Source of the DNA: Candidatus Thiodiazotropha sp.
GTDB lineage: Bacteria; Pseudomonadota; Gammaproteobacteria; Chromatiales; Chromatiaceae
Reading direction: 5' to 3'
Assembly (NCBI GenBank): GCA_050291245.1
Contig: JBNKJP010000067.1
Span: 31,636-95,635 of the forward strand
DNA length: 64,000 bases
Under the pieces are notes generated by a model. It saw only the letters and a program-made list of their open reading frames with translations. It made no database searches and was not told the origin of the DNA. This document shows positions 1 to 64,000 of the stretch, piece by piece. The position numbers were made by a program, and so were the translations under genes. Numbering within the stretch: the first letter of the stretch is position 1; the number at the start of each line of letters is the position of its first letter.

Positions 1-2
1 TT

Positions 3-1685
3 GTATCAAGGTTTAGCAAACATCTCAGAATACTCAAACTGCTGATACTCACACTGCTGTTATCGAATTCAGGAAGCGCCTTCGCACGACTCACCTTTTC
101 ACCTGCCGACATCGACTTCGCCGAGGTCGATGTCGGCACCCCCAGCGATCCCCAGACAGTGATCCTGATCAACCTGGATGAGGTCACGATCACACTTCAC
201 GATATCACTACCGAGGGGGATTTCTCCCAGACCAACGATTGCGGCGCTCTACTACTCCCAGGCGCTCGATGTAGCGTTTCGGTGAGTTTCATTCCACAAT
301 CAGCCGGATCCCTCAGTGGTCAACTGGTCATCTCGACGGAAACTGACACCAGCCAGGTAACCTTGTCCGGTACCGCGCTGCCGACGGTAACCTATGTGAC
401 CAATCTGTTACTGCCCTATGTGGGTGAGGATCCCAATGCGATCTCCACCAGCCAGAGCATCGCCGCCGCCTGCCTCAGCGGTGAGATCAGCTCACAGATG
501 CAGGAAGACTGTAATGCGGTGGTCACGGCGGCCGCCCAGGGTGTTTCCGGGACAGGATCCGCACTCCTCCAGATCACTCCGGAATCCGCCACTAAGGCCA
601 ACCGAACCGCGCGCCAGGGCGGCGAGACCCAGTCGCGCAATCTCAGCACCCGGATCAATGCCTTGCGCGCCGGGGTGCGCGGGCTCTCCTTTCAAGGGCT
701 TGATCTGAAAATCCACGACCAGAATCTGCCCATTGGAAAGCTCGCCACGGCCTATCAGAAACAGCTACGTCGCGGCGTCGGCGCGAGTGGTGACAGTGCA
801 TTGCAGGAAAACCGCTTCGGCATCTTCTTTACCGGCGATATCTCCACCGGAAGCAAGAATAAGACCGATATCGAATCGGGACTCGATTTCGATACCTACG
901 GCATCACCCTGGGTGCGGACTACCGCTTCACTAATCAGTTCATCTTCGGTGCTGCGGTGGGATATATCGATACCAATACCACTTTGAGCAATGCCACAGG
1001 CAGTCTCGATACGACCGGCTACAGTGTCAGCCTGTATGGTACTTCCTACTGGAAAAAGCGTTACTTCTTCGATTTTTCCCTCAGTTACGGATCGAACCGT
1101 TTCGAACAGCGTCGCTTGGTTCAATACGAACTTGAAGGCTTGACGAGTGTGGACCAGGAAATGAAGTCGGACTATGACGGCTCGATGTTCAGCCTGTTTC
1201 TCGGTTCGGGTTACGATTTTCAATATGGTCCCTGGACCTTCGGCCCCCGTACGGACCTGGAGTATATCAGGTCGGACGTGGATAGCTTCAGCGAGCATGC
1301 ATCCGACCCGAACACCTCAGGAGGAGGCTGGGCCAACGGAATCGACACAACCGACCAGAAGTGGCTCACGGTCAACTTTGGCGGCAAGCTCTCCTATACC
1401 CATAGCACTTCATGGGGCGTGCTGGTGCCCTACACACGGCTCGATTGGCTGCATGAGTTCAAGGATGACGCCCAGGTGATCAATGCCTACTTCACCGACG
1501 ATCCCAGCGGCAATTCGATACGTATCGAAACCGACAATCCGGATCGGGACTACCTGCGCTTGCGTCTGGGAGCTTCAGCCCAGTTTCGCCAGGGCGTGAC
1601 ACTGTTCTTTGACTACGGCACTCTGATGGCGCACAGCAACTGGAGTTCCAACACTTACAACCTCGGCCTACGAATAAAATTCTGA
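3..1685 (+). CDS. Autotransporter outer-membrane beta-barrel protein with N-terminal choice-of-anchor D / ASH-like Ig passenger (5' end probably just outside the window)
   Basis: The frame is open from position 3 and reads SRFSKHLRILKLLILTLLLSNSGSAFA (signal peptide) then RLTFSPADIDFAEVDVG, so the track start at 159 is truncated. The Ig motif is TNDCGALLLPGARCSVSVSFIP. The C-terminal barrel has alternating aromatic strands and ends in LGLRIKF (terminal Phe). Confidence 0.85.
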   Translation, partial: VSRFSKHLRILKLLILTLLLSNSGSAFARLTFSPADIDFAEVDVGTPSDPQTVILINLDEVTITLHDITTEGDFSQTNDCGALLLPGARCSVSVSFIPQSAGSLSGQLVISTETDTSQVTLSGTALPTVTYVTNLLLPYVGEDPNAISTSQSIAAACLSGEISSQMQEDCNAVVTAAAQGVSGTGSALLQITPESATKANRTARQGGETQSRNLSTRINALRAGVRGLSFQGLDLKIHDQNLPIGKLATAYQKQLRRGVGASGDSALQENRFGIFFTGDISTGSKNKTDIESGLDFDTYGITLGADYRFTNQFIFGAAVGYIDTNTTLSNATGSLDTTGYSVSLYGTSYWKKRYFFDFSLSYGSNRFEQRRLVQYELEGLTSVDQEMKSDYDGSMFSLFLGSGYDFQYGPWTFGPRTDLEYIRSDVDSFSEHASDPNTSGGGWANGIDTTDQKWLTVNFGGKLSYTHSTSWGVLVPYTRLDWLHEFKDDAQVINAYFTDDPSGNSIRIETDNPDRDYLRLRLGASAQFRQGVTLFFDYGTLMAHSNWSSNTYNLGLRIKF

Positions 1686-1781
1686 TTCGGAGAATCCCGC
1701 AAATTACACCTGAATCCGTAAGACAGGGTTTAACCTGGAATTTTGAGCAGCCAATATTGGTAACCACATCGCGGAAAGATT

Positions 1782-1797
1782 TGTGACATAAGTCTCA
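1782..1797. promoter_or_regulatory. CRP/FNR-family-like binding site
   Basis: TGTGA-CATAAG-TCTCA is one mismatch from TGTGA-N6-TCACA and lies about 70 nt upstream of the lipoprotein ATG at 1870. Confidence 0.3.
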
Positions 1798-1869
1798 ACC
1801 CTCCCATCCAACAGATTCTAATAGCCGATGAACATGCCAGGATATGGGCATTGTTTGTATGGATTCGTC

Positions 1870-4551
1870 ATGAAAAGAATAAGTGGAATATTGGTAGGAA
1901 GCATCACCCTTCTCCTGATGGGATGTGGAGAAAGTTCCACGACCACGGAGAGTAACCATCCACCCACTATCGAAGGATCACCAGACACAAGCATCGTCGT
2001 CAACGAAAACTACCGTTTTATCCCTACGGCCCAGGACGAGGATGGGGACAATCTTAGTTTCAGTATTTTCAACAAACCCACTTGGTGCAGTTTCGATACA
2101 ACGACCGGGCAGCTATCCGGAAATCCTGGTTCCAGTGATATAGGAAACTATCCGGGTATTGTCATATCCGTCAGTGACGGAATCGCGGATACTTCCCTGC
2201 CCGCTTTCAACCTGAACGTATCAGAACAGCCCGACAGTGGTGCAAACCATCCACCAATCATTAGTGGCTCACCCGTCACGCAGATCGTTGTGCACGAAAG
2301 TTATCTTTTTACGCCCATTGCCTCGGTCGCGGATGGGGATACACTCTATTTTTAAATCGAAAACAGACCATCCTGGATCCAATTTGATGAAACAACCGGG
2401 CGGCTCTCCGGAGTTCCGGATAGCAGCGACCTGGGTCGCTACCCGAATATTTTAATCTCCGTCAACGACGGCAGCTCAAGCAGTGCACTACCGGCTTTCA
2501 GTCTTACAGTTGCCGAGAATAACGTAAATTCCCCGCCGGCCATCAGCGGTACACCTGCTACCAGCGTCACAGTTGACGACAGCTATACCTTCACACCTGT
2601 CGCAAATGATGCGAATAACGACACCCTGACCTTCAGTATTGCAAATACCCCTCCCTGGTGCCGTTTTAATACCACAACCGGTACGCTTGCAGGAGTTCCA
2701 GGGTTCGATGATATCGGCGAGTACTCAAATATCACAATTTCCGTCAGTGACGGCATAGACAGTGTCGCGTTACCTGCCTTCTCGATTACTGTACAATCAG
2801 AACCCACCGCCAGTTCAGACAGCCCTCCTCTGCTCAATTTCAGTGATTTGATCAGCGGACCGGACACAGGTATTGGTGACGCCTCGGGCAGTGGCGTGAT
2901 TGTGACCGTATGGGGTCAATTCCTCGGGGCATCCCAGGGAACATCGAGCATCGAGTATTGCGATAGCACAGCCACCTGTCGTGCCGGTCATGTCTATTAC
3001 TGGAAGCACGCCGATGGCGTCCTGCCGGGCGGTCCCGCCAACCTGTATGCATCCCACCGTATGCAAGAGATCGCATTTTCGATACCCGATTCAGCCAGTG
3101 GCGCAGGCATGATCAAGGTAACGGTTGGAAGCGACAGCACAACGCTGCCGTTTACCGTACGCCCAGGCAATATCTATCATGTCAAATCAAGCGGTAATGA
3201 CACGACAGGGGATGGATCCTTCGGCAATCCGTGGGCCAGCGTCGGTAACGCTCTGAATCAAATAGAGAGCCCAGGCAGTACACTGTATGTTCACGACAGC
3301 CTGGTCTCCGACAGTAACCCACATCGGGCTGTTTACTGGAACAAAACAGCGGCTTCCAGCGGATTGAGTAACCAATTCAGCATCGTTGCCTATCCGGGCT
3401 CACATCCAAAGGCAGTGGGATATTCCGGATTTCGTAACTACACCACGGAAGGTCAGGTTGTCTCGAAGTATGAAGTCTATGCCTCCGAGTGCGACGAGGA
3501 TAGCCAGGGTCAACCGACCAACTGCGCGGCAACCCCATCACTGAATTTGACTTATGGCATCCAGACGTCAGCCTATGGCCGTGCCGTGGGAAATGCCATT
3601 ACTGACAGGCCCGGGGGTTGCGCCGACGGACAACAAGGCGCCATCAGTGGCAATGCACTCAACGGCAGAGACCGGGTCTCCGGTTATCAGATCCTGGGCA
3701 ATGAGGTGTATGAGTATGGTTGCACCGGATCCACCAAATTTCACCACACAACCTATCTCTCCATACGCAGTGGAAACGACAACTTACAAATCGATCCCTG
3801 GCGATTCGGTTGGAACTATCTGCATGACAACCACACCAAAAACGGCATTCATCAATATGACGAGAACAACAGCGGGACACTGTGCGGCAGTCCTAAGGGT
3901 ACGGTTATCATCAATGACAATGTCATCATCAATCAAAGTGGCGCCGGCATCAATATCGGCGCAAACTGTCCCTGGTCCAATGACTTTCAGGTCTACAACA
4001 ATGTCCTTGTGAATTTCGGCCTGGCGTTTGACTGGGACGGTATCGATCCCAATACGACCAATGGTCCAAACACCTCGGGCATCTCGGTCCAGGACGGTGG
4101 GCTCATGGGCACAGTTGAGATCTATAACAATACCATCCATACCTGGAATGATGACGATTTGGCAAACGATACTCAGGCCTGCCTGGGAGTTCAGGGTAAA
4201 GGTGACAATGTCAGTATCGTTTGGAATAACAATGTTTGTTACACCAACAAAGACAAACCGTTTTTTGCCGCGGGATGTTGTGGCGCCGATGTGCAGCTCG
4301 ATAATGCCAGCGGTGGGAATAATCTGTGGTACTACAGCGGGAGCTCACCTGCGAATGCCATACCTCCCGGCTGGGATACAAACGGCAGCACCGAGAACCC
4401 CCTGCTTTCAGTCGTCGCTTCCATCCTGACAATCGACGAGGGATCTCCGCTTATTGGAGGGGATACCTCCCAACGTTTGTCGAATGATATTTATGGCGTA
4501 TCGAGATCCACGGATTCCGCGATCGGCGCAGTACAATACAGACCCGAATAG
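1870..4551 (+). pseudogene. Large lipoprotein (3 putative-Ig/cadherin-like repeats, IPT-like domain, right-handed beta-helix) interrupted by an in-frame TAA at 2353-2355
   Basis: Lipobox MKRISGILVGSITLLLMG-C. Track ORFs 1828..2355 and 2848..4551 share one frame, which continues cleanly after the TAA (IENRPSWIQFDETTGRLSG) and completes repeats 2 and 3. About 893 aa if intact. Could be a sequencing error. Confidence 0.8.
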
Positions 4552-4570
4552 TCATTTACCCTGCGACGGT

Positions 4571-4658
4571 GTCGCCTGGATGGAGCGTAATGAAATCCAG
4601 GGAAAGACTCAAGCAAGTCCATCCCATCCTGGATTCCGCTGCGCGCCATCCAGGCTAC
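4571..4658. repeat. REP-like inverted pair (GTCGCCTGGATGGAGCG...AATCCAGG family)
   Basis: gtcgcctggatggagcgtaatgaaatccagg (4571-4601) and its imperfect inverted copy tcctggattccgctgcgcgccatccaggctac (4627-4658). Confidence 0.7.
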
Positions 4659-4673
4659 TGAAGAACTTCCAAT

Positions 4674-4704
4674 AAAAAACCCGGCAGATGATCTGCCGGG
4701 TTTT
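4674..4704. terminator. Bidirectional rho-independent terminator
   Basis: AAAAAACCCGGCAGAT-G-ATCTGCCGGGTTTT, a perfect stem with A and T tails between convergent genes. Confidence 0.85.
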
Positions 4705-4731
4705 GATTGGTTAAGCTGGTGATCGGCGCGA

Positions 4732-5709
4732 TCAGTTCAGCTTGGCCGGGTTCTCGGTTTCACCACCCAGCAGGCTGTACTCAACCAGAGAACCGTCATA
4801 GAGCTTGGTGTTCTTGTTGCCGACGATCTCGGAGCTGACGAACCATACACCGGAGGCCAGATGTCCGGTGTTACAATAGGCGATCGTTGCCGCTTCCGGG
4901 TTCAGACCCTTTGCCTTCATCATGGATTTATAACTCTCGGCAGGCAGAAAGCGCGCCGAGGCGCCATCGGCGGTCGTCAGCAGATCAGGTGACATGTCCT
5001 TTGCGCCTTTGAGGTGACCGGAGAGTTCACCCTTTTTGGTAAAGACACCCATGTACTGGTTTTGCGGGCGGGCATCGGCCAGTTGTGCCTTCTTGTCCTT
5101 GAGGGCCTGTTTCACCTCGGCATAGGTCGCCATCACGCTCGCATCCTCTTTGGTAGCCGTCCAATCACCGGGCTGACCGGCCGGTGCATCGGTGGCTGCG
5201 GGATTACCCTCCGCCAACCACTCCGCCATGCCGCCGTTCAGAACCGCCATGTTGGCGTGGCCGTAGTATTTGAACTGCCAGTAGAGTCGGGCCGCCTGGT
5301 CCACGTCAGCCGTGTCGAGACCGGCCGGGACGAATACAATCGCGGAATCCTTGTTGACGCCCCAGGACTGAGCCAGTTTTTCGAAATCGGCCTTCAGGGG
5401 GATCAGTTTCTTGACCTTTTTACCCTGGACATCGCGAGATACCCGAACCTTCTTGAAATCGACAAAATGGGCGCCCGGAATATGACCGGACACGCTTTTC
5501 ACCACAATCTTGCCTTCTTTTTTGGCAACTTCCGGGGCTTTCGTGAAGGCCTCAAGGGGGCCACTGACCTGAAGGATGGTGACCTCACTCTGATGTGCCT
5601 TGAGCCATGCGGCATCGACCACCGGAGATTTGATCTCGATAGCCTGGGCGCCCTGAAAGACGCTGGCACCAAGCACCACCAGGCTGGCCATAATGCTGTT
5701 TATCTTCAT
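4732..5709 (-). CDS. Secreted (periplasmic) two-domain rhodanese/sulfurtransferase, SseA-like
   Basis: Sec signal MKINSIMASLVVLGASVFQGAQA; GHIPGA; LNGGMAEW; DARP; catalytic loop YCNTGHLAS; LYDGS; RBS AAGGAG. Confidence 0.9.
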   Translation of the reverse strand: MKINSIMASLVVLGASVFQGAQAIEIKSPVVDAAWLKAHQSEVTILQVSGPLEAFTKAPEVAKKEGKIVVKSVSGHIPGAHFVDFKKVRVSRDVQGKKVKKLIPLKADFEKLAQSWGVNKDSAIVFVPAGLDTADVDQAARLYWQFKYYGHANMAVLNGGMAEWLAEGNPAATDAPAGQPGDWTATKEDASVMATYAEVKQALKDKKAQLADARPQNQYMGVFTKKGELSGHLKGAKDMSPDLLTTADGASARFLPAESYKSMMKAKGLNPEAATIAYCNTGHLASGVWFVSSEIVGNKNTKLYDGSLVEYSLLGGETENPAKLN

Positions 5710-5790
5710 ACTTAACTACTCCTTAAGACAAGTTACGTGTTGTAAAAAAACCGGCAAAAACTTCATTTGCAGGGATAGACCTGAATGTAC

Positions 5791-6492
5791 TCAGGACAAA
5801 AATCTTCGTTTTGCCTCGTTCTGAACCGACAAAAGCAGCGGTGGCAAATCCAGGGGCAGTTCACTCAGCACATGGATGTCCCGATTCGCCAGTATGGGAT
5901 TGGAATCGGCCTGCATCGCCCCGGCGGAGGCAATCTTCCCGTCACGTTGCCGTAACAGGGTTTCGGCGTGGGGGCGTAGCAGTGTCACCATGGCATTCAA
6001 CCATTGCGCAACCAGCCAAGAGGGGCGCGCGCGATTGATCTCCCATTGTTCGTCAAGACGCTGCAGTATCTGATGGGCCGGTTGTATCTTCTCGTCGGTT
6101 ACCCAGCCATTGGTGGCAAACACACCGATCGGAAACCCTTGGGTATTCATGGAGAGTGCCATAATGTGAGTAAACTCACCCTCAGCCTGGGGGCGGAAAA
6201 AGAGGTGGAAATGGCCATGCTCATTTCGCTCCCAGTCTTCCGGGTCGTGGGTATGGTAATAGTACATGGCGCCCGTGTGAGCATCGCGGCAATCGTCTTG
6301 CGGGTAGTGAACCCAGGCCCGGGTGGGTCCTTCACCCTGGTCACGCAGCAATTCCCCTAGCAACGAGAGATGCTCACTGGAGAGCGCCTGTTGGATAGTC
6401 AACAACGTCTCAGCGGCCTCGGCCACCCGATCGAATTGAGGTTCGTTCAGGGTGTTGAGCCAGTCGGCGTAGTCGATTATCTCAGTCGGCAT
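5791..6492 (-). CDS. Uncharacterised His-motif protein (DUF6969-like), 233 aa
   Basis: Likely start MPTEIIDY at 6492, 13 nt after the repeat-peptide stop; the track extension to 6747 is a shadow frame of the repeat gene. Motifs YYYHTH and EHGHFHLF. The DUF name is recalled, not searched. Confidence 0.75.
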   Translation of the reverse strand: MPTEIIDYADWLNTLNEPQFDRVAEAAETLLTIQQALSSEHLSLLGELLRDQGEGPTRAWVHYPQDDCRDAHTGAMYYYHTHDPEDWERNEHGHFHLFFRPQAEGEFTHIMALSMNTQGFPIGVFATNGWVTDEKIQPAHQILQRLDEQWEINRARPSWLVAQWLNAMVTLLRPHAETLLRQRDGKIASAGAMQADSNPILANRDIHVLSELPLDLPPLLLSVQNEAKRRFLS

Positions 6493-6505
6493 GCAATACG
6501 CACGA

Positions 6506-6859
6506 TCAGTTTCGGGCGGGTGCGCAGGGGTTCTCTCCCCGGCTTGCCGGTGCGCAGGGATTTTCACCCCGAGATACCGGTGCGCAGGGATTCTCCCCGC
6601 GAGCCGGTGCACAGGGATTTCCTCCACGAGCGGCCGGTGCACAGGGATTTTCTCCCCGAGCGGCCGGTGCGCAGGGATTTTCACCGCGGGTAGGCGCACA
6701 AGGATTTTCGCCCCGGGCCAAGGCACTGGGAACAACCACTGAGGCAATGGGTTCCGGCAAGGGCGCGACGCCCAGCATACTGGCCGTCAGGGCGGTGACG
6801 GAGAGCGTCATAAGACGGCGATGTCTGCGAATGCGATGTGAGTCTGTAGGATGCTTCAT
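6506..6859 (-). CDS. Secreted Cys-containing tandem-repeat peptide (7 x RG[E/G]NPCAP)
   Basis: A 48-aa leader (Arg-rich N-region, hydrophobic stretch, ALA cleavage-like site) is followed by 7 repeats. The DNA repeats differ mainly at third codon positions in this frame, which indicates selection on this peptide. Confidence 0.85.
   Translation of the reverse strand: MKHPTDSHRIRRHRRLMTLSVTALTASMLGVAPLPEPIASVVVPSALARGENPCAPTRGENPCAPAARGENPCAPAARGGNPCAPARGENPCAPVSRGENPCAPASRGENPCAPARN
6509..6715 (-). repeat. Coding tandem repeat, 7 units of 27-30 nt
   Basis: Seven tgc[g/a]ca[g/a]gg[a/g]tt-type units on the + strand encode GENPCAP on the - strand. Confidence 0.9.
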
Positions 6860-6918
6860 GGTTTCACGTTTATTTCATTCTGTCTGTTGCGAGTCAAATT
6901 CGGGCGTCGGGACGAGCG

Positions 6919-7482
6919 TCATTCCACATCTTCATGCATTGACCTGTGCCTGGGGCTCAGAAGGAAAATCACGGCGGCCAACAGTCCCATGGCAGCAACG
7001 ATAATCCAGGGTGAGACGCCAAACAGTACCGGCAGTGTCTTCTCGTTCATCTCACCGGAGTGCAGAAGCCTCTGCATCCACGCACTATCATATTCGTAGG
7101 AAAAACCCCAGATTCCCAGCACCATGCCCAGAGCAAAGACAATGCCGTCGATGCGCCCCGACATGGCGCCTACCACTGAAGTCCCCGGGCAGTAACCGCC
7201 GATTGCCATACCGAGACCGATGAGCACCCCCCCGGCTACCGCAGCACCCAGAACGGTACGGGGTATATAGAATCCCTGAGAGTCAAAGGTGTTGTCGAGC
7301 TGGAGCCAAAGAATACCCGCCGCTGCCACCACGATGGCGGTAAACATCACCTTGAGAACGGACCAGTCCGTGAGATGAAACTGTGCCGTGAGTTTCTTGG
7401 GTGAGGCAAAACCGGCCTGTTCCAAGACATATCCGAAGAGCATACCCGAAGCGAGTGCTGTACCGGCCGAACCATAGTCCAT
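6919..7482 (-). CDS. YeeE/YedE thiosulfate/sulfur-compound transporter family protein (second half of a split pair)
   Basis: Multi-TM protein with GMAIGGYCPGT motif. Its ATG overlaps the upstream stop (TAATG at 7484-7480). Confidence 0.85.
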   Translation of the reverse strand: MDYGSAGTALASGMLFGYVLEQAGFASPKKLTAQFHLTDWSVLKVMFTAIVVAAAGILWLQLDNTFDSQGFYIPRTVLGAAVAGGVLIGLGMAIGGYCPGTSVVGAMSGRIDGIVFALGMVLGIWGFSYEYDSAWMQRLLHSGEMNEKTLPVLFGVSPWIIVAAMGLLAAVIFLLSPRHRSMHEDVE

Positions 7483-7997
7483 TACCAAACCCTCCGCAGC
7501 ATCAGGCTCATCAGCAGACCGCTGATAAAGAATGCGAGCAGGAAGGAGAAGCCGCCGATGCTCAACATAGCGCCTCCCGACAGTCCCAGCCCACTGGTGC
7601 AGCCGGCGGCGATTCGGGAACCAAAACCCGCAAGTACGCCGCCGATCAGTGCAAGAAAAACCCTTGAGGGGGCACGGATCTTACCCGTGCCATCCATTTG
7701 CAGACGAAACCGACCGGCATTGAGGGCAGCCAGCAGAGCACCGATGGCGATACCGATGACCTCAACTACAATCCAGGATGCCAGGGGATTGGCCCCCTTT
7801 GCCACCATTCCGCCAAGATAGGCATTGTGAGCGGTTGCCTCCGGCGCGAGACTCATGCCCAGGTAGGCGGCGATGCGTGCAAACACCCCCGATGCGCCGA
7901 CACCGTTACCGACCAGCACAAAGGTGAGGATGACAACCAGGCCCAACACGATGCCTGCGATATAGGGGGGCCAATAGGGACGGATAGGACCTGCCAC
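7482..7997 (-). CDS. YeeE/YedE family protein (first half of a split pair)
   Basis: GFGSRIAAGCTSGLG motif and TM helices. GTG start at 7997 has an AGGAG RBS. Confidence 0.85.
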   Translation of the reverse strand: MAGPIRPYWPPYIAGIVLGLVVILTFVLVGNGVGASGVFARIAAYLGMSLAPEATAHNAYLGGMVAKGANPLASWIVVEVIGIAIGALLAALNAGRFRLQMDGTGKIRAPSRVFLALIGGVLAGFGSRIAAGCTSGLGLSGGAMLSIGGFSFLLAFFISGLLMSLMLRRVW

Positions 7998-8139
7998 AGT
8001 ATTGCTCCTGACTGTATGGACAGACACAACGAACCGCCATAACAAGATTTGAGTTTCGACTTGTTTGAGAATGGTACTAAGGGATTTCCCTAGACAGAAG
8101 CGCTGGCCTTACTGGGAACCGCATCTTCTGTTGTTATTG

Positions 8140-8186
8140 GGAATTGTGTCACAAATTCCATTCTCAACAATGTGGATTCTATCACA
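8140..8186. promoter_or_regulatory. Operator-like palindrome plus CRP-like site upstream of the yeeE operon
   Basis: GGAATTGTGTCACAAATTCC (8140-8159; core TTGTG-T-CACAA) and TGTGG-ATTCTA-TCACA (8171-8186). Confidence 0.35.
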
Positions 8187-8215
8187 TCCACCTTGCCTGT
8201 AACTCCGTTAGCGAT

Positions 8216-8992
8216 TCAGTCATCCGTTTTCTGCGCGGCCAGGATCAGGCGCCCCAGGAATTCGCTCACCAGTTCCGATGCCGGCACACCCTGCTTCCCT
8301 TGTCTAAGATCGGCTTTCTGATCAAACAGCAGGTTCATCGGGAGAATCCCCCTTACCCGACCTTGATGTTGATAGCACATGTCGTAGACGACCTTCGAGA
8401 CCTGGACCGGCAAAGCCACGTGCCGTGTTGTCTTGGGACTGGGCACGCTACAGTGGCGAGGATCCGAAACCACTAGAAATTCCCGACAGCTGATGGGCCG
8501 CTCCGGATGAATACTGCAGGACTGCTCGTCCAGAAAGGGACAGGGCAGATTCAGTTTGAAATAGCCCAGACCGGCCCTACGCAGCTCAGTACGGTCATTT
8601 TCCGTCAAGGCATATTCCAGAACCTCGCTCAGCCCACTGTCGCGAAATTGCTTTAGGTTATGCTCGAAACGCGCCCGGACGATCCGTTGACGCACTTCGG
8701 GCATACGATCGACCAGCGCCAACAGGGCAAAGCCTTCGGCGCGGCTGATCGGCACCAGCTGCGAACAGCAGGCGTCACAGCCGTTGCGACAGGATATCCG
8801 CTCCCCTGCCGCCTCGGTGATCCGTGCCGTCACCGAAATCACCTTGTTGGTGATATCCTGAAAGAGCGGTAACAGATCGTGTATCTGCACCGGTTCCTCG
8901 GAAATATCGGCGGAAAACCGCATGATTTCATCACCCAGTGGCACCTGGGCCTCTACCCGCTTGGTGCCGGGAAGGTTGTTTTGTTCACTCAA
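8216..8992 (-). CDS. YkgJ family cysteine-cluster protein (putative Fe-S/Zn binding)
   Basis: CRNGCDACC ... CPFLDEQSCSIHPERPISCR pattern. Confidence 0.85.
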   Translation of the reverse strand: MSEQNNLPGTKRVEAQVPLGDEIMRFSADISEEPVQIHDLLPLFQDITNKVISVTARITEAAGERISCRNGCDACCSQLVPISRAEGFALLALVDRMPEVRQRIVRARFEHNLKQFRDSGLSEVLEYALTENDRTELRRAGLGYFKLNLPCPFLDEQSCSIHPERPISCREFLVVSDPRHCSVPSPKTTRHVALPVQVSKVVYDMCYQHQGRVRGILPMNLLFDQKADLRQGKQGVPASELVSEFLGRLILAAQKTDD

Positions 8993-9059
8993 TGTTCAGT
9001 ACCCGGTGCTATGATCCACCAATGGATCGGGATGACGGCTGACATAATACTCAAATACC

Positions 9060-9581
9060 ATGGTAAACAACGACCTGTTGATCAAATTACACGATTCGCT
9101 TCGGCTCAACCCGGCAATGTCACCGCTTGACGATGCCGGCATCGCACTGCGTAAACCGATCGGCCCGGACCGTTCACTGCTGATTGCCTGGGCGGAGTCC
9201 CACTTTCCCAGCCTGTGGGTGGATGAAATTCAACGCGCCATAAGCAACCAGCCGGTCTCCTGCTGGCTGGCGCAACAAGCCGGCAATTTGTTGGGCTTTG
9301 CCTGTTATGACGCCACGGCCCTGGGATTCTTCGGCCCCCTGGGAGTGATCGAATCCGCCAGAGGCACGGGCATCGGCAGCGCCTTGAGCCGCGCCTGTTT
9401 TCACGAGATGTATCTCAAGGGATACCGATACGCCATCATTGGGCGAACCCATGCCGAGGGGTTCTACCGCCGCATTGCCCCCGTCGTGGTAATACCCGAT
9501 TCGGATCCGGGCTGCTATGCCGAGACCCTGATGCTCAAGGCGGGATCGTCAAGGCCGCCCCGGACTGACGGCACTGACTGA
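9060..9581 (+). CDS. GNAT family N-acetyltransferase
   Basis: Acetyl-CoA motif FGPLGVIESARGTGIGSAL, plus AIIG and GFY. Confidence 0.85.
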   Translation: MVNNDLLIKLHDSLRLNPAMSPLDDAGIALRKPIGPDRSLLIAWAESHFPSLWVDEIQRAISNQPVSCWLAQQAGNLLGFACYDATALGFFGPLGVIESARGTGIGSALSRACFHEMYLKGYRYAIIGRTHAEGFYRRIAPVVVIPDSDPGCYAETLMLKAGSSRPPRTDGTD

Positions 9582-10167
9582 TCTGCTGTTCCCAGGCCTG
9601 CTGCCGGGCCCTGTTGCGACCGTGGTCGGTCTGTTCCGCTGAATCGTAACTGGCGGACAGGGTATCGGCACGCTGATCGTGTTCATCCATGACCCGGCGA
9701 ACATCCAGGATCAATTGGCGTCGCCGGGTATTTCTCAAGCCCCGGATCTCCGCGACCATGTCTCGATAGCACAGCCCCCCAATATCGTAGTGTCCCTGCT
9801 CATGCGCCAGGAGTTCATCGGTACGCGCCGAACCCACCACCCAGGTGGCGTTCCCGTTGATCACCGTATTGAAGTCCATTTCACCCAAACGGTACTCGCC
9901 ATCCTCCTGGATATAGGCCAGCCGCCCGGGTCGCATTTCTACGGCGATCTGGGCATCCTCCGATTCGCCCGCAGGCCGGGAGGATATCTCAGGAAAATCG
10001 TCCCAGGTCAGGGCCCTCGGCCAACCCGTCAGACGGGGACCAGGTGATGCCGCCGGTGCTCCGACACCTTCCGGTTGTGCGGAACGGAAACCGGCATGGG
10101 GGTTATCCGGTTGCGGCCCGGGTGCGGTGGGTATGTTCCTCCGAGCGGGTGAACTGCTCTCACACAT
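9535..10167 (-). CDS. DUF922-like putative Zn-dependent protease
   Basis: LTWDDF and LLAHEQGHYDI (HExxH) motifs; AGAGGA RBS; Pro-rich N-terminus; no signal peptide. Confidence 0.7.
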   Translation of the reverse strand: MCESSSPARRNIPTAPGPQPDNPHAGFRSAQPEGVGAPAASPGPRLTGWPRALTWDDFPEISSRPAGESEDAQIAVEMRPGRLAYIQEDGEYRLGEMDFNTVINGNATWVVGSARTDELLAHEQGHYDIGGLCYRDMVAEIRGLRNTRRRQLILDVRRVMDEHDQRADTLSASYDSAEQTDHGRNRARQQAWEQQISQCRQSGAALTIPP

Positions 10168-10206
10168 TTTGATGTCCTCTCAGGCGGTACCGACAGACTA
10201 GTCTGC

Positions 10207-10383
10207 TCATAACCCGAAAAAAAGTAATAATGTCACAAGCAACAGAACCCCAGCGACTCGAATACGCGCCTTCACTGCCGGATGATTCCAGGATTCGAGC
10301 CTGCGAAATTGCTGCATACCCAGGCCAAAATAGAGCAATGCCAGAGCCGCGAACAACCCGAGTATCCAAACCTTGACTGTCAT
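10207..10383 (-). CDS. Small two-helix membrane protein, 58 aa (not in the ORF track)
   Basis: MTVKVWILGLFAALALLYFGLGMQQFRRLESWNHPAVKARIRVAGVLLLVTLLLFFGL*, preceded by the strong RBS GGAGGA. Confidence 0.65.
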   Translation of the reverse strand: MTVKVWILGLFAALALLYFGLGMQQFRRLESWNHPAVKARIRVAGVLLLVTLLLFFGL

Positions 10384-10447
10384 TAGGAATCCTCCTGCAT
10401 CACATACTCAGTCGTCGATGAAATCGGTATCCTCCCACGCCACTGAT

Positions 10448-10560
10448 CCGCATTCCCACGCTCCGCGTGGGAATGCGGACCTCGGGTTCGGCGTACTACC
10501 CAATTGCAAATGTTAGGACATAGCTGAGATAGGCATTCCCACGCAGAGCGTGGGAGCGAG
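10448..10560. repeat. REP/BOX-like doublet (CATTCCCACG-N-GCGTGGGAAT family)
   Basis: Palindromes at 10448-10478 and 10532-10560; the same family occurs at 50239-50263 and 63833-63938. Confidence 0.8.
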
Positions 10561-10564
10561 GTGA

Positions 10565-11809
10565 TCAGGCCGGGTTGGCCAGCTGTGCTCGCTGGCGTTC
10601 ACCCCGGTCCGCGGTGTTGAACAGCGCCCGCTCTGTTTCTAACATGGCCCACTCCAAGGCAGCCGCGCGTCGTTGCCGCTGAAAGCCTGTCCGCAGCACT
10701 TGTCGGCATTGGCCCGTGTCGATGGGTTGACCACAGAGATATCGCCGACCCGATAGGTACTCCGACTGATGGGCTTGCCACCAGGCGATCAGCTTGTCCC
10801 GCTCAGGCCAGGGCAGATCCTCGTCATCATCCAGCGCCACCCGTTCATCCTCGGGGTCTTCCGTGGGGCCGGCCTCGAAGCCCTCCGGCATCTCACCATC
10901 CAGATCGAGATAGGCCAGATCGAGCCCGGTGATCAGGCTGACCGCCTCACCCGCTACCCGGGCCAGCGGGGGCAGCTTCAACTGTTCAAGCAGCCAGGGG
11001 ATTGAGGCCGGATCGCCGAACCAGCCGCTCGCCTCGACCACTTCCCGACTTTCGGGCTGTTGCTGACTCAAATCGCGCAGACAGGAGACCGATACCGCGT
11101 GATCCGGATTGCGCATCAGCAGTTCGAGTGCCCTTCTCTGGTAGACAGAGGGTTTCCCGGCAAATTGCAGCAGCTCATCGACGCCTTCGGGACTGCCCAG
11201 CAGGCAGGCCGACCAGGCCGCCCAGAAACGGCAACCCTCATCCCTGTCCCTAAGCTGTGACAACAGTTGTGCCTGCAGGTCATGACGGCGAATCTCCCCC
11301 ACCGAGCGCAAAGCCCGGGCACGTACTTGCGGATCCTCGTCCTCCAGTCCGTCCTTGAGATACGGGCCGCAATCCACTCGACGGATCGCACAGGCGCTGA
11401 GTCCGATCCGGCGCAGCAGAGGCTCAGGGGATTGCAGCCAGGCGCGAACATGACCCTGTAGCCGGTCCCGCTCGACCCAGCCCAGAGCGGAAATCAGTCC
11501 CCGAGCGGTTTCGGGGGCTGCGCGGATCACTTCCAGCACCGGGGCCAGACCCGCTTCCACGGCACTGTCCAGGGCCATGAAGGCAGCGCTGAACACCTCC
11601 CCCTTTTCCTGCAATCCCAGTTGATCGAGACACTGTTTCCAACCCGCCGCACCCGCCACCCTCAGGCCATCCAGATGGGCATCGATGCGGGACTCCAGGT
11701 GAATCAGGTCATCCAGGTTATAGTGCGGCGCGACGACCGCCTCGTCTCGCAGAAGCCAGAGAAAGGCGGACTCTTCAGCGTGCTGCGAAACGATATTCTC
11801 AAGGATCAC
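10565..11809 (-). CDS. TIGR02270 family HEAT-repeat T6SS-associated protein (PA0101-like)
   Basis: N-terminus IVSQHAEESAFLWLLRDEAVVAPHY...RIDAHLDGL; HEAT repeats; GEAVSLITG; C-terminal RQRRAAALE. Confidence 0.85.
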   Translation of the reverse strand: MILENIVSQHAEESAFLWLLRDEAVVAPHYNLDDLIHLESRIDAHLDGLRVAGAAGWKQCLDQLGLQEKGEVFSAAFMALDSAVEAGLAPVLEVIRAAPETARGLISALGWVERDRLQGHVRAWLQSPEPLLRRIGLSACAIRRVDCGPYLKDGLEDEDPQVRARALRSVGEIRRHDLQAQLLSQLRDRDEGCRFWAAWSACLLGSPEGVDELLQFAGKPSVYQRRALELLMRNPDHAVSVSCLRDLSQQQPESREVVEASGWFGDPASIPWLLEQLKLPPLARVAGEAVSLITGLDLAYLDLDGEMPEGFEAGPTEDPEDERVALDDDEDLPWPERDKLIAWWQAHQSEYLSGRRYLCGQPIDTGQCRQVLRTGFQRQRRAAALEWAMLETERALFNTADRGERQRAQLANPA

Positions 11810-11828
11810 GTGGCCGGTGCGTCCCGCG

Positions 11829-12317
11829 TCAGTTGATCTGTACCGAACCGCCTTTGATGCGATTCAGCCCCGAGGAGCGGCTGAAAATGGAGGCGCCGCG
11901 TAAAATGATCTTCCCGGCCCGGGTCAGGGTAATGCTCGATTTGCCGCACTTGAGTACGATTTCCCGTTGCGCGGAGAGTACCAGACGCTCACCGTCGAGC
12001 TCAGCTTCCGCTCGTTCGGGCACCGGCTCAAGCGGCCGGGGATGCTGTAGGCGACCGATGATGAGAGGACGCTGTGGGTCGCCGTTTTCGAACAGCAACG
12101 CAACCTCCTTGCCGAGATCCTCCGGTTGAAAATCGAGGGTGCTTTTGGCACACATCGCCTCCTCCTGGGGATTGCCGGGAAACACCACCCGGGGTCGACC
12201 CTGGGGGTCCATACCCACCAAAATCCCGATCACCACACCCTCCAGTCTGCGGGACTGAGCCGTATCCTTCTGATCTGACGTGTTAGATGTTTTACTCACG
12301 ACGCTACCTCTCGACAC
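11829..12317 (-). CDS. DUF6484 (PA0096-like) VgrG-associated protein
   Basis: VALLFENGDPQRPLIIG and LVLSAQREIVLKCGKSSITLTRAGKIILRG...RIKGGSVQIN; directly downstream of vgrG. Confidence 0.8.
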   Translation of the reverse strand: MSRGSVVSKTSNTSDQKDTAQSRRLEGVVIGILVGMDPQGRPRVVFPGNPQEEAMCAKSTLDFQPEDLGKEVALLFENGDPQRPLIIGRLQHPRPLEPVPERAEAELDGERLVLSAQREIVLKCGKSSITLTRAGKIILRGASIFSRSSGLNRIKGGSVQIN

Positions 12318-12325
12318 TAGGGCCC

Positions 12326-14512
12326 TTAGTTCTGTAGTATCTTCTTGCCTTTGATGATGACATCCTTGCTCGCCTTCATATTGACCTTACCCGAACCCTT
12401 CACTGTGATGTTCTTGCCTTCGAGGATGATGGTACCGTCCTTTTTCATAGTGATCGAGGCCTTGCCAGTCTTGATCACGACCGCGTCACCGGCTTCGATG
12501 GAGAGGGTCTTGCCCACCGTGACGTTAAGGTCATCGCCCACCGCCAGATTATCGCTTTTACCCACCGATACGGAGCGGGCGTCTCCCACGGTGCAAGCAC
12601 TGCTCTTGCCGATGGTCACCGACTCGCTGCCGCCAACCTGAGCGGCGCGGGAGGCACCCACGGTTTCATTCATACCGGCACCGACACTGACCTGGTAGCC
12701 GGCGCCAATGCTCAGGGCCTTGGCCGCGCCGATGGTTTCCGTCTTGTTGATCCCCACGGTTTCGCTTTTGTTACTGCCGATATTGACGCTACGGTTGCTG
12801 CCGATCGAGACACTCTCATTGACACCGACGGTCTCGGTGCGATCGACGCCGATGGTGATGGTCTCGTTATTGCCCACCTCTTCGGTTCGATCGTGACCGA
12901 TGGTGATGGTCTCGTCATTACCCACGCTTTCCGTGCGGTTGACCCCGACCTGGGTGGTTTCATTGTTCTCCACCAAATTATCCTGATTCTTCTCCGCGTG
13001 GATATAGACTTGCTCCTCGCCTTTTTTGTCCTCAAAGCGGATCTCATTGAAGTTCTCCCCGGATCCGCCCTTGCTGCTGCGGCTCTTGATGCCGCTCTGG
13101 GTCATGTTCGCGGGCAATCCGTAGGGCGGCATCTGATCCGCGTTATAGACCCGGCCGGTGATGATCGGACGATCCGGATCCCCTTCCAGGAACTCCACGA
13201 TCACCTCCTGGCCGATACGTGGAATATGCATCGCCCCCCAGTTCTTGCCGGCCCAGACCTGCGCCACCCGGACCCAGCAGGAACTGTTCTCGTCACGAGT
13301 GCCGTAGCGATCCCAGTGAAACTGCAGCTTCACCCGGCCATATTCATCGGTATAAATCTCCTCCCCTGACTTGCCGACCACCACCGCGGTCTGGGGACCC
13401 TGCACCATGGGTTTTGGAGTCGTCCGGGCACTGCGGTATTTTTCCTTGCTGTCGGTACAGCGAAATTCGCAGGTGAATACCGGCGCTTCTGCAATCTCGG
13501 GCACCGATTCGAAGGCGTCGGAATGCAGAAAACAGGTGGTGGCGGTAATCAGATATTCCCGATTCTGATCGCCACGGGGGTGCTCGATGAGGTTGAACAG
13601 CCCCCCGGCGCAGAGTCCCCGGGCATTTGCTTCGCCCTCGAGCACCTCATAGCCGCCCTGAATCTCTTCGATGCGCTGGCGTGCATAGGAATCCCCGTCT
13701 CCGGTCGCTTCATACTCACCGGGATAGTCATAGATCTCATAGTCGGAATGACTGTAGGGACGGGGCTGAAGCGCGTTCACCAAGAGATCTGATTTCGGTT
13801 TCTTGAAATCGTAATCCGTATGCGCGTAACGGCCGGGTTGCACGCTCTTGGTGAATGACCAGCTGTGGATGTAATCCCGCCAACGAGAACTGCCCGTCTC
13901 AGTCGGCGGAACGTAGGGTACGTCACTATAAGCCTCGAGCGGTGCGTGGGAACTGTAGTCGTCACAGAGTATCAGGGTGTGTTTTCCCGGGACATGGGTA
14001 AAAAAATAGTAGATCCCTTCTTGCTCCATCAGGCGACTGACGAAGTTGAAATCCGTTTCGCGGTATTGCACACAGTATTCCCACTCACGGTAGGAACCAC
14101 TGAGTTTATCCTCGAAGTCAGTGAAGCCGTTGTCCCGAAATACCTCTTTGATGATGTCAGGGACCTTCTTGTTCTGAAAGATACGGCAGTCCGAGGTACG
14201 GGTCAGGAACCACAACCAGGGACTCAGGATGGCGCGATAATGGGCAAAGTAGGCGATATGACCGATCTGTGTAAATCGACTGACAAAACCGTTGAAATAC
14301 CGTTTGCTCCCCTCGACCATATCCACCTCTACGGTCATGGGTTTTCCCAGCAGGTCATCATGACTGATCGATTCATTGTCACTCAACAGATCCACCGTGA
14401 ACTCAAACAAACGCCCCTGTTCCTCACGTGCCTCCATACGCAGGATCAAGAGTTCATCCGCTCCCAAGGGGGTTTTGATCTGTAACTGTCGATTACTTTG
14501 TGTAAACGCCAT
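12326..14512 (-). CDS. vgrG: Type VI secretion spike protein VgrG (TssI) with gp5 C-terminal beta-repeats and no effector extension
   Basis: CVQYRETDFNFVSRLMEQEGIYYFF; PRIGQEVIVEFLEGDPDRP; HAEKN. Start MAFTQSNR at 14512 has an AGGAG RBS; 728 aa. Confidence 0.97.
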   Translation of the reverse strand: MAFTQSNRQLQIKTPLGADELLILRMEAREEQGRLFEFTVDLLSDNESISHDDLLGKPMTVEVDMVEGSKRYFNGFVSRFTQIGHIAYFAHYRAILSPWLWFLTRTSDCRIFQNKKVPDIIKEVFRDNGFTDFEDKLSGSYREWEYCVQYRETDFNFVSRLMEQEGIYYFFTHVPGKHTLILCDDYSSHAPLEAYSDVPYVPPTETGSSRWRDYIHSWSFTKSVQPGRYAHTDYDFKKPKSDLLVNALQPRPYSHSDYEIYDYPGEYEATGDGDSYARQRIEEIQGGYEVLEGEANARGLCAGGLFNLIEHPRGDQNREYLITATTCFLHSDAFESVPEIAEAPVFTCEFRCTDSKEKYRSARTTPKPMVQGPQTAVVVGKSGEEIYTDEYGRVKLQFHWDRYGTRDENSSCWVRVAQVWAGKNWGAMHIPRIGQEVIVEFLEGDPDRPIITGRVYNADQMPPYGLPANMTQSGIKSRSSKGGSGENFNEIRFEDKKGEEQVYIHAEKNQDNLVENNETTQVGVNRTESVGNDETITIGHDRTEEVGNNETITIGVDRTETVGVNESVSIGSNRSVNIGSNKSETVGINKTETIGAAKALSIGAGYQVSVGAGMNETVGASRAAQVGGSESVTIGKSSACTVGDARSVSVGKSDNLAVGDDLNVTVGKTLSIEAGDAVVIKTGKASITMKKDGTIILEGKNITVKGSGKVNMKASKDVIIKGKKILQN

Positions 14513-14752
14513 GCAATGCTCCTGCCCGATTTTGCTAAGCATAGCAAACAAATAAAGCCATGACAGTGCGCTATGGGATCGATCATTTCCGCTTGAATCC
14601 GCCATCCGAGGAGCCACATGCCGACTAATGTGCGGTTTACACCTTGTAAGTCCCGCGAAATCGTCAAACAATAGGACAAACCCTGGCATGCCTATGCATT
14701 CGGGTTTGAAGGGATGGGGTTCAGACGAACAACCTTATAGGAGTCTATTGAC

Positions 14753-16147
14753 GTGGCGGAACGCATGACCATGACGTTCGACCTGGGAAAGCCGGGCCAG
14801 AGCGTCTCAGCCTCAGGACAGAAACCCCACGTCATCGTGATCATAGGTGATTTTCAGGGTAACGGTTTTCCTGAAAAGCCCCGCAATGTGGGTAAGCCAA
14901 GGCAAGTGGAGATTGAAACCCTGGATGCTCTGATGGCGAAACTGAAACCCTCGATACCCTGTCCCTGGTCAACGGATACCGCCTCTCCCGTACTGAGTTT
15001 CGAGCGGCTCGAACAGTTCCATCCGGACCATCTCATTAACGAACTGCCATCCCCGGACAGTTGGCCGGTACATACTGGGACGACGCCTGAAACGCCGCCG
15101 CAAACGGCGTCTCAATCCAATCCCGCAATTACAGAGGAATCTGATCAGCAGACCCTTTCAAGACTGCTGGGAAATCAACCCCTGGGAGTGTCATCACCCT
15201 CTGGAGGCACATCGGGAAAGACCCGTAGGCAACAAACCCTGATTGACTCAGTGGTGCAAAAACTGACCGAGCGGGCATCAACCGACAGCGTATCAGAGCG
15301 GCACAATACCCCGACCGAATCCACTCCCCAGATTGCGGGTTCCGCTTTGCGTGGCTTGCTGCATGAGCCTGCGTTTCAACAACTCGAGTCACGCTGGCGC
15401 AGTCTCGATTGGTTGCTGCGCAACAACCCCTTCGAAACGGACTGCCCGGTCTATCTGCTCGATTTTCCGCCACTCACGACTGACAACACCTTATTAAACG
15501 ATGATCAATGCAGCAAAGCGCTTGATGCATTGCAGCAACAGCTTGTCCACCTTAATTCATCAGAAAACCAATTGATTCTGATTTTCGACGAATGGTTTAA
15601 ACCGGTGCCACAAGACATCCTCCTTCTCGAACAGTTGGCGCGGATCGCGCAACACCTGAGTGCACTTATGATCACAGCCGCGGATGTCTCGTTTACAAAC
15701 ATTGAGGCAGATACGCAAACCGGACACTCCTGGGCTGCATTTCGGCAACAGGACAAGGCGGGATATATCATGCTGAGTCTTCCAGGGTTGCTATTACGCC
15801 TGCCCTATGGACGTCGCTATGACCCGATCGAGCACGCTGAATTTGAAGAGTGGACCGGACCTGAGAGTCGAGCAAATCTGTTATGGGGCAGCCCCGCCTA
15901 TGCGTTGTCCCTGATTCTGCTGTGCGAACGAATGGAAGACCGGACTTTTCAAGAACGACGCATCGACGATTGGCCCTCCTTCGCCTATCAACAAGACGAC
16001 GAGACGTTGTTACAACCCGCAACGGAGTCACTCTACTCGGAACAGGACCTGCAGCAACTGCTTTCAATAGGACTGGTGCCCGGACTGGGCAGTCGTCGTC
16101 AGAACAGTGTGCAGTTCCCCTGGTTGCAAACGCTCAAGGGCAATTGA
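14753..16147 (+). CDS. Non-canonical TssB/TssC chimeric sheath-like protein
   Basis: The N-terminus aligns by eye to this window's TssB (VIVIIGDFQG; LSFERLEQFHPD). The remainder aligns to TssC (LLHEPAFQQLESRWRSL; LRLPYGRRYDPIE; LLWGSPAYAL) but lacks the TssC C-terminal domain. Confidence 0.75.
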   Translation: MAERMTMTFDLGKPGQSVSASGQKPHVIVIIGDFQGNGFPEKPRNVGKPRQVEIETLDALMAKLKPSIPCPWSTDTASPVLSFERLEQFHPDHLINELPSPDSWPVHTGTTPETPPQTASQSNPAITEESDQQTLSRLLGNQPLGVSSPSGGTSGKTRRQQTLIDSVVQKLTERASTDSVSERHNTPTESTPQIAGSALRGLLHEPAFQQLESRWRSLDWLLRNNPFETDCPVYLLDFPPLTTDNTLLNDDQCSKALDALQQQLVHLNSSENQLILIFDEWFKPVPQDILLLEQLARIAQHLSALMITAADVSFTNIEADTQTGHSWAAFRQQDKAGYIMLSLPGLLLRLPYGRRYDPIEHAEFEEWTGPESRANLLWGSPAYALSLILLCERMEDRTFQERRIDDWPSFAYQQDDETLLQPATESLYSEQDLQQLLSIGLVPGLGSRRQNSVQFPWLQTLKGN

Positions 16148-16329
16148 TCGGAGCGCTCAAAGTATCTGTTTATAAACAAATCTGTCGGTATTTTTTCACT
16201 TTAACTATCAGGCTTTTGATGTAGTATCAGCTATAAGGGTTTGGCGTTTTATGCTAAACCTATTCCAGGATAACGGAGCGGATCAGCATCACCGATCAGG
16301 CTCAGACAATCCGAGGATTTGGAAACGTA

Positions 16330-17433
16330 TTGGACAACAGGGTGCGCAGATTGAATCCGGCATCGGATTCCAGGCAACACCCAAGCGAATCGGGGGATAC
16401 GGGTTTGACAGGCATCATCGACATCGATCAACTGCTGAGCAGCGTTTCCGATGAAGCGCCTTCCGGTCCCGACATGGAGTACGATCCCCTGTTTGGAGAA
16501 ATGGAACGGGCGGCAGCCTCGAAAGAGGAACAGCAGTATGGTGATACCATCATCCCGGCCGAGGAGCCTGACTGGAAGGCGCTGAAAAACAAGTCTCTCG
16601 AGATACTCGCCCAAAGCAAGGATCTGCGAGCCGCGATCTATCTCACCCGAGCGCTGATCCATACCGATGGCTTTGCCGGACTCTGCGATGGCTTGAGCCT
16701 GCTCAAGGAGCTGTTGGTCGCCTACTGGGACAGCATCCATCCGCAACTCGATCCGGACGATAACAACGATCCCACCCTGCGTATCAATACCTTGATCAAC
16801 CTGTGCGACCCTACGGACTTTCTCGCCGCTGTCAATCGGGTGCCGGTGGTTGCCTCGAATGTAATAGGACAGTTCAGTTTCCGGGATCTGCAGATCGCTG
16901 ACGGCATGATCGAACGCTCGGACAGCGACACCAAAGAGCTCAGTAGTGATTTGATCGACGCCGCGTTCCGCGAAGTCGGCGATGCGCAGAATCAGGAAAC
17001 CCTGAAGCAGATTAACGCCGCATCCCAATGTGTCACCGACATAGAAACGCACCTCAACCAGCAGGTGGGTATCGATCAATCCCCGGACCTGAGCGCCCTG
17101 TCCAACCTGTTGAATCAGATCGCCCAGGAGACATCCCGGCGCAGCGGTGTCGGCACCGTTGCCGCAGACACCCCGGAGGGAACCCCGATGGGGGTGGACA
17201 CCACGGCATCAGTGGAAGCCGTCTCCGGTGCGATCAACAGCCGAGAGGATGTGGTGCGAATGCTCGAGCGTATCAACGAGTACTACACTAAGAACGAACC
17301 TTCCAGTCCGGTTCCGCTTCTGCTGGATCGAGCCAAACGGCTGGTGAAGATGGATTTTCATGAAATCGTCCAGGATCTGGCACCGAGCGGCATGTCCTAC
17401 TTTGATTTCCTGTGGAAGCCGGAAGATCGTTAA
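16330..17433 (+). CDS. tssA: Type VI secretion protein TssA (ImpA_N domain)
   Basis: GPDMEYDPLF; EEPDW; SKDLRAAIYL; C-terminal SREDVVRMLERINEYYTKNEPSSPVPLLL. An alternative TTG start lies at 16405. Confidence 0.92.
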   Translation: MDNRVRRLNPASDSRQHPSESGDTGLTGIIDIDQLLSSVSDEAPSGPDMEYDPLFGEMERAAASKEEQQYGDTIIPAEEPDWKALKNKSLEILAQSKDLRAAIYLTRALIHTDGFAGLCDGLSLLKELLVAYWDSIHPQLDPDDNNDPTLRINTLINLCDPTDFLAAVNRVPVVASNVIGQFSFRDLQIADGMIERSDSDTKELSSDLIDAAFREVGDAQNQETLKQINAASQCVTDIETHLNQQVGIDQSPDLSALSNLLNQIAQETSRRSGVGTVAADTPEGTPMGVDTTASVEAVSGAINSREDVVRMLERINEYYTKNEPSSPVPLLLDRAKRLVKMDFHEIVQDLAPSGMSYFDFLWKPEDR

Positions 17434-17502
17434 GCATCGTGTCGAATATAACAAACAACCATACCTAGAATAGTGGTATCGAGAAACCAAGAGAGGTAGA
17501 CC

Positions 17503-18033
17503 GTGGCAAAAGAGAGCAGCCAAAAATTCGTAGCCCGAAATCGGGCGCCCCGCGTCCAGATCGAATATGACGTAGAACTCTACGGGGCCGAAAAGATGAT
17601 CCAGCTACCCTTTATCATGGGGGTGATGGCGGATCTCTCCGGCAAGCCGGAAGACCCCCTGGCACCGGTAGCGGACCGCAAGATGCTGGAAATCGATGTG
17701 GACAATTTCGATGAACGCCTCAAGGCCACGAAACCCCGGGTGGCGTTTCGGGTGCCGAACACCCTGACCGGTGAAGGCAACATCAATGTGGACATCAGTT
17801 TCGAAAACATGGATGACTTCTCCCCCGCCGCGATCGCCAAGAAGGTCGGTGCCCTGCGCCAACTGCTCGACGCCCGCACCCAACTCGCCAACCTGTTGAC
17901 CTATATGGACGGCAAGTCCGGCGCGGAAGAGCTGATCGCCAAGGCCATCAACGATCCGACCTTGCTGCAATCCCTGGCCTCCGCGGCCAAACCCGATGAC
18001 GCATCGTCCGAAGAGTCCAGTTCCGAGGAGTAA
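17503..18033 (+). CDS. tssB: T6SS contractile sheath small subunit TssB (VipA)
   Basis: RNRAPRVQIEYDVE; LPFIMGVMADLSG; DDFSPAAIA. Confidence 0.97.
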   Translation: MAKESSQKFVARNRAPRVQIEYDVELYGAEKMIQLPFIMGVMADLSGKPEDPLAPVADRKMLEIDVDNFDERLKATKPRVAFRVPNTLTGEGNINVDISFENMDDFSPAAIAKKVGALRQLLDARTQLANLLTYMDGKSGAEELIAKAINDPTLLQSLASAAKPDDASSEESSSEE

Positions 18034-18036
18034 CCC

Positions 18037-19536
18037 ATGGCTGAAACTGAAAACCAACAAGCTGCCGCCGGCGAGTCCGTCACCCATGTGGCGCCCGATG
18101 AATTTTCGGCGCTGCTTCAGCAGGAATTCAAACCCAAGACCGAGCGGACCAAGGAAGCCGTTTCCAGTGCCGTGCAGACCCTGGCGGAACTGGTCCTGAA
18201 GGAGTCCAGCACGATCACCGACGATGCGGTGGAAACCATCGAGGGGATCATTGCCGAGATCGACCGCAAGCTCACCGAACAGATCAATCTGATCCTGCAT
18301 CACGAGGATTTCCAACGCCTTGAAGGCACCTGGCGGGGCCTGCACTATCTGGTGAACAACACCGAGACCGACGAGACGCTGAAGATCCGGGTGATGAACA
18401 TCACCAAAAAGGAACTGGGCAAGACCCTGAAGAAATTCAAGGGTACCGCCTGGGATCAAAGCCCCATCTTCAAGAAGGTCTATGAAGAGGAGTACGGCCA
18501 GTTCGGCGGCGAACCCTACGGCTGCCTGGTCGGTGACTACCATTTCGATAATTCACCGATGGATGTGGAGCTGCTCACCGGTATGTCGCAGGTCGCCGCT
18601 GCCGCCCACGCCCCGTTCATCGCTGGCGCCGCCCCTACGGTCATGCAGATGGACAGTTGGCAGGAACTGGCCAACCCCCGTGACCTGACCAAGATCTTCC
18701 AGACCCCGGAATACGCGGCCTGGCGCTCCCTGCGTGAATCCGAGGATTCCCGTTACATCGGTCTGGCCATGCCCCGCTTCCTCTCACGCCTGCCCTACGG
18801 GGCCAAGACCGACCCGGTGGAGGAGTTCGATTTCGAAGAGGACACCGAAGGCGCCCAGCACGACAAGTACACCTGGTCCAACTCCGCCTTCGCGATGGCG
18901 GTAAACATCAACCGGGCCTTTAAACTGTATGGCTGGACCACCCGGATTCGCGGTGTCGAGTCGGGGGGTGCGGTGGAGAGCCTGCCGACCCACACCTTTC
19001 CAACCGACGACGGTGGCGTGGACATGAAGTGTCCCACCGAAATCGCCATCTCCGATCGGCGTGAGGCCGAGTTGGCGAAGAACGGGTTCATGCCGCTGCT
19101 GCATCGCAAGAACTCCGATTTCGCTGCTTTTATCGGGGCCCAGTCGCTGCAAAAACCGTCGGAGTACGACGACCCAGATGCTACGGCCAACGCCAATCTG
19201 GCCGCCCGTCTGCCCTATCTGTTTGCCAGTTGCCGTTTCGCTCACTACCTGAAGTGCATCGTTCGCGACAAGATCGGTTCCTTCAAGGAACGTGACGATA
19301 TGGAGAAGTGGCTGAACAAGTGGATTCAGAAGTACGTCGAGCCTAGTCCGGGTACGGCTTCTGAAGAAGATAAGGCACGTAAACCCCTGGCCGCGGCCGA
19401 GGTGGTGGTGTCTGAAGTGGAAGGAAACCCGGGCTACTACACGTCAAAATTTTTCCTTCGCCCACATTATCAGTTGGAAGGATTGACGGTATCCCTGCGT
19501 CTGGTATCCAAGTTGCCGTCGGAAAAAACGGCCTGA
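18037..19536 (+). CDS. tssC: T6SS contractile sheath large subunit TssC (VipB)
   Basis: FQRLEGTWRGLHYLV; EYGQFGGEPYG; PRFLSRLPYG; RPHYQLEGLTVSLRLV. Confidence 0.97.
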   Translation: MAETENQQAAAGESVTHVAPDEFSALLQQEFKPKTERTKEAVSSAVQTLAELVLKESSTITDDAVETIEGIIAEIDRKLTEQINLILHHEDFQRLEGTWRGLHYLVNNTETDETLKIRVMNITKKELGKTLKKFKGTAWDQSPIFKKVYEEEYGQFGGEPYGCLVGDYHFDNSPMDVELLTGMSQVAAAAHAPFIAGAAPTVMQMDSWQELANPRDLTKIFQTPEYAAWRSLRESEDSRYIGLAMPRFLSRLPYGAKTDPVEEFDFEEDTEGAQHDKYTWSNSAFAMAVNINRAFKLYGWTTRIRGVESGGAVESLPTHTFPTDDGGVDMKCPTEIAISDRREAELAKNGFMPLLHRKNSDFAAFIGAQSLQKPSEYDDPDATANANLAARLPYLFASCRFAHYLKCIVRDKIGSFKERDDMEKWLNKWIQKYVEPSPGTASEEDKARKPLAAAEVVVSEVEGNPGYYTSKFFLRPHYQLEGLTVSLRLVSKLPSEKTA

Positions 19537-19577
19537 TGCCCGACATCTCATCTCATCTTTATTTGGAGGATTGAACA

Positions 19578-20066
19578 ATGGCAGTTGACATTTTTATGAA
19601 AATCGAAGGCGCCGACGGTGAGAGTACCGACGACAAACACCAAAAATGGTGTGAACTCGTCAGTTTCAGTCACGGTGTCTCCCAACCCGTATCCGGCGCC
19701 AGTGGCACTGGCGGCCGAACCGGCGGACGAGCCAATTTCGAACCCTTTGTTGGGATTAAGGAGATCGACAACGCTACACCGGACCTGAACATCAAGTGCG
19801 CCAAGGGTGAACACATCCCGAAGGTCGAGGTAGAACTCTGCCTGGCTACCGGGGACAAGCACACCTTCATGAAGTACACCCTGGAAGACGTCATCGTCTC
19901 CTCGGTGACACCTGGAGGCAGCACGAGTGACGAATCCAAGCCGTATGAAACCGTGGCCTTCGCCTACGGCAAGATCAAATGGGAATACACCCCCATCGAT
20001 CACACCGGCAAACCGGGTTCGACCACCGATCGCACCTGGAGTCTGGAAAAGAACAAACAGGAATAG
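19578..20066 (+). CDS. hcp: T6SS tube protein Hcp (TssD)
   Basis: DIFMKIEGADGESTDDKH; KEIDNATPDL; ETVAFAYGKIKWEY; position after tssC. Confidence 0.96.
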   Translation: MAVDIFMKIEGADGESTDDKHQKWCELVSFSHGVSQPVSGASGTGGRTGGRANFEPFVGIKEIDNATPDLNIKCAKGEHIPKVEVELCLATGDKHTFMKYTLEDVIVSSVTPGGSTSDESKPYETVAFAYGKIKWEYTPIDHTGKPGSTTDRTWSLEKNKQE

Positions 20067-20088
20067 TTGCATCGCTTCTCTGTAGAGA

Positions 20089-20134
20089 CCGGCCTGCCCT
20101 CCGCCAGTTTGGCGACAGGGCAGGCCGGGTTTTG
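20089..20134 (+). terminator. Rho-independent terminator after hcp
   Basis: CCGGCCTGCCCT...AGGGCAGGCCGG stem followed by GTTTTG. Confidence 0.7.
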
Positions 20135-20365
20135 TGCGTTCTCCCGGTCGATGGGCGTCGACAGGCTGGGGCCGCGCAAGCCGGACGCTTGCCGACTCCG
20201 CCAGACACAGGATGATGAGATCCGTCGACGAAACGGCAGGGGTACGTGAAGTACCGGGAGACCCGCAGAACCGTTAAACTGTTCAATCCTCGAATCGGAT
20301 CCGGACGCCTGTCGGGCCATTGAGACCCGACAGGCATTCCGGCCCCGACAACCCGGCAGAGACGA

Positions 20366-21175
20366 ATGCAAGCGGAAAAACTATTACAACAAGGTGAACT
20401 GGAAGCGGCTCTGGATGCCTTGCAACAAACTATCCGTAAAGAACCCGCGAATGCCAAATGGCGGGTGTTCCTGTTTCAATTGCTGTGTATCACCGGTGAC
20501 TGGGAACGGGCGCTGAAACAACTCCAGGTATCCGCGGACCTGGACTCCCTCGGCATCCCGATGGCCCAAACCTACCGTGAGGCAATCCGTTGCGAACTGT
20601 TCCGCAGGGAGGTGTTCGACGGACTGCGCTCCCCGCTGATTTTCGGCGATCCGCCCCAGTGGGTGGCGTTACTTCTCGAAGCGTTGAAACTCACCGCCCA
20701 AGGGGAAGTCGCCCAGGCGGATCAGTTACGCCAGCAGGCCTTCGATCAGGCGCCCACCACCCCGGGACAGATCGACGGTCAGGCGTTTGAATGGATTGCC
20801 GATGCCGATTCCCGGATCGGTCCGGTACTGGAGGCCATCGTCAATGGCCGCTACTACTGGATTCCGGTGCAGCGTCTCAAGCAGATGACCATCGATGCCC
20901 CGGAGGATCTGCGGGATCTGGTCTGGGTGCCCGCCCACCTGACGTTTGCAAACGAAGGTGAAGTGGTGGCCCTGTTGCCCGCCCGCTATCCCGGTACCGA
21001 AGCGACCCAGGACAATACCCTGAAACTCTCGAGAAAGACCGAGTGGCAGCATCACCACGAAGACCTGTACACCGGACTCGGACAACGTATGCTGACAACC
21101 GATCAAGACGAGTACCCGCTGCTGGGAGTCCGCCAGATCCAGTTCCAGAGCGAGGCGGACGCAGAGGCGAAATGA
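20366..21175 (+). CDS. tagJ: T6SS accessory protein TagJ (ImpE/SciE)
   Basis: RVFLFQLLCITGDWERA; WIADADSRIGPVLE; DLRDLVW; GLGQRML. Confidence 0.92.
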   Translation: MQAEKLLQQGELEAALDALQQTIRKEPANAKWRVFLFQLLCITGDWERALKQLQVSADLDSLGIPMAQTYREAIRCELFRREVFDGLRSPLIFGDPPQWVALLLEALKLTAQGEVAQADQLRQQAFDQAPTTPGQIDGQAFEWIADADSRIGPVLEAIVNGRYYWIPVQRLKQMTIDAPEDLRDLVWVPAHLTFANEGEVVALLPARYPGTEATQDNTLKLSRKTEWQHHHEDLYTGLGQRMLTTDQDEYPLLGVRQIQFQSEADAEAK

Positions 21176-21209
21176 GATCATCGAAACCGCCCTACCCAAT
21201 GGAGAGCCT

Positions 21210-21728
21210 GTGCCCTTGAAGGCTACGAAAAATCAGCATTTGCAACCCTCCCTGCTCGACCGTCTGACCGATGAAGAGCCGGAGAAAAGCAAGGAGTCCC
21301 AGGACAAACGCGTGATGTCCATGCGCCGCTTACGCCAGTCGGTGCTGCGGGATCTGGCCTGGCTGCTCAATACCACCAACCTGGCCACCACCGAGGATCT
21401 GGAACCCTACCCCGAGGTCGCCCGTTCGGTGCTCAATTTCGGCATCCGCGAGCTTTCGGGACACCTGGTCTCGGGTATGGACCTGAATCAGCTGGAACGC
21501 ATGGTGCGCCAGGCGGTGCAGGAGTTCGAGCCACGCATCCTGCCTAACTCGGTGCGGGTCCGCTCCGTACGGGACAGCGCCAAGGAGAGCCATAACCGGC
21601 TCATGTTCGAGATTGAAGGCCAGCTCTGGGCCGTACCTACACCGACCCACATGCTGATCAAGACCCAAATCGATTTCGAAGAGGGGGGCGTGAGCATCTC
21701 CGACGCCTTCGGCGCGGGTCGGGAGTAG
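21210..21728 (+). CDS. tssE: T6SS baseplate subunit TssE
   Basis: PSLLDRL; DLAWLLNT; SVLNFG; FEPRI. Confidence 0.93.
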   Translation: MPLKATKNQHLQPSLLDRLTDEEPEKSKESQDKRVMSMRRLRQSVLRDLAWLLNTTNLATTEDLEPYPEVARSVLNFGIRELSGHLVSGMDLNQLERMVRQAVQEFEPRILPNSVRVRSVRDSAKESHNRLMFEIEGQLWAVPTPTHMLIKTQIDFEEGGVSISDAFGAGRE

Positions 21729-21732
21729 CCCG

Positions 21733-23604
21733 ATGGACCCGAGACTGCTCAAGTATTACAACCAGGAACTGCAATATCTGCGGGAGATGGGCGCGGAATT
21801 CGCCCATGCCTATCCGAAGATCGCTAGCCGCCTGACCCTGGACGAGTTTGAATGCGCCGACCCCTATGTGGAGCGCCTGCTGGAGGGCTTCAGTTTCCTC
21901 ACCGCGCGTATCCAACTCAAACTCGACGAGGAGTTTCCCCGCTTCACCCAGCACCTGATGGAGCGGGTCTACCCCCACTACCTGGCTCCGACACCGTCCA
22001 TGATGGTGGTACAGATGCAGACCGATCTGCTCGATCCCTCCCTGGGAGATGGGTTTCTGCTGCCCCGGGAATCGACTTTGCGCAGTCGCCTCGGCAAGGG
22101 TAATCAGACCCCCTGCATCTACCGCACGGCCCAGGACGTACGACTCTGGCCAATCTCCATTGAAAGTGTCGACTATCTGCCAAGTCCGGCGGCGATCGCC
22201 CTGGCGGGTATCGGTAAGCAGCCCGGCGCCAAGGCCGCCCTGCGGTTTCGCCTCAATACCGCCGGAGACATCCCCTTCAACCGGCTGGAACTGGACCGCC
22301 TGCCCCTGTTTCTCAGCGGCGGCGACCCGGGTAAACACGCCTTCGAGGTGCTCGCCGGACATACCCTGCGACTGATCGGTCGGGCCACGGATTCGGAAAC
22401 TCATCACAGCACCCGGCAGCCCTGTCCGGTGCGCATCATGGGCTTCGAGGAAGAGGAGGCGCTGCTGCCCTACGGTCCCCGTTCGTTCCAGGGATACCGC
22501 TTCCTGGCGGAGTACTTCGCCCTCTCCAATCGCTTCATGTTCCTGGAGCTGAGGGATCTGCAGTCCGTGATCCCCAATTGCGACAGCCAACAACTGGAGC
22601 TGTTTGCCCTGTTGGACACCACCGAACCGCGACTCGAAGGGGCCTTGAGTGAGAAGAACTTCCTGCTCTACTGCACCCCTGCGATCAACCTGTTTCCCAA
22701 ACGCGCGGACCGAATCCACCTCAATGACAGCTTCGCAGAACATCATGTCCTGCCGGACCGCACCCGGCCGATGGACTACGAAGTCTACGAGGTCACCGGG
22801 GTGAAGGGTGTGGGCAGCAACACCGGCGAGAACCAGGTCTTTCATCCGTTCTACGCCAGCAATGACCTGATTGCCTCGGACCAGCCACGGGCCTATTACG
22901 TAACCCACCGGCTCCCCAGACTGCTGTCGTCGAAACAGCAGCGCGAGGGGGCGCGTACCGGTTATGTGGGCAGTGAAGTGTTTCTCTCGATCGTGGATGC
23001 GGACGAGGCGCCCTATCAGAGCGACATGCGTCAGTTGGCCGTGACGACTCTGTGCACCAACCGGGACCTCCCCATGCATATTCCCCTGGGTCAGAGCGAC
23101 ACCAGCTTTACCCTGGACAGCAGCACTCCGGTGAACCAGATTCGCTGTATCGGCTCCCCCACCCGACCCCGACCCTCCACGGCCCAGGGTCAGATCAGCT
23201 GGCGTCTGATCAATCACCTGTCACTGAACTACCTGTCCCTGGCGGGAGAGGATCAGGAACAGAGTACCGCGGCGTTGAAGGACTTCTTGCAATTGTATGC
23301 CGATACCAGCGATCCGGCCCTGCGCAAGCAGGTCGACGGGGTGCTTTTGATCCAGGCCAAACCGGTCAACCGGCGCCTGCCCAGTCCCGGGCCCATTTCG
23401 TTCGGCCACGGCCTCGAAATCACCCTGACCCTGGATGAGTCCGCCTTCGAGGGCAGCAGCGCCTTTCTGTTCGGCGCCATGATGGAGCAGTTCTTTCGCC
23501 GTTACACGGCGATCAACTCCTTTACGGAAACCGTAATCGTCACCCAACAACGTGGAGAGATCATGCGATGGCCGGTCAGGCTGGGTCTGAGACACACGCT
23601 CTAG
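21733..23604 (+). CDS. tssF: T6SS baseplate subunit TssF
   Basis: YYNQELQYLREMGAEFA..YPKIA; DPYVERLLEGF; LYCTPAINLF; WRLINHLSLNYLSL; INSFT. Confidence 0.97.
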   Translation: MDPRLLKYYNQELQYLREMGAEFAHAYPKIASRLTLDEFECADPYVERLLEGFSFLTARIQLKLDEEFPRFTQHLMERVYPHYLAPTPSMMVVQMQTDLLDPSLGDGFLLPRESTLRSRLGKGNQTPCIYRTAQDVRLWPISIESVDYLPSPAAIALAGIGKQPGAKAALRFRLNTAGDIPFNRLELDRLPLFLSGGDPGKHAFEVLAGHTLRLIGRATDSETHHSTRQPCPVRIMGFEEEEALLPYGPRSFQGYRFLAEYFALSNRFMFLELRDLQSVIPNCDSQQLELFALLDTTEPRLEGALSEKNFLLYCTPAINLFPKRADRIHLNDSFAEHHVLPDRTRPMDYEVYEVTGVKGVGSNTGENQVFHPFYASNDLIASDQPRAYYVTHRLPRLLSSKQQREGARTGYVGSEVFLSIVDADEAPYQSDMRQLAVTTLCTNRDLPMHIPLGQSDTSFTLDSSTPVNQIRCIGSPTRPRPSTAQGQISWRLINHLSLNYLSLAGEDQEQSTAALKDFLQLYADTSDPALRKQVDGVLLIQAKPVNRRLPSPGPISFGHGLEITLTLDESAFEGSSAFLFGAMMEQFFRRYTAINSFTETVIVTQQRGEIMRWPVRLGLRHTL

Positions 23605-24608
23605 GTCTGTTCGACCAACTGCGCCAGGGTCCCTATCGCTTCGACTTCTATCAGGCGATGAGACGGCTCGAATGCGCCTACCCGGACAACCCCCGTCTGG
23701 GCAGGTCGCGCCATCCCCGGAATGACCCTATTCGCCTGGGACAGGACCCGACCATGGCATTCCAACCCTCCACCCTCTCCTCGTTTCAAGAGGGGAAGGA
23801 TGGCGTGCCGCCACGCCTGGGGAGTTACTTCCTCGGTCTGTTCGGACCCAACGGCCCCCTGCCCCTGCACCTCACGGAATATGTCTATGAGCGCAAGAAG
23901 AACCATCGGGACCCGACCCTGGTCCAGTTTCTCGATCTGTTCCACCACCGGCTGCTGAGCCTTTTCTACCGGGTCTGGGCGGACAGCCAACCGACGGTGA
24001 GCTACGACCGTCCGGACCAGGACCGTTTCGGCGATTACCTGGGATCCCTGTTCGGTATCGGTACGGAGTATCTGCAGCGACGCGATGCCATGCCCGACCT
24101 GGCGAAACGCCACTACGCGGGCCGTCTGGCATGCCAGACCCGCAACGCCGAGGGACTCGAGGCGATCCTGCGGGACTTCTTCCGTCTGCCGGTACGCATC
24201 GATGAATTTGTCGGCTGCTGGATCGATCTGCCGGACAACAGCCGCTGCCGGCTGGGGCTCTCCGAGGAGATCAGCGCTCTGGGTGCCACCATCATCCTGG
24301 GGGACCGGGTGTGGTTGGGGCAACAAAAATTTCGTATCGTCCTGGGGGCCCTGAATTTTGCCGACTACCAGCGCATGCTGCCCGGGGGCGATAGTATGAA
24401 ACGACTGATCGCGGTGGTGAAAAACTACATCGGCGACGAATTGGACTGGGAACTGCAATTGATCCTGGCCGAAGCGGAAATCCCGGCACCACAACTCAAC
24501 GGCACGAGCCGGCTGGGCTGGACCAGTTGGCTGGCACAACAACCCCTGGGACGGGACGGTGACGATCTCACCCTTCATCCCCTTGAACTGAGAGGCCTGA
24601 CATCATGA
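23568..24608 (+). CDS. tssG: T6SS baseplate subunit TssG
   Basis: FDFYQAMRRLE; FLGLFGPNGPLPLHLTE; FLDLFHHRL; RLGWTSWL. Confidence 0.96.
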   Translation: MAGQAGSETHALGLFDQLRQGPYRFDFYQAMRRLECAYPDNPRLGRSRHPRNDPIRLGQDPTMAFQPSTLSSFQEGKDGVPPRLGSYFLGLFGPNGPLPLHLTEYVYERKKNHRDPTLVQFLDLFHHRLLSLFYRVWADSQPTVSYDRPDQDRFGDYLGSLFGIGTEYLQRRDAMPDLAKRHYAGRLACQTRNAEGLEAILRDFFRLPVRIDEFVGCWIDLPDNSRCRLGLSEEISALGATIILGDRVWLGQQKFRIVLGALNFADYQRMLPGGDSMKRLIAVVKNYIGDELDWELQLILAEAEIPAPQLNGTSRLGWTSWLAQQPLGRDGDDLTLHPLELRGLTS

Positions 24609-27346
24609 GCGAGATCAACCGCGTTGCCCTGTTCGGAAAATTGAACAGCCTCGGCTACCGGGCCATAGAGAGTGCCACCGTATTCTGCAAGATGCGCGGC
24701 AACCCCTATGTCGAACTGGTCCACTGGTTCCATCAGATCCTGCAGTTGCAGGATTCGGACCTGCACCGCATCATCAAGCAGTTCAATCTGGAGCCTTCCC
24801 GTCTGGCCAAGGACATCACCGAACACCTGGACGCCCTGCCCCGGGGCTCAACCTCGATCTCGGACCTCTCCTCCCACGTGGAGGAGGCCACGGAACGGGG
24901 CTGGGTCTATGGCACCCTGATGTTCGGTGATGCCCAGGTACGCACCGGCTATCTGATCGTGGGCATTCTCAAGACCAACAGCCTGCGTAACGCCCTGGTG
25001 CGCATCTCCGACGAGTTCAAGAAGATCAGCGCCGACACCCTCACCGAGCGTTTCGCCGAAGTGGTGGCAGGCTCCCCCGAAGAGGCCATGCGGGCCAATG
25101 ACGGCTTCCAGATCGGTGGCGGGGCCGCCCCGGGAGAAGCCAGTGGCGCCATGGCGCCGGCCCAGATGGGCAAGCAACAGGCCCTGCATCAGTTCTCCGT
25201 GGACCTGACCGAACGGGCGCGAAAGGGCGAGATCGACCCCATCGTCGGGCGTGACGACGAAATTCGCCAGATCGTCGATATCCTGATGCGACGGCGGCAG
25301 AACAACCCTATCCTCACCGGCGAGGCCGGGGTGGGCAAGACCGCTGTGGTAGAGGGTTTCGCCTTGCAGATCGCCCGGGGCGAGGTACCGCCACCGCTGC
25401 AGGATGTCACCCTGCGGGTACTCGATGTGGGGCTGTTGCAGGCGGGCGCCAGCATGAAGGGCGAATTCGAAAACCGCCTCAAGCAGTTCATCGAGGAGGT
25501 GCAGTCCTCCGAAAAGCCGATCATCCTGTTCATCGACGAAGCACACACCCTGATCGGCGCCGGGGGCAGTGCCGGGACCGGCGATGCGGCCAACCTGCTC
25601 AAACCCGCCCTGGCGCGGGGGACCCTGCGCACCATCGCAGCCACTACCTGGGCGGAGTACAAAAAGTACATCGAGAAGGATCCGGCCCTGACCCGGCGTT
25701 TCCAGGTGGTGCAGGTGGACGAACCGGACGAGGCGCGGGCCATCCGCATGATGCGGGGGGTTGCCGGGACCCTGGAACAACATCATCGGGTGCAGATCCT
25801 CGACGAGGCCCTGGAGGCTTCGGTGCGGCTCTCTCATCGCTACATTCCCGCCCGACAGCTGCCGGATAAGTCAGTGAGTCTGCTCGACACCACCTGCGCC
25901 CGGGTCGCTATCAGCCAGGCCGCGGTGCCCGCCGAGGTGGACGACAGTCGGCGGCGCATCGAAGCCCTGGAGACGGAGCTGGAGATCATCGGCCGGGAAA
26001 AGGCCATCGGCCTGGACACGGCGGAGCGGGAAGGTTCCACCGAAGAAAAACTGGAACAGGAACGGGCCCGTCTGGAACAACTGACCGAACGCTGGGAAGC
26101 GGAGAAATCCCTGGTCGAACAGGTGCTGAAAATCCAGCGCAGGCTCAAGGGAGAGCCGGAAGCGTCTGACACACCTGTGGTCAGTGCCGATTCAACCGAT
26201 GACAAACCCGCGGAACCGACTGACACTGCGTCTGCCGATACCCCCGAGAACGTTTCACCCGAGGCCCTGCTCAGTGAATTGGGTGGGTTGAAAGAGCAGT
26301 TGCAGACTTTGCAGGGGGAATCCCCCCTGATCCTGCCCAGTGTCGATGCCCAGGCGGTGGCCTCGGTGGTGGGGGACTGGACCGGTATCCCGGTGGGCCG
26401 GATGGTGAAAAACGAAATCGAGACGGTTCTGAATCTCAGCGACACTCTGGCCAGGCGGGTCATCGGTCAGGACCACGCCCTGGAGATGATCGCCCGGCGC
26501 ATTCAGACCTCCCGGGCCAATCTGGACAATCCCAACAAACCCATTGGTGTGTTCATGCTCTGCGGACCCTCCGGCGTGGGCAAGACCGAGACGGGGCTGA
26601 CCCTGGCGGAATCCCTCTACGGCGGGGAGCAGAACGTCATCACCATCAATATGAGTGAATTCCAGGAGGCGCATACCGTCTCCACCCTGAAAGGGGCGCC
26701 TCCGGGCTATGTCGGCTACGGTGAGGGTGGCATTCTCACCGAAGCGGTGCGCCGCAAACCCTACAGCGTGGTGCTGCTCGATGAAGTTGAGAAGGCCCAT
26801 CCGGACGTGCATGAGATCTTCTTCCAGGTCTTTGACAAGGGTTGGATGGAGGATGGGGAGGGCCGCCATATCGACTTCAAGAACACCCTGATTCTACTTA
26901 CCTCCAACGTGGGCACGGAGATGATCGACAACCTCTGCAAGGATCCGGAGCTGATACCGGAACCCGCGACCATCGCCCAGTCACTGCGTGATCCCTTGCA
27001 GAAGGTCTTCCCCGCCGCCTTACTCGGTCGTCTGGTGGTAATACCCTACTATCCGCTCAGTGACGAGGTGTTGGCGAAGGTGGTGCGCCTGCAACTCGGC
27101 CGGATTCAGGCCCGTATCCTGGAGAACCACGGCATTCCCCTGGAGGTCGACGACGAGGTGATCAAATTGATCATCAGCCGCTGTACAGAAGTCGAGAGTG
27201 GCGCAAGAATGGTGGATGCGATACTTACCAATACACTACTGCCCGAAATCAGCCGTCACATACTGATCGAACAGATGGAGGGACGGCCTATCGCGCGCAT
27301 CGGCATCAACGTGGAGGAGAACGAGTTCAACTACCATTTCAGCTAG
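24605..27346 (+). CDS. clpV: T6SS AAA+ ATPase ClpV (TssH)
   Basis: Two Walker A motifs (GEAGVGKT, GPSGVGKT); LVHWFHQIL N-terminus; GAPPGYVGYGEGG. Confidence 0.97.
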   Translation: MSEINRVALFGKLNSLGYRAIESATVFCKMRGNPYVELVHWFHQILQLQDSDLHRIIKQFNLEPSRLAKDITEHLDALPRGSTSISDLSSHVEEATERGWVYGTLMFGDAQVRTGYLIVGILKTNSLRNALVRISDEFKKISADTLTERFAEVVAGSPEEAMRANDGFQIGGGAAPGEASGAMAPAQMGKQQALHQFSVDLTERARKGEIDPIVGRDDEIRQIVDILMRRRQNNPILTGEAGVGKTAVVEGFALQIARGEVPPPLQDVTLRVLDVGLLQAGASMKGEFENRLKQFIEEVQSSEKPIILFIDEAHTLIGAGGSAGTGDAANLLKPALARGTLRTIAATTWAEYKKYIEKDPALTRRFQVVQVDEPDEARAIRMMRGVAGTLEQHHRVQILDEALEASVRLSHRYIPARQLPDKSVSLLDTTCARVAISQAAVPAEVDDSRRRIEALETELEIIGREKAIGLDTAEREGSTEEKLEQERARLEQLTERWEAEKSLVEQVLKIQRRLKGEPEASDTPVVSADSTDDKPAEPTDTASADTPENVSPEALLSELGGLKEQLQTLQGESPLILPSVDAQAVASVVGDWTGIPVGRMVKNEIETVLNLSDTLARRVIGQDHALEMIARRIQTSRANLDNPNKPIGVFMLCGPSGVGKTETGLTLAESLYGGEQNVITINMSEFQEAHTVSTLKGAPPGYVGYGEGGILTEAVRRKPYSVVLLDEVEKAHPDVHEIFFQVFDKGWMEDGEGRHIDFKNTLILLTSNVGTEMIDNLCKDPELIPEPATIAQSLRDPLQKVFPAALLGRLVVIPYYPLSDEVLAKVVRLQLGRIQARILENHGIPLEVDDEVIKLIISRCTEVESGARMVDAILTNTLLPEISRHILIEQMEGRPIARIGINVEENEFNYHFS

Positions 27347-27389
27347 TGGATGGTCGTAGAACGAAGTCTGTTTCGAAACCTTTGAACCT

Positions 27390-28868
27390 ATGAAGATCAC
27401 TCTGACAGTCACCCAAACCGCCGGCATGCCACCGGCCCAACCCATGTCGGTCAGCTTCGACGAGGACGGCGGCCGGATCGGCCGGCGCGCGGACAACGAT
27501 TGGGTGTTGCCCGACCCGGAGCGGTTCATCTCCGGTCAGCATGCCCAGATCGGTTTTGCCGACGGTTGCTTCTACCTGCTCGACACCAGTTCCAACGGGG
27601 TGTTCATCAATAACGCCTCGTCCCCCCTGGGCAAGAACAACCAGGTCAATCTCACGGACGGTGACCGCATCACCATAGGCGACTACGAGATTCAGGTCTC
27701 CCTGCCCACCCCGCCCCAGGCCGCGGCCATCAGCCAGTCCTTCGAGGGGCTCGATGACCCGTTCGCGTCACTCTCGGAACAACATGCCGGCGGCTCCCTG
27801 GAACAGGCCTTTCCCCTCGCGGATGCACCACCCTCGGAAGCGCCTTCGGTGGAGGAATCCTATCAACTGGAGGAATCCGAACCCCGGGAGTTCAGCCTGA
27901 AGGAACCCGAGGAAGCGTCTCCTGGGATACCTCCGGCATCGGACCACACCTCGGACCTCAACGCCTATTTCAACCAACCCAGCCCGATCCCGGAAGACTG
28001 GGACCTGGATGAGTCTTCGTCCCAGGGGATCGATGCGCGGGAGTCAACACCCCTGCCGGAAATCCTGCCGCCACTGGAGACACCACCGGCCCGGGAGAAA
28101 ACCCCGCCTCCGCTGTGGGAGGAGGCGTCCGTGCAACCCTCCGAACCGGTTTCGATTCCGCGACCGGGACAAGGGGCCAAACCGGCGCCCCCCCCTGCTC
28201 CAGCGCCACCGGAACCCCAGGAGACTCCATCGGCACCGGAGTACCGTGGCGATGAAACCGGTTTACGCCAGGCCTTGGCAGACGGTCTGGGGATTCCCCC
28301 GAGCCATCTGGAATCCCTGCCCCTGGCAACACTGCTGAAGACCCTGGGACAGATCCTGCGCATCAGCACCGAGGGTAATATGTCCCTGTTGCGGGCCCGG
28401 GCCCAGATTAAGGGCGAATTCCGCATGAACCAGACCATGATCAAGCCGATGGAGAACAATCCCCTGAAATTCTCCATCAACACCGAGGAGGCCCTGCGAC
28501 AGCTCCTGAATCCGAATTCAGGCAGCGGTTATCTGACAGCCCTGGCCGCTTTTCAGGAAGCCCATGAGGATATCGAAGCCCATATGATGGCGGTCATGGT
28601 GGGGATGCAGGCGGCCCTCAAGGTGGTGCTGCAGCGTTTCAAACCGGAGATTCTGGAACAGCGTCTCGGCCAGTCGGCCCTGTTGGAAAAACTTCCGCTT
28701 TACCGCCATGCCAAGACCTGGGACCTGTTCACCGAACTCTACCAGGAGATCGCCACCGAGGCGGAGGATGACTTTCACCATCTGTTCGGCCGCACCTTCA
28801 CTCAGGCCTATGAAGACCAAATCCGTCGCCTGGAAGCACTGAAACGCTCGGATCCCAGTGGCTTATAA
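27390..28868 (+). CDS. tagH: T6SS FHA-domain protein TagH (Fha)
   Basis: FHA motif IGRRADNDWVLPDPERFISGQHA; Pro-rich linker; MNQTMIKPMENNPLKFS; FTQAYE. Confidence 0.93.
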   Translation: MKITLTVTQTAGMPPAQPMSVSFDEDGGRIGRRADNDWVLPDPERFISGQHAQIGFADGCFYLLDTSSNGVFINNASSPLGKNNQVNLTDGDRITIGDYEIQVSLPTPPQAAAISQSFEGLDDPFASLSEQHAGGSLEQAFPLADAPPSEAPSVEESYQLEESEPREFSLKEPEEASPGIPPASDHTSDLNAYFNQPSPIPEDWDLDESSSQGIDARESTPLPEILPPLETPPAREKTPPPLWEEASVQPSEPVSIPRPGQGAKPAPPPAPAPPEPQETPSAPEYRGDETGLRQALADGLGIPPSHLESLPLATLLKTLGQILRISTEGNMSLLRARAQIKGEFRMNQTMIKPMENNPLKFSINTEEALRQLLNPNSGSGYLTALAAFQEAHEDIEAHMMAVMVGMQAALKVVLQRFKPEILEQRLGQSALLEKLPLYRHAKTWDLFTELYQEIATEAEDDFHHLFGRTFTQAYEDQIRRLEALKRSDPSGL

Positions 28869-28893
28869 TTATTTACTCAAGGAATCTGTAAAG

Positions 28894-29358
28894 ATGAAAA
28901 AAAACCTGACCACCTACCTGAGTCTCCTCCTCCTGCTCAGCCTGACCCTGCTGGCCGGCTGTTCGAGCGTTTCCAGCGTAAAGGCCACCCTGCATGCGAA
29001 CAAACAGGTCAACCCCGATCTCAACGGCAGACCTTCCCCCATCGCGGTTCGGGTCTACGAACTGAAATCCCTGAGCGTGTTCAATAGCTCCGACTTCTTC
29101 AACCTGTTCGAACAGGACGTAGCATTGCTGGGTGACGAGATGCTGATGCGGGATGAGTTGCATTTTCAGCCCGGGGAAACCAAGGAACTGAACCGGGACC
29201 TGCAGCCGGATACCCGGTACATCGGCGTGATTGGTGCCTACCGCGATATCGAGGACGCCACCTGGCGCCGCTCCATAGAAGTCGAACCGGAGGAGGAAAA
29301 CAGCCTCTCCATCTTTTTCGGCGAGTTGGGTATCACCATCCTGAGAAACCAAAAGTAA
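28894..29358 (+). CDS. tssJ: T6SS outer-membrane lipoprotein TssJ
   Basis: Lipobox LLAG-C; NPDLNGRPSPIAVRVYEL; YIGVIGAYRDI. Confidence 0.93.
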   Translation: MKKNLTTYLSLLLLLSLTLLAGCSSVSSVKATLHANKQVNPDLNGRPSPIAVRVYELKSLSVFNSSDFFNLFEQDVALLGDEMLMRDELHFQPGETKELNRDLQPDTRYIGVIGAYRDIEDATWRRSIEVEPEEENSLSIFFGELGITILRNQK

Positions 29359-29367
29359 GAGAAGCCC

Positions 29368-30702
29368 ATGTCTTGGATGTCTCGTATCGTCTGGTCGGAG
29401 GGCATGTTCCTCAGACCCCAACATTTCCAGCAGCAGGAGCGATTCCTGGAGCGCCATATCCAGGCGCGCTGTGCCGATCTGCAGCCCTTCAGTTGGGGAT
29501 TCACCCATCTCAAGCTCGATCGGCAGGCCCTGGCCCTGGGACGTCTGGCGGTCACCGCCTGCCGGGGTGTGCTGCCGGATGGCACCACATTCGACATCCC
29601 GGCCCATGATGATCCCCCGCCCCCCCTGGAGATCCCGGCGGATCGCAAGGGTGCGGTGATCTACCTGGCCCTGCCCCTGTCCCGTCCCGGTGCGGCGCAA
29701 TTCCGCTATGCCGGCCAAGAGCCCGGACTGGAGCGCTTCCTGGTGGACGAGATCGAAACCAAGGACGACATCGCCGGTTCCTCGAACGCCTCGATGCTGC
29801 AGGTCGCCAAACCCACCCTGCGCCTGTTGCTCGGTGATGCGGAACTCGAGGAGTTTGCCCATCTCGCCATCACCCGGGTGGTTGAACGGCGCTCCGACGA
29901 CATGCTGGTGCTGGACGAGGAGTTCATCCCCCCCTGTCTCGACTGCGAGGTATCCACCCGCCTGTCGGGCTATGTGAAAGAGATCGAGGGTCTGCTGCAT
30001 CATCGCGCGGACGCCATCGCGGCACGCCTGGTCGATGGGGGCAAGGGGATCGCCGAGGTGGCCGATTTCCTGATGCTTCAGGTGGTCAACCGCTATGAGC
30101 CCCTGTACACCCACTATACCCAGAGGGTGCCGTTGCATCCGGTCGCGTTTTACGAAACCTGTCTGGAACTGGCCGGGGAACTGGCCACCTTCACCAGCAC
30201 CAACAAGCGCCCGCCGCCTTTTCCGGTCTACCAGCACCAAGCCCTGCAGGAGACCTTTACTCCGCTGATCCGCGAACTGCGCCGATCCCTCAGCATGGTG
30301 CTGGAACAGAAAGCGGTGCCGATCCCGCTGGAAGAGCGCAAATACGGCATCCGGGTCGCCAGCATCGCCGACCGCAAACTTCTGACCGATGCCAGCTTCG
30401 TGCTCGCGGTCAACGCCAACATGGCCGCGGATGCGTTGCAACGACGCTTCCCGAGCCAAAGCAAGATCGGTCCGGTGGAGAAGATCCGCGACCTGGTCAA
30501 TCTGCAACTGCCCGGTATTGGTCTGCGTACCCTGTCTGTAGCCCCCAGACAGATCCCCTATAACGCAGGCTTCAGTTATTTCGAGCTGGATAAAAGTAAC
30601 GACTATTGGAACCTGCTTGAAACCTCAGGAGGATGTGCCATACATATAGGAGGCGAATTCCCGGGCCTGGAACTCGAACTGTGGGCCATAAAAGGTAGCT
30701 GA
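29368..30702 (+). CDS. tssK: T6SS baseplate subunit TssK
   Basis: IVWSEGMFLRPQHFQQQ; DFLMLQVVNRY; LPGI; YFEL. Confidence 0.97.
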   Translation: MSWMSRIVWSEGMFLRPQHFQQQERFLERHIQARCADLQPFSWGFTHLKLDRQALALGRLAVTACRGVLPDGTTFDIPAHDDPPPPLEIPADRKGAVIYLALPLSRPGAAQFRYAGQEPGLERFLVDEIETKDDIAGSSNASMLQVAKPTLRLLLGDAELEEFAHLAITRVVERRSDDMLVLDEEFIPPCLDCEVSTRLSGYVKEIEGLLHHRADAIAARLVDGGKGIAEVADFLMLQVVNRYEPLYTHYTQRVPLHPVAFYETCLELAGELATFTSTNKRPPPFPVYQHQALQETFTPLIRELRRSLSMVLEQKAVPIPLEERKYGIRVASIADRKLLTDASFVLAVNANMAADALQRRFPSQSKIGPVEKIRDLVNLQLPGIGLRTLSVAPRQIPYNAGFSYFELDKSNDYWNLLETSGGCAIHIGGEFPGLELELWAIKGS

Positions 30703-30704
30703 CA

Positions 30705-32027
30705 ATGGATCACGACGACCCATTTGGCATGAAGCCCAACGACACAGGTGACCGCACAGTATTGCGTCCCAGACCGGGTGGCAAGGGTCCCGCGACCCCA
30801 TCCCGCCCCGCTGCGCCGCCACCCCCTTCCGCGCCCGCCCCACGGGGTCCGGTCCCCAGCCTGCCCACCCGCCATGGTGCGAACAAGCTGGAGATCGCCG
30901 CCTCCGCCCTGCTCTCCATGCTGGGTCGGTTGCGGGATACTCCGTCCCATCCCGACCCCGCCTCATTGAAGAACTCGATCATCGAAAAGATCCGCCAGTT
31001 CGAACAGAAGGGCCAGGAACTGGGCGTGGAGCGGGAAACCCTGTTCTGGGCCCGTTATGTACTCTGTACGGCGATCGACGAGATGGTGCTCTCCACCCCC
31101 TGGGGCAATCAGGGCGTGTGGCGGGACCAGAGCCTGCTGGTCACCCTGCATAACGAAGCCTGGGGCGGAGAGAAATTTTTCCAGTTGCTGCAGAAACTGT
31201 TGCAGAGTCCCGCCAAGAACCTGGAGTTGCTGGAGTTGATGTATATCTGTCTCAGTTTCGGTTTCGAGGGACGCTACCGCCCCCTGCCGGACGGTTATGC
31301 CCAGTTACAGACCCTGCGGGACAACCTCTACCGCACCATCCGCAATCTCCACGAGGAGTACGAACGGGATCTGTCGGGTCATTGGCAGGGTCTGGCGCTG
31401 AAGCAGAACGCACTGGTTCAATACGTCCCCCTGTGGGTGGTGGTGGCGGTCTCCAGTGTGATTCTATTGCTGATGTACTCCGGCTTCAGCCTCAGCCTCA
31501 ACGTCAAATCCGACCCGGTACACGCGCAACTGCACAACATCGCGCGCAATGTTAAGACCGTGGTGGATCGCAAACCGCCCCCGCCCCCGGTGATCCCCCA
31601 ACTGACCCTCAAGACCCTGCTGGCCGATGAGATCGCCCGCAACCAGGTCAGTGTCGAGGAGGATTACACCCATGGCAGCGTGCGCATCGCCGGTGACGGT
31701 CTGTTCGCCTCGGGCAGCGTGGCGGTGAATTCCCAATATGTACCGCTGTTGGAGCAGATCGCCGGGGCCATGGATCAACTCGATGGAGAGATCGAGGTCG
31801 TGGGGCATACCGATAATGTGCCGATCCGCAGTCTGCGTTATCCCTCGAACTGGCACCTCTCCCGGGCCCGGGCCGAGTCGGTGGCGAAGCTCCTCGCATC
31901 CGACATCGCGCAACCCGCCCGGATTCACAGTGACGGTCGGGGTTCCGCGGAACCCCTGGCCTCCAATGACACCTCAGAGGGTCGGGCACGCAACCGGCGT
32001 GTCGAGATCACTCTGATCAAACAATAG
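30705..32027 (+). CDS. tssL: T6SS inner-membrane protein TssL/DotU with C-terminal OmpA/MotB peptidoglycan-binding domain
   Basis: HNEAWGGEKFF; LSFGFEGRY; one TM; GHTDNVPI; LSRARAESV; RARNRRVEI. Confidence 0.95.
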   Translation: MDHDDPFGMKPNDTGDRTVLRPRPGGKGPATPSRPAAPPPPSAPAPRGPVPSLPTRHGANKLEIAASALLSMLGRLRDTPSHPDPASLKNSIIEKIRQFEQKGQELGVERETLFWARYVLCTAIDEMVLSTPWGNQGVWRDQSLLVTLHNEAWGGEKFFQLLQKLLQSPAKNLELLELMYICLSFGFEGRYRPLPDGYAQLQTLRDNLYRTIRNLHEEYERDLSGHWQGLALKQNALVQYVPLWVVVAVSSVILLLMYSGFSLSLNVKSDPVHAQLHNIARNVKTVVDRKPPPPPVIPQLTLKTLLADEIARNQVSVEEDYTHGSVRIAGDGLFASGSVAVNSQYVPLLEQIAGAMDQLDGEIEVVGHTDNVPIRSLRYPSNWHLSRARAESVAKLLASDIAQPARIHSDGRGSAEPLASNDTSEGRARNRRVEITLIKQ

Positions 32028-32042
32028 GCTTTCACGAAAACC

Positions 32043-35000
32043 ATGCGAGCGCTACTGAGAATCATAAAAAACCGCTGGTTCGTCGCCATTCTGGGATTGA
32101 TCGCCCTGTCGGTGATCATTTGGCTGGTTGGCCCCCTGTTCGCCATCGCCGGATACGAACCCCTGGGTTCGGTCATCGCCCGTCTGGTGGCGATCGGCAT
32201 CATTATCCTGCTGTGGGGCGCGAACCAGTTCCGCCGCTACTGGCAGGCCCGCAAAAAGAACCAGCAGATGCTGGAAAGCGTGGTCGGCCAGAAGGACCAA
32301 CCCTCCCGGGGTGCCCAGGAATCCTCGGAAGAGATTCAGATCCTCGGGCAACGTCTCGATGAGGCGATCCGCATCCTCAAGGAATCGAAGGTGGGCGGCA
32401 AGCAGAACCGTCAGTACCTCTACCAGCTGCCCTGGTATATGTTCATCGGACCACCGGGCAGCGGCAAGACCACCGCCCTGCTCAACTCCGGACTGCACTT
32501 TCCCCTGGCGGACAAGCTGGGCAACGACGCGGTACAGGGCATCGGCGGCACCCGCAACTGCGACTGGTGGTTCACCGATGACGCGGTACTGCTCGATACC
32601 GCGGGTCGCTATACCACCCAGGACAGCTACGAAGAGGTGGACCGGGCCGCCTGGATGGGCTTTCTCGACCTGTTGAAGAAACACCGCAAACGCCGTCCCA
32701 TCAACGGCGCCCTGGTGGCGATCAGCGTGGAAGACATTCTGCAGCAGACCGATCTCGAACGGATCAATCACGCCAAGGCGATCCGCATGCGGGTCAAGGA
32801 GCTGATCGACCATTTCGGTATCCGCTTCCCGATCTACGTGCTGTTCACCAAGTGCGACCTGCTGGCCGGATTCAACGAGTTCTTTGAAAACCTCCCCCGG
32901 GAGGAACGCAACCAGGTGTGGGGCATGACCTTTCCCCTCACCGACAAGAGCGCCCAGGAGAGTGGCATCGGCCATTTCCGCGAGGAGTTCCGCGCCCTGG
33001 AACAGCGCATCGACGCCCGACTGATGGACCGCCTGGAGCAGGAACGGGACGTCAAACGCCGGGTCCTGATCTACTCCTTCCCGCAACAGTTCAGCGCCCT
33101 GCGGGATGCCGCCGAGGCGTTTCTCCACGAGGCGTTCAACGCCAACCGGTTCCAGGAGACCCCCATGCTTCGGGGTGTCTACTTCACCAGCGGCACCCAG
33201 GAGGGCACCCCGATCGACCGGCTGCTCGGTTCCATGGCCCAGGAGTTCGGTCTCAACCGGCAGATCGCCCCCGCCTTCTCCGGCAGCGGCCGCAGCTATT
33301 TCATCAACCGGTTGTTCAAGGATCTGATCTTCGCTGAATCCCATCTCGCGGGGATCAACACCCGGGTTGAGAGACAGCGTGCCTGGCTGCAACGCATCGC
33401 CTATGCCGGCTCCCTGGGTATCGCGGTACTCGCCGGTATCGCCTGGTTCACCAGTTATAGCCGCAATCAGAGTTATATCGACCAGGTGGCGGTCCAGGCC
33501 AATGCCGCAAACACTCAGGTCAACGCCGTGGCGCCGGACGATCTGACCCTCACCGATGTGGTGCCGGCCCTTGATCAGGTACGGCAGATTCCCGGCGGTT
33601 ATGCGGATCGCGACAGCGACATTCCCTGGCTGATGGGGCTGGGACTCTACCAGGGTGACAAACTGGGCAGCGAAGCGATCAACGCCTATCACAACACCCT
33701 GAAAAACCTGTTTCTGCCGCGCATCATTCTCAGCCTGGAGGATCAGCTCAACCAGCAGGGCAACAACGCCGACTTCCGCTACGAGGCGCTGAAGGTCTAC
33801 CTGATGTTCGCCGACAGCGAGCATTTCGACCCGGAGACGGTCAAGACCTGGATGCTGCTACAGTGGCAACTGGATCTCCCCGGGGCGGAGAACGCCCAGG
33901 CTCGTCAGACCCTGGCGGAACACCTGGACGCGCTGCTCACCCAGATGCCGATGCCACCGACCCTGCCCCTGGACGACGCCCTGATCAGCCGGGTACGCAA
34001 TGACCTGCTCCGGGTACCCCTGGCGGACCGGGTCTACAACCGCATGAAACGGGTCACCCAGGAAGGCTCCTTGCGCCCATTGCGACTCACTCAGGAGATC
34101 GGCGCGGATGCGGAGCGAGTATTCAGCCGCCGCTCCGGCAAGTCCCTGGACGAACCCATCCCCGTCCTGTTCACCTATGAGGGGTATCACAAACTCTTCC
34201 TCAAGGACCACCTGGCCATCGCCAACCGGTTGCTGGATGAGAAGTGGATCCTCGGCCCGGAGCTGGAGAAGATCGTCGGCGAGACGGATCTCAACCTGCT
34301 CAGCCGCCAGGTCAAGGATCTCTACTACACCGAGTACGTCCGGATCTGGGATCAGTTGCTGGCGGACATCCGGGTCAAACCCTTCAGCGACATGCGCCAG
34401 GCGGTGGAGATCCTCAATATCATCTCCGGCCCGACCTCGCCCCTGCGCCGTTATCTGACCCTGATCAAGGAGCAGACCACCCTGGCCCGGCTGCCCGGTG
34501 GCGCGCAGAAGGCCGCCGAACTGGCGGCCAAAAACAGCTCAGGCATCACCCGGCGGCTCGCCTCGATCCTCCAGGTCTCCCCGGAGGAGGGCGACAGCCA
34601 GGGCCAGCAGGACTCCATGATGACCACCCCCGTGGATCAGCATTTCGCCAGTCTGAACCGGATGATCGAGGCCGGGGAAGGCGAGCAGCCCCCGGTGGAG
34701 CGTACGATTGAAATGCTCAATGAGTTGTATGCACATATGAGCCGAATCGCCGGCTCCGGCAACCAATCGAGCCAGGCCTTCGATGTGGCCCGGGACCAGG
34801 GTGCCGGCGGTGGCGTGATCAGCCGTCTGAAACTCGAGGCCAAACGCCAACCCGGTCCCATCGCGGACATGCTGACCACCCTGGCGGACGGCAGCTCCAA
34901 TCTCACCGTCTCCGGTGTTCGAAGCCACCTCAATTCGGTCTGGAACAGCCAGATCCTGCCCTTCTGTCAACGCAGCCTGAGAGGACGCTATCCGCTTAAT

Positions 35001-35627
35001 CCGGAGGGTACCCGGGAGGTGACGATCAGTGACTTCGGGCGCTTCTTCGGCCCCGGTGGAATGATGGACGATTTCTTCAATAATTACCTGCGACAGTTCG
35101 TCGATACCAGTCGCCGCACCTGGCGCTGGAATGCCGCCGGTAACCGCTCCCTAGGGATTCCTAGCAGTACCCTGAAACAGTTCCAGCGCGCGGCGGTGAT
35201 CCGGGACGCGTTCTTCAGCGGCAGTGGTCTGGAACCCAAAATCGACTTCGAGATCAAGCCCCTGGGCATGGACACTACCATCACCCAGATCACCCTGCTG
35301 CTGAACCAGCAGCGGGTACGCTACAACCACGGACCGACCCGTTGGAACCGTCTCACCTGGCCTGACGACTCCGGTATCAGCGATGCCAAGATCCTGTTGG
35401 CGCCACCTGCGGGTAGCAAACCCTCGGGCATCACCGAAGATGGTCCCTGGGGCTTGTTCCGCCTGCTCGACCAGGCCAAGGTCAGCCCCACCGATGCCCC
35501 GGAAACCCTCCAGGTGGCCTTTAATGTGGGGGGTCGAAAATCCCGTTTCGCCGTGCGTGCCAGCGGTGCGCTCAATCCCTTCAAGCTCAAAGAATTGACG
35601 GATTTCCAGTGCCCGAACCGACTCTGA
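32043..35627 (+). CDS. tssM: T6SS membrane complex protein TssM (IcmF)
   Basis: LPWYMFIGPPGSGKTT; TRNCDWWF; LDTAGRY; RGVYFTSGTQEG. Confidence 0.97.
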   Translation: MRALLRIIKNRWFVAILGLIALSVIIWLVGPLFAIAGYEPLGSVIARLVAIGIIILLWGANQFRRYWQARKKNQQMLESVVGQKDQPSRGAQESSEEIQILGQRLDEAIRILKESKVGGKQNRQYLYQLPWYMFIGPPGSGKTTALLNSGLHFPLADKLGNDAVQGIGGTRNCDWWFTDDAVLLDTAGRYTTQDSYEEVDRAAWMGFLDLLKKHRKRRPINGALVAISVEDILQQTDLERINHAKAIRMRVKELIDHFGIRFPIYVLFTKCDLLAGFNEFFENLPREERNQVWGMTFPLTDKSAQESGIGHFREEFRALEQRIDARLMDRLEQERDVKRRVLIYSFPQQFSALRDAAEAFLHEAFNANRFQETPMLRGVYFTSGTQEGTPIDRLLGSMAQEFGLNRQIAPAFSGSGRSYFINRLFKDLIFAESHLAGINTRVERQRAWLQRIAYAGSLGIAVLAGIAWFTSYSRNQSYIDQVAVQANAANTQVNAVAPDDLTLTDVVPALDQVRQIPGGYADRDSDIPWLMGLGLYQGDKLGSEAINAYHNTLKNLFLPRIILSLEDQLNQQGNNADFRYEALKVYLMFADSEHFDPETVKTWMLLQWQLDLPGAENAQARQTLAEHLDALLTQMPMPPTLPLDDALISRVRNDLLRVPLADRVYNRMKRVTQEGSLRPLRLTQEIGADAERVFSRRSGKSLDEPIPVLFTYEGYHKLFLKDHLAIANRLLDEKWILGPELEKIVGETDLNLLSRQVKDLYYTEYVRIWDQLLADIRVKPFSDMRQAVEILNIISGPTSPLRRYLTLIKEQTTLARLPGGAQKAAELAAKNSSGITRRLASILQVSPEEGDSQGQQDSMMTTPVDQHFASLNRMIEAGEGEQPPVERTIEMLNELYAHMSRIAGSGNQSSQAFDVARDQGAGGGVISRLKLEAKRQPGPIADMLTTLADGSSNLTVSGVRSHLNSVWNSQILPFCQRSLRGRYPLNPEGTREVTISDFGRFFGPGGMMDDFFNNYLRQFVDTSRRTWRWNAAGNRSLGIPSSTLKQFQRAAVIRDAFFSGSGLEPKIDFEIKPLGMDTTITQITLLLNQQRVRYNHGPTRWNRLTWPDDSGISDAKILLAPPAGSKPSGITEDGPWGLFRLLDQAKVSPTDAPETLQVAFNVGGRKSRFAVRASGALNPFKLKELTDFQCPNRL

Positions 35628-36394
35628 ATTCAACAACTAATGACGACTATCCTGGTCTCTACGGCAAGATTCCCACCCTCGGGGATTTCGTTACCCGACG
35701 CCTGCCCAGGGGCTTCATCGGACCCTGGGAGACCTGGATGCAGGAGGCGATCGCCAACAGTCGCGAACAGCTGGGCGATTTCTGGCTCGACAACTATCTG
35801 ACCAGCCCCCTGTGGCGATTCACCCTGTCACCCGGCATTTGCGGCGAACAGGGCTGGGCCGGCATTCTCATGCCGAGCGTGGACCGGGTCGGTCGTTACT
35901 ACCCTTTCACTCTGGCCGCACGGCTCGATCCCCAGTGCAATCTGTTCCTCTTCATGGAGGAGTCAGAGGGTTGGTTCTCCCGTATGGAGGATCTGGCCCT
36001 TTCCTGTCTCGATGATGGATTCGACATGGCCGCCCTGGACCAGCAACTGCAAGCCTTGGGAGCACCCACCTGCCAGGCCAATGAACTGGAACTGGGCGGG
36101 TCCGCCTTAAGCAATGCCTGGCATGCTCATCTGAGCGAGCAAGGGGCCCTGCGCGGCCTCTATCCCAGATTTCTCCCCCATCTGATGAAGAAACTGCTGT
36201 TTGCCTACAGCCTGTGGTGGACTCAGGGTTCCGAGCGCATCTCCCCCTCCCTGTTGATCTGTCAGGGACTGCCCCAGATCAAAGGCGCCAGCGCCCTGAT
36301 CGACGGCGCCTGGGCGCAACACGGCTGGGAGGAGATTGAAAGCGGAACCTTCCAGATGGGATTCACCCCGGATGAAACCCCAGAGTCCCCATGA
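35609..36394 (+). CDS. tagF: T6SS post-translational repressor TagF
   Basis: GLYGKIPTLGDFV; PSVDRVGRYYP; SLWWTQG. Confidence 0.92.
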   Translation: MPEPTLNSTTNDDYPGLYGKIPTLGDFVTRRLPRGFIGPWETWMQEAIANSREQLGDFWLDNYLTSPLWRFTLSPGICGEQGWAGILMPSVDRVGRYYPFTLAARLDPQCNLFLFMEESEGWFSRMEDLALSCLDDGFDMAALDQQLQALGAPTCQANELELGGSALSNAWHAHLSEQGALRGLYPRFLPHLMKKLLFAYSLWWTQGSERISPSLLICQGLPQIKGASALIDGAWAQHGWEEIESGTFQMGFTPDETPESP

Positions 36395-37146
36395 GTCAGA
36401 ACAGCTTCTATTGGGTCTCCGCGCACCTGTCAGACAAAGGGATGGTTCGTTCCATCAACGAGGACTCCTGTCTGGACCGGGCCGATCTGGGACTCTGGGT
36501 GGTCGCCGATGGCATGGGGGGCCATGCCGCGGGGGATCTCGCTTCGCAGATGATCGTGCATGAGCTCAAATCCACCCAACCCGGGGATTCGATCAGCCAT
36601 CTGGCCAATGAGGTCGCACTGCGCCTGCAGACGGTCAACCAGAGACTCCTGGAGGAATCGGAACGCAGGGGCGGGGAGATTATCGGCTCCACGGTTGTGA
36701 CCCTGCTGGCCCATGACGGTTACTGTATCTACCAGTGGGCCGGTGACAGCCGCATCTACCTGTTCCGCCGGGGCGTTCTCAAACAGCTCAGCCGGGATCA
36801 CAGCCAGATTGAAGAACTGATCGAGCTGGGAATGATGAGTGCCGACCAGGCCGAGCAGTCCTCCATCGCCAACTACATCACCCGTGCCGTGGGCGCCAGT
36901 GAAAACCTTGAACTCGAAGCCGAGATCATCGAACCCCGGGACGGGGATCTGTTCCTGCTGTGCAGCGACGGGCTGAACAAGGAGGTCAGCGACGAGGAGA
37001 TCGCCCAGGTTCTGGAGCGCTACCCGTTCCAGGAGGCCATCCAGCAGCTCATCGATCTGGCCATGGCCCGTGGCGCCCGAGACAACATCACCCTGATCCT
37101 GGTTGAGGCCCGCTCGACTCATATTGCGGGAGACAGTGAAATATGA
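36391..37146 (+). CDS. pppA: PP2C-family Ser/Thr phosphatase PppA (TagG)
   Basis: VADGMGGH; WAGDSRIY; SRDHS; LLCSDGL; DNIT; translationally coupled to tagF. Confidence 0.9.
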   Translation: MSQNSFYWVSAHLSDKGMVRSINEDSCLDRADLGLWVVADGMGGHAAGDLASQMIVHELKSTQPGDSISHLANEVALRLQTVNQRLLEESERRGGEIIGSTVVTLLAHDGYCIYQWAGDSRIYLFRRGVLKQLSRDHSQIEELIELGMMSADQAEQSSIANYITRAVGASENLELEAEIIEPRDGDLFLLCSDGLNKEVSDEEIAQVLERYPFQEAIQQLIDLAMARGARDNITLILVEARSTHIAGDSEI

Positions 37147-37207
37147 TCTTCTATGTTGGTGTCAGTAAACCCGGCAGACACACCCCTGATAATCAAGGAC
37201 GCATGTT

Positions 37208-38554
37208 GTGAAAGTGGTCAATACCCGTATCGGGCAAGTTTGCAAGATCTCTCTGATTGCCCTAGTCACCCTGTCCCTCGCCGCCTGCGAGATGTTTGGC
37301 CCGACCCAAACCGAGGAGCCCGCCGAGACAATCGCGGAACCGGTCCAGGAGCCAACCCCCCCGCCCCCACCGGACAACCTCTCCCCCACCAAGCGGGTCC
37401 GCAAGGCCCTGCAACTGCTGCAAAACGGCGAATACGAGCAGGCCCGCAACCAGCTCAACTGGGCCCTTCAAGAGAAACCCAACCTACAAATCGCCAGTCA
37501 ATTACTGGAACAGCTGGATGCCGATCCCATTGACTACCTTGGCTTGAAGAATTTCTTCTATGATGTGCAGCCCGGTGACTCGCTCTCGCTGATTGCCAAA
37601 AAATTCCTCAATGATCCGATGAAATTCGTGATCCTTGCACGCTACAACAAGCTCGACAACCCGAGCCGCCTGGCCCCCGGACAACGCATACGGGTACCCG
37701 GTGAAATGCCCCCCCCGCCGCCGAAGCGCAAACCCAAACGCAAGAAACCACCCGTTCCGGTGCAGGTGACTCCGGTACCTGACGAAGTGCCGGTAACGGC
37801 CGAGCAGACCGAACCGTCCGTGGCAGAAGAGCCCGCGATGACGGAATCCCCCGCCGCCGAACCCAGCAATGAACCCGTCGTCGAGGTGGAACCCCATGAA
37901 GACGTCGCATCGCCTGAAACCACCCCAGAGCAGGCGCAGATCATCACGGACGACACACCGAACACCGCCGACACCCTGGAGACCGCCGGTCGACTGCACG
38001 GCACGGGGGATCTGGCAGGCGCCATTGCCCTGCTCGAGAGCGAGGCCTTGCGCAACCCTCAGGCTGACGAGATCAACACCCAGCTGGCCAAATATTACCG
38101 GGAGTACGCCAATCAGTTGATTGCCCGGGAGCAACTGGAACCGGCCCGTTCGGTTCTCGAAAAGCTGATCATTCTCGATGCCTCCGATGAACAAGCCATT
38201 AATACCCTGATCCTGGTCGAGGACCGCATCGAAGCCCGCAAGCTGTTCGTCAAAGCCGACGGACTGCAACAGGCCGGAAACCTTGAAGCCTCCTACCAAA
38301 CCTATTCCCAGGGATTGACCTACGATCCGGACAATGAAGCGGCCAAGACAGCGCAAAAAGCAGTCCTGGATCAGCTCACTGACAGCTATCACCGTCAAGC
38401 CATGCAACATTTCCGCAAACAGGAACTGGATCAGGCTCTGGAGTACTGGAACAAGATTCTGGAACTCGATCCGAACCATTCCCTGGCTCCCGGATATAAA
38501 GCCCGCGCCCTGGAGATGAAACAACAGTTGCAGAAGATCGCACCGGCCCAGTAA
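37208..38554 (+). CDS. LysM- and TPR-containing lipoprotein
   Basis: Lipobox LSLAA-C; LysM motif YDVQPGDSLSLIAKKFLND...LAPGQRIRVP; C-terminal TPRs (ALEYWNKILELDPNH). Confidence 0.8.
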   Translation: MKVVNTRIGQVCKISLIALVTLSLAACEMFGPTQTEEPAETIAEPVQEPTPPPPPDNLSPTKRVRKALQLLQNGEYEQARNQLNWALQEKPNLQIASQLLEQLDADPIDYLGLKNFFYDVQPGDSLSLIAKKFLNDPMKFVILARYNKLDNPSRLAPGQRIRVPGEMPPPPPKRKPKRKKPPVPVQVTPVPDEVPVTAEQTEPSVAEEPAMTESPAAEPSNEPVVEVEPHEDVASPETTPEQAQIITDDTPNTADTLETAGRLHGTGDLAGAIALLESEALRNPQADEINTQLAKYYREYANQLIAREQLEPARSVLEKLIILDASDEQAINTLILVEDRIEARKLFVKADGLQQAGNLEASYQTYSQGLTYDPDNEAAKTAQKAVLDQLTDSYHRQAMQHFRKQELDQALEYWNKILELDPNHSLAPGYKARALEMKQQLQKIAPAQ

Positions 38555-38652
38555 AGGTTATTGCTATTATTAACCCGGCACCTGAACAGGCATATTCAAG
38601 GTATCGGGTTAATAGGTTGCCGGTTTAATAGTGTTCCGTGCTTGGGGCCTGC

Positions 38653-39852
38653 TCATTCTTCCGGCATGGGCTGATTCATCACAGACTGCTCCAATCCTTC
38701 ATAGGTCAGGTTCAATTCCGGAATCGGATTGGGAATGTACGGCAGTTTCCTTTCCACCATTTCCTCGATCACCAAATCCGGTTTTTCAATCCCCAGCTGT
38801 TGTTTGAGGATCTGGAAATCCAATGTCCCCCAAACGTAGGTAATCCGACTGACTTGGCGGGAGAAATAGGGCCTCAGAAAATTGAAAAATGAGTCACGGA
38901 AAATCAGGGTCTTGAGCTGGGCGGTATCGCAGGTCTCTGAGTAGATGTCCGTTTCATCCGCATCCCCGGGACGCTTGACCGGCTTACAGCTCTTCTTGAA
39001 GACTGGACCAGGAGTTAATTCCTTGAAGTTTCGAATGCCAATCATCTCCGCGAGGTCACCGCCGGTATGCCCGGTTCCCGGGGTCATTTGATAGTAGTGA
39101 GGTTTGACCGCATGGGGAAAATAGGACGCGATAGCCTGAAAGATCTCATATTGCGCGATGTTCGCTGCGTAATGGTTCCAGTGGGAGTCCTTCATACCGT
39201 AGAGAAGGTGCTCCTTTTTACTCCCCAGGAGACGCTGTCTGAGATCCACCAGGGTTACATCGGTGTGCCCCCGGATATAATCCACCAATTGATCTGAACT
39301 GGACTGCGGGTTGACCTTCTGAATGTAGTCGGGGAGAAACTCCGGATAGACAGTGTGTTTATTGGGTACCAGTACGAACAGATACTCGATTCCCTGAGCA
39401 TTCAGCCACTGCTTCATCGTGGACATGTAACTTGCGACCTTTTGCAGATCCCCCTCAGAGTAACGACCGACGTTACGGGCATCACCCATGGGATTGCCGT
39501 AGTTGTTGTAACCGGTTCTGATCGAACCAAGAAACAACCAACCCGCTTTTCCAAAGGTTACATCCCGGGAAGGAGAGTCCCCCAGAACGAGCTTGATACG
39601 CCGATAGGTAGAAGAGAGCCAATCCCGACCACCGAAATGGTCTGCATAGTAGTCATCGAACAATCCCGGAAAACGTTTTATCGAACCGCCACGCAGTTTA
39701 AACGGAGGGAAACGGGCCAAGGTGCGCTTTTCCGCTTTCGATACCCGGGCATCTTCCTCGAGAATACTCCCGATCAAGGACGCGAAGATCGTGACCAGAA
39801 ACACCAGACTTATGAGAATGCTGTTGAATTTATAGCGTGTACGGATGTTCAT
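38653..39852 (-). CDS. AlgJ/AlgX-like SGNH polysaccharide O-acetyltransferase (DHHW family)
   Basis: N-terminal TM; EKRTLA; GKAGWLF; PNKHTVYPE; DSHWN; IFRDSF; adjacent to an MBOAT gene. Confidence 0.8.
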   Translation of the reverse strand: MNIRTRYKFNSILISLVFLVTIFASLIGSILEEDARVSKAEKRTLARFPPFKLRGGSIKRFPGLFDDYYADHFGGRDWLSSTYRRIKLVLGDSPSRDVTFGKAGWLFLGSIRTGYNNYGNPMGDARNVGRYSEGDLQKVASYMSTMKQWLNAQGIEYLFVLVPNKHTVYPEFLPDYIQKVNPQSSSDQLVDYIRGHTDVTLVDLRQRLLGSKKEHLLYGMKDSHWNHYAANIAQYEIFQAIASYFPHAVKPHYYQMTPGTGHTGGDLAEMIGIRNFKELTPGPVFKKSCKPVKRPGDADETDIYSETCDTAQLKTLIFRDSFFNFLRPYFSRQVSRITYVWGTLDFQILKQQLGIEKPDLVIEEMVERKLPYIPNPIPELNLTYEGLEQSVMNQPMPEE

Positions 39853-41294
39853 CAGAAGCGAAAATAGATAAACGGGTTATAGGTTGAGGAAGCCACCTTA
39901 ACCAGGCTCAGTAAAAACAGTGAACAGAGCAAAACCAATCTGGGCAGATCGATAAACAGGGCGGTTCCAACAACCGCATGCCGTGTTCTCTTTTCGAGCC
40001 AATTTTTCAACCCCGGATAGACCGGCATTGCCAACAGAATGGCAATCGGCAACACCAGCAGGGATTCATGTGTCACTACCTGCAAAAACTGGAACTCGCT
40101 TGTGGCAAAATTCCGCAGGTTGAACATAGCGTATAAATAATCGAGCGCCTGGGTAAGATTGTCGGCACGAAAGAAAACCCAGCTGAGCATCACAACACTC
40201 AATAGATAGAGATGTTGAAGCGGCTTCCACATCCTTTGCAACTGATTTGAAAACCCCGCATGTTCACTGGCGAGAAACACCCCATGGAAGAGTCCCCAGA
40301 CCAGAAAATTCCAACTGGCACCATGCCAGAATCCGGTCAGCATGAAGACCAGAAAAAGATTGGCATAGACCCTGAGCGTTGAAACCCGGCTCCCACCCAG
40401 GGGGATATAGACATAATCCCGAAACCAGCTGGACAGGGAGATATGCCAACGTTTCCAGAACATTCGCAGGGAGGTCGCAATATAGGGATAGTTGAAGTTT
40501 TCGTGAAACCGGAAACCGAACATGCGGCCCAGCCCGATGGCCATATCGGAATAACCTGAAAAGTCGAAGTAGATCTGCAGGGTGTAGGCCAGGATTCCCA
40601 ACCAGGCCAGGGGCAGGGTCAGATCATCCCCGGTTGTGATAAACACCAAATCAGCGATCTCCGCGAGTGGATTGGCAATCAACACCTTTTTCGCCAGTCC
40701 GTAAATAAAGCGCATGGTGCCGCTGGCGAAAAGCTCAATCGAGTGCTGCCGGTCGGTGATCTGTGCAGAAACGTCATGATAGCGCACGATTGGCCCGGCG
40801 ATCAGTTGCGGAAACAATGCAATATACAACCCCAGATCAAGCCACCGCTTCTGTGCGGGAACCTCCCCCCGATACACATCGACCAGGTATGAAATGGCCT
40901 GAAATGTAAAAAACGAGATACCCAACGGCAGGTGAATCGATGGAATGCGGATGGACGGAAGGTGAATGAAATGCATCGCGATATTGAGGTTATCTACGAT
41001 AAAGTTGGCATATTTGAAAGAGATCATCAGCAACAGATTGAGTGCAACACCCAATGCCAGATAACCGTCACGTTTTCTCTTTAGGCCGTGATGCCGGTCG
41101 ATTTTCCGGCCGACCAGAAAGTTGACGCTGATCGACAACAGCATCACGAATACATAGAAGACCTCTCCCCAGGCATAAAAGACCAGACTGGCGATCAGCA
41201 ACCAGCGATTCTTATACCGGCCGGGCGATAGATAGTAGAGGAACAGAACAACGGGTAGGAATCCAAACAGGAAAACAGGCGTACTAAAAACCAT
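39852..41294 (-). CDS. MBOAT family O-acyltransferase (AlgI/PatA-like)
   Basis: LPLGISFFTFQAISY; FPQLIAGPIVR; DFSGYSDMAIG; FWKRWHISLS; GFWHGA; FIYFRF. Confidence 0.93.
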   Translation of the reverse strand: MVFSTPVFLFGFLPVVLFLYYLSPGRYKNRWLLIASLVFYAWGEVFYVFVMLLSISVNFLVGRKIDRHHGLKRKRDGYLALGVALNLLLMISFKYANFIVDNLNIAMHFIHLPSIRIPSIHLPLGISFFTFQAISYLVDVYRGEVPAQKRWLDLGLYIALFPQLIAGPIVRYHDVSAQITDRQHSIELFASGTMRFIYGLAKKVLIANPLAEIADLVFITTGDDLTLPLAWLGILAYTLQIYFDFSGYSDMAIGLGRMFGFRFHENFNYPYIATSLRMFWKRWHISLSSWFRDYVYIPLGGSRVSTLRVYANLFLVFMLTGFWHGASWNFLVWGLFHGVFLASEHAGFSNQLQRMWKPLQHLYLLSVVMLSWVFFRADNLTQALDYLYAMFNLRNFATSEFQFLQVVTHESLLVLPIAILLAMPVYPGLKNWLEKRTRHAVVGTALFIDLPRLVLLCSLFLLSLVKVASSTYNPFIYFRF

Positions 41295-41706
41295 GAAAAG
41301 CCCTGATGCCCGGGGTGCATTTACCCAATTCCTTGATCACGAATAGGCCCTCTACTTTAATGCCCCGACTATGCCTGAAATGGCATTTAATTGAGTACCA
41401 AGGCGTATGAGCTGTCGGCTTGCGCTGCCGGACAGAGTGCAATGTGGACGGATTTTCGATCAGTCGAGCTGCAACTTCAAGCATTACCCCAGGGAAAAAA
41501 CCGGCCATACCGGTATACCCCTGCCGAAGGCAAGAAGAATACGAATCCGGTTCCTAAAATTATCGAAATTACCGCCAATTCTCGCAAAAGAAACAAGACT
41601 TTATTTCATATTCATAATGATTGTGTAGAATGATCGTGCACTGCAGATCCAGTGCATTTCCGCGTAACGGATTGCGCAACGCATATGGCTCATCGAATCA
41701 TCGGAT

Positions 41707-42450
41707 TTGTGCCCAATGCTTGAGACGCTTTCAACAAATGCTCTGATTATGGCAGGCGGAATCATTGGATCCGCATACATCATCAGGGGTATCGCCGGTT
41801 TCGGTTCAGGTCTGATCGCGATACCCCTGCTCGCCCTGATCATGCCCTTGAGCACCGCGGTGCCGCTGATCGTGCTGCTGGATTATATTGCCTCGGCCAG
41901 TCAGGGCCTGTCTAATCGAAAGGCCATCCAATGGAAGGATCTTCTGCCCCTTCTCCCCTTCTCCCTGCTGGGAGTGTGTCTGGCACTGTTCCTGTTTCAA
42001 TCGTTGGAGATGCAGCTGCTGATACACGGACTTGGCATTTTTCTGTTGCTGTTCGCGATCTACTCTCTGCTCGCGTTTACCCCAAAATTCCGACCCTCTG
42101 TCCTGTGGGCCATCCCCGGCGGTATACTGGGCGGGATGATCGGCACCCTGTTCGGCACTGGCGGTCCCTTTTATGTGATCTACCTGAAACTGCTTGGGCT
42201 GCAGAAAAACTCATTTCGGGCAACTTTCGCAACGATCTTCCTGATCGATGGATTCGGGCGCATTTCAGGATACCTGATAACGGGTTATATCGATCTCAAT
42301 CAGACGCTGTTAACGGCCTTAGCCCTTCCTGTGATGGCGATCGGTATGTATCTCGGAGGACAGATCCACACCACTCTCTCACAACAGGTGTTTCAGCGTG
42401 GAATCAGCATTCTGTTGATCTTCAGCAGTCTGTCACTGTTATGTAAATAA
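41707..42450 (+). CDS. Sulfite exporter TauE/SafE family membrane protein
   Basis: GIAGFGSGLIA and GTLFGTGGP motifs; about 8 TM helices. Confidence 0.85.
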   Translation: MCPMLETLSTNALIMAGGIIGSAYIIRGIAGFGSGLIAIPLLALIMPLSTAVPLIVLLDYIASASQGLSNRKAIQWKDLLPLLPFSLLGVCLALFLFQSLEMQLLIHGLGIFLLLFAIYSLLAFTPKFRPSVLWAIPGGILGGMIGTLFGTGGPFYVIYLKLLGLQKNSFRATFATIFLIDGFGRISGYLITGYIDLNQTLLTALALPVMAIGMYLGGQIHTTLSQQVFQRGISILLIFSSLSLLCK

Positions 42451-42467
42451 TCCCCATCTAAGACCGA

Positions 42468-43235
42468 TCATTGGAACGTATTAACCAATGAGCCAATCCC
42501 ACCAATGTATACCTCAACGGTGCACCCGGGATTCATGGGTCCCGCGCCCAGGGAGGTTCCGCAGGCAATCACATCCCCGGTATACAGGGTCATATCATGA
42601 GACAGGCGGCTGACGATCTGATGGGGGAGAAAAAACATGTCATCTACAGGATAGTTCTGCATTTCCACCCCGTCGACCAGGGTCTGTACCACCAGTGACG
42701 AGGCATTCAAGCCGGTGGCGACGACCGGTCCTATCGCGCCAAAGGTGTCAAAACTCTTGGCTCGGGTCCATTGCACAAAGGCCGGATCCTCACGCATCAG
42801 CCCTCGTGCCGTGACATCATTGACGCAAGTGTAGCCAAAGATATGGCGTTCGGCCTGATCCTCCGACACCTGACAACACTCCCTGCCGATGACGATCCCG
42901 AGTTCGCCTTCAAAGACTACCGGGCCGGAATAGGAACTCGGCTGCTGTATCTGGCCGCCGCTGGGTAAAAACGAACCATTGGCCTTCATGAAATAGAGTG
43001 GATGAGTCGGCTTTGTCCAACCTTCGAGCTCCGCCCGGCTGTGAAAGTTGTTCCACAGACCGATCAATTTTCCCGGTTTTGTGGGTATCAGGATCCTCAC
43101 ATCTGTCAGCGGTAGTAAGTCACCGGTCGGTATCGGGTCCTCAAACATATCACCCTCATAGATCGCGACATGATCGTTTCTCACCACCCCGAACTTTTCG
43201 CATCCTAAATATTCGAACCGGACCCAATGTGACAT
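42468..43235 (-). CDS. Fumarylacetoacetate hydrolase family protein
   Basis: FEGELGIVIG; GYTCVNDVTAR; RAKSFDTF; GDVIACGT. Confidence 0.9.
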   Translation of the reverse strand: MSHWVRFEYLGCEKFGVVRNDHVAIYEGDMFEDPIPTGDLLPLTDVRILIPTKPGKLIGLWNNFHSRAELEGWTKPTHPLYFMKANGSFLPSGGQIQQPSSYSGPVVFEGELGIVIGRECCQVSEDQAERHIFGYTCVNDVTARGLMREDPAFVQWTRAKSFDTFGAIGPVVATGLNASSLVVQTLVDGVEMQNYPVDDMFFLPHQIVSRLSHDMTLYTGDVIACGTSLGAGPMNPGCTVEVYIGGIGSLVNTFQ

Positions 43236-43246
43236 TGAGCTTCTCC

Positions 43247-44263
43247 CTAGGGATTCACAGAATTCTGGATGCGCAGTTGAATTTTTTTATCCAGAGGATT
43301 GAACTTCAACGCCGCCTGCCATAAGGCCACTGCGTCGTCGCGATTCTCACGCGCACGCTGAACCCCCTCAAGATAGAGGGTTTTCGCATAGGTTTTGCGT
43401 TGTTTGCTGAGCTTGGACAGTGCTTTCTTATCCCCCTTTACACTGTTTTCAGCCTGTTGCAACTCGTTCAGCGTCTGGACATAGTCCTGTCGACCAAAGG
43501 CCTGTTGCGCCTTTGACAGACGCAGATTAAACAGCATAGTCCGCAACTCGTTATCCTGCGGGTACTTTGTGACATGGGCTTCCAACTCTTTGATGAAGTC
43601 AGAGGCCTTGCGAGCACGATCATCGGCCTGAAGTATCGACTGGCGCGAATAGGCATAACCCTCATCACGTAATTCCTGTTCCTCATGGGCTTTGCGGCTT
43701 TTACGTGGGCGATCGGGGTATTTCACTTGCAACCGCTGTCGTGCCTGGCGCTCATCCATGCCCCTCAAGGCTTCGAGCGCCTGATGGTTCGCCGGATCCA
43801 GGCCGAGAAGATCGAGATAAAGATTTTGTGCTTTTTGGAGATGCCCTTTTTGCATCGCCTTTTTCGCTGACGCCGCCAATCGGTGGGTTTTTTTCCGGAT
43901 CGCCCGGTCGAGCCGCTCGATATGCCGGGTAATTTCACGATCATTTTCCGATAAGGTGTGAGCGACACGGTACCCATATCGTGCCCGCTGTAAATCCCCG
44001 GCCTGCTCATTGTGTTCCGCCAAAGCGATCCAGTAGCCGGTAGTGGCCGTATCTCCGGAGACAGCACGATGCGACATATCGGAGGCACATCCCGCAATCA
44101 TGACAAGACTGATCAAATAGCTGCCCTTCAGCAGCCTGCGAGCGAACCCCCTTTGAACCTGACGTAAAGTGGTTGCGATTGAGCAGCCGGATACGTAACT
44201 GTCGGAGATGGTAAACAGTCGTATCGATACGTCGAAGCGGGTAAGGTTCGTAATTACTTTCAC
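43247..44263 (-). CDS. TPR-containing lipoprotein (true start probably downstream of the track start)
   Basis: Lipobox LVMIAG-C preceded by a basic/hydrophobic signal; TPR motifs LLGLDPANHQA and ALKFNPLD. Confidence 0.65.
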   Translation of the reverse strand: MKVITNLTRFDVSIRLFTISDSYVSGCSIATTLRQVQRGFARRLLKGSYLISLVMIAGCASDMSHRAVSGDTATTGYWIALAEHNEQAGDLQRARYGYRVAHTLSENDREITRHIERLDRAIRKKTHRLAASAKKAMQKGHLQKAQNLYLDLLGLDPANHQALEALRGMDERQARQRLQVKYPDRPRKSRKAHEEQELRDEGYAYSRQSILQADDRARKASDFIKELEAHVTKYPQDNELRTMLFNLRLSKAQQAFGRQDYVQTLNELQQAENSVKGDKKALSKLSKQRKTYAKTLYLEGVQRARENRDDAVALWQAALKFNPLDKKIQLRIQNSVNP

Positions 44264-44313
44264 GGCCTGACTATGATTCTTTTCCGTTCTGGGTGGCGGC
44301 AGACAAACCCGGT

Positions 44314-45309
44314 TTATTTGTCCCGACGCGCCTGATAGGTTTCAAGTCGGCGAACAAAGGCATCCAGGTCCCTATCTCCATAGATCATGCTGCGATGCAG
44401 CGTGTAGGGATAGGTAAAGGCGGCATTGGATTCCGATTCGACGGTCAGTCCCATTACGACACCACGTTGCTTGAGAATATCAATAACCTTGTCATTGGTG
44501 GCGCCAAAAGGATAGGCATAGTAATGAGGGGTGGCTCCGAGTTTCTGACTGATCGTCTCAATCGGCGCCTCGACCTCATGGTCAACTCTGTGAAGATATT
44601 GCCGCCTGGATTCGTCCGAGTTTCGCCGGGTCAGGTTCGCATGGCTCTTCGAATGGGGCTGTACGCTGATCAAACCGCTTCGTTTCATGGTGCGGAGTTC
44701 CCGGGTCGTCAGTCCACCTCGATTCATGTAGTCCGTATAGAGGAAAATGGTCGCGGGAAACTGGAACTCCTTGAGGATGGGGAATGCCACCTTATAGATA
44801 GAACGGTGACCGTCATCGATGGTCAACACGAGCGACCGTTTGGGGATGGCCTTTTCCCCTCTGAGAAAGCCCAACAGATCATCCAATGGAATCACCCGAT
44901 AGCCGTTGGATACAAGATACTGCATCTGTTCTCGAAACTGGCTGGCGGAGACCTCGAGCTTGCCACCGCGACCGCCAAATCGATGGTAGCAGAGTATTGG
45001 TACAGTTTGATATCCGGCGGGATCGATTCCGGTAGGATTGAAGTCTTTCAGAGGTATTACCACATGCCCGCCAGGCACCAGGTCCTGCTCACGGTTCGCA
45101 TCCTCGATCACCCAGTATTTCGCCTCACTGCCGAGATAGCGTTGCGCCAGTTTTTTGGTGGATTCCCGACCCATTTGCACGATTACAAAGGTGTCATCAC
45201 GGGCGATGACACGGCTTTGCCGGTCGAAGGGGCCAGTTGCACATCCCGCCAGCATCAAGACCCATGACAGGAGCAGCAGAGTGATCGATGGTTTCATCAT
45301 GGCAGGCAT
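44314..45309 (-). CDS. Polysaccharide deacetylase (NodB/CE4) lipoprotein with degenerate LysM-like N-domain
   Basis: Lipobox LMLAG-C; KKLAQRYLG...LVPGGHVVIP; PILCYHRF; LTIDDG; HSKSH; YAYPFG. Confidence 0.85.
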   Translation of the reverse strand: MPAMMKPSITLLLLSWVLMLAGCATGPFDRQSRVIARDDTFVIVQMGRESTKKLAQRYLGSEAKYWVIEDANREQDLVPGGHVVIPLKDFNPTGIDPAGYQTVPILCYHRFGGRGGKLEVSASQFREQMQYLVSNGYRVIPLDDLLGFLRGEKAIPKRSLVLTIDDGHRSIYKVAFPILKEFQFPATIFLYTDYMNRGGLTTRELRTMKRSGLISVQPHSKSHANLTRRNSDESRRQYLHRVDHEVEAPIETISQKLGATPHYYAYPFGATNDKVIDILKQRGVVMGLTVESESNAAFTYPYTLHRSMIYGDRDLDAFVRRLETYQARRDK

Positions 45310-45348
45310 ATCATGGGGGCGGTGTGGATTTAACGACTCGCGGCGTCA

Positions 45349-47181
45349 TCAACGCTTGATGATGCGGGTCGCATCGTCGATATTCTCCTCCTCATCCTGA
45401 AAACCGCTCCTGAAGGACTCCCTGTCAGGCTGAGATTGTTCAGACACCGGTGCGACCCGGGTCTCGTCGCCATCCTCCCGCGACGGCTCTGGAATCGGGG
45501 GCAGGGAAGCATCGGGTATGGGGCGCGGCGTGATCGATAATGACTGTTCCACCTTCTGCAGGCCATCCGCCATTCGGTTGTATTCGGTGAACAGGAGACC
45601 CAACTCATCGTTGCGCTCCTCACGTATTCGATAGCCATAGTTCCCATGATGCACATGGATGATCGCCTTGCGCAGGATTCTCATCGGTAGTGTAATGCCG
45701 GTTGCCAGCAGATAGGCAACGATGACGACTGTCATCACCACCGCCAGCAGCAAGGCCAGCATGGTATAGAAGGTCAGGTCCGCAGCCGCGATCAACGGTG
45801 TCTGGGACATACCCAGTTGGACACCACCGATTATCTTGTTCTGGAAGAGTATGGGAGCCTGAAAGTCGAAAACCCGTTCCCCATTCCATTCTCCTTCGGA
45901 AATCTGCACACCCTCACCACCTCTGAGTATCTGCATCGAGTCCTGCGGCTGGCGAACCTTCGAAACCTCGTTTTCCAGGGTGCTGGCCCGGACAATCTGC
46001 TTGAAATCGAAGATCCTCAGGTAGCTGATCTGCTGGCGTTCCTTGATCTCCTGAACAAAGGTTTCGACCGCAACCCAGTCCTGAATCAGGATCGCCTCAG
46101 CGCTTTCGATTGCCATGAACTCGGCCAGCGAGCCACCGGAATCGAGGGTCAATTCCGTCATGGTGTCGACCTGCTTCTGATACACGAGATAGGAACCAAG
46201 GATCATCGCCAGTGAAACCACGGAAGCCATAATGGCTGTCCATTTGATACGCAACGGAAGGATCTTCGTCTCGTTGCTGTGTTGTCGTTTTTCATCGATC
46301 TCCCGTACCACTCGTCGCAGGGCGATGGCCAGTTCCTTACCGGTTTGAAAGCGCTGATCGGGTTTTTTGCTGAGCAACTTCTCGACAATATGCTTCAGGC
46401 TCTGAGGAACATCCTTGTTTTTCGCATCGATGGGGGGCGGATCTTCCTGCACGATCTTCATCAGCAGGGAGGTGAAGGTCTCCGATACGAACGGCCGCTC
46501 ACCGGTGATCAGTTGATAGAGAATCACGCCGAGGGAAAACAGATCGGAACGTCCATCCGCAGGCAATCCTTCCACCTGCTCTGGCGACATATATTGGGGG
46601 GTCCCCAGTACAGCGCCCAACATGGTGTGATGTTCTTTGTTGGGTGCTTCCATCCGAGCGATGCCGAAATCGGTGATGCGTATCGTGTGTTCGTCTCCGG
46701 GGGAGATGATGTTGCCGGGTTTGACATCACGGTGAACGATGCCATGGGCATGGGAATAGTCCAGCGCTTCCGCCAATTGAATACCATAGATCACCACCTC
46801 TCGGAGCGAGACCTCGGTTTTATCCACCATCATCTGCTCAAGGGTGCGCCCCTCAAGAAACTCCATGGCGATATAGGGCCCTTGTTCAACCTCACCGACG
46901 TCGAAAATGGTGACGATGTTGGGGTGTGTGAGTTTACCCGCGGCCTTGGCCTCTTGCAGAAACCGGTAGCGGTACTCCGAATCCGCGGCAAGCTCTCCCC
47001 TGAGTATTTTGATGGCCAGGATACGGTTTATCTCGGGATCGAAAGCCTTATAGACAATCGACATGGCACCTTCACCTACCTCCTCAAGGAGTTGGAACCT
47101 GCCAATCGACTCCGGCATCGGTTTCTGACTGTTCAAATTAACCTCTCCCGCCACTGCGCAAAACAACGTGGGCACTTCCAC
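45349..47181 (-). CDS. Hanks-type Ser/Thr protein kinase with TM, periplasmic domain, TM and HAMP (candidate PpkA substitute)
   Basis: GEGAMSIVY; HRDVKPGN; TDFGIAR; GTPQYMSPE; two TMs; HAMP motif PMRILRKAI...RNDELGLLFTEYNRMA. The start could be at 47136 or 47118. Confidence 0.9.
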   Translation of the reverse strand: MEVPTLFCAVAGEVNLNSQKPMPESIGRFQLLEEVGEGAMSIVYKAFDPEINRILAIKILRGELAADSEYRYRFLQEAKAAGKLTHPNIVTIFDVGEVEQGPYIAMEFLEGRTLEQMMVDKTEVSLREVVIYGIQLAEALDYSHAHGIVHRDVKPGNIISPGDEHTIRITDFGIARMEAPNKEHHTMLGAVLGTPQYMSPEQVEGLPADGRSDLFSLGVILYQLITGERPFVSETFTSLLMKIVQEDPPPIDAKNKDVPQSLKHIVEKLLSKKPDQRFQTGKELAIALRRVVREIDEKRQHSNETKILPLRIKWTAIMASVVSLAMILGSYLVYQKQVDTMTELTLDSGGSLAEFMAIESAEAILIQDWVAVETFVQEIKERQQISYLRIFDFKQIVRASTLENEVSKVRQPQDSMQILRGGEGVQISEGEWNGERVFDFQAPILFQNKIIGGVQLGMSQTPLIAAADLTFYTMLALLLAVVMTVVIVAYLLATGITLPMRILRKAIIHVHHGNYGYRIREERNDELGLLFTEYNRMADGLQKVEQSLSITPRPIPDASLPPIPEPSREDGDETRVAPVSEQSQPDRESFRSGFQDEEENIDDATRIIKR

Positions 47182-47432
47182 AGGTCATTGTTGTGATCCT
47201 TGGGTCTGATCAGAAAGATCGTATCACGCCAACCGTGCAGCATCAGACTACTCCATACACTGCATGCCGTTCGCATCCCATGACAGGACCCCGTCGTAAT
47301 CACCCTGCGTCCCTACACCACACTATTGTAGCAAACCCGAAGATAAAAACTTATTGACGTCAACCCATTATATCGATTAGTTTTTATTGTACTCCGGGTT
47401 TCTTTTGGCGAGTTCACACAAGCGATACGGAC

Positions 47433-48224
47433 ATGACACAGACATTCGACATCCCGCGCCTCATCGAGCTACGTAAACTCACCCGGTCGATTTCTGACAG
47501 TCTTCAATCCCAGCTCAAGACCTATCTTTCGACACTGGCCCCCCTGTTCTCTCCCATACCCCAGTTGGGGGAACATGTGCGCGGAGGACCGAAATCATTA
47601 GTCAAAGGCGCGGAAAAAAACTTCCAGGAGCTCAGGAACCACTATCACGCGATTGTTCGCCAGGCGCCATTTTCCCTGGACACGGAACTGAGCTCTCCAC
47701 TCGATGTGTTCGCCGCAACCCCGGCACTGACTCCGGTCGAATATACCTACACGGCGGATCAAGATGGGCGAACAACACAGCTGCGGGTGACCTCACCCCT
47801 GAAATGGGTACTCTCCTATCCGGAAACACAACCGAAGAAACTGTTGGAACTACTCAAAGGCAACAGAAGCCAAGTGAGAGAAGAGTTGTCCCATGCGCTT
47901 TTGCAATGCATGACACTGAACCTGGTGCTTGAAAAACAACCCGGTCTCTCGGCACTCCTCAGCGATTTGCGATTCAGCATCGAAACCACTCAGGTCGACG
48001 GGTTGGGCTCACTTCCGGTCATCCTGGTATCCTGCCCCATCGCAACATTGCTACCTCCGGATGACATTATCGTCCAGAGTACCGAGATCTCCGGCATTCC
48101 CTCCTTCGAGGAGGTCATCGATATCGAGGACATTCGTAATCTGTCCGATCCCCTCAGAGAGCGAATCCTGGACATCACCCGGGAGACCTCACCAGCTATC
48201 CAACAGGAGATCGCTGCAGGTTGA
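47433..48224 (+). CDS. Conserved hypothetical protein, 263 aa
   Basis: Long clean ORF with a GGA RBS and globular composition; no motif recognised. Confidence 0.7.
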   Translation: MTQTFDIPRLIELRKLTRSISDSLQSQLKTYLSTLAPLFSPIPQLGEHVRGGPKSLVKGAEKNFQELRNHYHAIVRQAPFSLDTELSSPLDVFAATPALTPVEYTYTADQDGRTTQLRVTSPLKWVLSYPETQPKKLLELLKGNRSQVREELSHALLQCMTLNLVLEKQPGLSALLSDLRFSIETTQVDGLGSLPVILVSCPIATLLPPDDIIVQSTEISGIPSFEEVIDIEDIRNLSDPLRERILDITRETSPAIQQEIAAG

Positions 48225-48475
48225 GTGGCTTCAATCCAATAGCGACTATTAAGAAAAACAAGGTTTTACTCACACCCGCTTGCCCTTAAACTCTTACCGC
48301 ACGAGTCCCGTTCCATGCCGTCAGTCCATGCTGGCAAATGATTGTAATCTGTCTCTATCGACTATCAGTCTCACCAGTAGGACGATAACCGCACATACTA
48401 GGGTACCGATTTTCTGAAAACCAAAACGGCGTTTACATCAAAAAACCAAGATTCAACCACAATGAGGAGAGATTC

Positions 48476-48976
48476 ATGGCCACTATCACACTCGAAGGTC
48501 AACCCATCCACACCAACGGCGAACTGCCCGCTATCGGCTCCACCGCACCGGGTTTTACCCTCACCGCGGGGGACCTGTCCGACGCCACTCTGGACAGTTA
48601 TAGCGGGAAAAAGAAGCTATTGAACATTGTTCCAAGTCTCGATACCGGAGTCTGCGCAACCTCGACCGTCACCTTCAACAAGGCCATGGGGGATAAAGCC
48701 AATTCCGTGGCATTGGTGATTTCCGCGGATCTGCCCTTTGCCCAGGGTCGTTTCTGCAGTGCGGAAGGTATCGACAATGTGATTTCCCTGTCAATGATGC
48801 GAAATCGCAACTTTGCAAAAGACTATGGAGTCCTCATCGATGACGGCCCATTAGCGGGTATCTGCGCCCGTGCCGTGGTCGTGCTGGATGAGAACAACCA
48901 GGTTGTTTACACCCAGCTGGTACCGGAAATCGTTCAGGAACCGGACTATGAAGCGGCTCTGGCTCATCTGAGCTGA
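48476..48976 (+). CDS. tpx: Thiol peroxidase Tpx
   Basis: LNIVPSLDTGVCA; SADLPFAQGRFC; EPDY. Confidence 0.95.
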   Translation: MATITLEGQPIHTNGELPAIGSTAPGFTLTAGDLSDATLDSYSGKKKLLNIVPSLDTGVCATSTVTFNKAMGDKANSVALVISADLPFAQGRFCSAEGIDNVISLSMMRNRNFAKDYGVLIDDGPLAGICARAVVVLDENNQVVYTQLVPEIVQEPDYEAALAHLS

Positions 48977-49197
48977 GACCGATAAACACAGACCTGTGGT
49001 ATCCTGGCTCCAGCGGGGTCAGGATGCCAGGAATTTCACTAAGAATCGTCTTTGGATAAGATATTCACAGCAGGCCGCTGTGAGTGTGTCCCCATCTGAA
49101 CCCAGCAAACCCGTCAGTCATACTGACTTCCTCGCGAAGCCAACCCTCAGGGTGGGTGTACGACCGCGTATAACGGACAAACAAGAATAGCATCCCG

Positions 49198-50151
49198 ATG
49201 TTGAGATTATTCAAAATAGAAGGTGGACTTATCCTGGACATGGGGATACCACCGGAAGAACAGGCCGCCCGTATCGGCGAAGCGGATTGGATCGATGCCC
49301 ACGAACCCGATGATGAGGAACGTCTGCTTCTCCAGCGTCTGTTACGCACTGACATACCCGAATCCGATGATGTGGAGGAAATCGAGGCCTCCGCCCGCTG
49401 CTTTGTCGATCAGGCCGGCATCCATGTCCACTCCCTGTTTCTGGCGCAAACCGAGGGTCGGCACAACTCGGTCTCAGTTGCCTGTATCCTGCAACGGGAT
49501 CGTCTGATCACGATTCGCGAGGATGATCTTGCGGATTTCCGGTTGCTGCGCATGCGTATCCGACGCCGTCAGATCGAAGCACGTTCTCCGGCGGAATTGC
49601 TCGTGACCCTGTTCGAACAGAAGGTCGAGAATCACGCGGATACCCTTGAGGATCTGCACCGTCAGCTGGAGTTAGTGAGTTATCTGGTTCTAGAGGACGA
49701 AGACTCGGACCTGGAGGATGCCATCAGCAAACTGGCCCGATTGGAAGACAGTAACGGAAAGATCCGACTCTGCCTGATGGATACCCAACGGGACATCTCC
49801 TTTTTGCTCAGGCACCTTCGCTCAGAACCGGAACAGTCTGAAACCCTGAGGGAAATCATGCGGGATACGGAAACCCTGATGTCCCACACCACCTTTCTGT
49901 TCGACAAGATCAACTTCCTGATGGACTCCACCCAGGGTTTTATCAACATCGAGCAGAACCAGATCATCAAGATCTTCTCGATCGCCGCCGTGGTATTTCT
50001 GCCACCCACCCTGGTAGCCAGCATTTATGGCATGAATTTCACTCACATGCCGGAACTCGAGTGGCTGTTGGGCTATCCCTGGGCGATTGGCCTGATGATC
50101 ATGTCCGGCATTGCACCCTACTGGTACTTCAAACGAAAGGGCTGGTTGTGA
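49198..50151 (+). CDS. corA: Magnesium/cobalt transporter CorA
   Basis: EIEASAR; INIEQNQIIKIFS; YGMNF signature; GYPWA. Confidence 0.95.
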   Translation: MLRLFKIEGGLILDMGIPPEEQAARIGEADWIDAHEPDDEERLLLQRLLRTDIPESDDVEEIEASARCFVDQAGIHVHSLFLAQTEGRHNSVSVACILQRDRLITIREDDLADFRLLRMRIRRRQIEARSPAELLVTLFEQKVENHADTLEDLHRQLELVSYLVLEDEDSDLEDAISKLARLEDSNGKIRLCLMDTQRDISFLLRHLRSEPEQSETLREIMRDTETLMSHTTFLFDKINFLMDSTQGFINIEQNQIIKIFSIAAVVFLPPTLVASIYGMNFTHMPELEWLLGYPWAIGLMIMSGIAPYWYFKRKGWL

Positions 50152-50200
50152 GGCCGGTGAATCCCGCGATACAGATCGCAATCGCGCCGTCAGGCAGGCC

Positions 50201-50263
50201 GGATCCCGGCATACGCCGGGATGACGGTAGTTTTTATCTCGTTCCCACGCAGAGCGTGGGAAC
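50201..50263. repeat. Composite REP-like element (GGATCCCGGC..GCCGGGATGAC plus TCGTTCCCACG..CGTGGGAAC)
   Basis: Two palindromes from different families; the same combination occurs inverted at 63911-63980. Confidence 0.75.
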
Positions 50264-50432
50264 AAGTCAACTCGATGAATAGTACAGAATCTGTGACGGG
50301 ATGCGCTAGTGTAGTGTCCTATACTGCTTTAGGAAATCAGCGTGCCGAGAAGCCGTCCTATGCAAGGCGTCCTGCGCAGGAAATGGCGCGCCCTTTTCAA
50401 GCAGGACAACGCAGCAGGCTGTCTACGGAAAA

Positions 50433-51629
50433 CTATCGGTAGTAACCGCCTGGATAACCTTGCTGATAAGCAGGCGGCGCATAGGGTGCATAGCCCGGAC
50501 CCGGACGTCCGTACCAGACCGGCGGTGGTGGGGGCGCCATGGCATCCTGCAGATCACGTTCCGCCTGAACCCGGTTCTTGGTGGCTTCCATCTCGACCTG
50601 AGCCGCCTCGCGAAGATCATCGAACTCCTTGAGTATTTTGGTTACCGACTCCTCATGCGCTTCCCGAGCCGCCTGGTGCTGAGCCGCGGCACTCTCAGCG
50701 GGTGAGACGGGTGGTGCAACTGGCTCGACCGGCGCCTTGGCCAGTTCTTCTCCCGCCGCTGCAGCGGGTTCCGGAGAGGTCGCGGATGCGCTGACGGGGG
50801 GAGTGGCTTCGGACGCGGTCTGTGAAGCCGGTGGCTGCTGAGTGAGGACCGTGATAGGGGTTGATTGCATGGCACTAAAGCCCGATGCCGGTTGATTCAC
50901 CTGCCGGGGGGGCTCCTGGAACGACTCACCCCCGGCAGTAGAGGCCGCGGATTCATTCGTGTGCGCCGATTCGGCGGATGAGGGCGCAACCTCGGTTTCC
51001 ACGATCTCGGTAATCGTGACCGTTTCGACCGGCGCCGAATCCGAGGTCCCGGTGACCGGTTCCACGGCGTCGTTCTTGGCCAGGGAACGAATATAAAGGA
51101 AGCCGAGCACGATAATGATCAACCAGAAGATGACCTTTATCCAGAAACCGCTCGAGCTCTTGGTGTCGGTTGACATGGGAGATTCCTCCGAGGTTTTGTT
51201 TTGATCTTCTATTTTTGCTTGTACTACAACGTTTGTAGAGGCCGCCTTGGATTCGAATGATACGACCTTCGATTCCACAGCCGGAGTCTTGGAGGCGGCA
51301 ACCGCCACGGTCGTGGGGGTTGCGGCCTTTGGCGCGGTCGATGCGCTTTCGGCCTTGCTTTCTGCTGCTGTCTTTTCGGATGTTTGCGCCGTCGGTGTAA
51401 CCGGGTGCGATGTTTCCGGCGCTGAAGCCGTCGGTTTGGCCTTTTTCTTGGGTGCGGCCTTTTTGACGCTAGCGGCCTTCTTCGTGACTACCTTCTTTTT
51501 GGCGACTTTCTTCTTCGCGGCTTTCTTGCTGGCGGTTTTCTTTTGCGTGACTTTTTTTGTTACTGTTTGCGAGCCCTCGGCTGCATTGGACTCGGTGCTG
51601 TTGTCGGTCTGATGGGTTTCGTCAGCCAT
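50433..51629 (-). CDS. Hypothetical single-pass membrane protein with a Lys/Ala-rich (histone H1-like) N-terminus and a Pro/Tyr/Gly-rich tail
   Basis: KKAAKKKVAKKK repeats; TM FWIKVIFWLIIIVLGFLYI; tail WYGRPGPGYAPYAPPAYQQGYPGGYYR. Confidence 0.75.
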   Translation of the reverse strand: MADETHQTDNSTESNAAEGSQTVTKKVTQKKTASKKAAKKKVAKKKVVTKKAASVKKAAPKKKAKPTASAPETSHPVTPTAQTSEKTAAESKAESASTAPKAATPTTVAVAASKTPAVESKVVSFESKAASTNVVVQAKIEDQNKTSEESPMSTDTKSSSGFWIKVIFWLIIIVLGFLYIRSLAKNDAVEPVTGTSDSAPVETVTITEIVETEVAPSSAESAHTNESAASTAGGESFQEPPRQVNQPASGFSAMQSTPITVLTQQPPASQTASEATPPVSASATSPEPAAAAGEELAKAPVEPVAPPVSPAESAAAQHQAAREAHEESVTKILKEFDDLREAAQVEMEATKNRVQAERDLQDAMAPPPPPVWYGRPGPGYAPYAPPAYQQGYPGGYYR

Positions 51630-51713
51630 CTTTTCCCCCTTGTGGCATTCGGAATATCACCCGACCATAGTACCCAAAAACCGGACAAGTCAAGAATATT
51701 CCCTGAAGATTAA

Positions 51714-52451
51714 TCAGTTAGCAAGCAGTGCGATGATCAACTGCTTCGCCTGTTCCATCCCGAGAATGAGATGTTTCTCAATTTCCGTCATGGTAATGGG
51801 CGACGCCTGCTTACCGGCTGCCCAATTAGACACCACGGCGCAGGAGGCGTAGCAGAGCTTGAACTCTCTGGCCAGGGCCGCTTCGGGCATGCCGGTCATT
51901 CCCACAATATCACAGCCATCTCGTTCCATGCGAACGATCTCAGCGGCGGTTTCCAGGCGTGGCCCCTGAGTCGCGCCGTAGGTTCCCTGTCCGACACAGG
52001 TCACCCCACTCCCTTGTGCTGCCTCGATCAAGCGCTGCCGCAGATCCTCACAATAAGGATAGGTGAAGTCGATATGGGTGACCTGCTGAAGATCGCTTTC
52101 GTAAATCGTGTGGTCCCTGTCGAAGGTATAGTCGATGATCTGATCCGGCACCACGATACACCCCGGTTTCATCTCCGGGGTAATCCCCCCTACCGCCGCG
52201 ACACCGATCACCAGATCTATTCCCAGGTGGTGCAGCGCCCACATGTTCGCCCGATAATTGACGCGATGCGGCGGAATCGAGTGTGAGGCCCCGTGCCGGG
52301 GTAGAAAAACCACTTCAGTGCCGGCAATCCTGCCGTGGGTAAAGGCCGCGGAGGGATCACCGTACGGTGTATGGGAAACTTCACGATGGGTTATCTCCAG
52401 ATCCGGGATCTTGTCCAGGCCGGTACCACCGATGATGGCTATCTTAGTCAT
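51714..52451 (-). CDS. mtnP: S-methyl-5'-thioinosine/thioadenosine phosphorylase
   Basis: IIGGTG; TPYGDPS; PRHG; VNYRAN; GPRLETAAE; VGMTGMPEA. Confidence 0.9.
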   Translation of the reverse strand: MTKIAIIGGTGLDKIPDLEITHREVSHTPYGDPSAAFTHGRIAGTEVVFLPRHGASHSIPPHRVNYRANMWALHHLGIDLVIGVAAVGGITPEMKPGCIVVPDQIIDYTFDRDHTIYESDLQQVTHIDFTYPYCEDLRQRLIEAAQGSGVTCVGQGTYGATQGPRLETAAEIVRMERDGCDIVGMTGMPEAALAREFKLCYASCAVVSNWAAGKQASPITMTEIEKHLILGMEQAKQLIIALLAN

Positions 52452-52550
52452 GCGTTGTCTTCCCGTACCCTGTATCTGAAACGCGATGCGCTATCCCTGT
52501 AATCCCGCATCACGTAATTAGGATGGATTGCCGCCCATACCCCGGTTGGG

Positions 52551-53156
52551 TCAAAGCAGATCGGCATGACTGGCCAGATATTCAGCCACCCCTTGCGGGT
52601 TGCCCTGCATACCGTCGTCACCCTGTTTCCAGCCCGCAGGACAAACTTCACCATGTTCTTCGGTGAATTGCAGAGCATCGATCATACGCAGCATCTCGTC
52701 GATATTCCGCCCCAGCGGCAGATCGTTGACGATCTGGTGGCGTACGGTGCCCGATTTGTCGATCAGAAACGATCCCCGGAAAGCCACCTTGCCATCGGGA
52801 GTTTCCACGTCGTAGGCCTTGCAGATCCCATGATTGAGGTCAGCCACCAGAGGATATCCGACCGGACCGATACCCCCTTCATTAACCGGCGTATTGCGCC
52901 AGGCGTTATGGGTGAAGTGTGAATCCACGGAACAACCCACCACGACCACCTGACGTTGCTTGAACGCATCGAGCCGATGATGAAATGCAATCAGTTCCGA
53001 AGGACAGACAAAAGTAAAATCCAGCGGGTAGAAAAACAACACCGCATATTGATCTTTGATCGCCTCACTGAAAGTGAAATCATCCACGATAGTTCCGTCA
53101 CCCAGCACCGCCGATGCGGTGAAATCCGGAGCCTCGCGACCGACCAAAACACCCAT
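52551..53156 (-). CDS. 2-Cys peroxiredoxin (AhpC/TsaA family)
   Basis: FYPLDFTFVCPSE and GEVCPAGW. Confidence 0.95.
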   Translation of the reverse strand: MGVLVGREAPDFTASAVLGDGTIVDDFTFSEAIKDQYAVLFFYPLDFTFVCPSELIAFHHRLDAFKQRQVVVVGCSVDSHFTHNAWRNTPVNEGGIGPVGYPLVADLNHGICKAYDVETPDGKVAFRGSFLIDKSGTVRHQIVNDLPLGRNIDEMLRMIDALQFTEEHGEVCPAGWKQGDDGMQGNPQGVAEYLASHADLL

Positions 53157-53273
53157 TGTATACCTCCTATTGCTTTAAATACTTTGAACCCACGGATTCC
53201 GGTTTGAAATTAACCCGAGTCTGATGAAATGAATCCGATACGTATCTTAGAGGGTCTCGTCTGAGGATGCCAC

Positions 53274-53300
53274 GAAAAAAAGGGGGCTAGTAGCCCCCTT
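53274..53300 (-). terminator. Rho-independent terminator after the hemerythrin gene
   Basis: AAGGGGGCTA-C-TAGCCCCCT followed by a T-run on the minus strand. Confidence 0.8.
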
Positions 53301-53323
53301 GCATCTCCTCCACCATTCTGTCA

Positions 53324-53770
53324 CTACACGGCCCGTGCAAAGACCCCGGACTTTTCCAATGTAGGCAACAGGATTGTCTCTTCGCGCTGAATGCGATCTT
53401 CGATCATATCGAAGATTTCGAAGGTATCCGCGATGAAATCATCGCTGAACTTGAAATCACAGTTCTTGAGCCATTTGTTGTGGTATTGCTCGAACTGTTT
53501 GCGCATCGGTTTCTGACCGTTCAGAAACCCCCAGGCCATGGATTTGAGCTTGGGATCCTGATGGGTCAACAGGTCGGGGTAGATACCACGATCCTGTTCA
53601 ACCATGTGGTCCTTCATCTTATCCGCCAGTTCACAAATGAGTTTGTGCGCTGTCATTGCAGTAGGGCGAATGCTCAACTGCTCCTTGGTCATCATGGCTC
53701 TCAAGTCACCGATGATCTCCTGCATCTCGGAATGGCTACCGCGCAGACTTTCCAATGTACTCACTCTCAA
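53324..53770 (-). CDS. Hemerythrin-like domain protein
   Basis: All-helical; H13, DHMVEQDRGIYP and RIQREETILLP resemble the hemerythrin-like HHE pattern; TTG start with AAGGAGG RBS. Confidence 0.7.
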   Translation of the reverse strand: MRVSTLESLRGSHSEMQEIIGDLRAMMTKEQLSIRPTAMTAHKLICELADKMKDHMVEQDRGIYPDLLTHQDPKLKSMAWGFLNGQKPMRKQFEQYHNKWLKNCDFKFSDDFIADTFEIFDMIEDRIQREETILLPTLEKSGVFARAV

Positions 53771-53992
53771 CCCTCCTTAAAGATGGTCCCCCTTCCGCGT
53801 TATTGTTTTTCGGAAGCTCAGGACATGAAGTAATACGCAATGTCGCCCGATCTTCGCCGGGTCGTCTCATGCTCAACATTAGCTTGGCCCATTTGCTTTC
53901 AAATGGCAATAGAGGCTTAATATATAAGTGTTTTCTTAGGAAATTAAGGAGGGATATCCCTACTTGGAAGTCTGCCCTTATTAGGGTTTTCA

Positions 53993-54565
53993 CTAATGAT
54001 CGGGGGACTCGGATGACTCAGAACCCACGGCATAGATCCCGGGCAGATTGCGATAATACTCCATGTAGTCCATGCCAAAACCGAATACATAGCGATCTTC
54101 CACATGCAAACCGATAAAATCTGCATGAAACCCAGTACCTCGGTCGTGTATTTTTTCCACCATGACGGCTGAGTAGACCTCCCGGGCACCCGCATCTCGA
54201 CAGGCCATGACGATGGCCTCAAGTGTTACTCCCTGATCGAGTATGTCGTCGATTACCAGAATGGTCTCTCCATCCAGTGAACTGCTCGGCCGACCAATCC
54301 ATTCCAGTTCCGCACCGGTGATATCGCCACGATAACGGGTGGCATGGACATAGTCCTGTCGCAACGGAAAATGGAGACGGGTTAGCAGATGACCTGCCGG
54401 AATCAAAGCCCCGTTCAACACGCACAGCACCAGGGGGTTTTTGCCTGAGAGTTTTCCGGTGATTTCCAATGCCATGCGGTCAAAGGCTCGCTCCACATCA
54501 GACTGGGAATAGAGCAAGTCGGCAGTTGCCAGTACTTCAGAGGCTTGTTGTGGTGTTATTGCCAT
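53993..54565 (-). CDS. hpt: Hypoxanthine-guanine phosphoribosyltransferase
   Basis: PRPP-binding motif ILVIDDILDQGVT; RYVFGFGMDY; RNLPGIYA. Confidence 0.93.
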   Translation of the reverse strand: MAITPQQASEVLATADLLYSQSDVERAFDRMALEITGKLSGKNPLVLCVLNGALIPAGHLLTRLHFPLRQDYVHATRYRGDITGAELEWIGRPSSSLDGETILVIDDILDQGVTLEAIVMACRDAGAREVYSAVMVEKIHDRGTGFHADFIGLHVEDRYVFGFGMDYMEYYRNLPGIYAVGSESSESPDH

Positions 54566-54607
54566 AAGATCAGTCCCGTATCCTGTTCGGTGTTCGGATT
54601 CAGAGGT

Positions 54608-55657
54608 TCAATCCAAGGGCAGGTCCAGGCTAACGACGCCCTCATCCGGAGTCAGCTGATCGACCGCCTGTTTCCAGCGCGGATCGAGATGGACCTGCTG
54701 CCAGGTGACGGGCTTTCTCCCATGCATACGCACCAGCCGTACATGGGCCGCAGGATCATCATGCTCAGCAAGCCGCTCCAACACCTGATACGCGGCGGGG
54801 CGGTTGTTACAGATCAATACCATATCACAACCCGCCATCAGTGCGGCCTTTGCCCGATCACCGTAGTCGCCTGCCTCCTGGGCAGCGGCCATGTTGAGAT
54901 CATCACTGAAGATCACCCCCTGGAAAGCCAACTGTTTACGGAGTACGGTTTTCAACCAGAACCGGGAGAACCCCGCCAGATCGGGATCGATCCCCTGATA
55001 GATCACATGGGCGGGCATGATCGCCTCCATTCCGGATTGGATCATGTTCTCAAAGGGCCTGAGATCATCCATCTGCAGATCCTCGAAGCGTCGTTGATCC
55101 ACCGGCAGCGCCAGGTGGGAATCCGCCTCCACGCCACCATGACCCGGAAAATGTTTCCCGACCACCGCCATGCCCGCTGAATGACTGCCGTGCATCCAGG
55201 CTTGGGCCAGACGCGAGACGATTTCAGGACGTCTGGAAAAGGCTCGATCACCAATCACCTCGCTGATACCGTGCCCAAGATCCAGAACCGGTGCGAAGCT
55301 GAAATCGATCCCGCAACTGCGCAATTCCATGGCCATCAACCACCCCCCCTGCTCGGCCAGTCGGAGCCCCTTTTCCGGGTGCTTTTCGTACTGTTCACCA
55401 TACCAGGCCGCGGCAGGCAATTGGGTGAATTCCGTGCGAAAACGCTGTACTCGTCCGCCTTCGTGATCCACCGCGATCAGAAGATGCGGGGTTCTCGCCT
55501 CGTGAATCTCCTGGCAGAGCCGGCGCAGCTGCGCCATGGACTCGTAGTTGCGGGTAAACAGAATCACCCCACCCACGGCGGGATGTTTGAGCAGATTGCG
55601 TTCTTCATCCGAGAGCCGGGTTCCTTCCAGATCCAGCATGACCGGACCAAGGCTCAT
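54608..55657 (-). CDS. nagZ: Beta-N-acetylhexosaminidase NagZ (GH3)
   Basis: GGVILFTRN; AVDHEGGRVQR; KHFPGHG; IFSDDL. Confidence 0.96.
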   Translation of the reverse strand: MSLGPVMLDLEGTRLSDEERNLLKHPAVGGVILFTRNYESMAQLRRLCQEIHEARTPHLLIAVDHEGGRVQRFRTEFTQLPAAAWYGEQYEKHPEKGLRLAEQGGWLMAMELRSCGIDFSFAPVLDLGHGISEVIGDRAFSRRPEIVSRLAQAWMHGSHSAGMAVVGKHFPGHGGVEADSHLALPVDQRRFEDLQMDDLRPFENMIQSGMEAIMPAHVIYQGIDPDLAGFSRFWLKTVLRKQLAFQGVIFSDDLNMAAAQEAGDYGDRAKAALMAGCDMVLICNNRPAAYQVLERLAEHDDPAAHVRLVRMHGRKPVTWQQVHLDPRWKQAVDQLTPDEGVVSLDLPLD

Positions 55658-55965
55658 CGACCTGCCCTCTCAAACCGGTGACTCCTGTCAAGTAGGAAGC
55701 CGCCACGAAGTGGATCGGGCAATAGATCGGACATGGTGATTATTCCTGTTCGCTGTTGGATGAACGGTCTTTTGTAATTCAATTGCATAGTGACTGCAAG
55801 AATCGCTTTGCCTACGGCCCTCCGGGCCAGCTTCCAGTCCTTGTGGCCCGCTCATCACAGCGGAAAGGCTATGCATTGAAAATCAAGGTCAAGTGATGGG
55901 GCAAAATGCCGTAAACCTGATAGATCCGGAATTCCTTTTTTTTTGACAGACTGAACGACCCTACC

Positions 55966-56385
55966 ATGCCGATCACAACATTGACCCGATACCTTCTGGC
56001 CTGCCTGCTCTTGATCTCATCCACCCCTCTGTGGTCCGCGGATGAGGAAGAGAAAGAGCCGGAACAACCCAAGGTCATCAGCTACTACCAGATAAAACCG
56101 TCGTTGGTGGCCAATCTGGCCAGTGGCGGTCGCTATATCCGTTGCGATATTCAACTGATGACTTATGATGCAACCTTTCTGGGGACCCTGAACCAGCATG
56201 GTCCGGCCATTCGTCACGCGCTACTGATGCTGTTATCCGAACAGGACGGGGCCAAATTGAAAACCACCGAGGGGAAAGAGGCCTTGCGCAAACAAGCCCT
56301 CTCGGAAATCGGCAAACTGATGCAGTCGCTGGAGAAAAAGAGTGCGGTCGAGGAGCTGTTCTTCACCACCTTTTTTGTTCAATAG
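55966..56385 (+). CDS. fliL: Flagellar basal body-associated FliL family protein (orphan)
   Basis: N-terminal hydrophobic segment; LVANLASG; EGKEALR; ELFFTTFFVQ. Confidence 0.8.
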   Translation: MPITTLTRYLLACLLLISSTPLWSADEEEKEPEQPKVISYYQIKPSLVANLASGGRYIRCDIQLMTYDATFLGTLNQHGPAIRHALLMLLSEQDGAKLKTTEGKEALRKQALSEIGKLMQSLEKKSAVEELFFTTFFVQ

Positions 56386-57221
56386 TGACTTCTCATCCGA
56401 TGATCCAACCGGTCGCGCAGCCGATCACCGATCAGGTTAATTGATAGTACCACCAGCATGATCGCCACGCCCGGGGCGAGTACCATGTGGGGCGCCATCA
56501 GCATGTAACCGGCCCCATCACGGATCATGCTGCCCCAGGAGGCTTGCGGCGGCTGAACGCCCAAACCCAGATAGGAGAGCCCCGCCTCCGCAATCACCGT
56601 TCCCGCCAACCCGAAAGTGGCCTCGACGATCAGGGGCGCCCCCAGCAGGGGCAGGATATGCCGCCCCAGAATCCGCCAGCCCGGTGTGCCCAGGGCGCGA
56701 GCGGCAGTCACATGTTCGCGCTGCTTGAGTGACAATACCTGGCCCCGTGCCAGACGGGCATAACCCACCCACCCCACCACGGACAGGGCGATGATCAGGT
56801 TGTCGATACCCGGTCCCATGACGCCCGCCAGGGCTATGGCCAACAAGATACCGGGAAAGGCGAGAAACACATCGACAATGCGCATCAATACCAGATCCAG
56901 CCAACCGCCCCGATAACCCGCGAGCAATCCCACCAGAGTGCCCACCAGCAGGGAAAGCGATACCACACCCAGGGCCACCACAAAGGAGATCCGGGCTCCG
57001 GACCAGAGCCGGGACAGGATCGAGCGGCCCAGATCGTCGCAACCCAGGAGCGACATCCCTCCGGGGGGAGCAAGAATTTGCTGAAGCTGGATCCGGGCGG
57101 CGTCATCCGCGGCAAGGTTCGCGCTCAGCGCCGCCAGGGCCCACAGCAGAATCGGCAATAGAGGCAGCCAGCGCCGCATCGGTTCACCCATCCAGTCGAA
57201 TCCGCGGATCAACCCAGGCAT
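56379..57221 (-). CDS. Peptide/nickel ABC transporter permease (DppC/OppC-like)
   Basis: LGCDDLGRSI; AARALG..GWRILGRHILP (EAA motif); LSYLGLG; SWGSMI. Confidence 0.93.
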   Translation of the reverse strand: MPGLIRGFDWMGEPMRRWLPLLPILLWALAALSANLAADDAARIQLQQILAPPGGMSLLGCDDLGRSILSRLWSGARISFVVALGVVSLSLLVGTLVGLLAGYRGGWLDLVLMRIVDVFLAFPGILLAIALAGVMGPGIDNLIIALSVVGWVGYARLARGQVLSLKQREHVTAARALGTPGWRILGRHILPLLGAPLIVEATFGLAGTVIAEAGLSYLGLGVQPPQASWGSMIRDGAGYMLMAPHMVLAPGVAIMLVVLSINLIGDRLRDRLDHRMRSHY

Positions 57222-58146
57222 AGACCAGGTCGGTCAAGGTATTCACGCTCACATACGTCAGGCTGATCAGCAACACACATCCCTGCACGACCGGGTAGTC
57301 CCGTTGTTGTATGGCATCGATCAGCAGGGAGCCGATCCCCGGCCAGTCGAACACCACCTCGGTGACCACCGCACCGCCCAGTAGCGCCCCCAGCTGCAAC
57401 CCGATCAGGGTCAGCACCGGCAGCCAGGCATTGCGCAGGGCGTGATGCCAGACCACTCGCCACTCACTGAGCCCCTTGGCCCGGGCGGTGCGTACGAAAT
57501 CCTCCCCGAGCACCTCCAGGAGACTGCTGCGTACCATACGGGCCAGGATCGCGGCCAAGGAGGTTCCCAGAGTCAAGGCAGGCAGGATCAAACTCGATAT
57601 CCCATCACGGCCGCTTACCGGGGTCCAGCCCAGCCACAGGGAAAACAGTAGAATCAGCAAGGGCCCCAGCCAGAAATTGGGGATTGCCGCGCCCAGCATG
57701 GAGAAACCCATCGCGCCCCAGTCCCAACCCTGCCCCCGTTTCAGTGCCGCGAGAATCCCCAGTGGCAGCGCCAGCAGCAGGGCCGTGAGCAGCGCAGCCG
57801 ATGCCAGTTCCAGGGTCGCGGGGATTCTTTCAGCCAGCAGTTGGCTGACCGGGCGCCGTTTGTACAGTGACAGCCCCAGGTCCAACCGGAGCAGACCCGA
57901 AAAGTATCCGCCCAGTTGTTGCGGCAGGGGTTGATCCAGCCCCAGACTGACGCGCAGGGCAGTGCGATCGGCGGGTCGGGCGGATTCGCCCAGCATCACA
58001 TCCACCGGATCCCCGGGTACCAGATGGATCAGGAAAAACACCAGCAACACCACCCCCAGTGAGGCGAGCAAGGCACTGCTCAGGCGTGAGAGCAGGAAAA
58101 GGCCCATCAGCCGACAATTTCCACGGGGGTCCCAGGCTCGACCCAA
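57184..58146 (-). CDS. Peptide/nickel ABC transporter permease (DppB/OppB-like)
   Basis: LVPGDP; LGLDQPL; FVRTARAKGL; TEVVFDWPGIG; QRDYPVVQG. Confidence 0.94.
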   Translation of the reverse strand: MGRAWDPRGNCRLMGLFLLSRLSSALLASLGVVLLVFFLIHLVPGDPVDVMLGESARPADRTALRVSLGLDQPLPQQLGGYFSGLLRLDLGLSLYKRRPVSQLLAERIPATLELASAALLTALLLALPLGILAALKRGQGWDWGAMGFSMLGAAIPNFWLGPLLILLFSLWLGWTPVSGRDGISSLILPALTLGTSLAAILARMVRSSLLEVLGEDFVRTARAKGLSEWRVVWHHALRNAWLPVLTLIGLQLGALLGGAVVTEVVFDWPGIGSLLIDAIQQRDYPVVQGCVLLISLTYVSVNTLTDLVYAWVDPRIRLDG

Positions 58147-58622
58147 TCAAACAACTGCATCAGCTCTCGGTTGCGCATGCGAATACAGCCGTGGGAAGCG
58201 GCCACACCCATGGGTTCGCTGTCCGGAGTACCGTGGATGTAGATGTAGCGGCGTAAGGTATCCACCGCCCCACCCCGGTTGTATCCCGATTGGGTTCCGG
58301 TGAGCCAGAGGATGCGAGTCAGAATCCAGTCCCGCTCAGGAGCTTGTCGGGCAAGCGCGGGGCTGTAGATTTCACCGCTGGGCCGGCGCCCGACGAATAC
58401 CGCATTCTCCGGGCAGCCTGCACCGATCTTCAGGCGTATCCGGTGAGGACCCCGGGGGGTGCAGCCGCTGCCGTTGGCCTCACCGGGGCCGTGTTTGGCC
58501 GTGGATACCGCAAAGCGCAGGACCTCCACCCCATCCTGCAGACCGACAAGGGTCTGGGTTATCAGATCGATGCGCAGTCGCCGGTGTCCCGGTTCGGGTA
58601 GCTTGGAAGGGCCTTCATTCAA
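58107..58622 (-). CDS. L,D-transpeptidase (YkuD family)
   Basis: Catalytic motif YIYIHGTPD...SHGCIRM. Confidence 0.9.
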   Translation of the reverse strand: MNEGPSKLPEPGHRRLRIDLITQTLVGLQDGVEVLRFAVSTAKHGPGEANGSGCTPRGPHRIRLKIGAGCPENAVFVGRRPSGEIYSPALARQAPERDWILTRILWLTGTQSGYNRGGAVDTLRRYIYIHGTPDSEPMGVAASHGCIRMRNRELMQLFDWVEPGTPVEIVG

Positions 58623-60168
58623 CGGAGCGGCTCCCTGGAACTGGCAGTGAAAGTGATCCCGAGATGTGGGTCGCTACGGGGTCCGAGGATTCACCCAGGT
58701 GAACCTGTTCGAGTCCGTCGTAGTTGCCGTCACCGCTCAGATCATACCCGGTTATACGGCGGCTGTGGGCCAGAATCTGATCTTCATACCAGAGGGGTAT
58801 GTAGGGCAGATCCTCATGCACCGCCTCGGCAATGCGCCGATAGCGTTCGGCCTGAGCGGTCAGGTCCAGGCCGTTTCGGGTTTCATCCAGCCAGGTATCG
58901 ACCTTGGGGTTGCTGTAGCGACCTCGGTTGGCACCATTCGGTGGGGTCGCATCCGAGGCAAAGATCTCGCGATAGATGTCCGGTGTTCGCAGTCCCACCC
59001 AGGTGAGGCTGTAGAGTTGGAAGTTACCCTGTTTGATGTCGCCGAAAAAGGTACCCCAGTCATAGCTGCGCACCTGGACATCGATGCCCACATCCCGCAA
59101 CTGGCTCTGGATGATGGTGGCGAGACGCACCCGAAACGGATCACTGGAGGTCTTGTAGGTGAGCCTTAACGGATTGTCCGGGGTATAGCCCTGTGACGCC
59201 AGCAATGCCCGCGCCTTGTCCGGATCGTAGGTGTATCCGGCAAGCGCAACACCGGCCCAGTGTTCGGCCGGAAACAGGGCTTCGGCCGGACGAGCAGAAC
59301 CGCGCATCACCCCCTGGATGATCCCCACCCGATCGATGGCGTGGGCGATGGCGCGGCGTACCTGGAGATTCCCGGTGGCCGGATCTGTGTAGTTGACGCC
59401 CAGGTAGGTGTAGTTACTACCGGATCGCTGCGAAACGACAACCTCCTCCCGACCGCGCAGATAGGCCGCCAACTCCGGCGACAGGTCACTTTGCAGCAGA
59501 TCGACCTCACCGCGTAACAGCTTGAGTACCCGAACGGTGGGGTTTTTCACCGCCACCATTTCGAACATCCGGCCATCCCGGCGGCGTTGCAGCTGAATCC
59601 TGCCCGGTTCCGGCCAGGCCGTGAGCCGGAAGCCGCCGCTGCCGACCGGTTGCTTGGAAAAATCGTGCTGTTGCCGGATCAGGTCCGCGGGCAGAATGTC
59701 GAGGGTCAGGTAGGCGGGAAACAGGGGGTCTTCCCGGGATAGGGTGAACACCACGGTCTCTGTATCCAGGGCCTCAAGGGACAGGATGAGGCTGAGGGCC
59801 GCCCGTTTCGGCGATCCGCTTTTCGGGTCCAGCACCTGGCGATAGGTTTCCACCACATCCCTTGCTTCAAGCGGGTGTCCGTTGACGAAGGTTGCGCGAT
59901 TCGAAGTGAGATGAAAAAGATAGCGGGTCGGGGCAACCTGCTCCCAGGTTGCGATGCCCGGAACCGGCATACTCCGATCATCGAACTCCACCAGACGCTG
60001 GTAGAGCAGCCGGTTGATGCGTTCGGATGTGGCGTCAGTGGCGAAGCGGGGATCCAGGTTGAGCGGAACGGTGGAGAGGGCCATGCGGATCGGTGGATCC
60101 TGGGGTTCCTGACAGGCACACAGGAGGGTCAGGACCATCAAGGGCAGTAGCTGTTGCCAGCCGCTCAT
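58615..60168 (-). CDS. Peptide ABC transporter substrate-binding lipoprotein (family 5)
   Basis: Lipobox LLCA-C; NLDPRFATD; PVGSGGF; VRRAIAHAIDR; SLTWVG; PYIPLW. Confidence 0.92.
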   Translation of the reverse strand: MSGWQQLLPLMVLTLLCACQEPQDPPIRMALSTVPLNLDPRFATDATSERINRLLYQRLVEFDDRSMPVPGIATWEQVAPTRYLFHLTSNRATFVNGHPLEARDVVETYRQVLDPKSGSPKRAALSLILSLEALDTETVVFTLSREDPLFPAYLTLDILPADLIRQQHDFSKQPVGSGGFRLTAWPEPGRIQLQRRRDGRMFEMVAVKNPTVRVLKLLRGEVDLLQSDLSPELAAYLRGREEVVVSQRSGSNYTYLGVNYTDPATGNLQVRRAIAHAIDRVGIIQGVMRGSARPAEALFPAEHWAGVALAGYTYDPDKARALLASQGYTPDNPLRLTYKTSSDPFRVRLATIIQSQLRDVGIDVQVRSYDWGTFFGDIKQGNFQLYSLTWVGLRTPDIYREIFASDATPPNGANRGRYSNPKVDTWLDETRNGLDLTAQAERYRRIAEAVHEDLPYIPLWYEDQILAHSRRITGYDLSGDGNYDGLEQVHLGESSDPVATHISGSLSLPVPGSRSVE

Positions 60169-60172
60169 GGCG

Positions 60173-60640
60173 CTACCAGTCGCAAAAGGGATGCGTCACC
60201 AGGCTTGCATTGTAATAGCGGATATCTCCCGAGACTTCCTCCCCCACCCAGTCGGGTATCTCGAACCCCTCACCCTCGTGAAGCAACTCCACTTCCGCCA
60301 CGATCAGTCCCTCGTTGGCTCCCAGAAAACGGTCCAGGTCCCAGATGTGTTCCCCATGCCGGACCTTGTAACGGACCTTGTCGATCACTGCCCCGCTGAC
60401 CAGGTGATCGAGCATCTCTTCGGCCTGTTCCAACGGAATCGGATATTCATATTCCCGCCGGCTGATCCCCGGGCCAGTGCTCTTGATATTCAGATTGGCC
60501 TGTTCTCCATCCACCCGGACCCGTACGCTGGCCTGTTCGGTGGTGGCCAGATAACCCTGTTTTATGACCGCTTGACTGACTACGCTTTCTTTCCAGTTGT
60601 CATTTATAACCAAGTACTTACGCTCTATTTCTATAGCCAT
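60173..60640 (-). CDS. CYTH domain protein
   Basis: EIERKYLV; RREYEY; GLIVAEVE; RYYNASL. Confidence 0.92.
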   Translation of the reverse strand: MAIEIERKYLVINDNWKESVVSQAVIKQGYLATTEQASVRVRVDGEQANLNIKSTGPGISRREYEYPIPLEQAEEMLDHLVSGAVIDKVRYKVRHGEHIWDLDRFLGANEGLIVAEVELLHEGEGFEIPDWVGEEVSGDIRYYNASLVTHPFCDW

Positions 60641-61984
60641 TTATGATCTCTTCTCGAACAACGCGATGGACTCCACATGGGCCGTGTGGGGGAACATGTC
60701 CATAACCCCGGCGCTCACCAGCCGGTAGCCATGCTCTTCGACCAGTACCCCGGCATCCCGGGCCAGGGTACCCGGATAACAGGAGACATAGACAATCCGC
60801 CGGGCGCCCAGGCGAGGCAGGTGATGCAGAATCTCAAAGGCACCACTGCGTGGCGGATCGAGGAGAACCTTGTTGTAGCGGCCCTGCAGCCAGGGTTCCT
60901 GCTCGAGTTCCCCATAGAGGTTGGCGGTGAAGAAATCGGTATTTTCGATGCCGTTGCGTCGGGCATTCTCCCGGGCCCGGGCCACCAATCCGGCATCCCC
61001 TTCGACACCGACCACCTGCCCCGCCCGGCGGGCCAAAGGCAGGGTGAAATTGCCCAACCCACAGAACAGATCCAGTACCCGGTCATCATCGGTCAGTTCC
61101 AGCATCTCTACGGCCCGCTGGATCATCTGCCGATTGGTATCGGAATTGACCTGGGTGAAATCACTGGGTTCGAAGGCCAGAGTCACATCAAAGGCCGGCA
61201 GATCGTAGCTAAGTTCGACACCCTGACCATCAAGGGGTACCACCGTCTCGGGGCCACCCTCCTGCAGGTACACGACCACCTGATGTTCCGGGCCGAACGC
61301 GGCAAGCTGTTCCAGATCCTCGGCGCTGGGTGCCGAAAGTAGACGGAAGATCAGGACGCAGACCTGGTCACCCATGGCCATTTCGATCTGCGGGACCTGA
61401 TCGCGGATCGAGAGTCCACCAATCAGTACCCTGAGGGCCGGCAGCAGTTCCCCCACCCGGGGATGCAGGATCGGGCACTCCTCGATCTCCGCGACGAACG
61501 AGGAGCTTCGTTCACGGAAGCCCACCAGTACCCCACCCTTTTTCGCCACATGCTTGACGCCCAGCCGGGCCTTGCGCCGATAACCCCAGGCGCTGTCACC
61601 CCGTAACGGATCAAGCACCGATGCCGGTTCGACCCGACCGATGTGTTTCAGGCTGTCGAGCAGGGATTGCTGTTTGGAGCGGATCTGAACCCGCTCATCC
61701 AGATGCTGAAGACTGCACCCGCCGCAGATGCCAAAGGCGCTGCACTGAGGCGCTACCCGGTCAGGGGAGGCCTGCAGGACCTCCACGACCCGGCCCTCGT
61801 CATATTTGCGCCAACGACCCGTATATTGAAAACGTACCCGCTCTCCCGGCAGCGAACCGTGTACGAAGGTGGCCTTGCCGTCCACATGGGCCACGCCTTT
61901 TGCATCGTGGGTCAGGGACTCGATCTCGACCTCGACCGGCTCCGCCGGCAGCGGCTTGCGTTTGCGTCTGCGCGACATACTCAA
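60641..61984 (-). CDS. rlmD: 23S rRNA (uracil-1939-C5)-methyltransferase RlmD
   Basis: TRAM domain; CGGCSLQH; LDLFCGLGNF; DPPRSG; YVSCYPGTLARD; DMFPHTAHVE. Confidence 0.96.
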   Translation of the reverse strand: MSMSRRRKRKPLPAEPVEVEIESLTHDAKGVAHVDGKATFVHGSLPGERVRFQYTGRWRKYDEGRVVEVLQASPDRVAPQCSAFGICGGCSLQHLDERVQIRSKQQSLLDSLKHIGRVEPASVLDPLRGDSAWGYRRKARLGVKHVAKKGGVLVGFRERSSSFVAEIEECPILHPRVGELLPALRVLIGGLSIRDQVPQIEMAMGDQVCVLIFRLLSAPSAEDLEQLAAFGPEHQVVVYLQEGGPETVVPLDGQGVELSYDLPAFDVTLAFEPSDFTQVNSDTNRQMIQRAVEMLELTDDDRVLDLFCGLGNFTLPLARRAGQVVGVEGDAGLVARARENARRNGIENTDFFTANLYGELEQEPWLQGRYNKVLLDPPRSGAFEILHHLPRLGARRIVYVSCYPGTLARDAGVLVEEHGYRLVSAGVMDMFPHTAHVESIALFEKRS

Positions 61985-62874
61985 TCAGCCGGAAAGACAT
62001 CGGTGGAGAGGTAACGGTCACCCCGGTCGCAGATGATGGCCACGATTACCGCATTCTCGACCTCGGCGGAGAGCTTCAGGGCCACGGCCACGGCACCGCC
62101 GGAGGAGATCCCGGCAAAGATCCCTTCCCGGGCCGCCAACAGGCGGGTGGTTTCCTCGGCCTCCTGTTGGGAGACATCGATGATCCGGTCAACCCGGCTG
62201 GCCTCGTAGATTTTCGGCAGATAGGCCTCGGGCCAGCGGCGTATGCCGGGGATGCTGGAGCCCTCCATGGGCTGCACGCCGACAATCGTGATATCGGGAT
62301 TGCGCGATTTGAGATAACGGGAGGTACCCATGATGGTGCCGGTGGTTCCCATGGCGCTGACGAAATGGGTGATCCGCCCATCGGTGTCCCGCCAGATCTC
62401 CGGACCAGTGCCTTCCACATGCGCTTGGGGATTGTCCTGGTTGGAGAACTGATCCAGGATCACGCCTTCACCGGCGGCCTCCAGTTCACGAGCTTTGTCG
62501 ATGGCGGCTTCCATACTGCCTTCCCTGGGGGTGAGGATCAGTTCCGCGCCATAGGCCTTCATCACCGCACGCCGTTCCACGCTCATATTTTCCGGCATGA
62601 TCAGGATCATCCGGTAACCCTTGATGGCTGCGGCCATGGCCAGGGCGATACCGGTATTGCCGCTGGTGGCCTCGATCAGGGTATCGCCGGGCTTGATGGT
62701 GCCCCGGGATTCGGCCAGGCGGATCATGCTCAGGGCAGGACGATCCTTGACCGAACCCGCCGGGTTGTTGCCTTCCAGCTTCACCAGCACGGTGTTGCTC
62801 GATTCGGGGACCAGGCGTTGTAACCGGACCAGGGGGGTATTGCCGATATAGTCTTCGATGGTTCTGTATTGCAT
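61981..62874 (-). CDS. cysM: Cysteine synthase B
   Basis: KLEGNNPAGSVKDRPA; EATSGNTG; MGTTGT; CDRGDRYLST. Confidence 0.96.
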   Translation of the reverse strand: MQYRTIEDYIGNTPLVRLQRLVPESSNTVLVKLEGNNPAGSVKDRPALSMIRLAESRGTIKPGDTLIEATSGNTGIALAMAAAIKGYRMILIMPENMSVERRAVMKAYGAELILTPREGSMEAAIDKARELEAAGEGVILDQFSNQDNPQAHVEGTGPEIWRDTDGRITHFVSAMGTTGTIMGTSRYLKSRNPDITIVGVQPMEGSSIPGIRRWPEAYLPKIYEASRVDRIIDVSQQEAEETTRLLAAREGIFAGISSGGAVAVALKLSAEVENAVIVAIICDRGDRYLSTDVFPAD

Positions 62875-63006
62875 GGCGGAGATTCTAACCCGATTGGGTG
62901 GCCGGTTTCATCCACTCGACAGATGCCGCCATACATCAGCCCGGGAGTTCGGAAAACCCCGGGGATGGCTTATGATGAATCGCATCATATTGACCGGTTT
63001 CAATCC

Positions 63007-63810
63007 ATGAGCGAATCCAACCCATTACCCGGAATAGACCAGGCCTGGTTAACACAGGCTCAGGAAAAGGCGAGTCCCTGCCGGATATCGGGCATCACTT
63101 CCCATAAGGTCTACGATTATCAGGGTCTGCGCTGGCTGCGTCACGAGGACGGCAGCATCCAGTCGATCATGTGGCGGGAACAACCGGATTACCCCGTATT
63201 TGAGTATGTCAGAGGCATGCTTTGCGGGTTGCTGTTTCATCCCGCCCCCCAGCGACTGCTCAACCTGGGATTGGGGGGTGGGACCCTGGAACGCTACCTA
63301 ATTCGGAATCTGCCCGGTGTCTCCCTTACGAGTGTGGAGCCAGATCCGGATATCCTGCGACTGGCGCGGGACTGTTTTGGCCTGCCGAATGGACACCCTG
63401 TGGTGATGCAATCCGCCCAGGACTACCTGATCAAGACACAAGCCACCTATGACGTCATCTTTTGTGATATTCATGCAAGCCCCGGGGATGAAAGCCCCTT
63501 GAATCAGGATGCCTTCATCGCCGAACTGGCCCGTGCACTGTCCCCCCATGGGGTGGTTGCCATCAACCTCTTGCCGGAAGACGAAAAGGACATCGTGCGA
63601 CGGCTGTTGTGGATACGCCGCCACCTGCCCTACATCGCGCTCTTCGACGTTCCACGGCAGCAGAATCTGGTTGTCTACGGGGGAACCGCCACACTCCCGG
63701 ACCGGGATACTCTGGAGGCCCGCATAGGCGCGTCAACCCGGTATGAAGCGCTTGCCGGGCAGCGACTACTGGCGGACTTCGTGTGGCTTCCCGAGGTCCG
63801 GTCCTCCTGA
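63007..63810 (+). CDS. Spermidine-synthase-like SAM-dependent methyltransferase domain protein
   Basis: LNLGLGGGT; VEPDPDI; YDVIFCD; LSPHGVVAIN. The start is uncertain (62965 or 63007). Confidence 0.75.
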   Translation: MSESNPLPGIDQAWLTQAQEKASPCRISGITSHKVYDYQGLRWLRHEDGSIQSIMWREQPDYPVFEYVRGMLCGLLFHPAPQRLLNLGLGGGTLERYLIRNLPGVSLTSVEPDPDILRLARDCFGLPNGHPVVMQSAQDYLIKTQATYDVIFCDIHASPGDESPLNQDAFIAELARALSPHGVVAINLLPEDEKDIVRRLLWIRRHLPYIALFDVPRQQNLVVYGGTATLPDRDTLEARIGASTRYEALAGQRLLADFVWLPEVRSS

Positions 63811-63832
63811 AATCTTACCGCACATATCGAGT

Positions 63833-63980
63833 GTTTCCCACGCTCCGCGTGAGAATGCAAACCGGGGTATGGACCACTTAGCAAGGCAGATCGTCACAAC
63901 AGGCTTAGTAGGCATTCCCACGCAGAGCGTGGGAATGAGTTGAAATGTTCATCGTCATCCCGGCGTAGGCCGGGATCCAG
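63833..63980. repeat. REP/BOX-like doublet plus GTCATCCCGGC..GCCGGGATCC palindrome
   Basis: Palindromes at 63833-63858, 63911-63938 and 63953-63980 match the copies at 10448-10560 and 50201-50263. Confidence 0.8.
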
Positions 63981-64000
63981 AAGACTAGACGGTGCGATCC

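Follow-up and report, generated by a model that had tools for sequence, protein, structure and literature searches.

The window, by which we mean the whole 64-kb stretch of DNA analysed, carries a cassette of five minus-strand genes, and the layout described in the first-pass annotation was borne out, including a TAATG overlap, a 13-nt gap and a terminator in the place given for it. In transcriptional order the genes encode a PmpA-like half-size YeeE/YedE protein (7482..7997), a PmpB-like half-size YeeE/YedE protein of 187 aa (6919..7482), a predicted exported NPC-repeat peptide of 117 aa (6506..6859), a predicted cytoplasmic DUF6969 protein of 233 aa (5791..6492) and a predicted periplasmic two-domain rhodanese of 325 aa (4732..5709). 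Direct reading of the sequence places the PmpA-like stop and the PmpB-like start in a TAA/ATG overlap at 7482, and the intergenic gaps are 13 nt (6493-6505), 59 and 81 nt long, the DUF6969 ATG being the one that sits 13 nt past the peptide stop codon. The intrinsic terminator, on the same strand at 4674..4700, combines a GC-rich stem of 9 bp and a loop of 3 nt with six consecutive T; its folding energy is -26.1 kcal/mol (z = -7.4), which 0 of 200 shuffles equal. A minus-strand sigma-70-like promoter match lies 5' of the first gene at 8176..8203 (GTTACA, a 16-nt spacer, TG-TAGAAT) and is a consensus match only, the count of such matches in the region being not above shuffle expectation. The five genes would form one transcription unit; no RNA run was found to contain the window, and in metatranscriptome contigs the cassette of a relative is sparsely covered, with its peptide and DUF6969 stretches uncovered.

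The first two genes encode homologues of the two halves of YeeE. The PmpA-like frame is open over 7482-8045, with a likely GTG start at 7997 preceded by AGGAG 7 nt upstream, giving a product of about 171 aa whose homologues are 168-184 aa long. Against PF04143 this product matches profile positions 172-308 (E 2e-22), corresponding by homology to the C-terminal half of YeeE; the PmpB-like product matches positions 9-157 (E 1.5e-18), corresponding to the N-terminal half, and in addition DUF6691. Both exceed the PF04143 gathering cut-off, which places them in the half-size PmpA/PmpB type, for which one conserved Cys per half is expected, corresponding to TsuA Cys293 (PmpA) and Cys91 (PmpB). The PmpA-like AAGCTSG motif aligns to GGCNIG of S. 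thermophila YeeE/TsuA, within TsuA residues 237-320, and the cysteine in the PmpB-like GGYCPGTS motif is equated with that of TsuA through the Pfam match only, because phmmer did not align this half with TsuA. Scores against the TsuA and selenium YedE equivalog models are well under their cut-offs (NF041049, 35 against 645 bits; NF052577, 41 against 400; NF033796, 44 against 350; TIGR04112, 26 against 200). The split YeeE that had been counted as part of an undescribed system is present as two genes, but its type, PmpA/PmpB, is already described; PmpA and PmpB are proposed to heterodimerise into a YeeE-like unit, and relatives take up zero-valent sulfur (PMC11582611).

The rhodanese gene is preceded by an AAGGAG Shine-Dalgarno sequence, and its product begins with a Sec-type signal (MKINSIMASLVVLGASVFQGAQA). 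PF00581 matches over two stretches, with CNTGHL as the active-site loop of the C-terminal domain. Bovine rhodanese aligns with it at E 4e-28, pairing Cys279 with the catalytic Cys247 (CNTGHL / CRKGVT), and the tandem domains, of which the C-terminal one bears its catalytic Cys in a loop of six residues, identify a two-domain rhodanese of the thiosulfate sulfurtransferase type. The protein is not assigned to the ExtH or SseA/3-MST equivalogs, against which it scores 78 and 77 bits (NCBIfam cut-offs 200 and 250).

The repeat peptide and DUF6969

Residues 1-48 of the peptide are signal-like (HRRLMTL, a hydrophobic stretch, and ALA before RG), and residues 49-117 consist of seven RG(E/G)NPCAP units. 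Of the 88 nucleotide differences between these units, 82 are in third codon positions, so the repeat is no chance low-complexity run, and the codon differences comprise 80 synonymous and 6 non-synonymous ones; the reading frame is under purifying selection. AlphaFold returns disorder (pLDDT 53) except for an N-terminal helix, and the peptide is accordingly predicted to be intrinsically disordered. No other ORF with at least two NPC motifs was found in the 64-kb window. Its homologues number more than 890 proteins, with signal peptides. N-P-C is strictly invariant although the spacing between units varies; peptides of the NPCAAK type have strongly cationic repeats. Export of the peptide is probable. 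Set against the Tat signature (a twin-arginine S/T-R-R-x-F-L-K ahead of a weakly hydrophobic h-region), the window peptide and 9 of 14 close homologues carry RR(L/F)L, the other homologues having KRK, QR or SRK, and NPCAAK-type peptides are without it.

In the source annotation the peptide gene seems to have gone uncalled. The window's DUF6969 product as recorded there (P0001) is 283 aa long and crosses the repeat in another frame, and the window's peptide is absent from the protein collection. Such peptides are often overlooked by gene callers, and the ORF is likewise uncalled in loci L082 and L083. These omissions, and the absence of any Pfam or NCBIfam match for the peptide, are what could be said for a spurious low-complexity frame in a fortuitous neighbourhood with no functional unit behind it, a reading that we consider scarcely credible, since it is contradicted by the third-position bias, the number of homologues carrying signal peptides, and an order and adjacency kept in more than ten loci with different flanks.

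The DUF6969 protein belongs to PF22308 (E 4e-56), which it matches over positions 2-200 of the 201-position profile with 190 bits (cut-off 27); the family comprises 1111 clusters at 50% identity. In an alignment of 43 sequences seven His, plus Glu and Asp residues, are invariant (among them H80, H82, E91, H92, H94, H96 and H109) and H62 is nearly so, and the protein is probably metal-binding. The homologues have no conserved Cys, so DUF6969 cannot be a classical persulfide relay protein, and a signal peptide or N-terminal hydrophobic segment occurs in none of the 43. AlphaFold predicts the structure with a pLDDT of 94 and a pTM of 0.91; fold and sequence searches of the PDB both came back without a match, and neither showed likeness to a known sulfur enzyme. 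No paper that we found mentions DUF6969 or the NPC repeat and NCBIfam has a model for neither, in line with the earlier impression that this gene set is undescribed as a unit.

Recurrence, neighbourhoods and fusions

At least ten further genomes or contigs, from several families, carry the five genes in this order between unrelated flanks; they include Ca. Thiodiazotropha, Thiohalomonadaceae, Halothiobacillus, Guyparkeria and Noviherbaspirillum (same-order loci L001, L002, L004, L025, L062, L081-L083 and L087, with a truncated copy in L003). The first-pass annotation had staked its proposal on the peptide and DUF6969 genes co-occurring elsewhere with yeeE or rhodanese genes, and they do so: in 10 loci beyond the window, with different flanks, they stand together with the rhodanese and with both halves of YeeE. 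The carriers are mainly sulfur oxidisers, but the NPC-DUF6969 core is spread much wider than that group and often has no adjacent YeeE or rhodanese gene. The link between exported NPC-repeat proteins and DUF6969 is the tightest in the data and forms the conserved core: 56 of 80 sampled species have an ORF with at least three NPC motifs no more than 1.5 kb from DUF6969. Among 74 such ORFs, 45 are no farther away than 100 bp, and 55 precede DUF6969 on its own strand. Of four NPC peptides examined, two have DUF6969 nowhere closer than 5 kb.

Detoxification of selenite, tellurite or soft metals, in which the rhodanese and the thiol peptide would reduce or sequester the toxic species in the periplasm and a YedE-like channel would move selenium, strikes us as very improbable. 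The rhodanese does find its best NCBIfam match in ExtH of selenite/tellurite operons (78 bits), the YeeE halves match YedE selenium models, and YedE-like proteins carry selenium in some organisms (PMC11582611). These scores are nevertheless far under the curated cut-offs (78 against 200, 44 against 350, 26 against 200), neither the window nor the flanks of its relatives hold selD, selA or other selenium genes, and the carriers are mainly sulfur oxidisers.

Domain fusions and replacements also bear on the chemistry. At eight loci without a rhodanese, the NPC repeats share a protein with a CX5R domain and adjoin split YeeE genes, and this fusion and the rhodanese (10 loci) are mutually exclusive. 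The CX5R domain matches PF04273 (BLH_phosphatase/DUF442; 27.7 bits against a cut-off of 26.1); its best NCBIfam match, the sulfur transferase/Blh family TIGR01244, is below cut-off, and it scores 33 bits against 625 for the Blh equivalog. The DUF442 domain of Blh is an experimentally proven sulfurtransferase (PMC5823870). In other relatives NPC repeats flank SoxA-like cytochrome c domains (PF21342, 36 against 27 bits), membership of the SoxA family being judged by a CxxCH haem motif, a conserved distal Cys ligand and a SoxA/TsdA domain match. Their best PDB match is SoxA 1H31 (E 1.5e-7), and an invariant Cys in EMVQxCM aligns to a Cys of the SoxA N-terminal haem domain; the score for the NCBIfam SoxA equivalog is 31 bits (cut-off 110). 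SoxA-family enzymes join thiosulfate to another thiolate (PMC4423706). The sulfur reading put forward at first has gained from the Blh/DUF442-like fusion that replaces the rhodanese, from the SoxA-like fusions and from clusters with full-length YeeE. Nonetheless, P460-like and DM13 domains are further fusion partners of the NPC repeats, and the neighbours in some lineages include a MerA-like reductase and ECF sigma factors, so the role of the repeat may exceed sulfur and extend, for example, to redox or metal handling.

A RiPP-like metallophore pathway must also be weighed. DUF6969 would then be a cytoplasmic metalloenzyme of a new kind, altering every NPC cysteine chemically ahead of export, with a heterocycle, thioamide, formylglycine, sulfinate or the like as the outcome. 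The secreted product would bind copper or other soft metals in the manner of bufferins and oxazolins, and YeeE and rhodanese would be lineage-specific accessories. The order of precursor then enzyme, here with a 13-nt gap, is general across taxa, and a signal peptide with a repeated single-Cys motif recalls the EGKCG oxazolins modified by a cytoplasmic MNIO (PMC12452194, PMC11252979). Strict N-P-C invariance despite variable spacing would suit an enzyme recognition motif; the invariant His, Glu and Asp residues of DUF6969, the FGE-type Cys-oxidising enzymes that neighbour 15 loci and the MerA-like reductase and ECF sigma factor of Marinobacter fit as well. However, the cassette has no MNIO, DUF2063, RRE, protease or exporter gene, the informative fusion partners are all sulfur or redox domains with none from metal homeostasis, and the strongly cationic NPCAAK-type repeats disfavour the binding of metal cations. 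In addition, 24 of the 80 DUF6969 loci, mostly in Alphaproteobacteria, have no NPC ORF nearby and show the order FGE-like, DUF6969, DUF2336. On balance we regard this pathway as unlikely.

A proposed sulfur relay

Our leading interpretation is that the cassette is a periplasm-to-cytoplasm relay for sulfane sulfur in which the disordered peptide serves as a multivalent thiol carrier, and we give it a probability of roughly 45%. Counting against it are the DUF6969 loci that have no NPC ORF nearby, the NPC peptides with no DUF6969 close by, the NPC-DUF6969 pairs lacking YeeE inside 8 kb, the missing conserved Cys of DUF6969, the P460-like and DM13 fusions, and the sub-cut-off NCBIfam scores of the SoxA-like and CX5R partner domains. 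Reduced, sulfane-type sulfur would be captured in the periplasm and then moved across the inner membrane. If each of its seven NPC units offers one reactive thiolate, the peptide could act as a multivalent persulfide or thiosulfonate carrier, by analogy with the Cys arm of SoxY, and the periplasmic rhodanese would load or unload its thiols. The PmpA-like and PmpB-like halves may assemble into a heterodimeric YeeE-type channel, the two conserved cysteines of which would hand the sulfur species to the cytoplasm. DUF6969, with a fold that has no solved relative, would be the obligatory cytoplasmic partner of the NPC-repeat proteins. The role we tentatively prefer for it is acting on the NPC precursor, or holding it, ahead of export, much as cytoplasmic MNIO enzymes do with the signal-peptide-bearing bufferins and oxazolins; the next best suggestion, a somewhat more doubtful one, is that it accepts or processes the product delivered by the channel.

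A separate and still less likely account than the metallophore makes DUF6969 the cytoplasmic end of the relay and has the peptide exported unmodified. It would be a metal-dependent acceptor or enzyme for sulfur delivered by YeeE, functionally replacing YeeD/TsuB or a persulfide dioxygenase. DUF6969 is the sole cytoplasmic protein of the cassette, YeeE uptake requires a cytoplasmic partner (PMC11073785), and a path from periplasmic thiol to membrane Cys to cytoplasmic protein would follow mer-like logic. YeeE-family genes share the cluster at 21 of 80 loci in three architectures (split and upstream at 13, full-length and downstream at 8), and DUF6969 exists also without nearby NPC genes. Yet DUF6969 adjoins the NPC gene and not YeeE; a pair of other genes intervenes between it and a full-length YeeE (PF04143, E about 1e-59) in the third architecture, and some 30 NPC-DUF6969 pairs lack any YeeE gene inside 8 kb. 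The missing conserved Cys and the lack of likeness to any known sulfur enzyme also speak against it.

Comparison with known systems

Seen as a sulfane-sulfur relay, the cassette shares parts with several known systems. As in PmpA/PmpB (Serratia pmpAB and BigR/PigS-type sulfide-detoxification operons), adjacent C- and N-terminal PF04143 halves carry one candidate Cys motif each and stand in a sulfur-transferase context, although the halves are about 171 and 187 aa long compared with the reported 130 aa or so for PmpAB. Unlike PmpAB and TsuA-TsuB, the cassette has no TusA/YeeD-like partner or persulfide dioxygenase, nor is there an ArsR-type regulator in the window; its partners are instead the NPC peptide, DUF6969 and a periplasmic rhodanese. 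Compared with Blh (DUF442 plus ETHE1, in the BigR operon), the eight related loci with an NPC-fused BLH_phosphatase/DUF442-type CX5R domain bear that domain on exported proteins of lipoprotein type that lack the ETHE1 dioxygenase, and the window carries a classical rhodanese in place of the CX5R domain.

Bufferins and oxazolins likewise start from signal-peptide precursors with repeated single-Cys motifs, encoded directly upstream of a cytoplasmic, presumably metal-dependent protein, and in both groups the repeat number varies and repeats are fused to other domains (PMC12452194, PMC11252979). The genes expected beside the precursor of an MNIO-dependent RiPP are nonetheless absent, neither MNIO (DUF692) nor DUF2063 being found in the cassette, its neighbours or those neighbour clusters, recurrent across 80 loci, that were annotated. 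By sequence DUF6969 has no relation to the bufferin and oxazolin enzymes and its predicted fold is without a PDB counterpart, the motif is NPC and not EGKCG or CxxxC, and the context is sulfur transport and transfer where theirs is copper homeostasis; modification of the cysteines is a proposal for the present cassette.

The proposed logic is that of SoxYZ/SoxAX with SoxT1A in the Hyphomicrobium model, which combines a periplasmic protein thiol, a loading enzyme and a proposed YeeE-family import (PMC11582611, PMC4423706), with SoxY-persulfide leading to import via SoxT (PMC11582611). The peptide itself is not a SoxYZ carrier, having no SoxY/SoxZ fold, Pfam or NCBIfam match or GGCGG motif; where SoxYZ is folded and single-Cys, the candidate carrier is a disordered multi-Cys repeat, its putative loader is a rhodanese and not a cytochrome, and a cytoplasmic DUF6969 is added. 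In relatives of the cassette, NPC repeats and SoxA-like haem domains are found within single proteins.

The five-gene cassette and its surroundings

Five open reading frames (ORFs) run in one direction on the minus strand between 8045 and 4674. The first (7482-8045) encodes a homologue of the C-terminal half of YeeE (PF04143 positions 172-308, E 2e-22) and most likely starts at GTG 7997, with AGGAG 7 nt upstream; a sigma-70-like sequence match lies at 8176-8203 on the same strand. The second (6919-7482), whose ATG shares an A with the TAA of the preceding ORF, encodes a homologue of the N-terminal half (PF04143 positions 9-157, E 1.5e-18, together with DUF6691). The third (6506-6859) encodes a 117-aa peptide whose N-terminus is basic (HRIRRHRRL) and leads through a hydrophobic stretch and ALA into seven copies of R-G-(E/G)-N-P-C-A-P, hereafter the NPC peptide after its Asn-Pro-Cys motif. 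The DUF6969 protein (5791-6492; 233 aa, full-length PF22308, E 4e-56) starts 13 nt past the stop codon of the NPC gene and is followed by a two-domain rhodanese of 325 aa (4732-5709), which has an AAGGAG Shine-Dalgarno sequence upstream, a Sec-type signal peptide and a Cys279 (loop CNTGHL) whose aligned counterpart in bovine rhodanese is the catalytic Cys247. A T-run hairpin (4674-4700, minus strand) has a folding energy of -26.1 kcal/mol (z = -7.4). The rhodanese and both channel halves are typical representatives of known families. When the seven repeat units are compared, third codon positions account for 82 of the 88 nucleotide differences and the codon differences are 80 synonymous vs. 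6 non-synonymous, therefore the reading frame of the peptide is the selected one. The five-gene layout proposed in the first-pass annotation is thus borne out by the ORF reading, the domain matches and the third-position bias of the repeat.

The peptide gene was apparently overlooked in the source annotation. The peptide was absent from the protein collection in which it was looked up, and the DUF6969 protein on record has 283 aa and covers the repeat in a different frame, the DUF6969 ORF being extendable upstream in this way (5791-6747 vs. 6506-6859, both minus strand). The peptide ORF is also present and uncalled by the pipeline in two metagenome contigs (L082 5723-6052; L083 5637-5906). As the peptide gene is uncalled or absent from the protein collection in several assemblies, the NPC family is probably under-counted. 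The same is likely of both families, with the repeat gene often left uncalled or absorbed into an over-extended DUF6969 ORF.

DUF6969 was located in at least 587 species by a degenerate-pattern scan of one genome per species, and the best 80 loci were kept; since these gave the highest scores with a profile built from the window protein as seed, fractions among them are not unbiased for the whole family. The five window proteins were searched against all ORFs of these loci and further homologues were looked up on long contigs. Gene calling in the neighbourhoods was crude, relying on longest-ORF filtering of high-GC sequence. All five genes, in unchanged order, were found in Ca. Thiodiazotropha (L001), a Thiohalomonadaceae MAG (L002), Halothiobacillus (L004), an unclassified proteobacterium (L025), a betaproteobacterium (L062), Guyparkeria hydrothermalis (L081; complete genome CP046415), Noviherbaspirillum (L087) and two metagenome contigs (L082, L083), and a truncated copy is present in L003. 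The flanks of the relatives all differ (SSB/MFS/UvrA, YGGT/MetXW, a chemoreceptor, RuBisCO, and others). The association of peptide, DUF6969, both YeeE halves and rhodanese that had been proposed for the window therefore recurs in other genomes, in the same order and with different flanks everywhere. A search of RNA runs found none that contains the window, and two wetland metatranscriptomes yielded only a few short contigs, on the YeeE N-terminal-half and rhodanese genes of a Thiodiazotropha relative.

The window cassette itself is flanked by a YkgJ-like CxxCxxCC protein, GNAT, DUF922 and a type VI secretion cluster. The gene with the YkgJ-type CxxCxxCC zinc/iron-chelating domain (8216-8992, minus strand) is directly upstream of the cassette on the same strand; its homologue was sought beside the cassettes of relatives and was absent from every one, thus it is probably outside the unit. 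The type VI cluster (10565-16147 and onward) comprises a HEAT-repeat protein, DUF6484, VgrG (12326-14689, minus strand) and a 464-aa protein (14753-16147, plus strand) that matches both VipA and VipB. Convergent with the cassette is a 567-aa Asn/Gly-rich protein (2848-4551, plus strand) that has no Pfam match and by eye resembles a beta-helix protein; it is closely preceded by an autotransporter (159-1685) and a He_PIG Ig-domain protein (1828-2355).

Some relatives carry additional genes. Halothiobacillaceae-type cassettes add an upstream Fur-family regulator and a metallo-beta-lactamase-fold protein of 341 aa with a twin-arginine signal (SRRRFLRNIG), which is not in the window (L081 2385-4117; L083 2352-4132; L025 5052-6074) and which we take to be reminiscent of SoxH. 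The Noviherbaspirillum cassette is located between two ArsR-type (HTH_5) regulators (3341-3739 and 8529-8897), and the upstream one has Cys residues that, by eye, seem to sit where the BigR/SqrR persulfide sensors carry theirs. Beyond this cassette come a Toluene_X outer-membrane channel and a molybdenum oxidoreductase.

The NPC-repeat family and DUF6969

The tightest link in the cassette is that between the NPC-repeat protein and DUF6969. Of the 80 best-scoring loci, 56 have an ORF with at least three NPC motifs no further than 1.5 kb from DUF6969, and such ORFs are mostly close (45/74 within 100 bp) and upstream on the same strand (55/74). Across the 64-kb window, no further ORF with at least three NPC motifs was found besides the cassette peptide. 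Reciprocally, of four NPC peptides taken from long contigs, two have DUF6969 directly downstream and two have none within 5 kb, so the link is frequent and not obligatory in adjacency. DUF6969 is not always adjacent since the NPC peptide of Motiliproteus sp. MSK22-1 (L084) has none within 5 kb; this locus (5001-9534) places the peptide beside an NPC-type SoxA-like cytochrome, a multihaem cytochrome c552-like protein and a full-length YeeE. A divergent DUF6969 beside the L084 and L085 peptides was considered and rejected, as the neighbouring ORFs proved unrelated when compared with the profile.

Searching with a profile of diverse NPC peptides brought up more than 890 proteins, each of them unnamed or named "cytochrome c peroxidase." The small members have a clear signal peptide with the repeats straight after it (e.g., MKLNLRPVVAGLLSSGLMLGVPLASA followed by SPSNPCAP...), and N-P-C is invariant while the inter-unit residues and the Cys-to-Cys spacing vary (NPCAAK, CNPCNPC, RGENPCAPAx). 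NPC tails are also borne by exported domains, namely a SoxA/TsdA-type cytochrome c domain, a P460-like haem domain, DM13, DUF6789 and, in predicted lipoproteins, a CX5R dual-specificity-phosphatase-fold domain. Some exported proteins contain 34-44 NPC motifs and then a cytochrome P460-like C-terminal domain with the pattern DW(K/R)Y..MPDG...FCxxCH (L044 5488-6819, minus; L060 5444-6718, minus; L070 6073-7374, plus). The window peptide is predicted to be disordered apart from an N-terminal helix (AlphaFold model: pLDDT 53, pTM 0.13). In the sulfur-oxidiser clade, the N-terminal region of about 48 aa is conserved past the hydrophobic core (LGVAPLPxPxSS..IPxAxA, then RG), and RR(L/F)L is present in the window peptide and 9 of 14 close homologues, with KRK, QR or SRK in the rest; the wider family has ordinary Sec-type signals. 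If Asn-Pro here heads a turn or helix, the arrangement seen in the NPA/NPC boxes of aquaporins, it would put the Cys at the N-terminal end of a helix and reduce its pKa, and this could account for the invariance of N-P-C without an enzyme.

DUF6969 has the character of a cytoplasmic protein, and its predicted fold has no match in the PDB. None of 43 diverse members has an N-terminal hydrophobic segment, no Cys is conserved among them (three have no Cys at all) and the pI is 5.1. In the alignment of these sequences P64, Y79, H80, H82, E91, H92, G93, H94, F95, H96, F98, H109, G119, F125, N128, W130, V131, W164, R183, and D184 are invariant, and H62, D67, and D70 are among the nearly invariant positions. 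The AlphaFold model is confident (pLDDT 94, pTM 0.91), with N- and C-terminal helices around a six-stranded sheet and the His residues on neighbouring strands; the cluster of His, Glu, and Asp may constitute a metal site. Foldseek of the model against the PDB gave no match (best E 0.43, TM 0.2 or less) and a profile search of PDB sequences gave 0 hits. A cupin identity was rejected: GAMYYYHTH fits G(X)5HXH, but the fold is a single six-stranded sheet with helices and Foldseek returned no cupin. The family (1111 clusters at 50% identity) is essentially single-domain, and longer homologues have no informative domains except one SH3 fusion. Their N-terminal extensions, in which no Pfam domain was found, may be over-called starts like the window's own.

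It is a serious possibility, short of even odds, that DUF6969 matures or holds the NPC precursor before export. DUF6969 directly follows the NPC gene in most lineages, across a short gap with no obvious Shine-Dalgarno sequence, and a parallel is found in MNIO enzymes acting on signal-peptide-bearing, repeat-containing bufferin/oxazolin precursors (PMC12452194, PMC11252979). A role as cytoplasmic acceptor or enzyme for imported species is only slightly less likely; DUF6969 is the sole cytoplasmic protein of the cassette, YeeE requires the cytoplasmic partner YeeD (PMC11073785), and Alphaproteobacteria have DUF6969 without nearby NPC genes. The 24 of 80 loci with no NPC ORF near DUF6969 are mostly from this class and have the order exported FGE-like protein, DUF6969, DUF2336; a broad scan of these 24 loci for Cys-rich ORFs returned high-GC noise only. 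Alphaproteobacterial loci with this gene order include L029, L037, L060, L069, L073, L076, and others (e.g., L060 6935-8696), and many of them have no NPC gene within 8 kb. The exported FGE-sulfatase-family protein carries a GCGVCRPAARH motif, and its best NCBIfam models (PvdO, SenA, EgtB) are all below cut-off. NPC as an FGE substrate was rejected, with CxPxR in one of seven repeats (CAPAR) and absent from NPCAAK repeats, and with sulfur-oxidiser cassettes lacking an FGE gene.

Evidence tying the repeat to sulfur

Eight loci (in Thioclava, Marinobacter, Pseudidiomarina, Sedimentimonas, and Rhodobacter) encode, in this order, the C-terminal and N-terminal YeeE halves, an NPC-repeat lipoprotein with an HC(x)S(x)NRVG domain at its C-terminus, and DUF6969, and they lack a rhodanese; in the ten five-gene cassettes the peptide is free and a rhodanese is present, never together with the NPC-fused CX5R domain. 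This fused domain passes the Pfam cut-off for BLH_phosphatase/DUF442 (27.7 vs. 26.1 bits), and its best NCBIfam models, the TIGR01244 sulfur-transferase family and Blh, are both below cut-off. Thiosulfate:cyanide and thiosulfate:GSH sulfurtransferase activities have been measured for the DUF442 domain of Blh (PMC5823870). The NPC-flanked cytochrome domain is nearest to SoxA (PF21342 above cut-off; PDB 1H31, E 1.5e-7), and the invariant Cys of its EMVQxCM motif is matched in the alignment by Cys114 in the N-terminal haem domain of SoxA, which we take to be a haem ligand. SoxA-family enzymes are Cys-ligated cytochromes that join thiosulfate to another thiolate (PMC4423706), and a thiolate tail on such a domain looks like a built-in acceptor.

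YeeE-family channels accompany the repeat in three cluster architectures: split before the peptide, split before the NPC-sulfurtransferase fusion, and full-length after DUF6969. Split YeeE is upstream of the peptide in 13 of the 80 loci, a count that includes the eight fusion-type loci. Full-length YeeE (PF04143, E about 1e-59) is downstream of DUF6969 in L007, L010, L015, L050, L059, L061, L068, and L070, in the order NPC peptide (variably present), SoxA-like-NPC, DUF6969, cupredoxin-like protein, DUF302, YeeE, DUF3179 (e.g., L059 7502-13453). This operon recurs in beta/gammaproteobacteria, and its cupredoxin-like protein has 155 aa and no Pfam family.

Proposed relay and its significance

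A sulfur relay is the best-supported model for the cassette. In it, a flexible carrier in the periplasm would receive sulfane or thiosulfonate sulfur on its NPC thiolates from the rhodanese, or in relatives from a DUF442-like or SoxA-like domain, and a PmpAB-type channel would carry sulfur inward from the carrier. PmpA and PmpB are homologues of the C-terminal and N-terminal halves of YeeE, respectively, for which a heterodimer has been proposed and whose relatives take up zero-valent sulfur (PMC11582611). The idea that DUF6969 converts the NPC cysteines before export to yield a metallophore for soft metals is a less likely alternative, weakened in that every informative partner is sulfur or redox in nature and the NPCAAK repeats are cationic. 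A selenium or tellurium function might be suggested by model matches, all of them sub-threshold.

More broadly, and with a probability of roughly 0.3, NPC and DUF6969 may be a widespread, unrecognised two-component system of Pseudomonadota in which a new-fold cytoplasmic metalloprotein matures poly-Cys arms before export, the arms acting as sulfur/redox carriers. If so, these arms, built-in or free-standing, would serve periplasmic rhodanese, DUF442-like, SoxA-like, P460-like, and DM13 domains, and would represent a new class of post-translationally matured protein cofactor arm, mostly invisible to gene callers. Were DUF6969 a peptide-modifying enzyme, it would be a new enzyme class for RiPP-like chemistry on signal-peptide-bearing precursors. 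In either case, a large DUF with a confident model and no solved relative is now tied to a large un-annotated family of exported Cys-repeat proteins. The first-pass annotation knew of no description of the gene set as a unit, and the NPC family, DUF6969, their linkage, and the five-gene cassette are indeed absent from the searched literature: searches for DUF6969, PF22308, and NPC repeats (NPCAAK, NPCAP) returned nothing relevant, an MNIO landscape paper contains no NPC-type precursor, and neither family has an NCBIfam model.

The step that moves reduced sulfur from periplasmic carriers to the cytoplasm is recognised as a gap in the understanding of dissimilatory sulfur oxidation (PMC11582611). 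With its sulfurtransferase, multivalent thiol peptide, and split YeeE channel, the cassette is a concrete, compact, and testable candidate for this step, and it is known in cultured organisms (Guyparkeria hydrothermalis, Thioclava, Marinobacter). For Hyphomicrobium, the cysteines of the YeeE-like SoxT1A have been proposed to hand on sulfane sulfur from the periplasmic carrier SoxYZ to the cytoplasm (PMC11582611). Overall, the logic of the cassette resembles that of SoxYZ/SoxAX/SoxT and of YeeE/YeeD.

Follow-up and report, generated by a model that had tools for sequence, protein, structure and literature searches.

Within a 64,000-nucleotide stretch of DNA from a Candidatus Thiodiazotropha, here called the window, a minus-strand gene encodes a leader followed by seven tandem NPCAP repeats, each with a single cysteine. 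The gene is genuine and conserved, has not been described before and is under strong purifying selection; it lies in a five-gene cassette whose setting is one of sulfur trafficking and not of metal resistance (Table 1). Our leading interpretation, to which we assign a probability of roughly 0.45, is that the peptide may carry sulfane sulfur in the periplasm on the many cysteines of a disordered chain, working with a rhodanese and feeding a transporter.

Table 1. Features of the NPCAP cassette and their positions in the window
Feature	Positions	Strand	Basis
Promoter-like site upstream of the first transporter gene	8176..8203	-	consensus scan, weak
Half-size YeeE/YedE subunit, C-terminal half of Sulf_transp, PmpA/YedE-type	7482..8045	-	PF04143 2.2e-22, profile 172-308
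Second half-size YeeE/YedE subunit, N-terminal-half type, PmpB/YedE-type	6919..7488	-	PF04143 1.5e-18, profile 9-157; DUF6691
NPCAP-repeat peptide gene (117 aa)	6506..6859	-	translation; tandem repeat; purifying selection in its frame only; 16 homologous clusters and unannotated copies in genome loci
Leader, aa 1-48	6716..6859	-	family alignment (A2)
Predicted mature peptide, aa 49-117	6509..6715	-	7 x RG(E/G)NPCAP, 1-2 residue linkers, 7 Cys, predicted disordered
DUF6969 protein, 233 aa from ATG 6492	5791..6492	-	Pfam PF22308 4.1e-56
Periplasmic two-domain rhodanese, 325 aa	4732..5709	-	Pfam Rhodanese; signal peptide; catalytic Cys279 (IAYCNTGHLASG)

Translation reproduces the architecture described in the first-pass annotation, with a 48-residue leader ending in ALA (MKHPTDSHRIRRHRRLMTLSVTALTASMLGVAPLPEPIASVVVPSALA) and a 69-residue mature part whose seven NPCAP cores are spaced 9 or 10 residues apart. 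Six units read RGENPCAP and the fourth RGGNPCAP; the linkers are, in order, T, AA, AA, A, VS and AS, and ARN precedes the stop codon. Tandem Repeats Finder places the array at 6515-6716, with a period of 30 and 6 copies (score 186) and also with a period of 87 (score 240). The earlier remark that variation between the repeats is chiefly synonymous is borne out by the counts: pairwise comparison of the seven 24-nt cores yields 80 synonymous and 6 nonsynonymous codon differences, and third codon positions hold 82 of the 88 nucleotide differences, with synonymous sites making up only about 6.3 of the 24 (pN/pS about 0.03). None of the other five reading frames of the locus contains a conserved peptide. 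An independent contig from a public run (X1; 2106 nt, depth 51) spans positions 6200-7100 with zero differences and zero gaps, so the array is no assembly artefact. The peptide has no Pfam or NCBIfam match at E ≤ 0.01, and its gene is routinely overlooked by gene callers because the repeat leaves another frame open as well and the gene downstream is called too long, reaching into it. The AF2 model gives the mature part a pLDDT of about 50 and no secondary structure.

The leader consists of a basic n-region (RIRRHRRL), a moderately hydrophobic segment, a conserved APLPEP motif, a second short hydrophobic segment and the AxA sequence ALA, and residues 6-28 form the sole helix predicted by AF2. 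Across the family, 24 leaders of 45-50 residues have a 12-residue hydropathy that peaks at 1.6-2.5. Export may run by Tat or by Sec: compared with the twin-arginine motif (S/T-R-R-x-F-L-K in a long, weakly hydrophobic signal), 14 of the 24 contain RR-x-hydrophobic-hydrophobic, others have RK, KRK or QR, and distant members have none of these. In 18 of 19 members of the RG type, AxA stands immediately before the Arg of the first repeat, and the peptide is probably exported and cleaved at this site. Other carriers of NPC repeats are c-type cytochromes or lipoproteins, both of which use the Sec pathway.

The NPCAP peptide is one branch of a large undescribed family of NPC-repeat proteins, comprising at least 66 representative clusters and at least 120 metagenome loci of peptides and tails. 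Wherever a core is common to all 17 aligned sequences its N-P-C never varies, and the full NPCAP is retained in these sequences except at three single cores, while repeat number (4 to 11), linkers and leader vary. The repeats also occur as NPCAAK peptides, which have no Pfam or NCBIfam match, and as N- or C-terminal tails on two kinds of folded periplasmic protein, a SoxA/TsdA-type cytochrome c and a DUF442-type (BLH, TIGR01244-type) sulfurtransferase; such carriers often lie directly upstream of DUF6969. A candidate SoxA-type distal ligand, the Cys of EMVQxCM, is present in 23 of 36 NPC-cytochromes, for which alignments to PDB structures span the CxxCH region only. Long matches in the representative search (P0128-P0130 and others) proved to be eukaryotic low-complexity repeats such as RGETPVS and were discarded. 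NPCAAK, GENPCAP and related strings were not found in a relevant sense in the literature searched. Arg residues between the cores had been suggested as protease sites, a proposal that fails as a family feature since distant members carry Lys-rich or neutral linkers. The idea that single repeats are processed and released fares little better: NPC tails on folded periplasmic enzymes favour a tethered arm over a released natural product.

The gene order Sulf_transp - Sulf_transp - peptide - DUF6969 - rhodanese is fixed in all of the approximately 17 full-length relatives examined, which span several families of Gamma- and Betaproteobacteria. The random loss of Cys among unrelated neighbourhoods that the first-pass annotation had named as grounds for abandoning its reading is thus not what is seen: N-P-C is invariant and the cassette constant. 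In the transporter genes, the Cys of GCTSG (the 7482..8045 subunit) and that of GGYCPGT (the 6919..7488 subunit) are each invariant in 17 of 17 orthologs. The rhodanese aligns to bovine rhodanese (thiosulfate sulfurtransferase), including the catalytic Cys, and all ten cassette orthologs compared have a signal peptide and the YCN[TS]G[HN] loop. One copy of the cassette adjoins sox genes and RuBisCO. The Noviherbaspirillum copy is preceded by an ArsR-family regulator with Cys at 40/41 and 95/99, whose score against the BigR model is under the cut-off. The promoter-like site has 9 of 12 consensus matches and a TG extension, which is not above shuffle expectation. No persulfide dioxygenase (ETHE1/PDO) is present in the cassette; an MBL-fold gene upstream of two copies (L001 and L209) was considered for this identity and is instead SoxH-related.

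In the proposed mechanism the five genes would be co-transcribed as a sulfur-trafficking unit, and the peptide would be intrinsically disordered and either free in the periplasm or tethered there to the membrane. Its seven regularly spaced thiols would probably serve as carrier arms holding sulfane sulfur as persulfide, polysulfide or thiosulfonate adducts, loaded or unloaded by the periplasmic rhodanese. Reactive zero-valent sulfur could in this way be kept soluble and protein-bound and be presented to the split YeeE/YedE transporter, which may pass it over the membrane via its two conserved Cys to DUF6969, a putative cytoplasmic His-rich metalloprotein that would receive or convert it. The loading of the peptide, the direction of flow and the part played by DUF6969 are all steps that we infer.

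Several lines of evidence favour a carrier. The cassette order is fixed across Gamma- and Betaproteobacteria, and the rhodanese and both transporter halves keep their active-site or conserved Cys. NPC repeats recur with three unrelated sulfur-handling partners, namely a separate rhodanese, a fused BLH/DUF442 domain and a fused SoxA/TsdA-type cytochrome c, each of a kind that works on the thiol of a carrier where the system has been characterised. The invariance of N-P-C against variable linkers, repeat number and leader, together with the predicted disorder, fits a swinging-arm carrier. The hosts too argue for this reading, as Ca. Thiodiazotropha, Thiohalomonadaceae, Guyparkeria/Halothiobacillaceae and the Noviherbaspirillum MAG are sulfur oxidisers. 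In Thiodiazotropha-type symbionts, stored periplasmic sulfur must get to the cytoplasmic Dsr system (PMC11237559). Import of zero-valent sulfur by YedE1E2 has been shown by experiment (PMC10812762; also PMC11582611), with both Cys essential, a requirement established for CpYedE1E2 only (PMC10812762).

Other observations run against a carrier. Among indexed public sequencing runs, only DNA runs match the window, and no RNA run matches the peptide gene. The peptide has no homology to the known carriers SoxY, Sud and TusA. The tight adjacency of NPC repeats and DUF6969 would also fit an enzyme and its substrate, and the two do not form an obligate pair. Distant variants rich in Met/His or containing CxxC point to metal binding in some branches of the larger family. 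DsbA, moreover, would take free thiols as substrates in the oxidising environment of the periplasm.

DUF6969 belongs to a family found in at least 587 species, and no paper containing its name was found in the literature searched. It has no signal peptide, and its sequence and AF2 model (pLDDT 92.5) describe a cytoplasmic His-rich protein of unrecognised fold: an invariant cluster, YYHxH...EHGHFHxF...H, predicted to place six His and one Glu on adjacent beta strands (alignment A1, AF2 model), with nothing below E=0.49 in Foldseek against the PDB (TM below 0.3) and nothing at E ≤ 1 in a profile search of PDB sequences. What it does in the cassette is a guess from gene position. The most serious rival to the carrier, though an unlikely one, makes the NPC repeats its substrates: a His-rich metalloenzyme of new fold would act in the cytoplasm, ahead of export, to modify either the Cys or the N-P-C-A unit. 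Peptides or protein tails made by the ribosome and modified in this way would form a new class, which follows the logic of the MNIO systems (oxazolins, bufferins) by unrelated enzymology.

Gene position lends this some weight. Of 80 genome loci selected for DUF6969, 42 have an NPC-repeat ORF as its immediate upstream neighbour on the same strand, and 14 more have one within 3 kb; conversely, DUF6969 is present in 22 of the 51 repeat-selected metagenome loci with enough room. In five cassettes the distance from the peptide gene to DUF6969 was measured: it is 13-22 nt in four of them (13 nt in the window) and 83 nt in L001. The His/Glu cluster is as expected of a metal centre, the strict N-P-C-A flank resembles an enzyme recognition motif, and the conservation of APLPEP exceeds what export needs. 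There is also precedent for signal-peptide-bearing Cys-repeat precursors being modified ahead of Sec export (PMC12452194). The association is, however, not obligate in either direction, since each partner occurs without the other: NPCAAK proteins lack a nearby DUF6969 in the remaining 29 of the 51 loci, and in Alphaproteobacteria DUF6969 occurs without NPC repeats, beside FGE-like proteins. Moreover, the repeat itself is the sole element common to all carriers, some of which are large folded enzymes, including c-type cytochromes, an unusual setting for RiPP cores; the cassette lacks a protease and an exporter as well as any recognisable RiPP recognition element; and the sequence suggests no chemistry. 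The FGE-like neighbours raised the idea of an FGE/sulfatase substrate (CxPxR), which was rejected: CAPxR occurs in only three of the seven units of the window array, CAPxxR is the consensus across the family, and in distant members Arg is missing altogether.

The first-pass annotation had set the peptide beside metal-binding RiPP precursors while observing that the window has no MNIO enzyme and that the chemistry may differ. The observation is confirmed and the suspicion about the chemistry borne out, as MNIO/DUF692 (PF05114) has no match among 39 window ORFs scanned against Pfam, including every ORF of 230-400 aa, the size expected of MNIO and DUF2063. MNIO, DUF2063 and DoxX are all absent from these ORFs and from the Pfam-labelled flanks of six related loci (L001, L002, L005, L006, L088 and L209), the cassette has neither protease nor exporter, and the framing as a metal-binding RiPP precursor is not supported. 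By the heuristics of n-region, hydrophobic segment and AxA, the peptide does have the signal peptide and Cys-containing core of MNIO-dependent precursors, but its motif is NPCAP, and EGKCG repeats, DUF2282 and BUF_6/12Cys signatures are absent from it.

Somewhat less probable again is a role like that of a secreted metallothionein, in which the peptide would bind or buffer soft metals or metalloids in the periplasm (Cu(I), Hg(II), Cd, As(III), or selenium as selenotrisulfide). A secreted, multi-thiol peptide of predicted disorder could act in this way, in line with the analogy to copper-binding oxazolins that had been drawn earlier. Many Met and His lie beside the Cys in some of the distant NPC variants (for example MNPCHAK, HHEMNPCNPCAMKH), and others have CNPC/CGAC CxxC motifs, while some NPCAAK loci free of DUF6969 contain cupredoxin-like or MerA/DedA-like genes (by sequence inspection) and ECF sigma/anti-sigma genes. 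The RGENPCAP subfamily, by contrast, has no Met, His or CxxC, and its Cys are isolated, 9-10 residues apart. It thus shows neither the clustered CxC/CxxC nor the metal-homeostasis gene context of metallothioneins: metal efflux, chaperone and MerR/CueR-type genes are absent among the recurrent neighbours of the cassette, and the conserved partners are all sulfur-transfer proteins. The YedE and rhodanese families do include selenium-linked members, but the NCBIfam matches to YedE/FdhT and ExtH are weak and far under curated cut-offs.

Least probable of all is a sacrificial or structural thiol polymer, buffering against reactive sulfur or oxygen species or anchoring or coating periplasmic sulfur deposits with no specific hand-over to the transporter, which would suit hosts that produce zero-valent sulfur, the fast change of repeat number among close relatives (7, 10 and 11), as in structural or low-specificity repeat proteins, and the high depth of related arrays in the same communities as the window array, but not the strictly kept order of five genes that include a transporter and a sulfurtransferase, which indicates a pathway role, nor N-P-C-A conservation beyond the needs of a generic thiol buffer, nor the sulfur-globule proteins known to us, which are Gly/Tyr-rich and Cys-free.

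Sulfur oxidisers have to move insoluble or reactive zero-valent sulfur from the periplasm (sulfur globules, polysulfide) to the cytoplasm, and for the split YeeE/YedE transporters we know of no dedicated periplasmic donor or cytoplasmic acceptor. The cassette offers candidates for both, with the NPC-repeat peptide and rhodanese as donor and DUF6969 as acceptor. Import of zero-valent sulfur by these transporters has been shown only recently (PMC10812762). It is conceivable, if rather doubtful, that NPC repeats and DUF6969 together form a new biochemical system, in which either DUF6969 modifies the NPC Cys before export or a relay of peptide, YedE1E2 and DUF6969 mobilises periplasmic sulfur. The former would mean that modified secreted Cys-repeat peptides can be made in a second way, independent of MNIO; the latter would supply the missing machinery that brings zero-valent sulfur into the cytoplasm of sulfur-storing oxidisers. 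Two sizeable uncharacterised families, the NPC-repeat peptides and tails and DUF6969, are exposed in either case, neither with a curated functional model, and the cultured carriers (among them Thioclava, Marinobacter and Guyparkeria, with the cassette of G. hydrothermalis in CP046415.1) make the question directly testable.

Among known systems, the oxazolins or Buf_EGKCG (HvfA-type) proteins and the bufferins resemble the peptide in having an export signal followed by short one-Cys tandem repeats, in being small periplasmic products and in being followed directly by a conserved gene whose function is unknown or oxidative. They belong to copper stress, whereas the NPC repeats belong to sulfur transfer and also occur on folded enzymes, and the beta-helix reported for EGKCG proteins (PMC12452194) contrasts with the disorder predicted by AF2. 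The proposed role also resembles that of SoxYZ, a periplasmic carrier that bears sulfur adducts on a Cys set among small residues in a flexible segment, where sulfur enzymes serve it; a SoxA/TsdA-type cytochrome with fused NPC repeats mimics the pairing of SoxAX with SoxY in one polypeptide. Unlike SoxY, the peptide has many Cys per chain and no folded body, and its partners are a rhodanese, YedE1E2 and DUF6969; it has no match to the SoxY domain (PF13501), it ends in ...NPCAPARN, not GGCGG, and the cassette has no SoxZ gene. In Sud of Wolinella and SbdP of Aquifex a periplasmic Cys likewise holds polysulfide sulfur, which is delivered to a membrane enzyme, but there the holder is a folded rhodanese domain with a single active Cys, and here it would be a disordered repeat peptide apart from the rhodanese. 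The operons of the yedE1-yedE2-pdo and PmpAB-Blh (BigR-type) kind share with the cassette two adjacent half-size YeeE/YedE genes, each with one conserved Cys, and a sulfurtransferase-type and a cytoplasmic metal-dependent gene in the same operon. The cassette differs from them in having DUF6969 in the position of the persulfide dioxygenase, a periplasmic rhodanese and an extra secreted multi-Cys peptide that has not been described for those operons.

Behind the first codons, translated as MKHPTDSHRIRRHRRLMTLSVTALTASMLGVAPLPEPIASVVVPSALA, the peptide ORF runs through seven RG(E/G)NPCAP units with 1-2-residue joints to a C-terminal end in ...ARN, and Tandem Repeats Finder places the repeat array at 6515-6716. 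Pairwise comparison of the seven 24-nt cores gives 80 synonymous against 6 nonsynonymous codon differences, and third codon positions hold 82 of the 88 nucleotide differences although synonymous sites make up only about a quarter of the total; purifying selection thus acts strongly on the peptide frame and not on the other five. Zero differences and zero gaps separate window 6200-7100 from the independently assembled public-run contig X1, which rules out an assembly artefact as the origin of the array. The first-pass annotation, which had described a repeat peptide with mostly synonymous DNA variation, was accurate. The repeat part alone (6510-6695) is also matched by other contigs of the same metagenomes (runs X1, X2 and X5) at depths of up to ~500x, against 8-50x for the organism of the window, and related NPCAP arrays therefore occur in more abundant community members.

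Searching 5.8 billion proteins through a word index gave only 16 clusters, all sharing a 40-50-residue leader followed by 4-7 NPCAP units. Close relatives repeat RG(E/G/A/D)NPCAPxx with a period of 10 residues, distant ones (clusters P0014-P0016) keep NPCAP between Lys-rich linkers, and N-P-C is invariant in the alignment at each core common to all sequences. The family is undercounted in protein databases because gene callers miss the peptide ORF. In the closest related locus, L088, whose DUF6969 is 91% identical and whose cluster members carry the label Candidatus Thiodiazotropha sp., a peptide ORF of 10 repeats (4664-5110) is present but uncalled, and the 274-aa DUF6969 call (5001-5825) carries a false N-terminal extension overlying it; in the source of the window DUF6969 is likewise over-extended across the peptide ORF (P0017, 283 aa; 5791-6747, minus strand). 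The ORF is missed because a second frame stays open across the repeat, and the downstream DUF6969 is extended into it. Guyparkeria hydrothermalis has a called 156-aa peptide with 11 RGGNPCAPSA repeats (locus L209, 4493-4963), and the 7, 10 and 11 units of the window (6509-6715), L088 and L209 indicate that repeat number shifts fast while the unit stays constant. Periods of 9 and 10 residues are mixed in the window, L088 and L008; most members have 10 only.

The peptide is the third of five genes in one same-strand run. All full-length related loci fetched have the identical order, with no alternative arrangement, whether reached via the peptide (L001, L002-4, L005, L006) or via DUF6969 (L008, L009, L011, L032, L069, L088, L209; L010 ends at a contig edge). 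As flanking genes vary between genera, the conserved unit is these five genes. Its hosts are sulfur oxidisers, namely Ca. Thiodiazotropha, Thiohalomonadaceae, Halothiobacillaceae/Guyparkeria and a Noviherbaspirillum MAG, where the cassette is preceded by an ArsR-family regulator and lies between RuBisCO and sox genes. Upstream in the window (8216-10167) and L088 (1461-3304) are CxxCxxCC (YkgJ-type), GNAT acetyltransferase and DUF922 proteins, which were not found in other genera and are probably lineage synteny outside the system. A SoxH-related metallo-beta-lactamase-fold gene lies directly upstream on the same strand in L001 (5544-6569) and L209 (2092-3117), with FUR and methyltransferase genes further upstream in Guyparkeria and a related MAG. 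Elsewhere the window holds a large type VI secretion cluster (10565-37146) that includes a HEAT-repeat protein, DUF6484, ImpA, ImpE, TssG, TagF and a PP2C phosphatase, and a gene for a TauE/SafE-type sulfite exporter (41707-42450), which fits a sulfur-oxidising host; it is ~34 kb away from the cassette, with no link to it shown. The Gly/Asn/Ser-rich protein downstream has no Pfam or NCBIfam match.

Features of the window and of related loci (locus coordinates follow the locus number)
Feature	Position	Strand	Remark
Half-size YeeE/YedE (Sulf_transp)	7482-8045	minus	cassette gene
Half-size YeeE/YedE (Sulf_transp)	6919-7488	minus	cassette gene
Peptide ORF	6506-6859	minus	117 codons, ATG start
DUF6969	5791-6492	minus	start 13 nt past peptide stop
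Two-domain rhodanese with signal peptide	4732-5709	minus	cassette gene
567-aa Gly/Asn/Ser-rich protein	2848-4551	opposite to cassette	just downstream of cassette
He_PIG Ig-domain protein	1828-2355	opposite to cassette	just downstream of cassette
Autotransporter beta-domain protein	159-1685	opposite to cassette	just downstream of cassette
VgrG	12326-14689		type VI cluster
Sheath-like VipA/VipB fusion	14753-16147		type VI cluster
NPC-DUF442 fusion	L015 5116-5865; L028 5204-5983		also L016, L018, L035, L043, L063, L081
NPC-cytochrome, single-haem	e.g. L046 5025-5903		directly upstream of DUF6969; L012-L014, L020, L025-L027, L030, L046
DUF6969 context with FGE/SUMF1/PvdO-like protein (GGSWDDxGCGVCRPAARHSRP)	e.g. 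L076 5034-5906, 7371-8561		this protein precedes DUF6969; L019, L036, L044, L076, L080, L082-L084, L087

The two transporter genes encode halves of the PmpA/PmpB or YedE1/YedE2 type. Such halves have been shown to match the two halves of YeeE, and a heterodimer has been proposed (PMC11582611); zero-valent sulfur import by YedE1E2, for which one conserved Cys per half is essential, has been shown experimentally, and the genes usually stand in yedE1-yedE2-pdo operons (PMC10812762). In the cassette, a single Cys motif per half (GCTSG, GGYCPGT) is invariant in 17/17 orthologs. The rhodanese aligns to bovine thiosulfate sulfurtransferase, catalytic Cys included, and all 10 cassette orthologs share a signal peptide and the YCN[TS]G[HN] loop. 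DUF6969, which has no signal peptide, sits where characterised operons carry persulfide dioxygenase. An invariant His cluster (YYHxH...EHGHFHxF...H) runs through its alignment, and a confident AF2 model (pLDDT 92.5) places these His residues on neighbouring strands of a single sheet; neither structure nor sequence search found relatives in the PDB, and DUF6969 is probably a metalloprotein with an unrecognised fold.

DUF6969 has at least 587 matches, all in Pseudomonadota, when one genome per species is scanned. Of the 80 loci kept, 42 have an ORF with at least three NPC motifs immediately upstream of DUF6969 and on its strand, and a further 14 have one within 3 kb. The other 24 loci lack the repeats and come mostly from Alphaproteobacteria; the upstream place is taken there by a secreted FGE/SUMF1-like protein, a context with no evident link to the sulfur cassette. 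An SpbR-family protein is near the Alphaproteobacteria DUF6969 in ~11 loci. The repeats occur on several kinds of carrier. The first are small secreted NPCAAK-repeat peptides; the second are lipoproteins, found after the split transporter, that join N-terminal NPCA(A/P) repeats to a BLH/DUF442 (TIGR01244-type) sulfurtransferase domain, and such fusions, either lipoproteins or secreted proteins, stand after the split YeeE pair and before DUF6969 in Thioclava, some Marinobacter and relatives. The third have a SoxA/TsdA-type cytochrome c domain with NPCAAK repeats on both sides, up to 16-19 NPC motifs and sometimes a full-length YeeE nearby; a Cys in an EMVQxCM motif is conserved in 23 of 36 and could be a distal haem ligand. 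An unbiased scan of metagenome contigs for back-translated NPCAAKNPCAAKNPCA gave at least 120 stretches, and DUF6969 is present in 22 of the 51 listed repeat loci with at least 900 nt downstream, while among the rest are loci with the repeats attached to different periplasmic redox proteins or next to YeeE halves. In metagenome locus L110 (1028-2368) an NPCAAK peptide comes directly after two YeeE/YedE halves and is not followed by DUF6969, so transporter and peptide can pair without DUF6969. A profile search of 1.84 billion representatives gave 66 genuine NPC-repeat clusters among its matches, 47 of them short signal-plus-repeat peptides; we found no Pfam or NCBIfam model for the repeats, and no description of them or of DUF6969 in the searchable literature.

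The peptide leaders are long (45-50 aa) and moderately hydrophobic, with RR and two hydrophobic residues in 14 of 24, RK, KRK or QR in others and none of these in distant members, and an Arg directly follows the predicted cleavage site; together these features appear Tat-like. Repeats on c-type cytochromes and lipoproteins must go by Sec. In 18 of 19 RG-type members AxA stands immediately before the first repeat, in support of cleavage by signal peptidase at that point.

The mature peptide is predicted to be disordered (AF2 model), and what is conserved is solely Cys in a small-residue, turn-prone N-P-C-A-P setting, repeated along a flexible chain. NPC repeats accompany three unrelated periplasmic enzyme kinds: rhodanese, DUF442-type sulfurtransferase and SoxA/TsdA cytochrome. 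For each of these, the characterised relatives work on a persulfide or a carrier thiol. The repeats also adjoin YeeE-family transporters, which move sulfur via Cys relays. The most economical reading, to which we give a probability of roughly 0.45, has the peptide as a multi-thiol arm that carries sulfane sulfur, working with the rhodanese and feeding the split transporter. We infer all its chemical steps: the Cys residues would hold sulfane sulfur as persulfide, polysulfide or thiosulfonate, the rhodanese would load or unload them, and the transporter would carry sulfur inward to DUF6969. Thiodiazotropha-type symbionts deposit sulfur in the periplasm and oxidise it in the cytoplasm (PMC11237559), which gives such a relay an obvious use. 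Conservation follows an unusually clean pattern, the system is testable in cultured bacteria, and there is some chance, though well short of even, that the cassette hides new chemistry or a missing sulfur-mobilisation relay.

Modification of the repeats by DUF6969 ahead of export would fit the counts of adjacent genes, the multi-His site, the sharp conservation of the N-P-C-A unit and a leader more conserved than export requires (APLPEP motif), and Sec-exported MNIO products provide a precedent that makes the logic feasible (PMC12452194); the association is, however, non-obligate both ways and the repeats adorn folded enzymes, cytochromes among them, and we think this unlikely. Binding of soft metals or selenium appears less likely again: some distant NPC variants are Met/His-rich or have CxxC, and sequence inspection places cupredoxin-like or MerA-like genes at some DUF6969-free loci, whereas the RGENPCAP branch has isolated Cys, zero Met/His and a cassette without a metal-homeostasis gene. 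A sacrificial or structural thiol polymer is quite improbable. The carrier, modification, metal and polymer readings are not strictly exclusive.

The peptide had been likened to MNIO-modified RiPP precursors, with the caveat, which holds, that the window has no DUF692/MNIO enzyme; it falls outside the MNIO/oxazolin/bufferin class, whose enzyme, partner and DoxX genes and signatures are all absent. Nor is it SoxY. As a carrier arm it would work like the GGCGG arm of SoxY, but the two are unrelated, and the cassette is a variant of the YedE1E2/PmpAB sulfur-import operons with two new parts.

Follow-up and report, generated by a model that had tools for sequence, protein, structure and literature searches.

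A single-chain TssB-TssC sheath paralogue without the TssC C-terminal domain beside a T6SS cluster of Candidatus Thiodiazotropha

What is a protein that resembles TssB at one end and TssC at the other doing next to a T6SS cluster that has both subunits of its own? The question arises in the window, the 64,000-nucleotide stretch of Candidatus Thiodiazotropha DNA analyzed here, where the ORF map, Pfam matches and relatives define a gene on the + strand (14753..16147) for a single-chain, 464-residue TssB-TssC paralogue without domain 1, designated P0001. The gene begins with a GTG codon, and a Shine-Dalgarno sequence, AGGAG, can be read 9 nt 5' of the start (14739..14743, + strand). Its homologues share the same N-terminal beginning, MAERMTMTFDLGKP, and homology search recovered relatives of equal length at 23–82% identity.

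On the upstream side, the gene diverges from vgrG (12326..14512, − strand, with the likely true start MAFTQSNRQLQ at 14512), as an earlier note on this DNA had stated, and vgrG is followed by a DUF6484 gene (11829–12317) and a HEAT-repeat gene (10565–11809), an arrangement also found in the relatives L002, L003 and L090. Downstream, Pfam, NCBIfam and the ORF map delineate the core T6SS genes on the + strand (16330..27346), comprising tssA, tssB (17503–18033), tssC (18037–19536, with VipB_2), hcp, tagJ (20366–21175), tssE, tssF, tssG and clpV (24605–27346), after which fha, tssJ, tssK, tssL, tssM, tagF and pppA extend up to 37146. The P0001 gene has a GC content of 0.541 and a GC3 of 0.578 compared with 0.68–0.81 in the other T6SS genes, in agreement with the earlier description of a gene more AT-rich than the core cluster; judged from composition, the low GC3 fits weak expression. 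A scan for promoters and terminators at the gene yielded nothing exceeding chance, and the sequencing runs found to contain this stretch are all DNA runs.

From the N-terminus onwards, P0001 consists of a TssB/VipA-like segment, then a linker rich in Pro/Ser/Thr, and finally the N-terminal domain of TssC/VipB. Pfam VipB (PF05943) matches residues 198–455 (E 5e-25, 88.6 bits, profile positions 14–294 of 301), and BLASTP aligns residues 156–462 with residues 34–372 of the window's TssC at 24% identity (E 2e-14). The TssB signal is weak in the single protein, where T6SS_VipA (PF05591) matches residues 3–99 (E 3.4e-4, profile positions 7–108 of 155) with 20.9 bits, slightly below the gathering score of 24, and BLASTP aligns residues 23–91 with TssB 34–108 at E 0.01. 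It becomes firm at the level of the family: VipB is matched by 22 of 22 homologues and VipA by 16 of 22 (best E 3e-15), the family profile retrieves solved chains of TssC (E 1e-66) and of TssB/VipA (E 2e-11) from the PDB, and canonical TssB falls at positions ~17–135 of the family HMM with canonical TssC at ~135–495, in the same order. The segment pairs by which the earlier note had related the protein to the window's TssB and TssC all lie inside the BLASTP alignments, and the VipA match that it had named as a check on the N-terminus was found, sub-threshold in P0001 itself and clear in the homologues and the family profile. Scores against the NCBIfam models are below the cut-offs, with 75.2 bits for the TssC equivalog TIGR03355 (cut-off 271.5) and 18.4 bits for TssB TIGR03358 (cut-off 97.25).

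What P0001 lacks is as consistent as what it has. VipB_2 (PF18945), the C-terminal "handshake" domain of TssC, gave no Pfam match in P0001 or in any of the 22 homologues, while the window's own TssC matches it at E 2.8e-44; the ~127 TssC residues of this domain are missing from all of them, somewhat more than the roughly 100 that had been noted as absent. The VipA domain is not complete either, the TssB C-terminal helices being missing. The AF2 model of P0001 (pLDDT 78, pTM 0.75) gave T6SS large sheath subunits as all nine of its best Foldseek matches (E 2e-16 to 1e-10). Pfam, PDB profile, family HMM and AlphaFold/Foldseek thus uphold the earlier reading of a TssB-TssC chimera without the TssC C-terminal domain.

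The N-terminal arm, assigned from the family consensus (residues 1–22; 14753..14818, + strand), contains RMTMTFDLG, which resembles the TssB β1 donor strand RVQIEYDVE in its alternating pattern. The arm has 95% amino-acid identity to close relatives and a family consensus of xxRxxFxFxxG compared with the canonical PRVxIxYxVE, its conservation across the family being only moderate (R in 46% and F in 64% of members). It is unstructured in the models (pLDDT <50), which would be natural if the arm became ordered only in a complex. Residues 23–100 (14819..15052, + strand) form the TssB/VipA-like β-strands and helix that make up the domain-2 part of TssB, with GDFxG, DxD and DFHPD motifs, and are predicted at pLDDT 80–96; Pfam VipA, BLASTP and the PDB profile agree on this assignment. 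The Pro/Ser/Thr linker that follows (residues 101–128; 15053..15136, + strand) evolves fast (dN/dS 0.41–0.57, 11–57% identity) and stands where the main family keeps the TssB C-terminal helices, as indicated by a gap relative to longer members and by helices at 110–135 in the model of the main-family member P0014 (pLDDT 81, pTM 0.81).

Beyond the linker, residues 142–190 (15176..15322, + strand) are the counterpart of TssC ~34–75, according to BLASTP with the window's TssC, and include the equivalent of the TssC1 E39–E54 helix of domain 3; the P0001 model has a helix at 158–176, and the domain-3 helices of the sheath have been described (PMC5807055). Residues 191–464 (15323..16144, + strand), identified by Pfam VipB and Foldseek, adopt the TssC/VipB N-terminal (domain 2) fold, with pLDDT mostly >90, and end at the boundary between domain 2 and domain 1. 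The Pro/Ser/Thr linker of the earlier note is confirmed in its composition, as residues 99–190 contain 42% Pro/Ser/Thr compared with 24% for the whole protein. It is not a plain spacer, however, since it holds TssC N-terminal helices and a constrained motif.

This motif, ESDQQTLSRLLGN (13 residues, 129–141; 15137..15175, + strand), is helical and the most constrained element of the protein, with dN/dS ~0 and 92–100% identity inside a variable linker; in the homologue alignment L135 and L139 are ≥90% conserved and G140 is invariant. Aligning the family profile with PDB chains places it on the LSLLDEIL / LSLLDRII N-terminal helix of solved TssC chains, the part of TssC bound by ClpV. Where the cognate TssC carries [SG]LLDQIVEQG, the family motif reads G[SN]LLD[EQ]hhE, and where the cognate TssC carries DF[AS][AS]LL[QN]QE, it reads ESDxxTLxRLLG; this match in flavor may stem from just two clades and then represent one evolutionary event. 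We see about an even chance that the motif, judged by its constraint and alignment, serves as a partner-docking handle. The motif is LLDEII-like in most family members and TLSRLLG in P0001, and the case for a ClpV handle would be weaker here than for LLDEII-type members. Moreover, the adjacent T6SS belongs to the H1 class, in which ClpV N-domain–TssC binding is not established and the ClpV1 N-domain alone is insufficient for interaction with the TssC homologue HsiC1. In roseobacters, the acidic extension of the family member TssCL contains strict LDxLLGxL copies, 14 in Leisingera and 5 in Ruegeria, while shuffled Leisingera extensions averaged 0.36 copies and never exceeded 3, and there are two further motif copies at the C-terminus of roseobacter TssCL and two C-terminal copies in Eleftheria. 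The 165 closest family representatives have no extra copies, indicating that motif arrays are lineage-specific, and outside the linker of P0001 no strict LDxLLGxL copy occurs.

The gene is under purifying selection. Across the same pairs of genomes, dN/dS is 0.22–0.28 for this gene and 0.04–0.16 for tssB, tssC, vgrG and tssA, and its frame is intact in all relatives, so that the decaying duplicate that the earlier note had associated with a value near 1 is not supported. The protein evolves ~19 times faster than the neighboring TssC, a rate that also fits a loosely constrained role. The best 150 of 8029 profile matches are full-length family members (E ≤1e-118), and the family extends over at least 422 GTDB species, counted from the alignment of a narrower family subset, in many phyla and groups including Acidobacteriota, Desulfobacterota, Planctomycetota, Gemmatimonadota, Nitrospirota, Gammaproteobacteria and Burkholderiales. 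It forms one clade (SH-aLRT 100 against TssC plus ImpD). With the family HMM, members score 450–690 bits over positions 1–503, the closest relatives of P0001 (L002 and L003) 371–389 bits, and canonical TssC 250–310 bits over positions 135–495. The chimera of the earlier note therefore stands in architecture but was not made locally, as it belongs to an ancient clade spanning many phyla. By tblastn, plasmid sequences from Ralstonia and Rhizobium etli 8C-3 also seemed to match both halves; these are canonical tssB and tssC in the same frame, and we rejected them as family members. One Ralstonia annotation fuses canonical tssB and tssC.

Family members usually lie inside T6SS clusters that retain separate tssB and tssC, as in the window (17503–19536). 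Of 49 family loci with 8 kb on both sides, 37 carry T6SS genes, 23 have a canonical tssC within 10 kb, and 12 lie outside any detectable T6SS cluster. Downstream neighbors include tssB (15) and vgrG (7), and upstream neighbors tssK (8), clpV (8) and vgrG (5); most neighbors are unlabelled, a search for a single conserved neighbor gene found none, and conserved adjacency to tssE was not seen. Taken together, P0001 is almost certainly a sheath paralogue with accessory status beside the T6SS. Annotations systematically misname the family, its members appearing as "contractile sheath large subunit" or "ImpC"; tssC counts are inflated as a result, and T6SS typing from TssC trees can be misled.

One proposed role can be set aside. 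In a crystal structure, TagJ binds the TssB N-terminal peptide QKF[IV]ARNRAPRVQ, and the window's TssB carries this motif (MAKESSQKFVARNRAPRVQ). P0001 begins 3 residues before β1 and lacks the QKFxARNRAPRVQ peptide, and the idea of a ligand or decoy for TagJ (HsiE1) was accordingly dropped. The other roles suggested earlier, a cap, a limit on sheath length or a ClpV decoy, remain plausible hypotheses.

A mechanism can be proposed from the parts that are kept and lost. P0001 retains the donor β-strand of the TssB N-terminus, domain 2 with its interleaved TssB and TssC parts, and the TssC N-terminal helices, and has entirely lost domain 1, the gp25-like handshake that accepts the strands of the next ring and touches the Hcp tube. 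All inter-subunit connections of the sheath run through domain 1, which accepts the N-terminal strand of TssB and the C-terminal strand of TssC (PMC5807055). Able to donate a strand but lacking the domain that would accept one, P0001 is probably incapable of polymerising by itself. Sheath subunits extend their linker strands towards the baseplate, into the adjoining ring. P0001 would thus be able to dock only where an acceptor surface is exposed, on TssE or on the distal face of the growing sheath, and with it in place no further ring could be added above; docking without an acceptor would let it act substoichiometrically as a cap, terminator or end marker. Without the TssC C-terminal arm, it would be tethered by one strand only. 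The exposed helix motif might then bring in or bind ClpV, or some other protein that reads the helix, and docking together with a ClpV handle of this kind would leave the sheath capped or marked for recycling.

The reading that we prefer, a functional, low-abundance accessory of the adjacent H1-type (TagJ-containing) T6SS that would mimic a protomer without polymerising and would serve as a cap or a recycling mark on the sheath, has in our estimate a little less than an even chance of being right. A distal cap or terminator specifically is a tentative choice within it. Similarly tentative, and rather to be doubted than expected, is the generalization that many T6SSs across at least 8 phyla have a third, hitherto unrecognised sheath component, a chain-terminating protomer that would insert its donor strand into the last ring or TssE, stop elongation and display the ClpV helix in one copy or in arrays of up to 14. 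If true, a chain terminator would set the length of the sheath or mark the end where ClpV disassembly begins. TssA, TagA and TagJ account for only part of what determines T6SS sheath length and of how ClpV reaches its substrate in TagJ-class systems, and a conserved sheath-derived protein that donates but does not accept a strand and carries a helix like the ClpV site is a candidate for either role.

Several other explanations have to be weighed against a protein that docks on the sheath. P0001 might never enter it and be a soluble adaptor or buffer of ClpV, or of the TagJ/ClpV pathway, a monomer imitating a contracted protomer that would display the TssC N-terminal helix constantly and thereby tune the availability or activity of ClpV or direct it to another site. 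The motif, as the most constrained element in a disordered linker and the one that aligns with the ClpV-binding helix of TssC, speaks for such an adaptor, and the roseobacter arrays of 5–14 strict copies suit multi-copy binding to a hexamer; yet it is left unexplained why selection has kept the domain-2 fold entire, and the β1 arm with it, the 165 closest representatives have no additional copies, and the insufficiency of the isolated H1-class ClpV1 N-domain for HsiC1 speaks against it as well, so that we consider this explanation unlikely. Less probable still is a baseplate adaptor on TssE, a "ring zero" that would start or gate the first sheath ring in the manner of eCIS first-layer sheath paralogues or of Agrobacterium TssC40/ImpD. 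TssE shares structural homology with domain 1 of the sheath and has been suggested as the acceptor for linkers from the first ring, the family gene often adjoins tssK or tssB, and Agrobacterium requires its second, non-redundant TssC paralogue for Hcp secretion; however, a subunit without domain 1 on TssE would give the next ring no acceptor and block initiation, ImpD differs in architecture (VipB and VipB_2, no TssB part), and adjacency to tssE is not conserved.

P0001 might also be an alternative or replacement subunit that co-polymerises over the full length of the sheath, which would then be mixed and differ in its mechanics. Such a subunit would make use of the retained domain 2 and of the domain-3 helices, which make lateral contacts in contracted sheaths, and Suria et al. 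(PMC9515649) suggested that TssCL might form a sheath with TssB and TssC. The absence of domain 1, which carries all subunit connections, a GC3 too low for a bulk structural protein and a rate of evolution ~19 times that of TssC make such a subunit highly improbable. Finally, a non-functional remnant of a tssB-tssC duplicate would account for the lower GC3, the faster evolution relative to the core genes and the lost domain, but is barely credible given the purifying dN/dS with an intact frame in all relatives, a motif dN/dS of ~0, a confidently predicted fold and an architecture that at least 422 species from many phyla have kept; on the dN/dS and family conservation, we rejected a pseudogene.

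The proposed docking of P0001 can be compared with known factors of the distal sheath end and of sheath termination, which are the TssA caps and TagA in T6SS and the cap proteins of phage tails and eCIS. To our knowledge, none of these is derived from sheath subunits. By analogy, P0001 may act as they do, occupying the sheath end and stopping or coordinating polymerisation; in sequence and fold it has no known relation to them, and the window also encodes a normal TssA. Canonical TssB/TssC (VipA/VipB, HsiB1/HsiC1; PDB 3J9G, 5N8N, 5URW, 5MXN) share with P0001 the cluster and the fold, and P0001 is homologous to TssB from β1 to ~residue 110 and to TssC from the N-terminal helix through domain 2, in that order. 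Unlike them, it is a single chain without domain 1 (VipB_2), without the TssC C-terminal linker strand, without the TagJ-binding N-terminal peptide and without the C-terminal helices of TssB, lies far under the NCBIfam equivalog cut-offs and evolves much faster.

A second TssC, TssC40/ImpD, is encoded in the imp clusters of Agrobacterium and Rhizobium, and in Agrobacterium this paralogue is non-redundant and essential for Hcp secretion (Lin et al. 2013, PMC3702570). Like P0001, ImpD is derived from TssC and encoded in addition to canonical tssB and tssC, in a cluster that contains TagJ. The ImpD of R. johnstonii pRL12 (L008:5541–6926), whose imp locus was located by a TagJ search, differs in having VipB and VipB_2, no TssB-like part and a missing TssC N-terminus; it aligns with the family over the VipB domain only and falls outside the family clade, and on these grounds we rejected P0001 as the TssC40/ImpD equivalent.

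The family has been mentioned only once in print, as TssCL ("long TssC") of roseobacter T6SS1 clusters, which was described in silico only (Suria 2022, Front Microbiol, PMC9515649). The C-terminal 470–580 residues of TssCL are a true family member: hhalign of the family profile with Leisingera TssCL gives a probability of 100% (E 1.3e-49, 449 columns), tblastn gives 34–37% identity, and the Ruegeria ORF scores 448 bits with the family HMM. TssCL and P0001 both combine a weak VipA match with VipB and no VipB_2, and each is encoded alongside separate tssB and tssC genes in a cluster of the TagJ type. They differ in that TssCL has 1136–1684 aa, including an acidic extension of 560–800 aa full of LDxLLGxL repeats, and, in the published annotation, a second, TssB-identical VipA domain (PMC9515649), whereas P0001 has 464 aa, one divergent motif copy and no TssB C-terminal helices. 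Beginning at the β1 strand, with no long acidic N-terminal extension and no second VipA domain, P0001 is a short-form member. Suria 2022 (PMC9515649) did not detect TssCL beyond Alphaproteobacteria, and the spread of the family over many phyla, in at least 422 species, contrasts with this published restriction. Carriers that can be cultured include Leisingera, Ruegeria, Phaeobacter and Eleftheria terrae, and if the proposed chain terminator is real, roseobacter TssCL would be its many-motif version.

The paralogue gene (positions 14753-16147, forward strand) is an open reading frame of 464 residues that starts with GTG, with AGGAG 9 nt upstream, and the N-terminal start MAERMTMTFDLGKP is common to the protein and its closest relatives. 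The Pfam VipB/TssC N-terminal domain matched residues 198-455 (E 5e-25) and VipA/TssB matched residues 3-99 at a sub-threshold score (E 3.4e-4; 20.9 bits, the cut-off being 24), whilst VipB_2 had no Pfam match in the protein; the window's canonical TssB (17503-18033) and TssC (18037-19536) gave strong matches to VipA, VipB and VipB_2. Against NCBIfam the protein scored 75 bits for TssC, where the equivalog cut-off is 271.5, and 18 bits for TssB, where the cut-off is 97. In BLASTP comparisons with the window's own subunits, residues 156-462 aligned with TssC 34-372 (24% identity, E 2e-14) and residues 23-91 with TssB 34-108 (E 0.01), reproducing every segment pair listed in an earlier note that had described the protein as a TssB-TssC chimera lacking the TssC C-terminal domain, an architecture that the presence of VipA and VipB matches and the lack of a VipB_2 match support. 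The Pro/Ser/Thr linker proposed there is found at residues 99-190 (42% Pro/Ser/Thr), and the gene is indeed more AT-rich than the core cluster (GC 0.541; GC3 0.578 compared with 0.68-0.81 in the other T6SS genes).

Profile comparisons show that the TssB half of the paralogue is real. Pfam VipA is matched by 16 of 22 homologues, with a best E of 3e-15, and VipB by all 22, with VipB_2 matched by none. Among solved structures, a profile built from the 22 sequences aligned with TssC chains (profile 121-469 to TssC 5-366, E ~1e-66) and with TssB/VipA chains (profile 13-135 to VipA 20-153, E 2e-11 to 2e-10). An HMM built from 165 family sequences scored members at 450-690 bits over positions 1-503 and the two closest relatives of the window protein at 371-389 bits; because it places canonical TssB (57-79 bits) at positions ~17-135 and canonical TssC (250-310 bits) at ~135-495, the paralogue corresponds first to TssB and then to TssC along its length. 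The AlphaFold2 model of the window protein (pLDDT 78, pTM 0.75) is confident for the N-terminal β-strands and the TssC-like domain and disordered at residues 1-21, 106-129, 140-157 and 173-189, and each of its top nine Foldseek matches in the PDB was a large sheath subunit of a T6SS (E 2e-16 to 1e-10). The model of a 509-residue member of the main family (pLDDT 81, pTM 0.81) contains the TssB C-terminal helices at residues 110-135, which are deleted in the window's subgroup.

A word-indexed search returned 21 relatives of 440-526 residues with 23-82% identity. Searched exhaustively with a profile, 1.84 billion cluster representatives yielded 8029 matches, the best 150 of which were all full-length members (E ≤1e-118). 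With one genome per GTDB species, at least 422 family loci were confirmed; among the loci listed, the majority are from Acidobacteriota, the others from Desulfobacterota, Nitrospirota, Gemmatimonadota, Planctomycetota, Rokubacteriota, Binatia, Gammaproteobacteria (Competibacter, Sedimenticolaceae) and Burkholderiales. Members in Ruegeria, Leisingera, Phaeobacter, Parasedimentitalea and Eleftheria terrae are plasmid-borne. In a tree of the shared VipB-type region, comparing 38 family members with 30 canonical TssC proteins plus ImpD, all 38 lie on one side of a branch with an SH-aLRT of 100. Family branches are far longer: between the window and its relative L002, the paralogues are 0.73 apart and the TssC proteins 0.038. 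Database names for the family proteins are only 'contractile sheath large subunit' or 'ImpC'. The paralogue belongs to a large, ancient family and is not a local accident.

Selection on the paralogue is purifying but relaxed. By the Nei-Gojobori method, dN/dS between the window and three metagenomic relatives (L090, L091 and L002) was 0.22-0.28, not the value near 1 that the earlier note had associated with a decaying duplicate; for the same pairs it was 0.04-0.07 for tssB, 0.04 for tssC, 0.05-0.07 for vgrG and 0.10-0.16 for tssA. Within the protein, the variable linker stretch 101-128 had values of 0.41-0.57 and the TssC-like domain 0.22, and at the 13 residues 129-141 (ESDQQTLSRLLGN) dN/dS was ~0 while dS was 0.23-2.2.

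The gene lies between a vgrG-DUF6484-HEAT cassette, divergent from it as had been noted, and the core run tssA-tssB-tssC-hcp-tagJ-tssE-tssF-tssG-clpV-fha-tssJ-tssK-tssL-tssM-tagF-pppA. As the TssB N-terminus (MAKESSQKFVARNRAPRVQ) is nearly identical to the HsiB1 peptide bound by TagJ in a crystal structure, this system belongs to the H1 type, as in P. aeruginosa. The vgrG ORF (12326-14689, reverse strand) carries a 59-codon N-terminal extension absent from relatives, and its real start is most likely MAFTQSNRQLQ at 14512, leaving a 240-bp divergent intergenic region common to vgrG and the paralogue. For tssA (16330-16410 stretch, forward strand) the listed start is TTG at 16330; relatives begin ~23-25 codons further in (MGLTGIIDIDQL or LTGIIDIDQL), so the real gap behind the paralogue is probably ~250 bp.

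The window's gene arrangement around the paralogue recurs in Ca. Thiodiazotropha MAGs and metagenomes. In Acidobacteria bacterium Mor1 a more distant family member adjoins a TagJ-type cluster; Acidobacteriota paralogues stand beside tssK and tssB, and those of Desulfobacterota between clpV and vgrG. At 49 GTDB loci flanked by 8 kb or more in both directions, other T6SS genes were present at 37, canonical tssC at 23 and tagJ at 20, and the surroundings were unrelated at 12; no one neighbour is conserved, a pattern that fits an accessory component, not a replacement sheath. On plasmid pTs485 of Ca. Thiodictyon syntrophicum, a closely similar tssA-tssB-tssC-hcp-tagJ-tssE cluster has no annotated paralogue upstream of tssA, where anti-phage DUF1156/DUF3780/DUF499 genes are found instead, implying that at least some systems of this class can do without the paralogue. 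Two tandem tssK-like genes adjoin the paralogue in several Acidobacteriota and Gemmatimonadota clusters (L014, L024, L032, L040, L073, L047, L087, L088), and a Sel1/caspase-like (Peptidase_C14) protein and an autotransporter lie by the paralogue/vgrG module at three gammaproteobacterial loci (L002:1-3399, L003:61-4433, L065:13091-16021). A 511-residue methyltransferase (MTS/Methyltransf_25; 8083-9618 of a 30.7-kb JGI contig) overlaps the paralogue's stop in a single metagenomic cluster, and a TPR-methyltransferase adjoins the paralogue in Mor1 (L001:11437-12744); such neighbours could modify a sheath-related protein.

In the P. aeruginosa sheath, domain 1 consists of the TssC C-terminal strands and takes two donor strands, the C-terminus of a neighbouring TssC and the N-terminus (β1) of a neighbouring TssB; the β-sheet of domain 2 is formed by TssB β2-β3 interleaved with strands of TssC, and the helical bundle of domain 3 combines the C-terminal helix of TssB with the N-terminal helices of TssC (PMC5807055). 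The linkers extend to the ring nearer the baseplate, and TssE, which resembles domain 1, is the proposed acceptor of the first-ring linkers (PMC5813253). The paralogue retains the β1-like N-terminus (RMTMTFDLG compared with RVQIEYDVE; family consensus xxRxxFxFxxG), all of domain 2 and the TssC N-terminal helices, and lacks domain 1 and the TssC C-terminal arm; in the window's subgroup the C-terminal helix of TssB is missing too, and the TagJ-binding peptide of TssB has no counterpart in the paralogue. Such a protein would be able to donate one strand and accept none, and would be unable to polymerise alone, blocking further addition where it docks.

In profile alignments with PDB chains, the conserved family linker motif '…esdqqtLsrLLG…' lines up with LSLLDEIL and LSLLDRII at the TssC N-termini of M. 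xanthus and A. vinelandii, respectively. The helix in question is of the LLDEII type, which in V. cholerae docks into the N-domain of ClpV (PMC4239648). The motif has two flavours across 80 GTDB loci: G[SN]LLD[EQ]hhE in Acidobacteriota and Desulfobacterota, where the cognate TssC starts with …[SG]LLDQIVEQG, and ESDxxT[LI]xRLLG in a gammaproteobacterial/planctomycete group, whose TssC has DF[AS][AS]LL[QN]QE, a match that may go back to a small number of evolutionary events. In the roseobacter proteins there is an acidic extension, 560-800 residues long, with 14 strict LDxLLGxL copies in Leisingera (shuffles of the same extension: mean 0.36, maximum 3) and 5 in Ruegeria, as well as many looser copies and a further two right at the C-terminal end; the Eleftheria terrae protein likewise has two copies at its C-terminus, and none of the 165 closest family representatives has extra copies. 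Being short, disordered, strongly constrained and amplified in some lineages, the motif is most simply read as a candidate docking peptide, for which ClpV is the obvious candidate reader. Separately, in Acidobacteriota clusters with tagJ (L014, L016, L018, L024, L025, L038, L040 and others) canonical TssC begins with a clear LLDEII-type [SG]LLDQIVEQG, at odds with Förster et al. 2014, who state that TagJ is found solely alongside TssC proteins without such a motif.

Taken together, the gene is a real short-form member of a widespread single-chain TssB-TssC paralogue family without domain 1. The main rival explanation for its role is that of a purely soluble ClpV adaptor or buffer, which would draw on the same docking motif. 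Most likely, we infer, the protein would act as a low-copy protomer mimic, docking on exposed acceptor sites, capping or marking the sheath and presenting a ClpV-type handle.

An annotated 646-residue, full-length TssB-TssC fusion on the Ralstonia solanacearum SL3022 megaplasmid CP023017 (L005:11944-13884) has VipA, VipB and VipB_2; it lies outside the domain-1-less family and may reflect a lost stop codon or a sequencing error; in Rhizobium etli 8C-3 (L007:7896-9944) canonical tssB and tssC are in-frame with one stop and one codon between them. Agrobacterium TssC40/ImpD is essential for Hcp secretion and non-redundant with TssC41 (PMC3702570), but it consists of VipB plus VipB_2 without a TssB part and was rejected as an equivalent. 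TssCL of roseobacter T6SS1 clusters is a second TssC, long and with both VipA and VipB domains, described solely in silico and said to be undetected outside Alphaproteobacteria (Suria et al. 2022, PMC9515649); in the papers searched, we found no use of the name beyond that report. Since hhalign matches the family profile to the Leisingera protein over its C-terminal 584 residues (probability 100%, E 1.3e-49, 449 columns) and a Ruegeria TssCL-type protein falls inside the family clade, the window protein is related to TssCL as a short form, and the family extends far beyond its published range.
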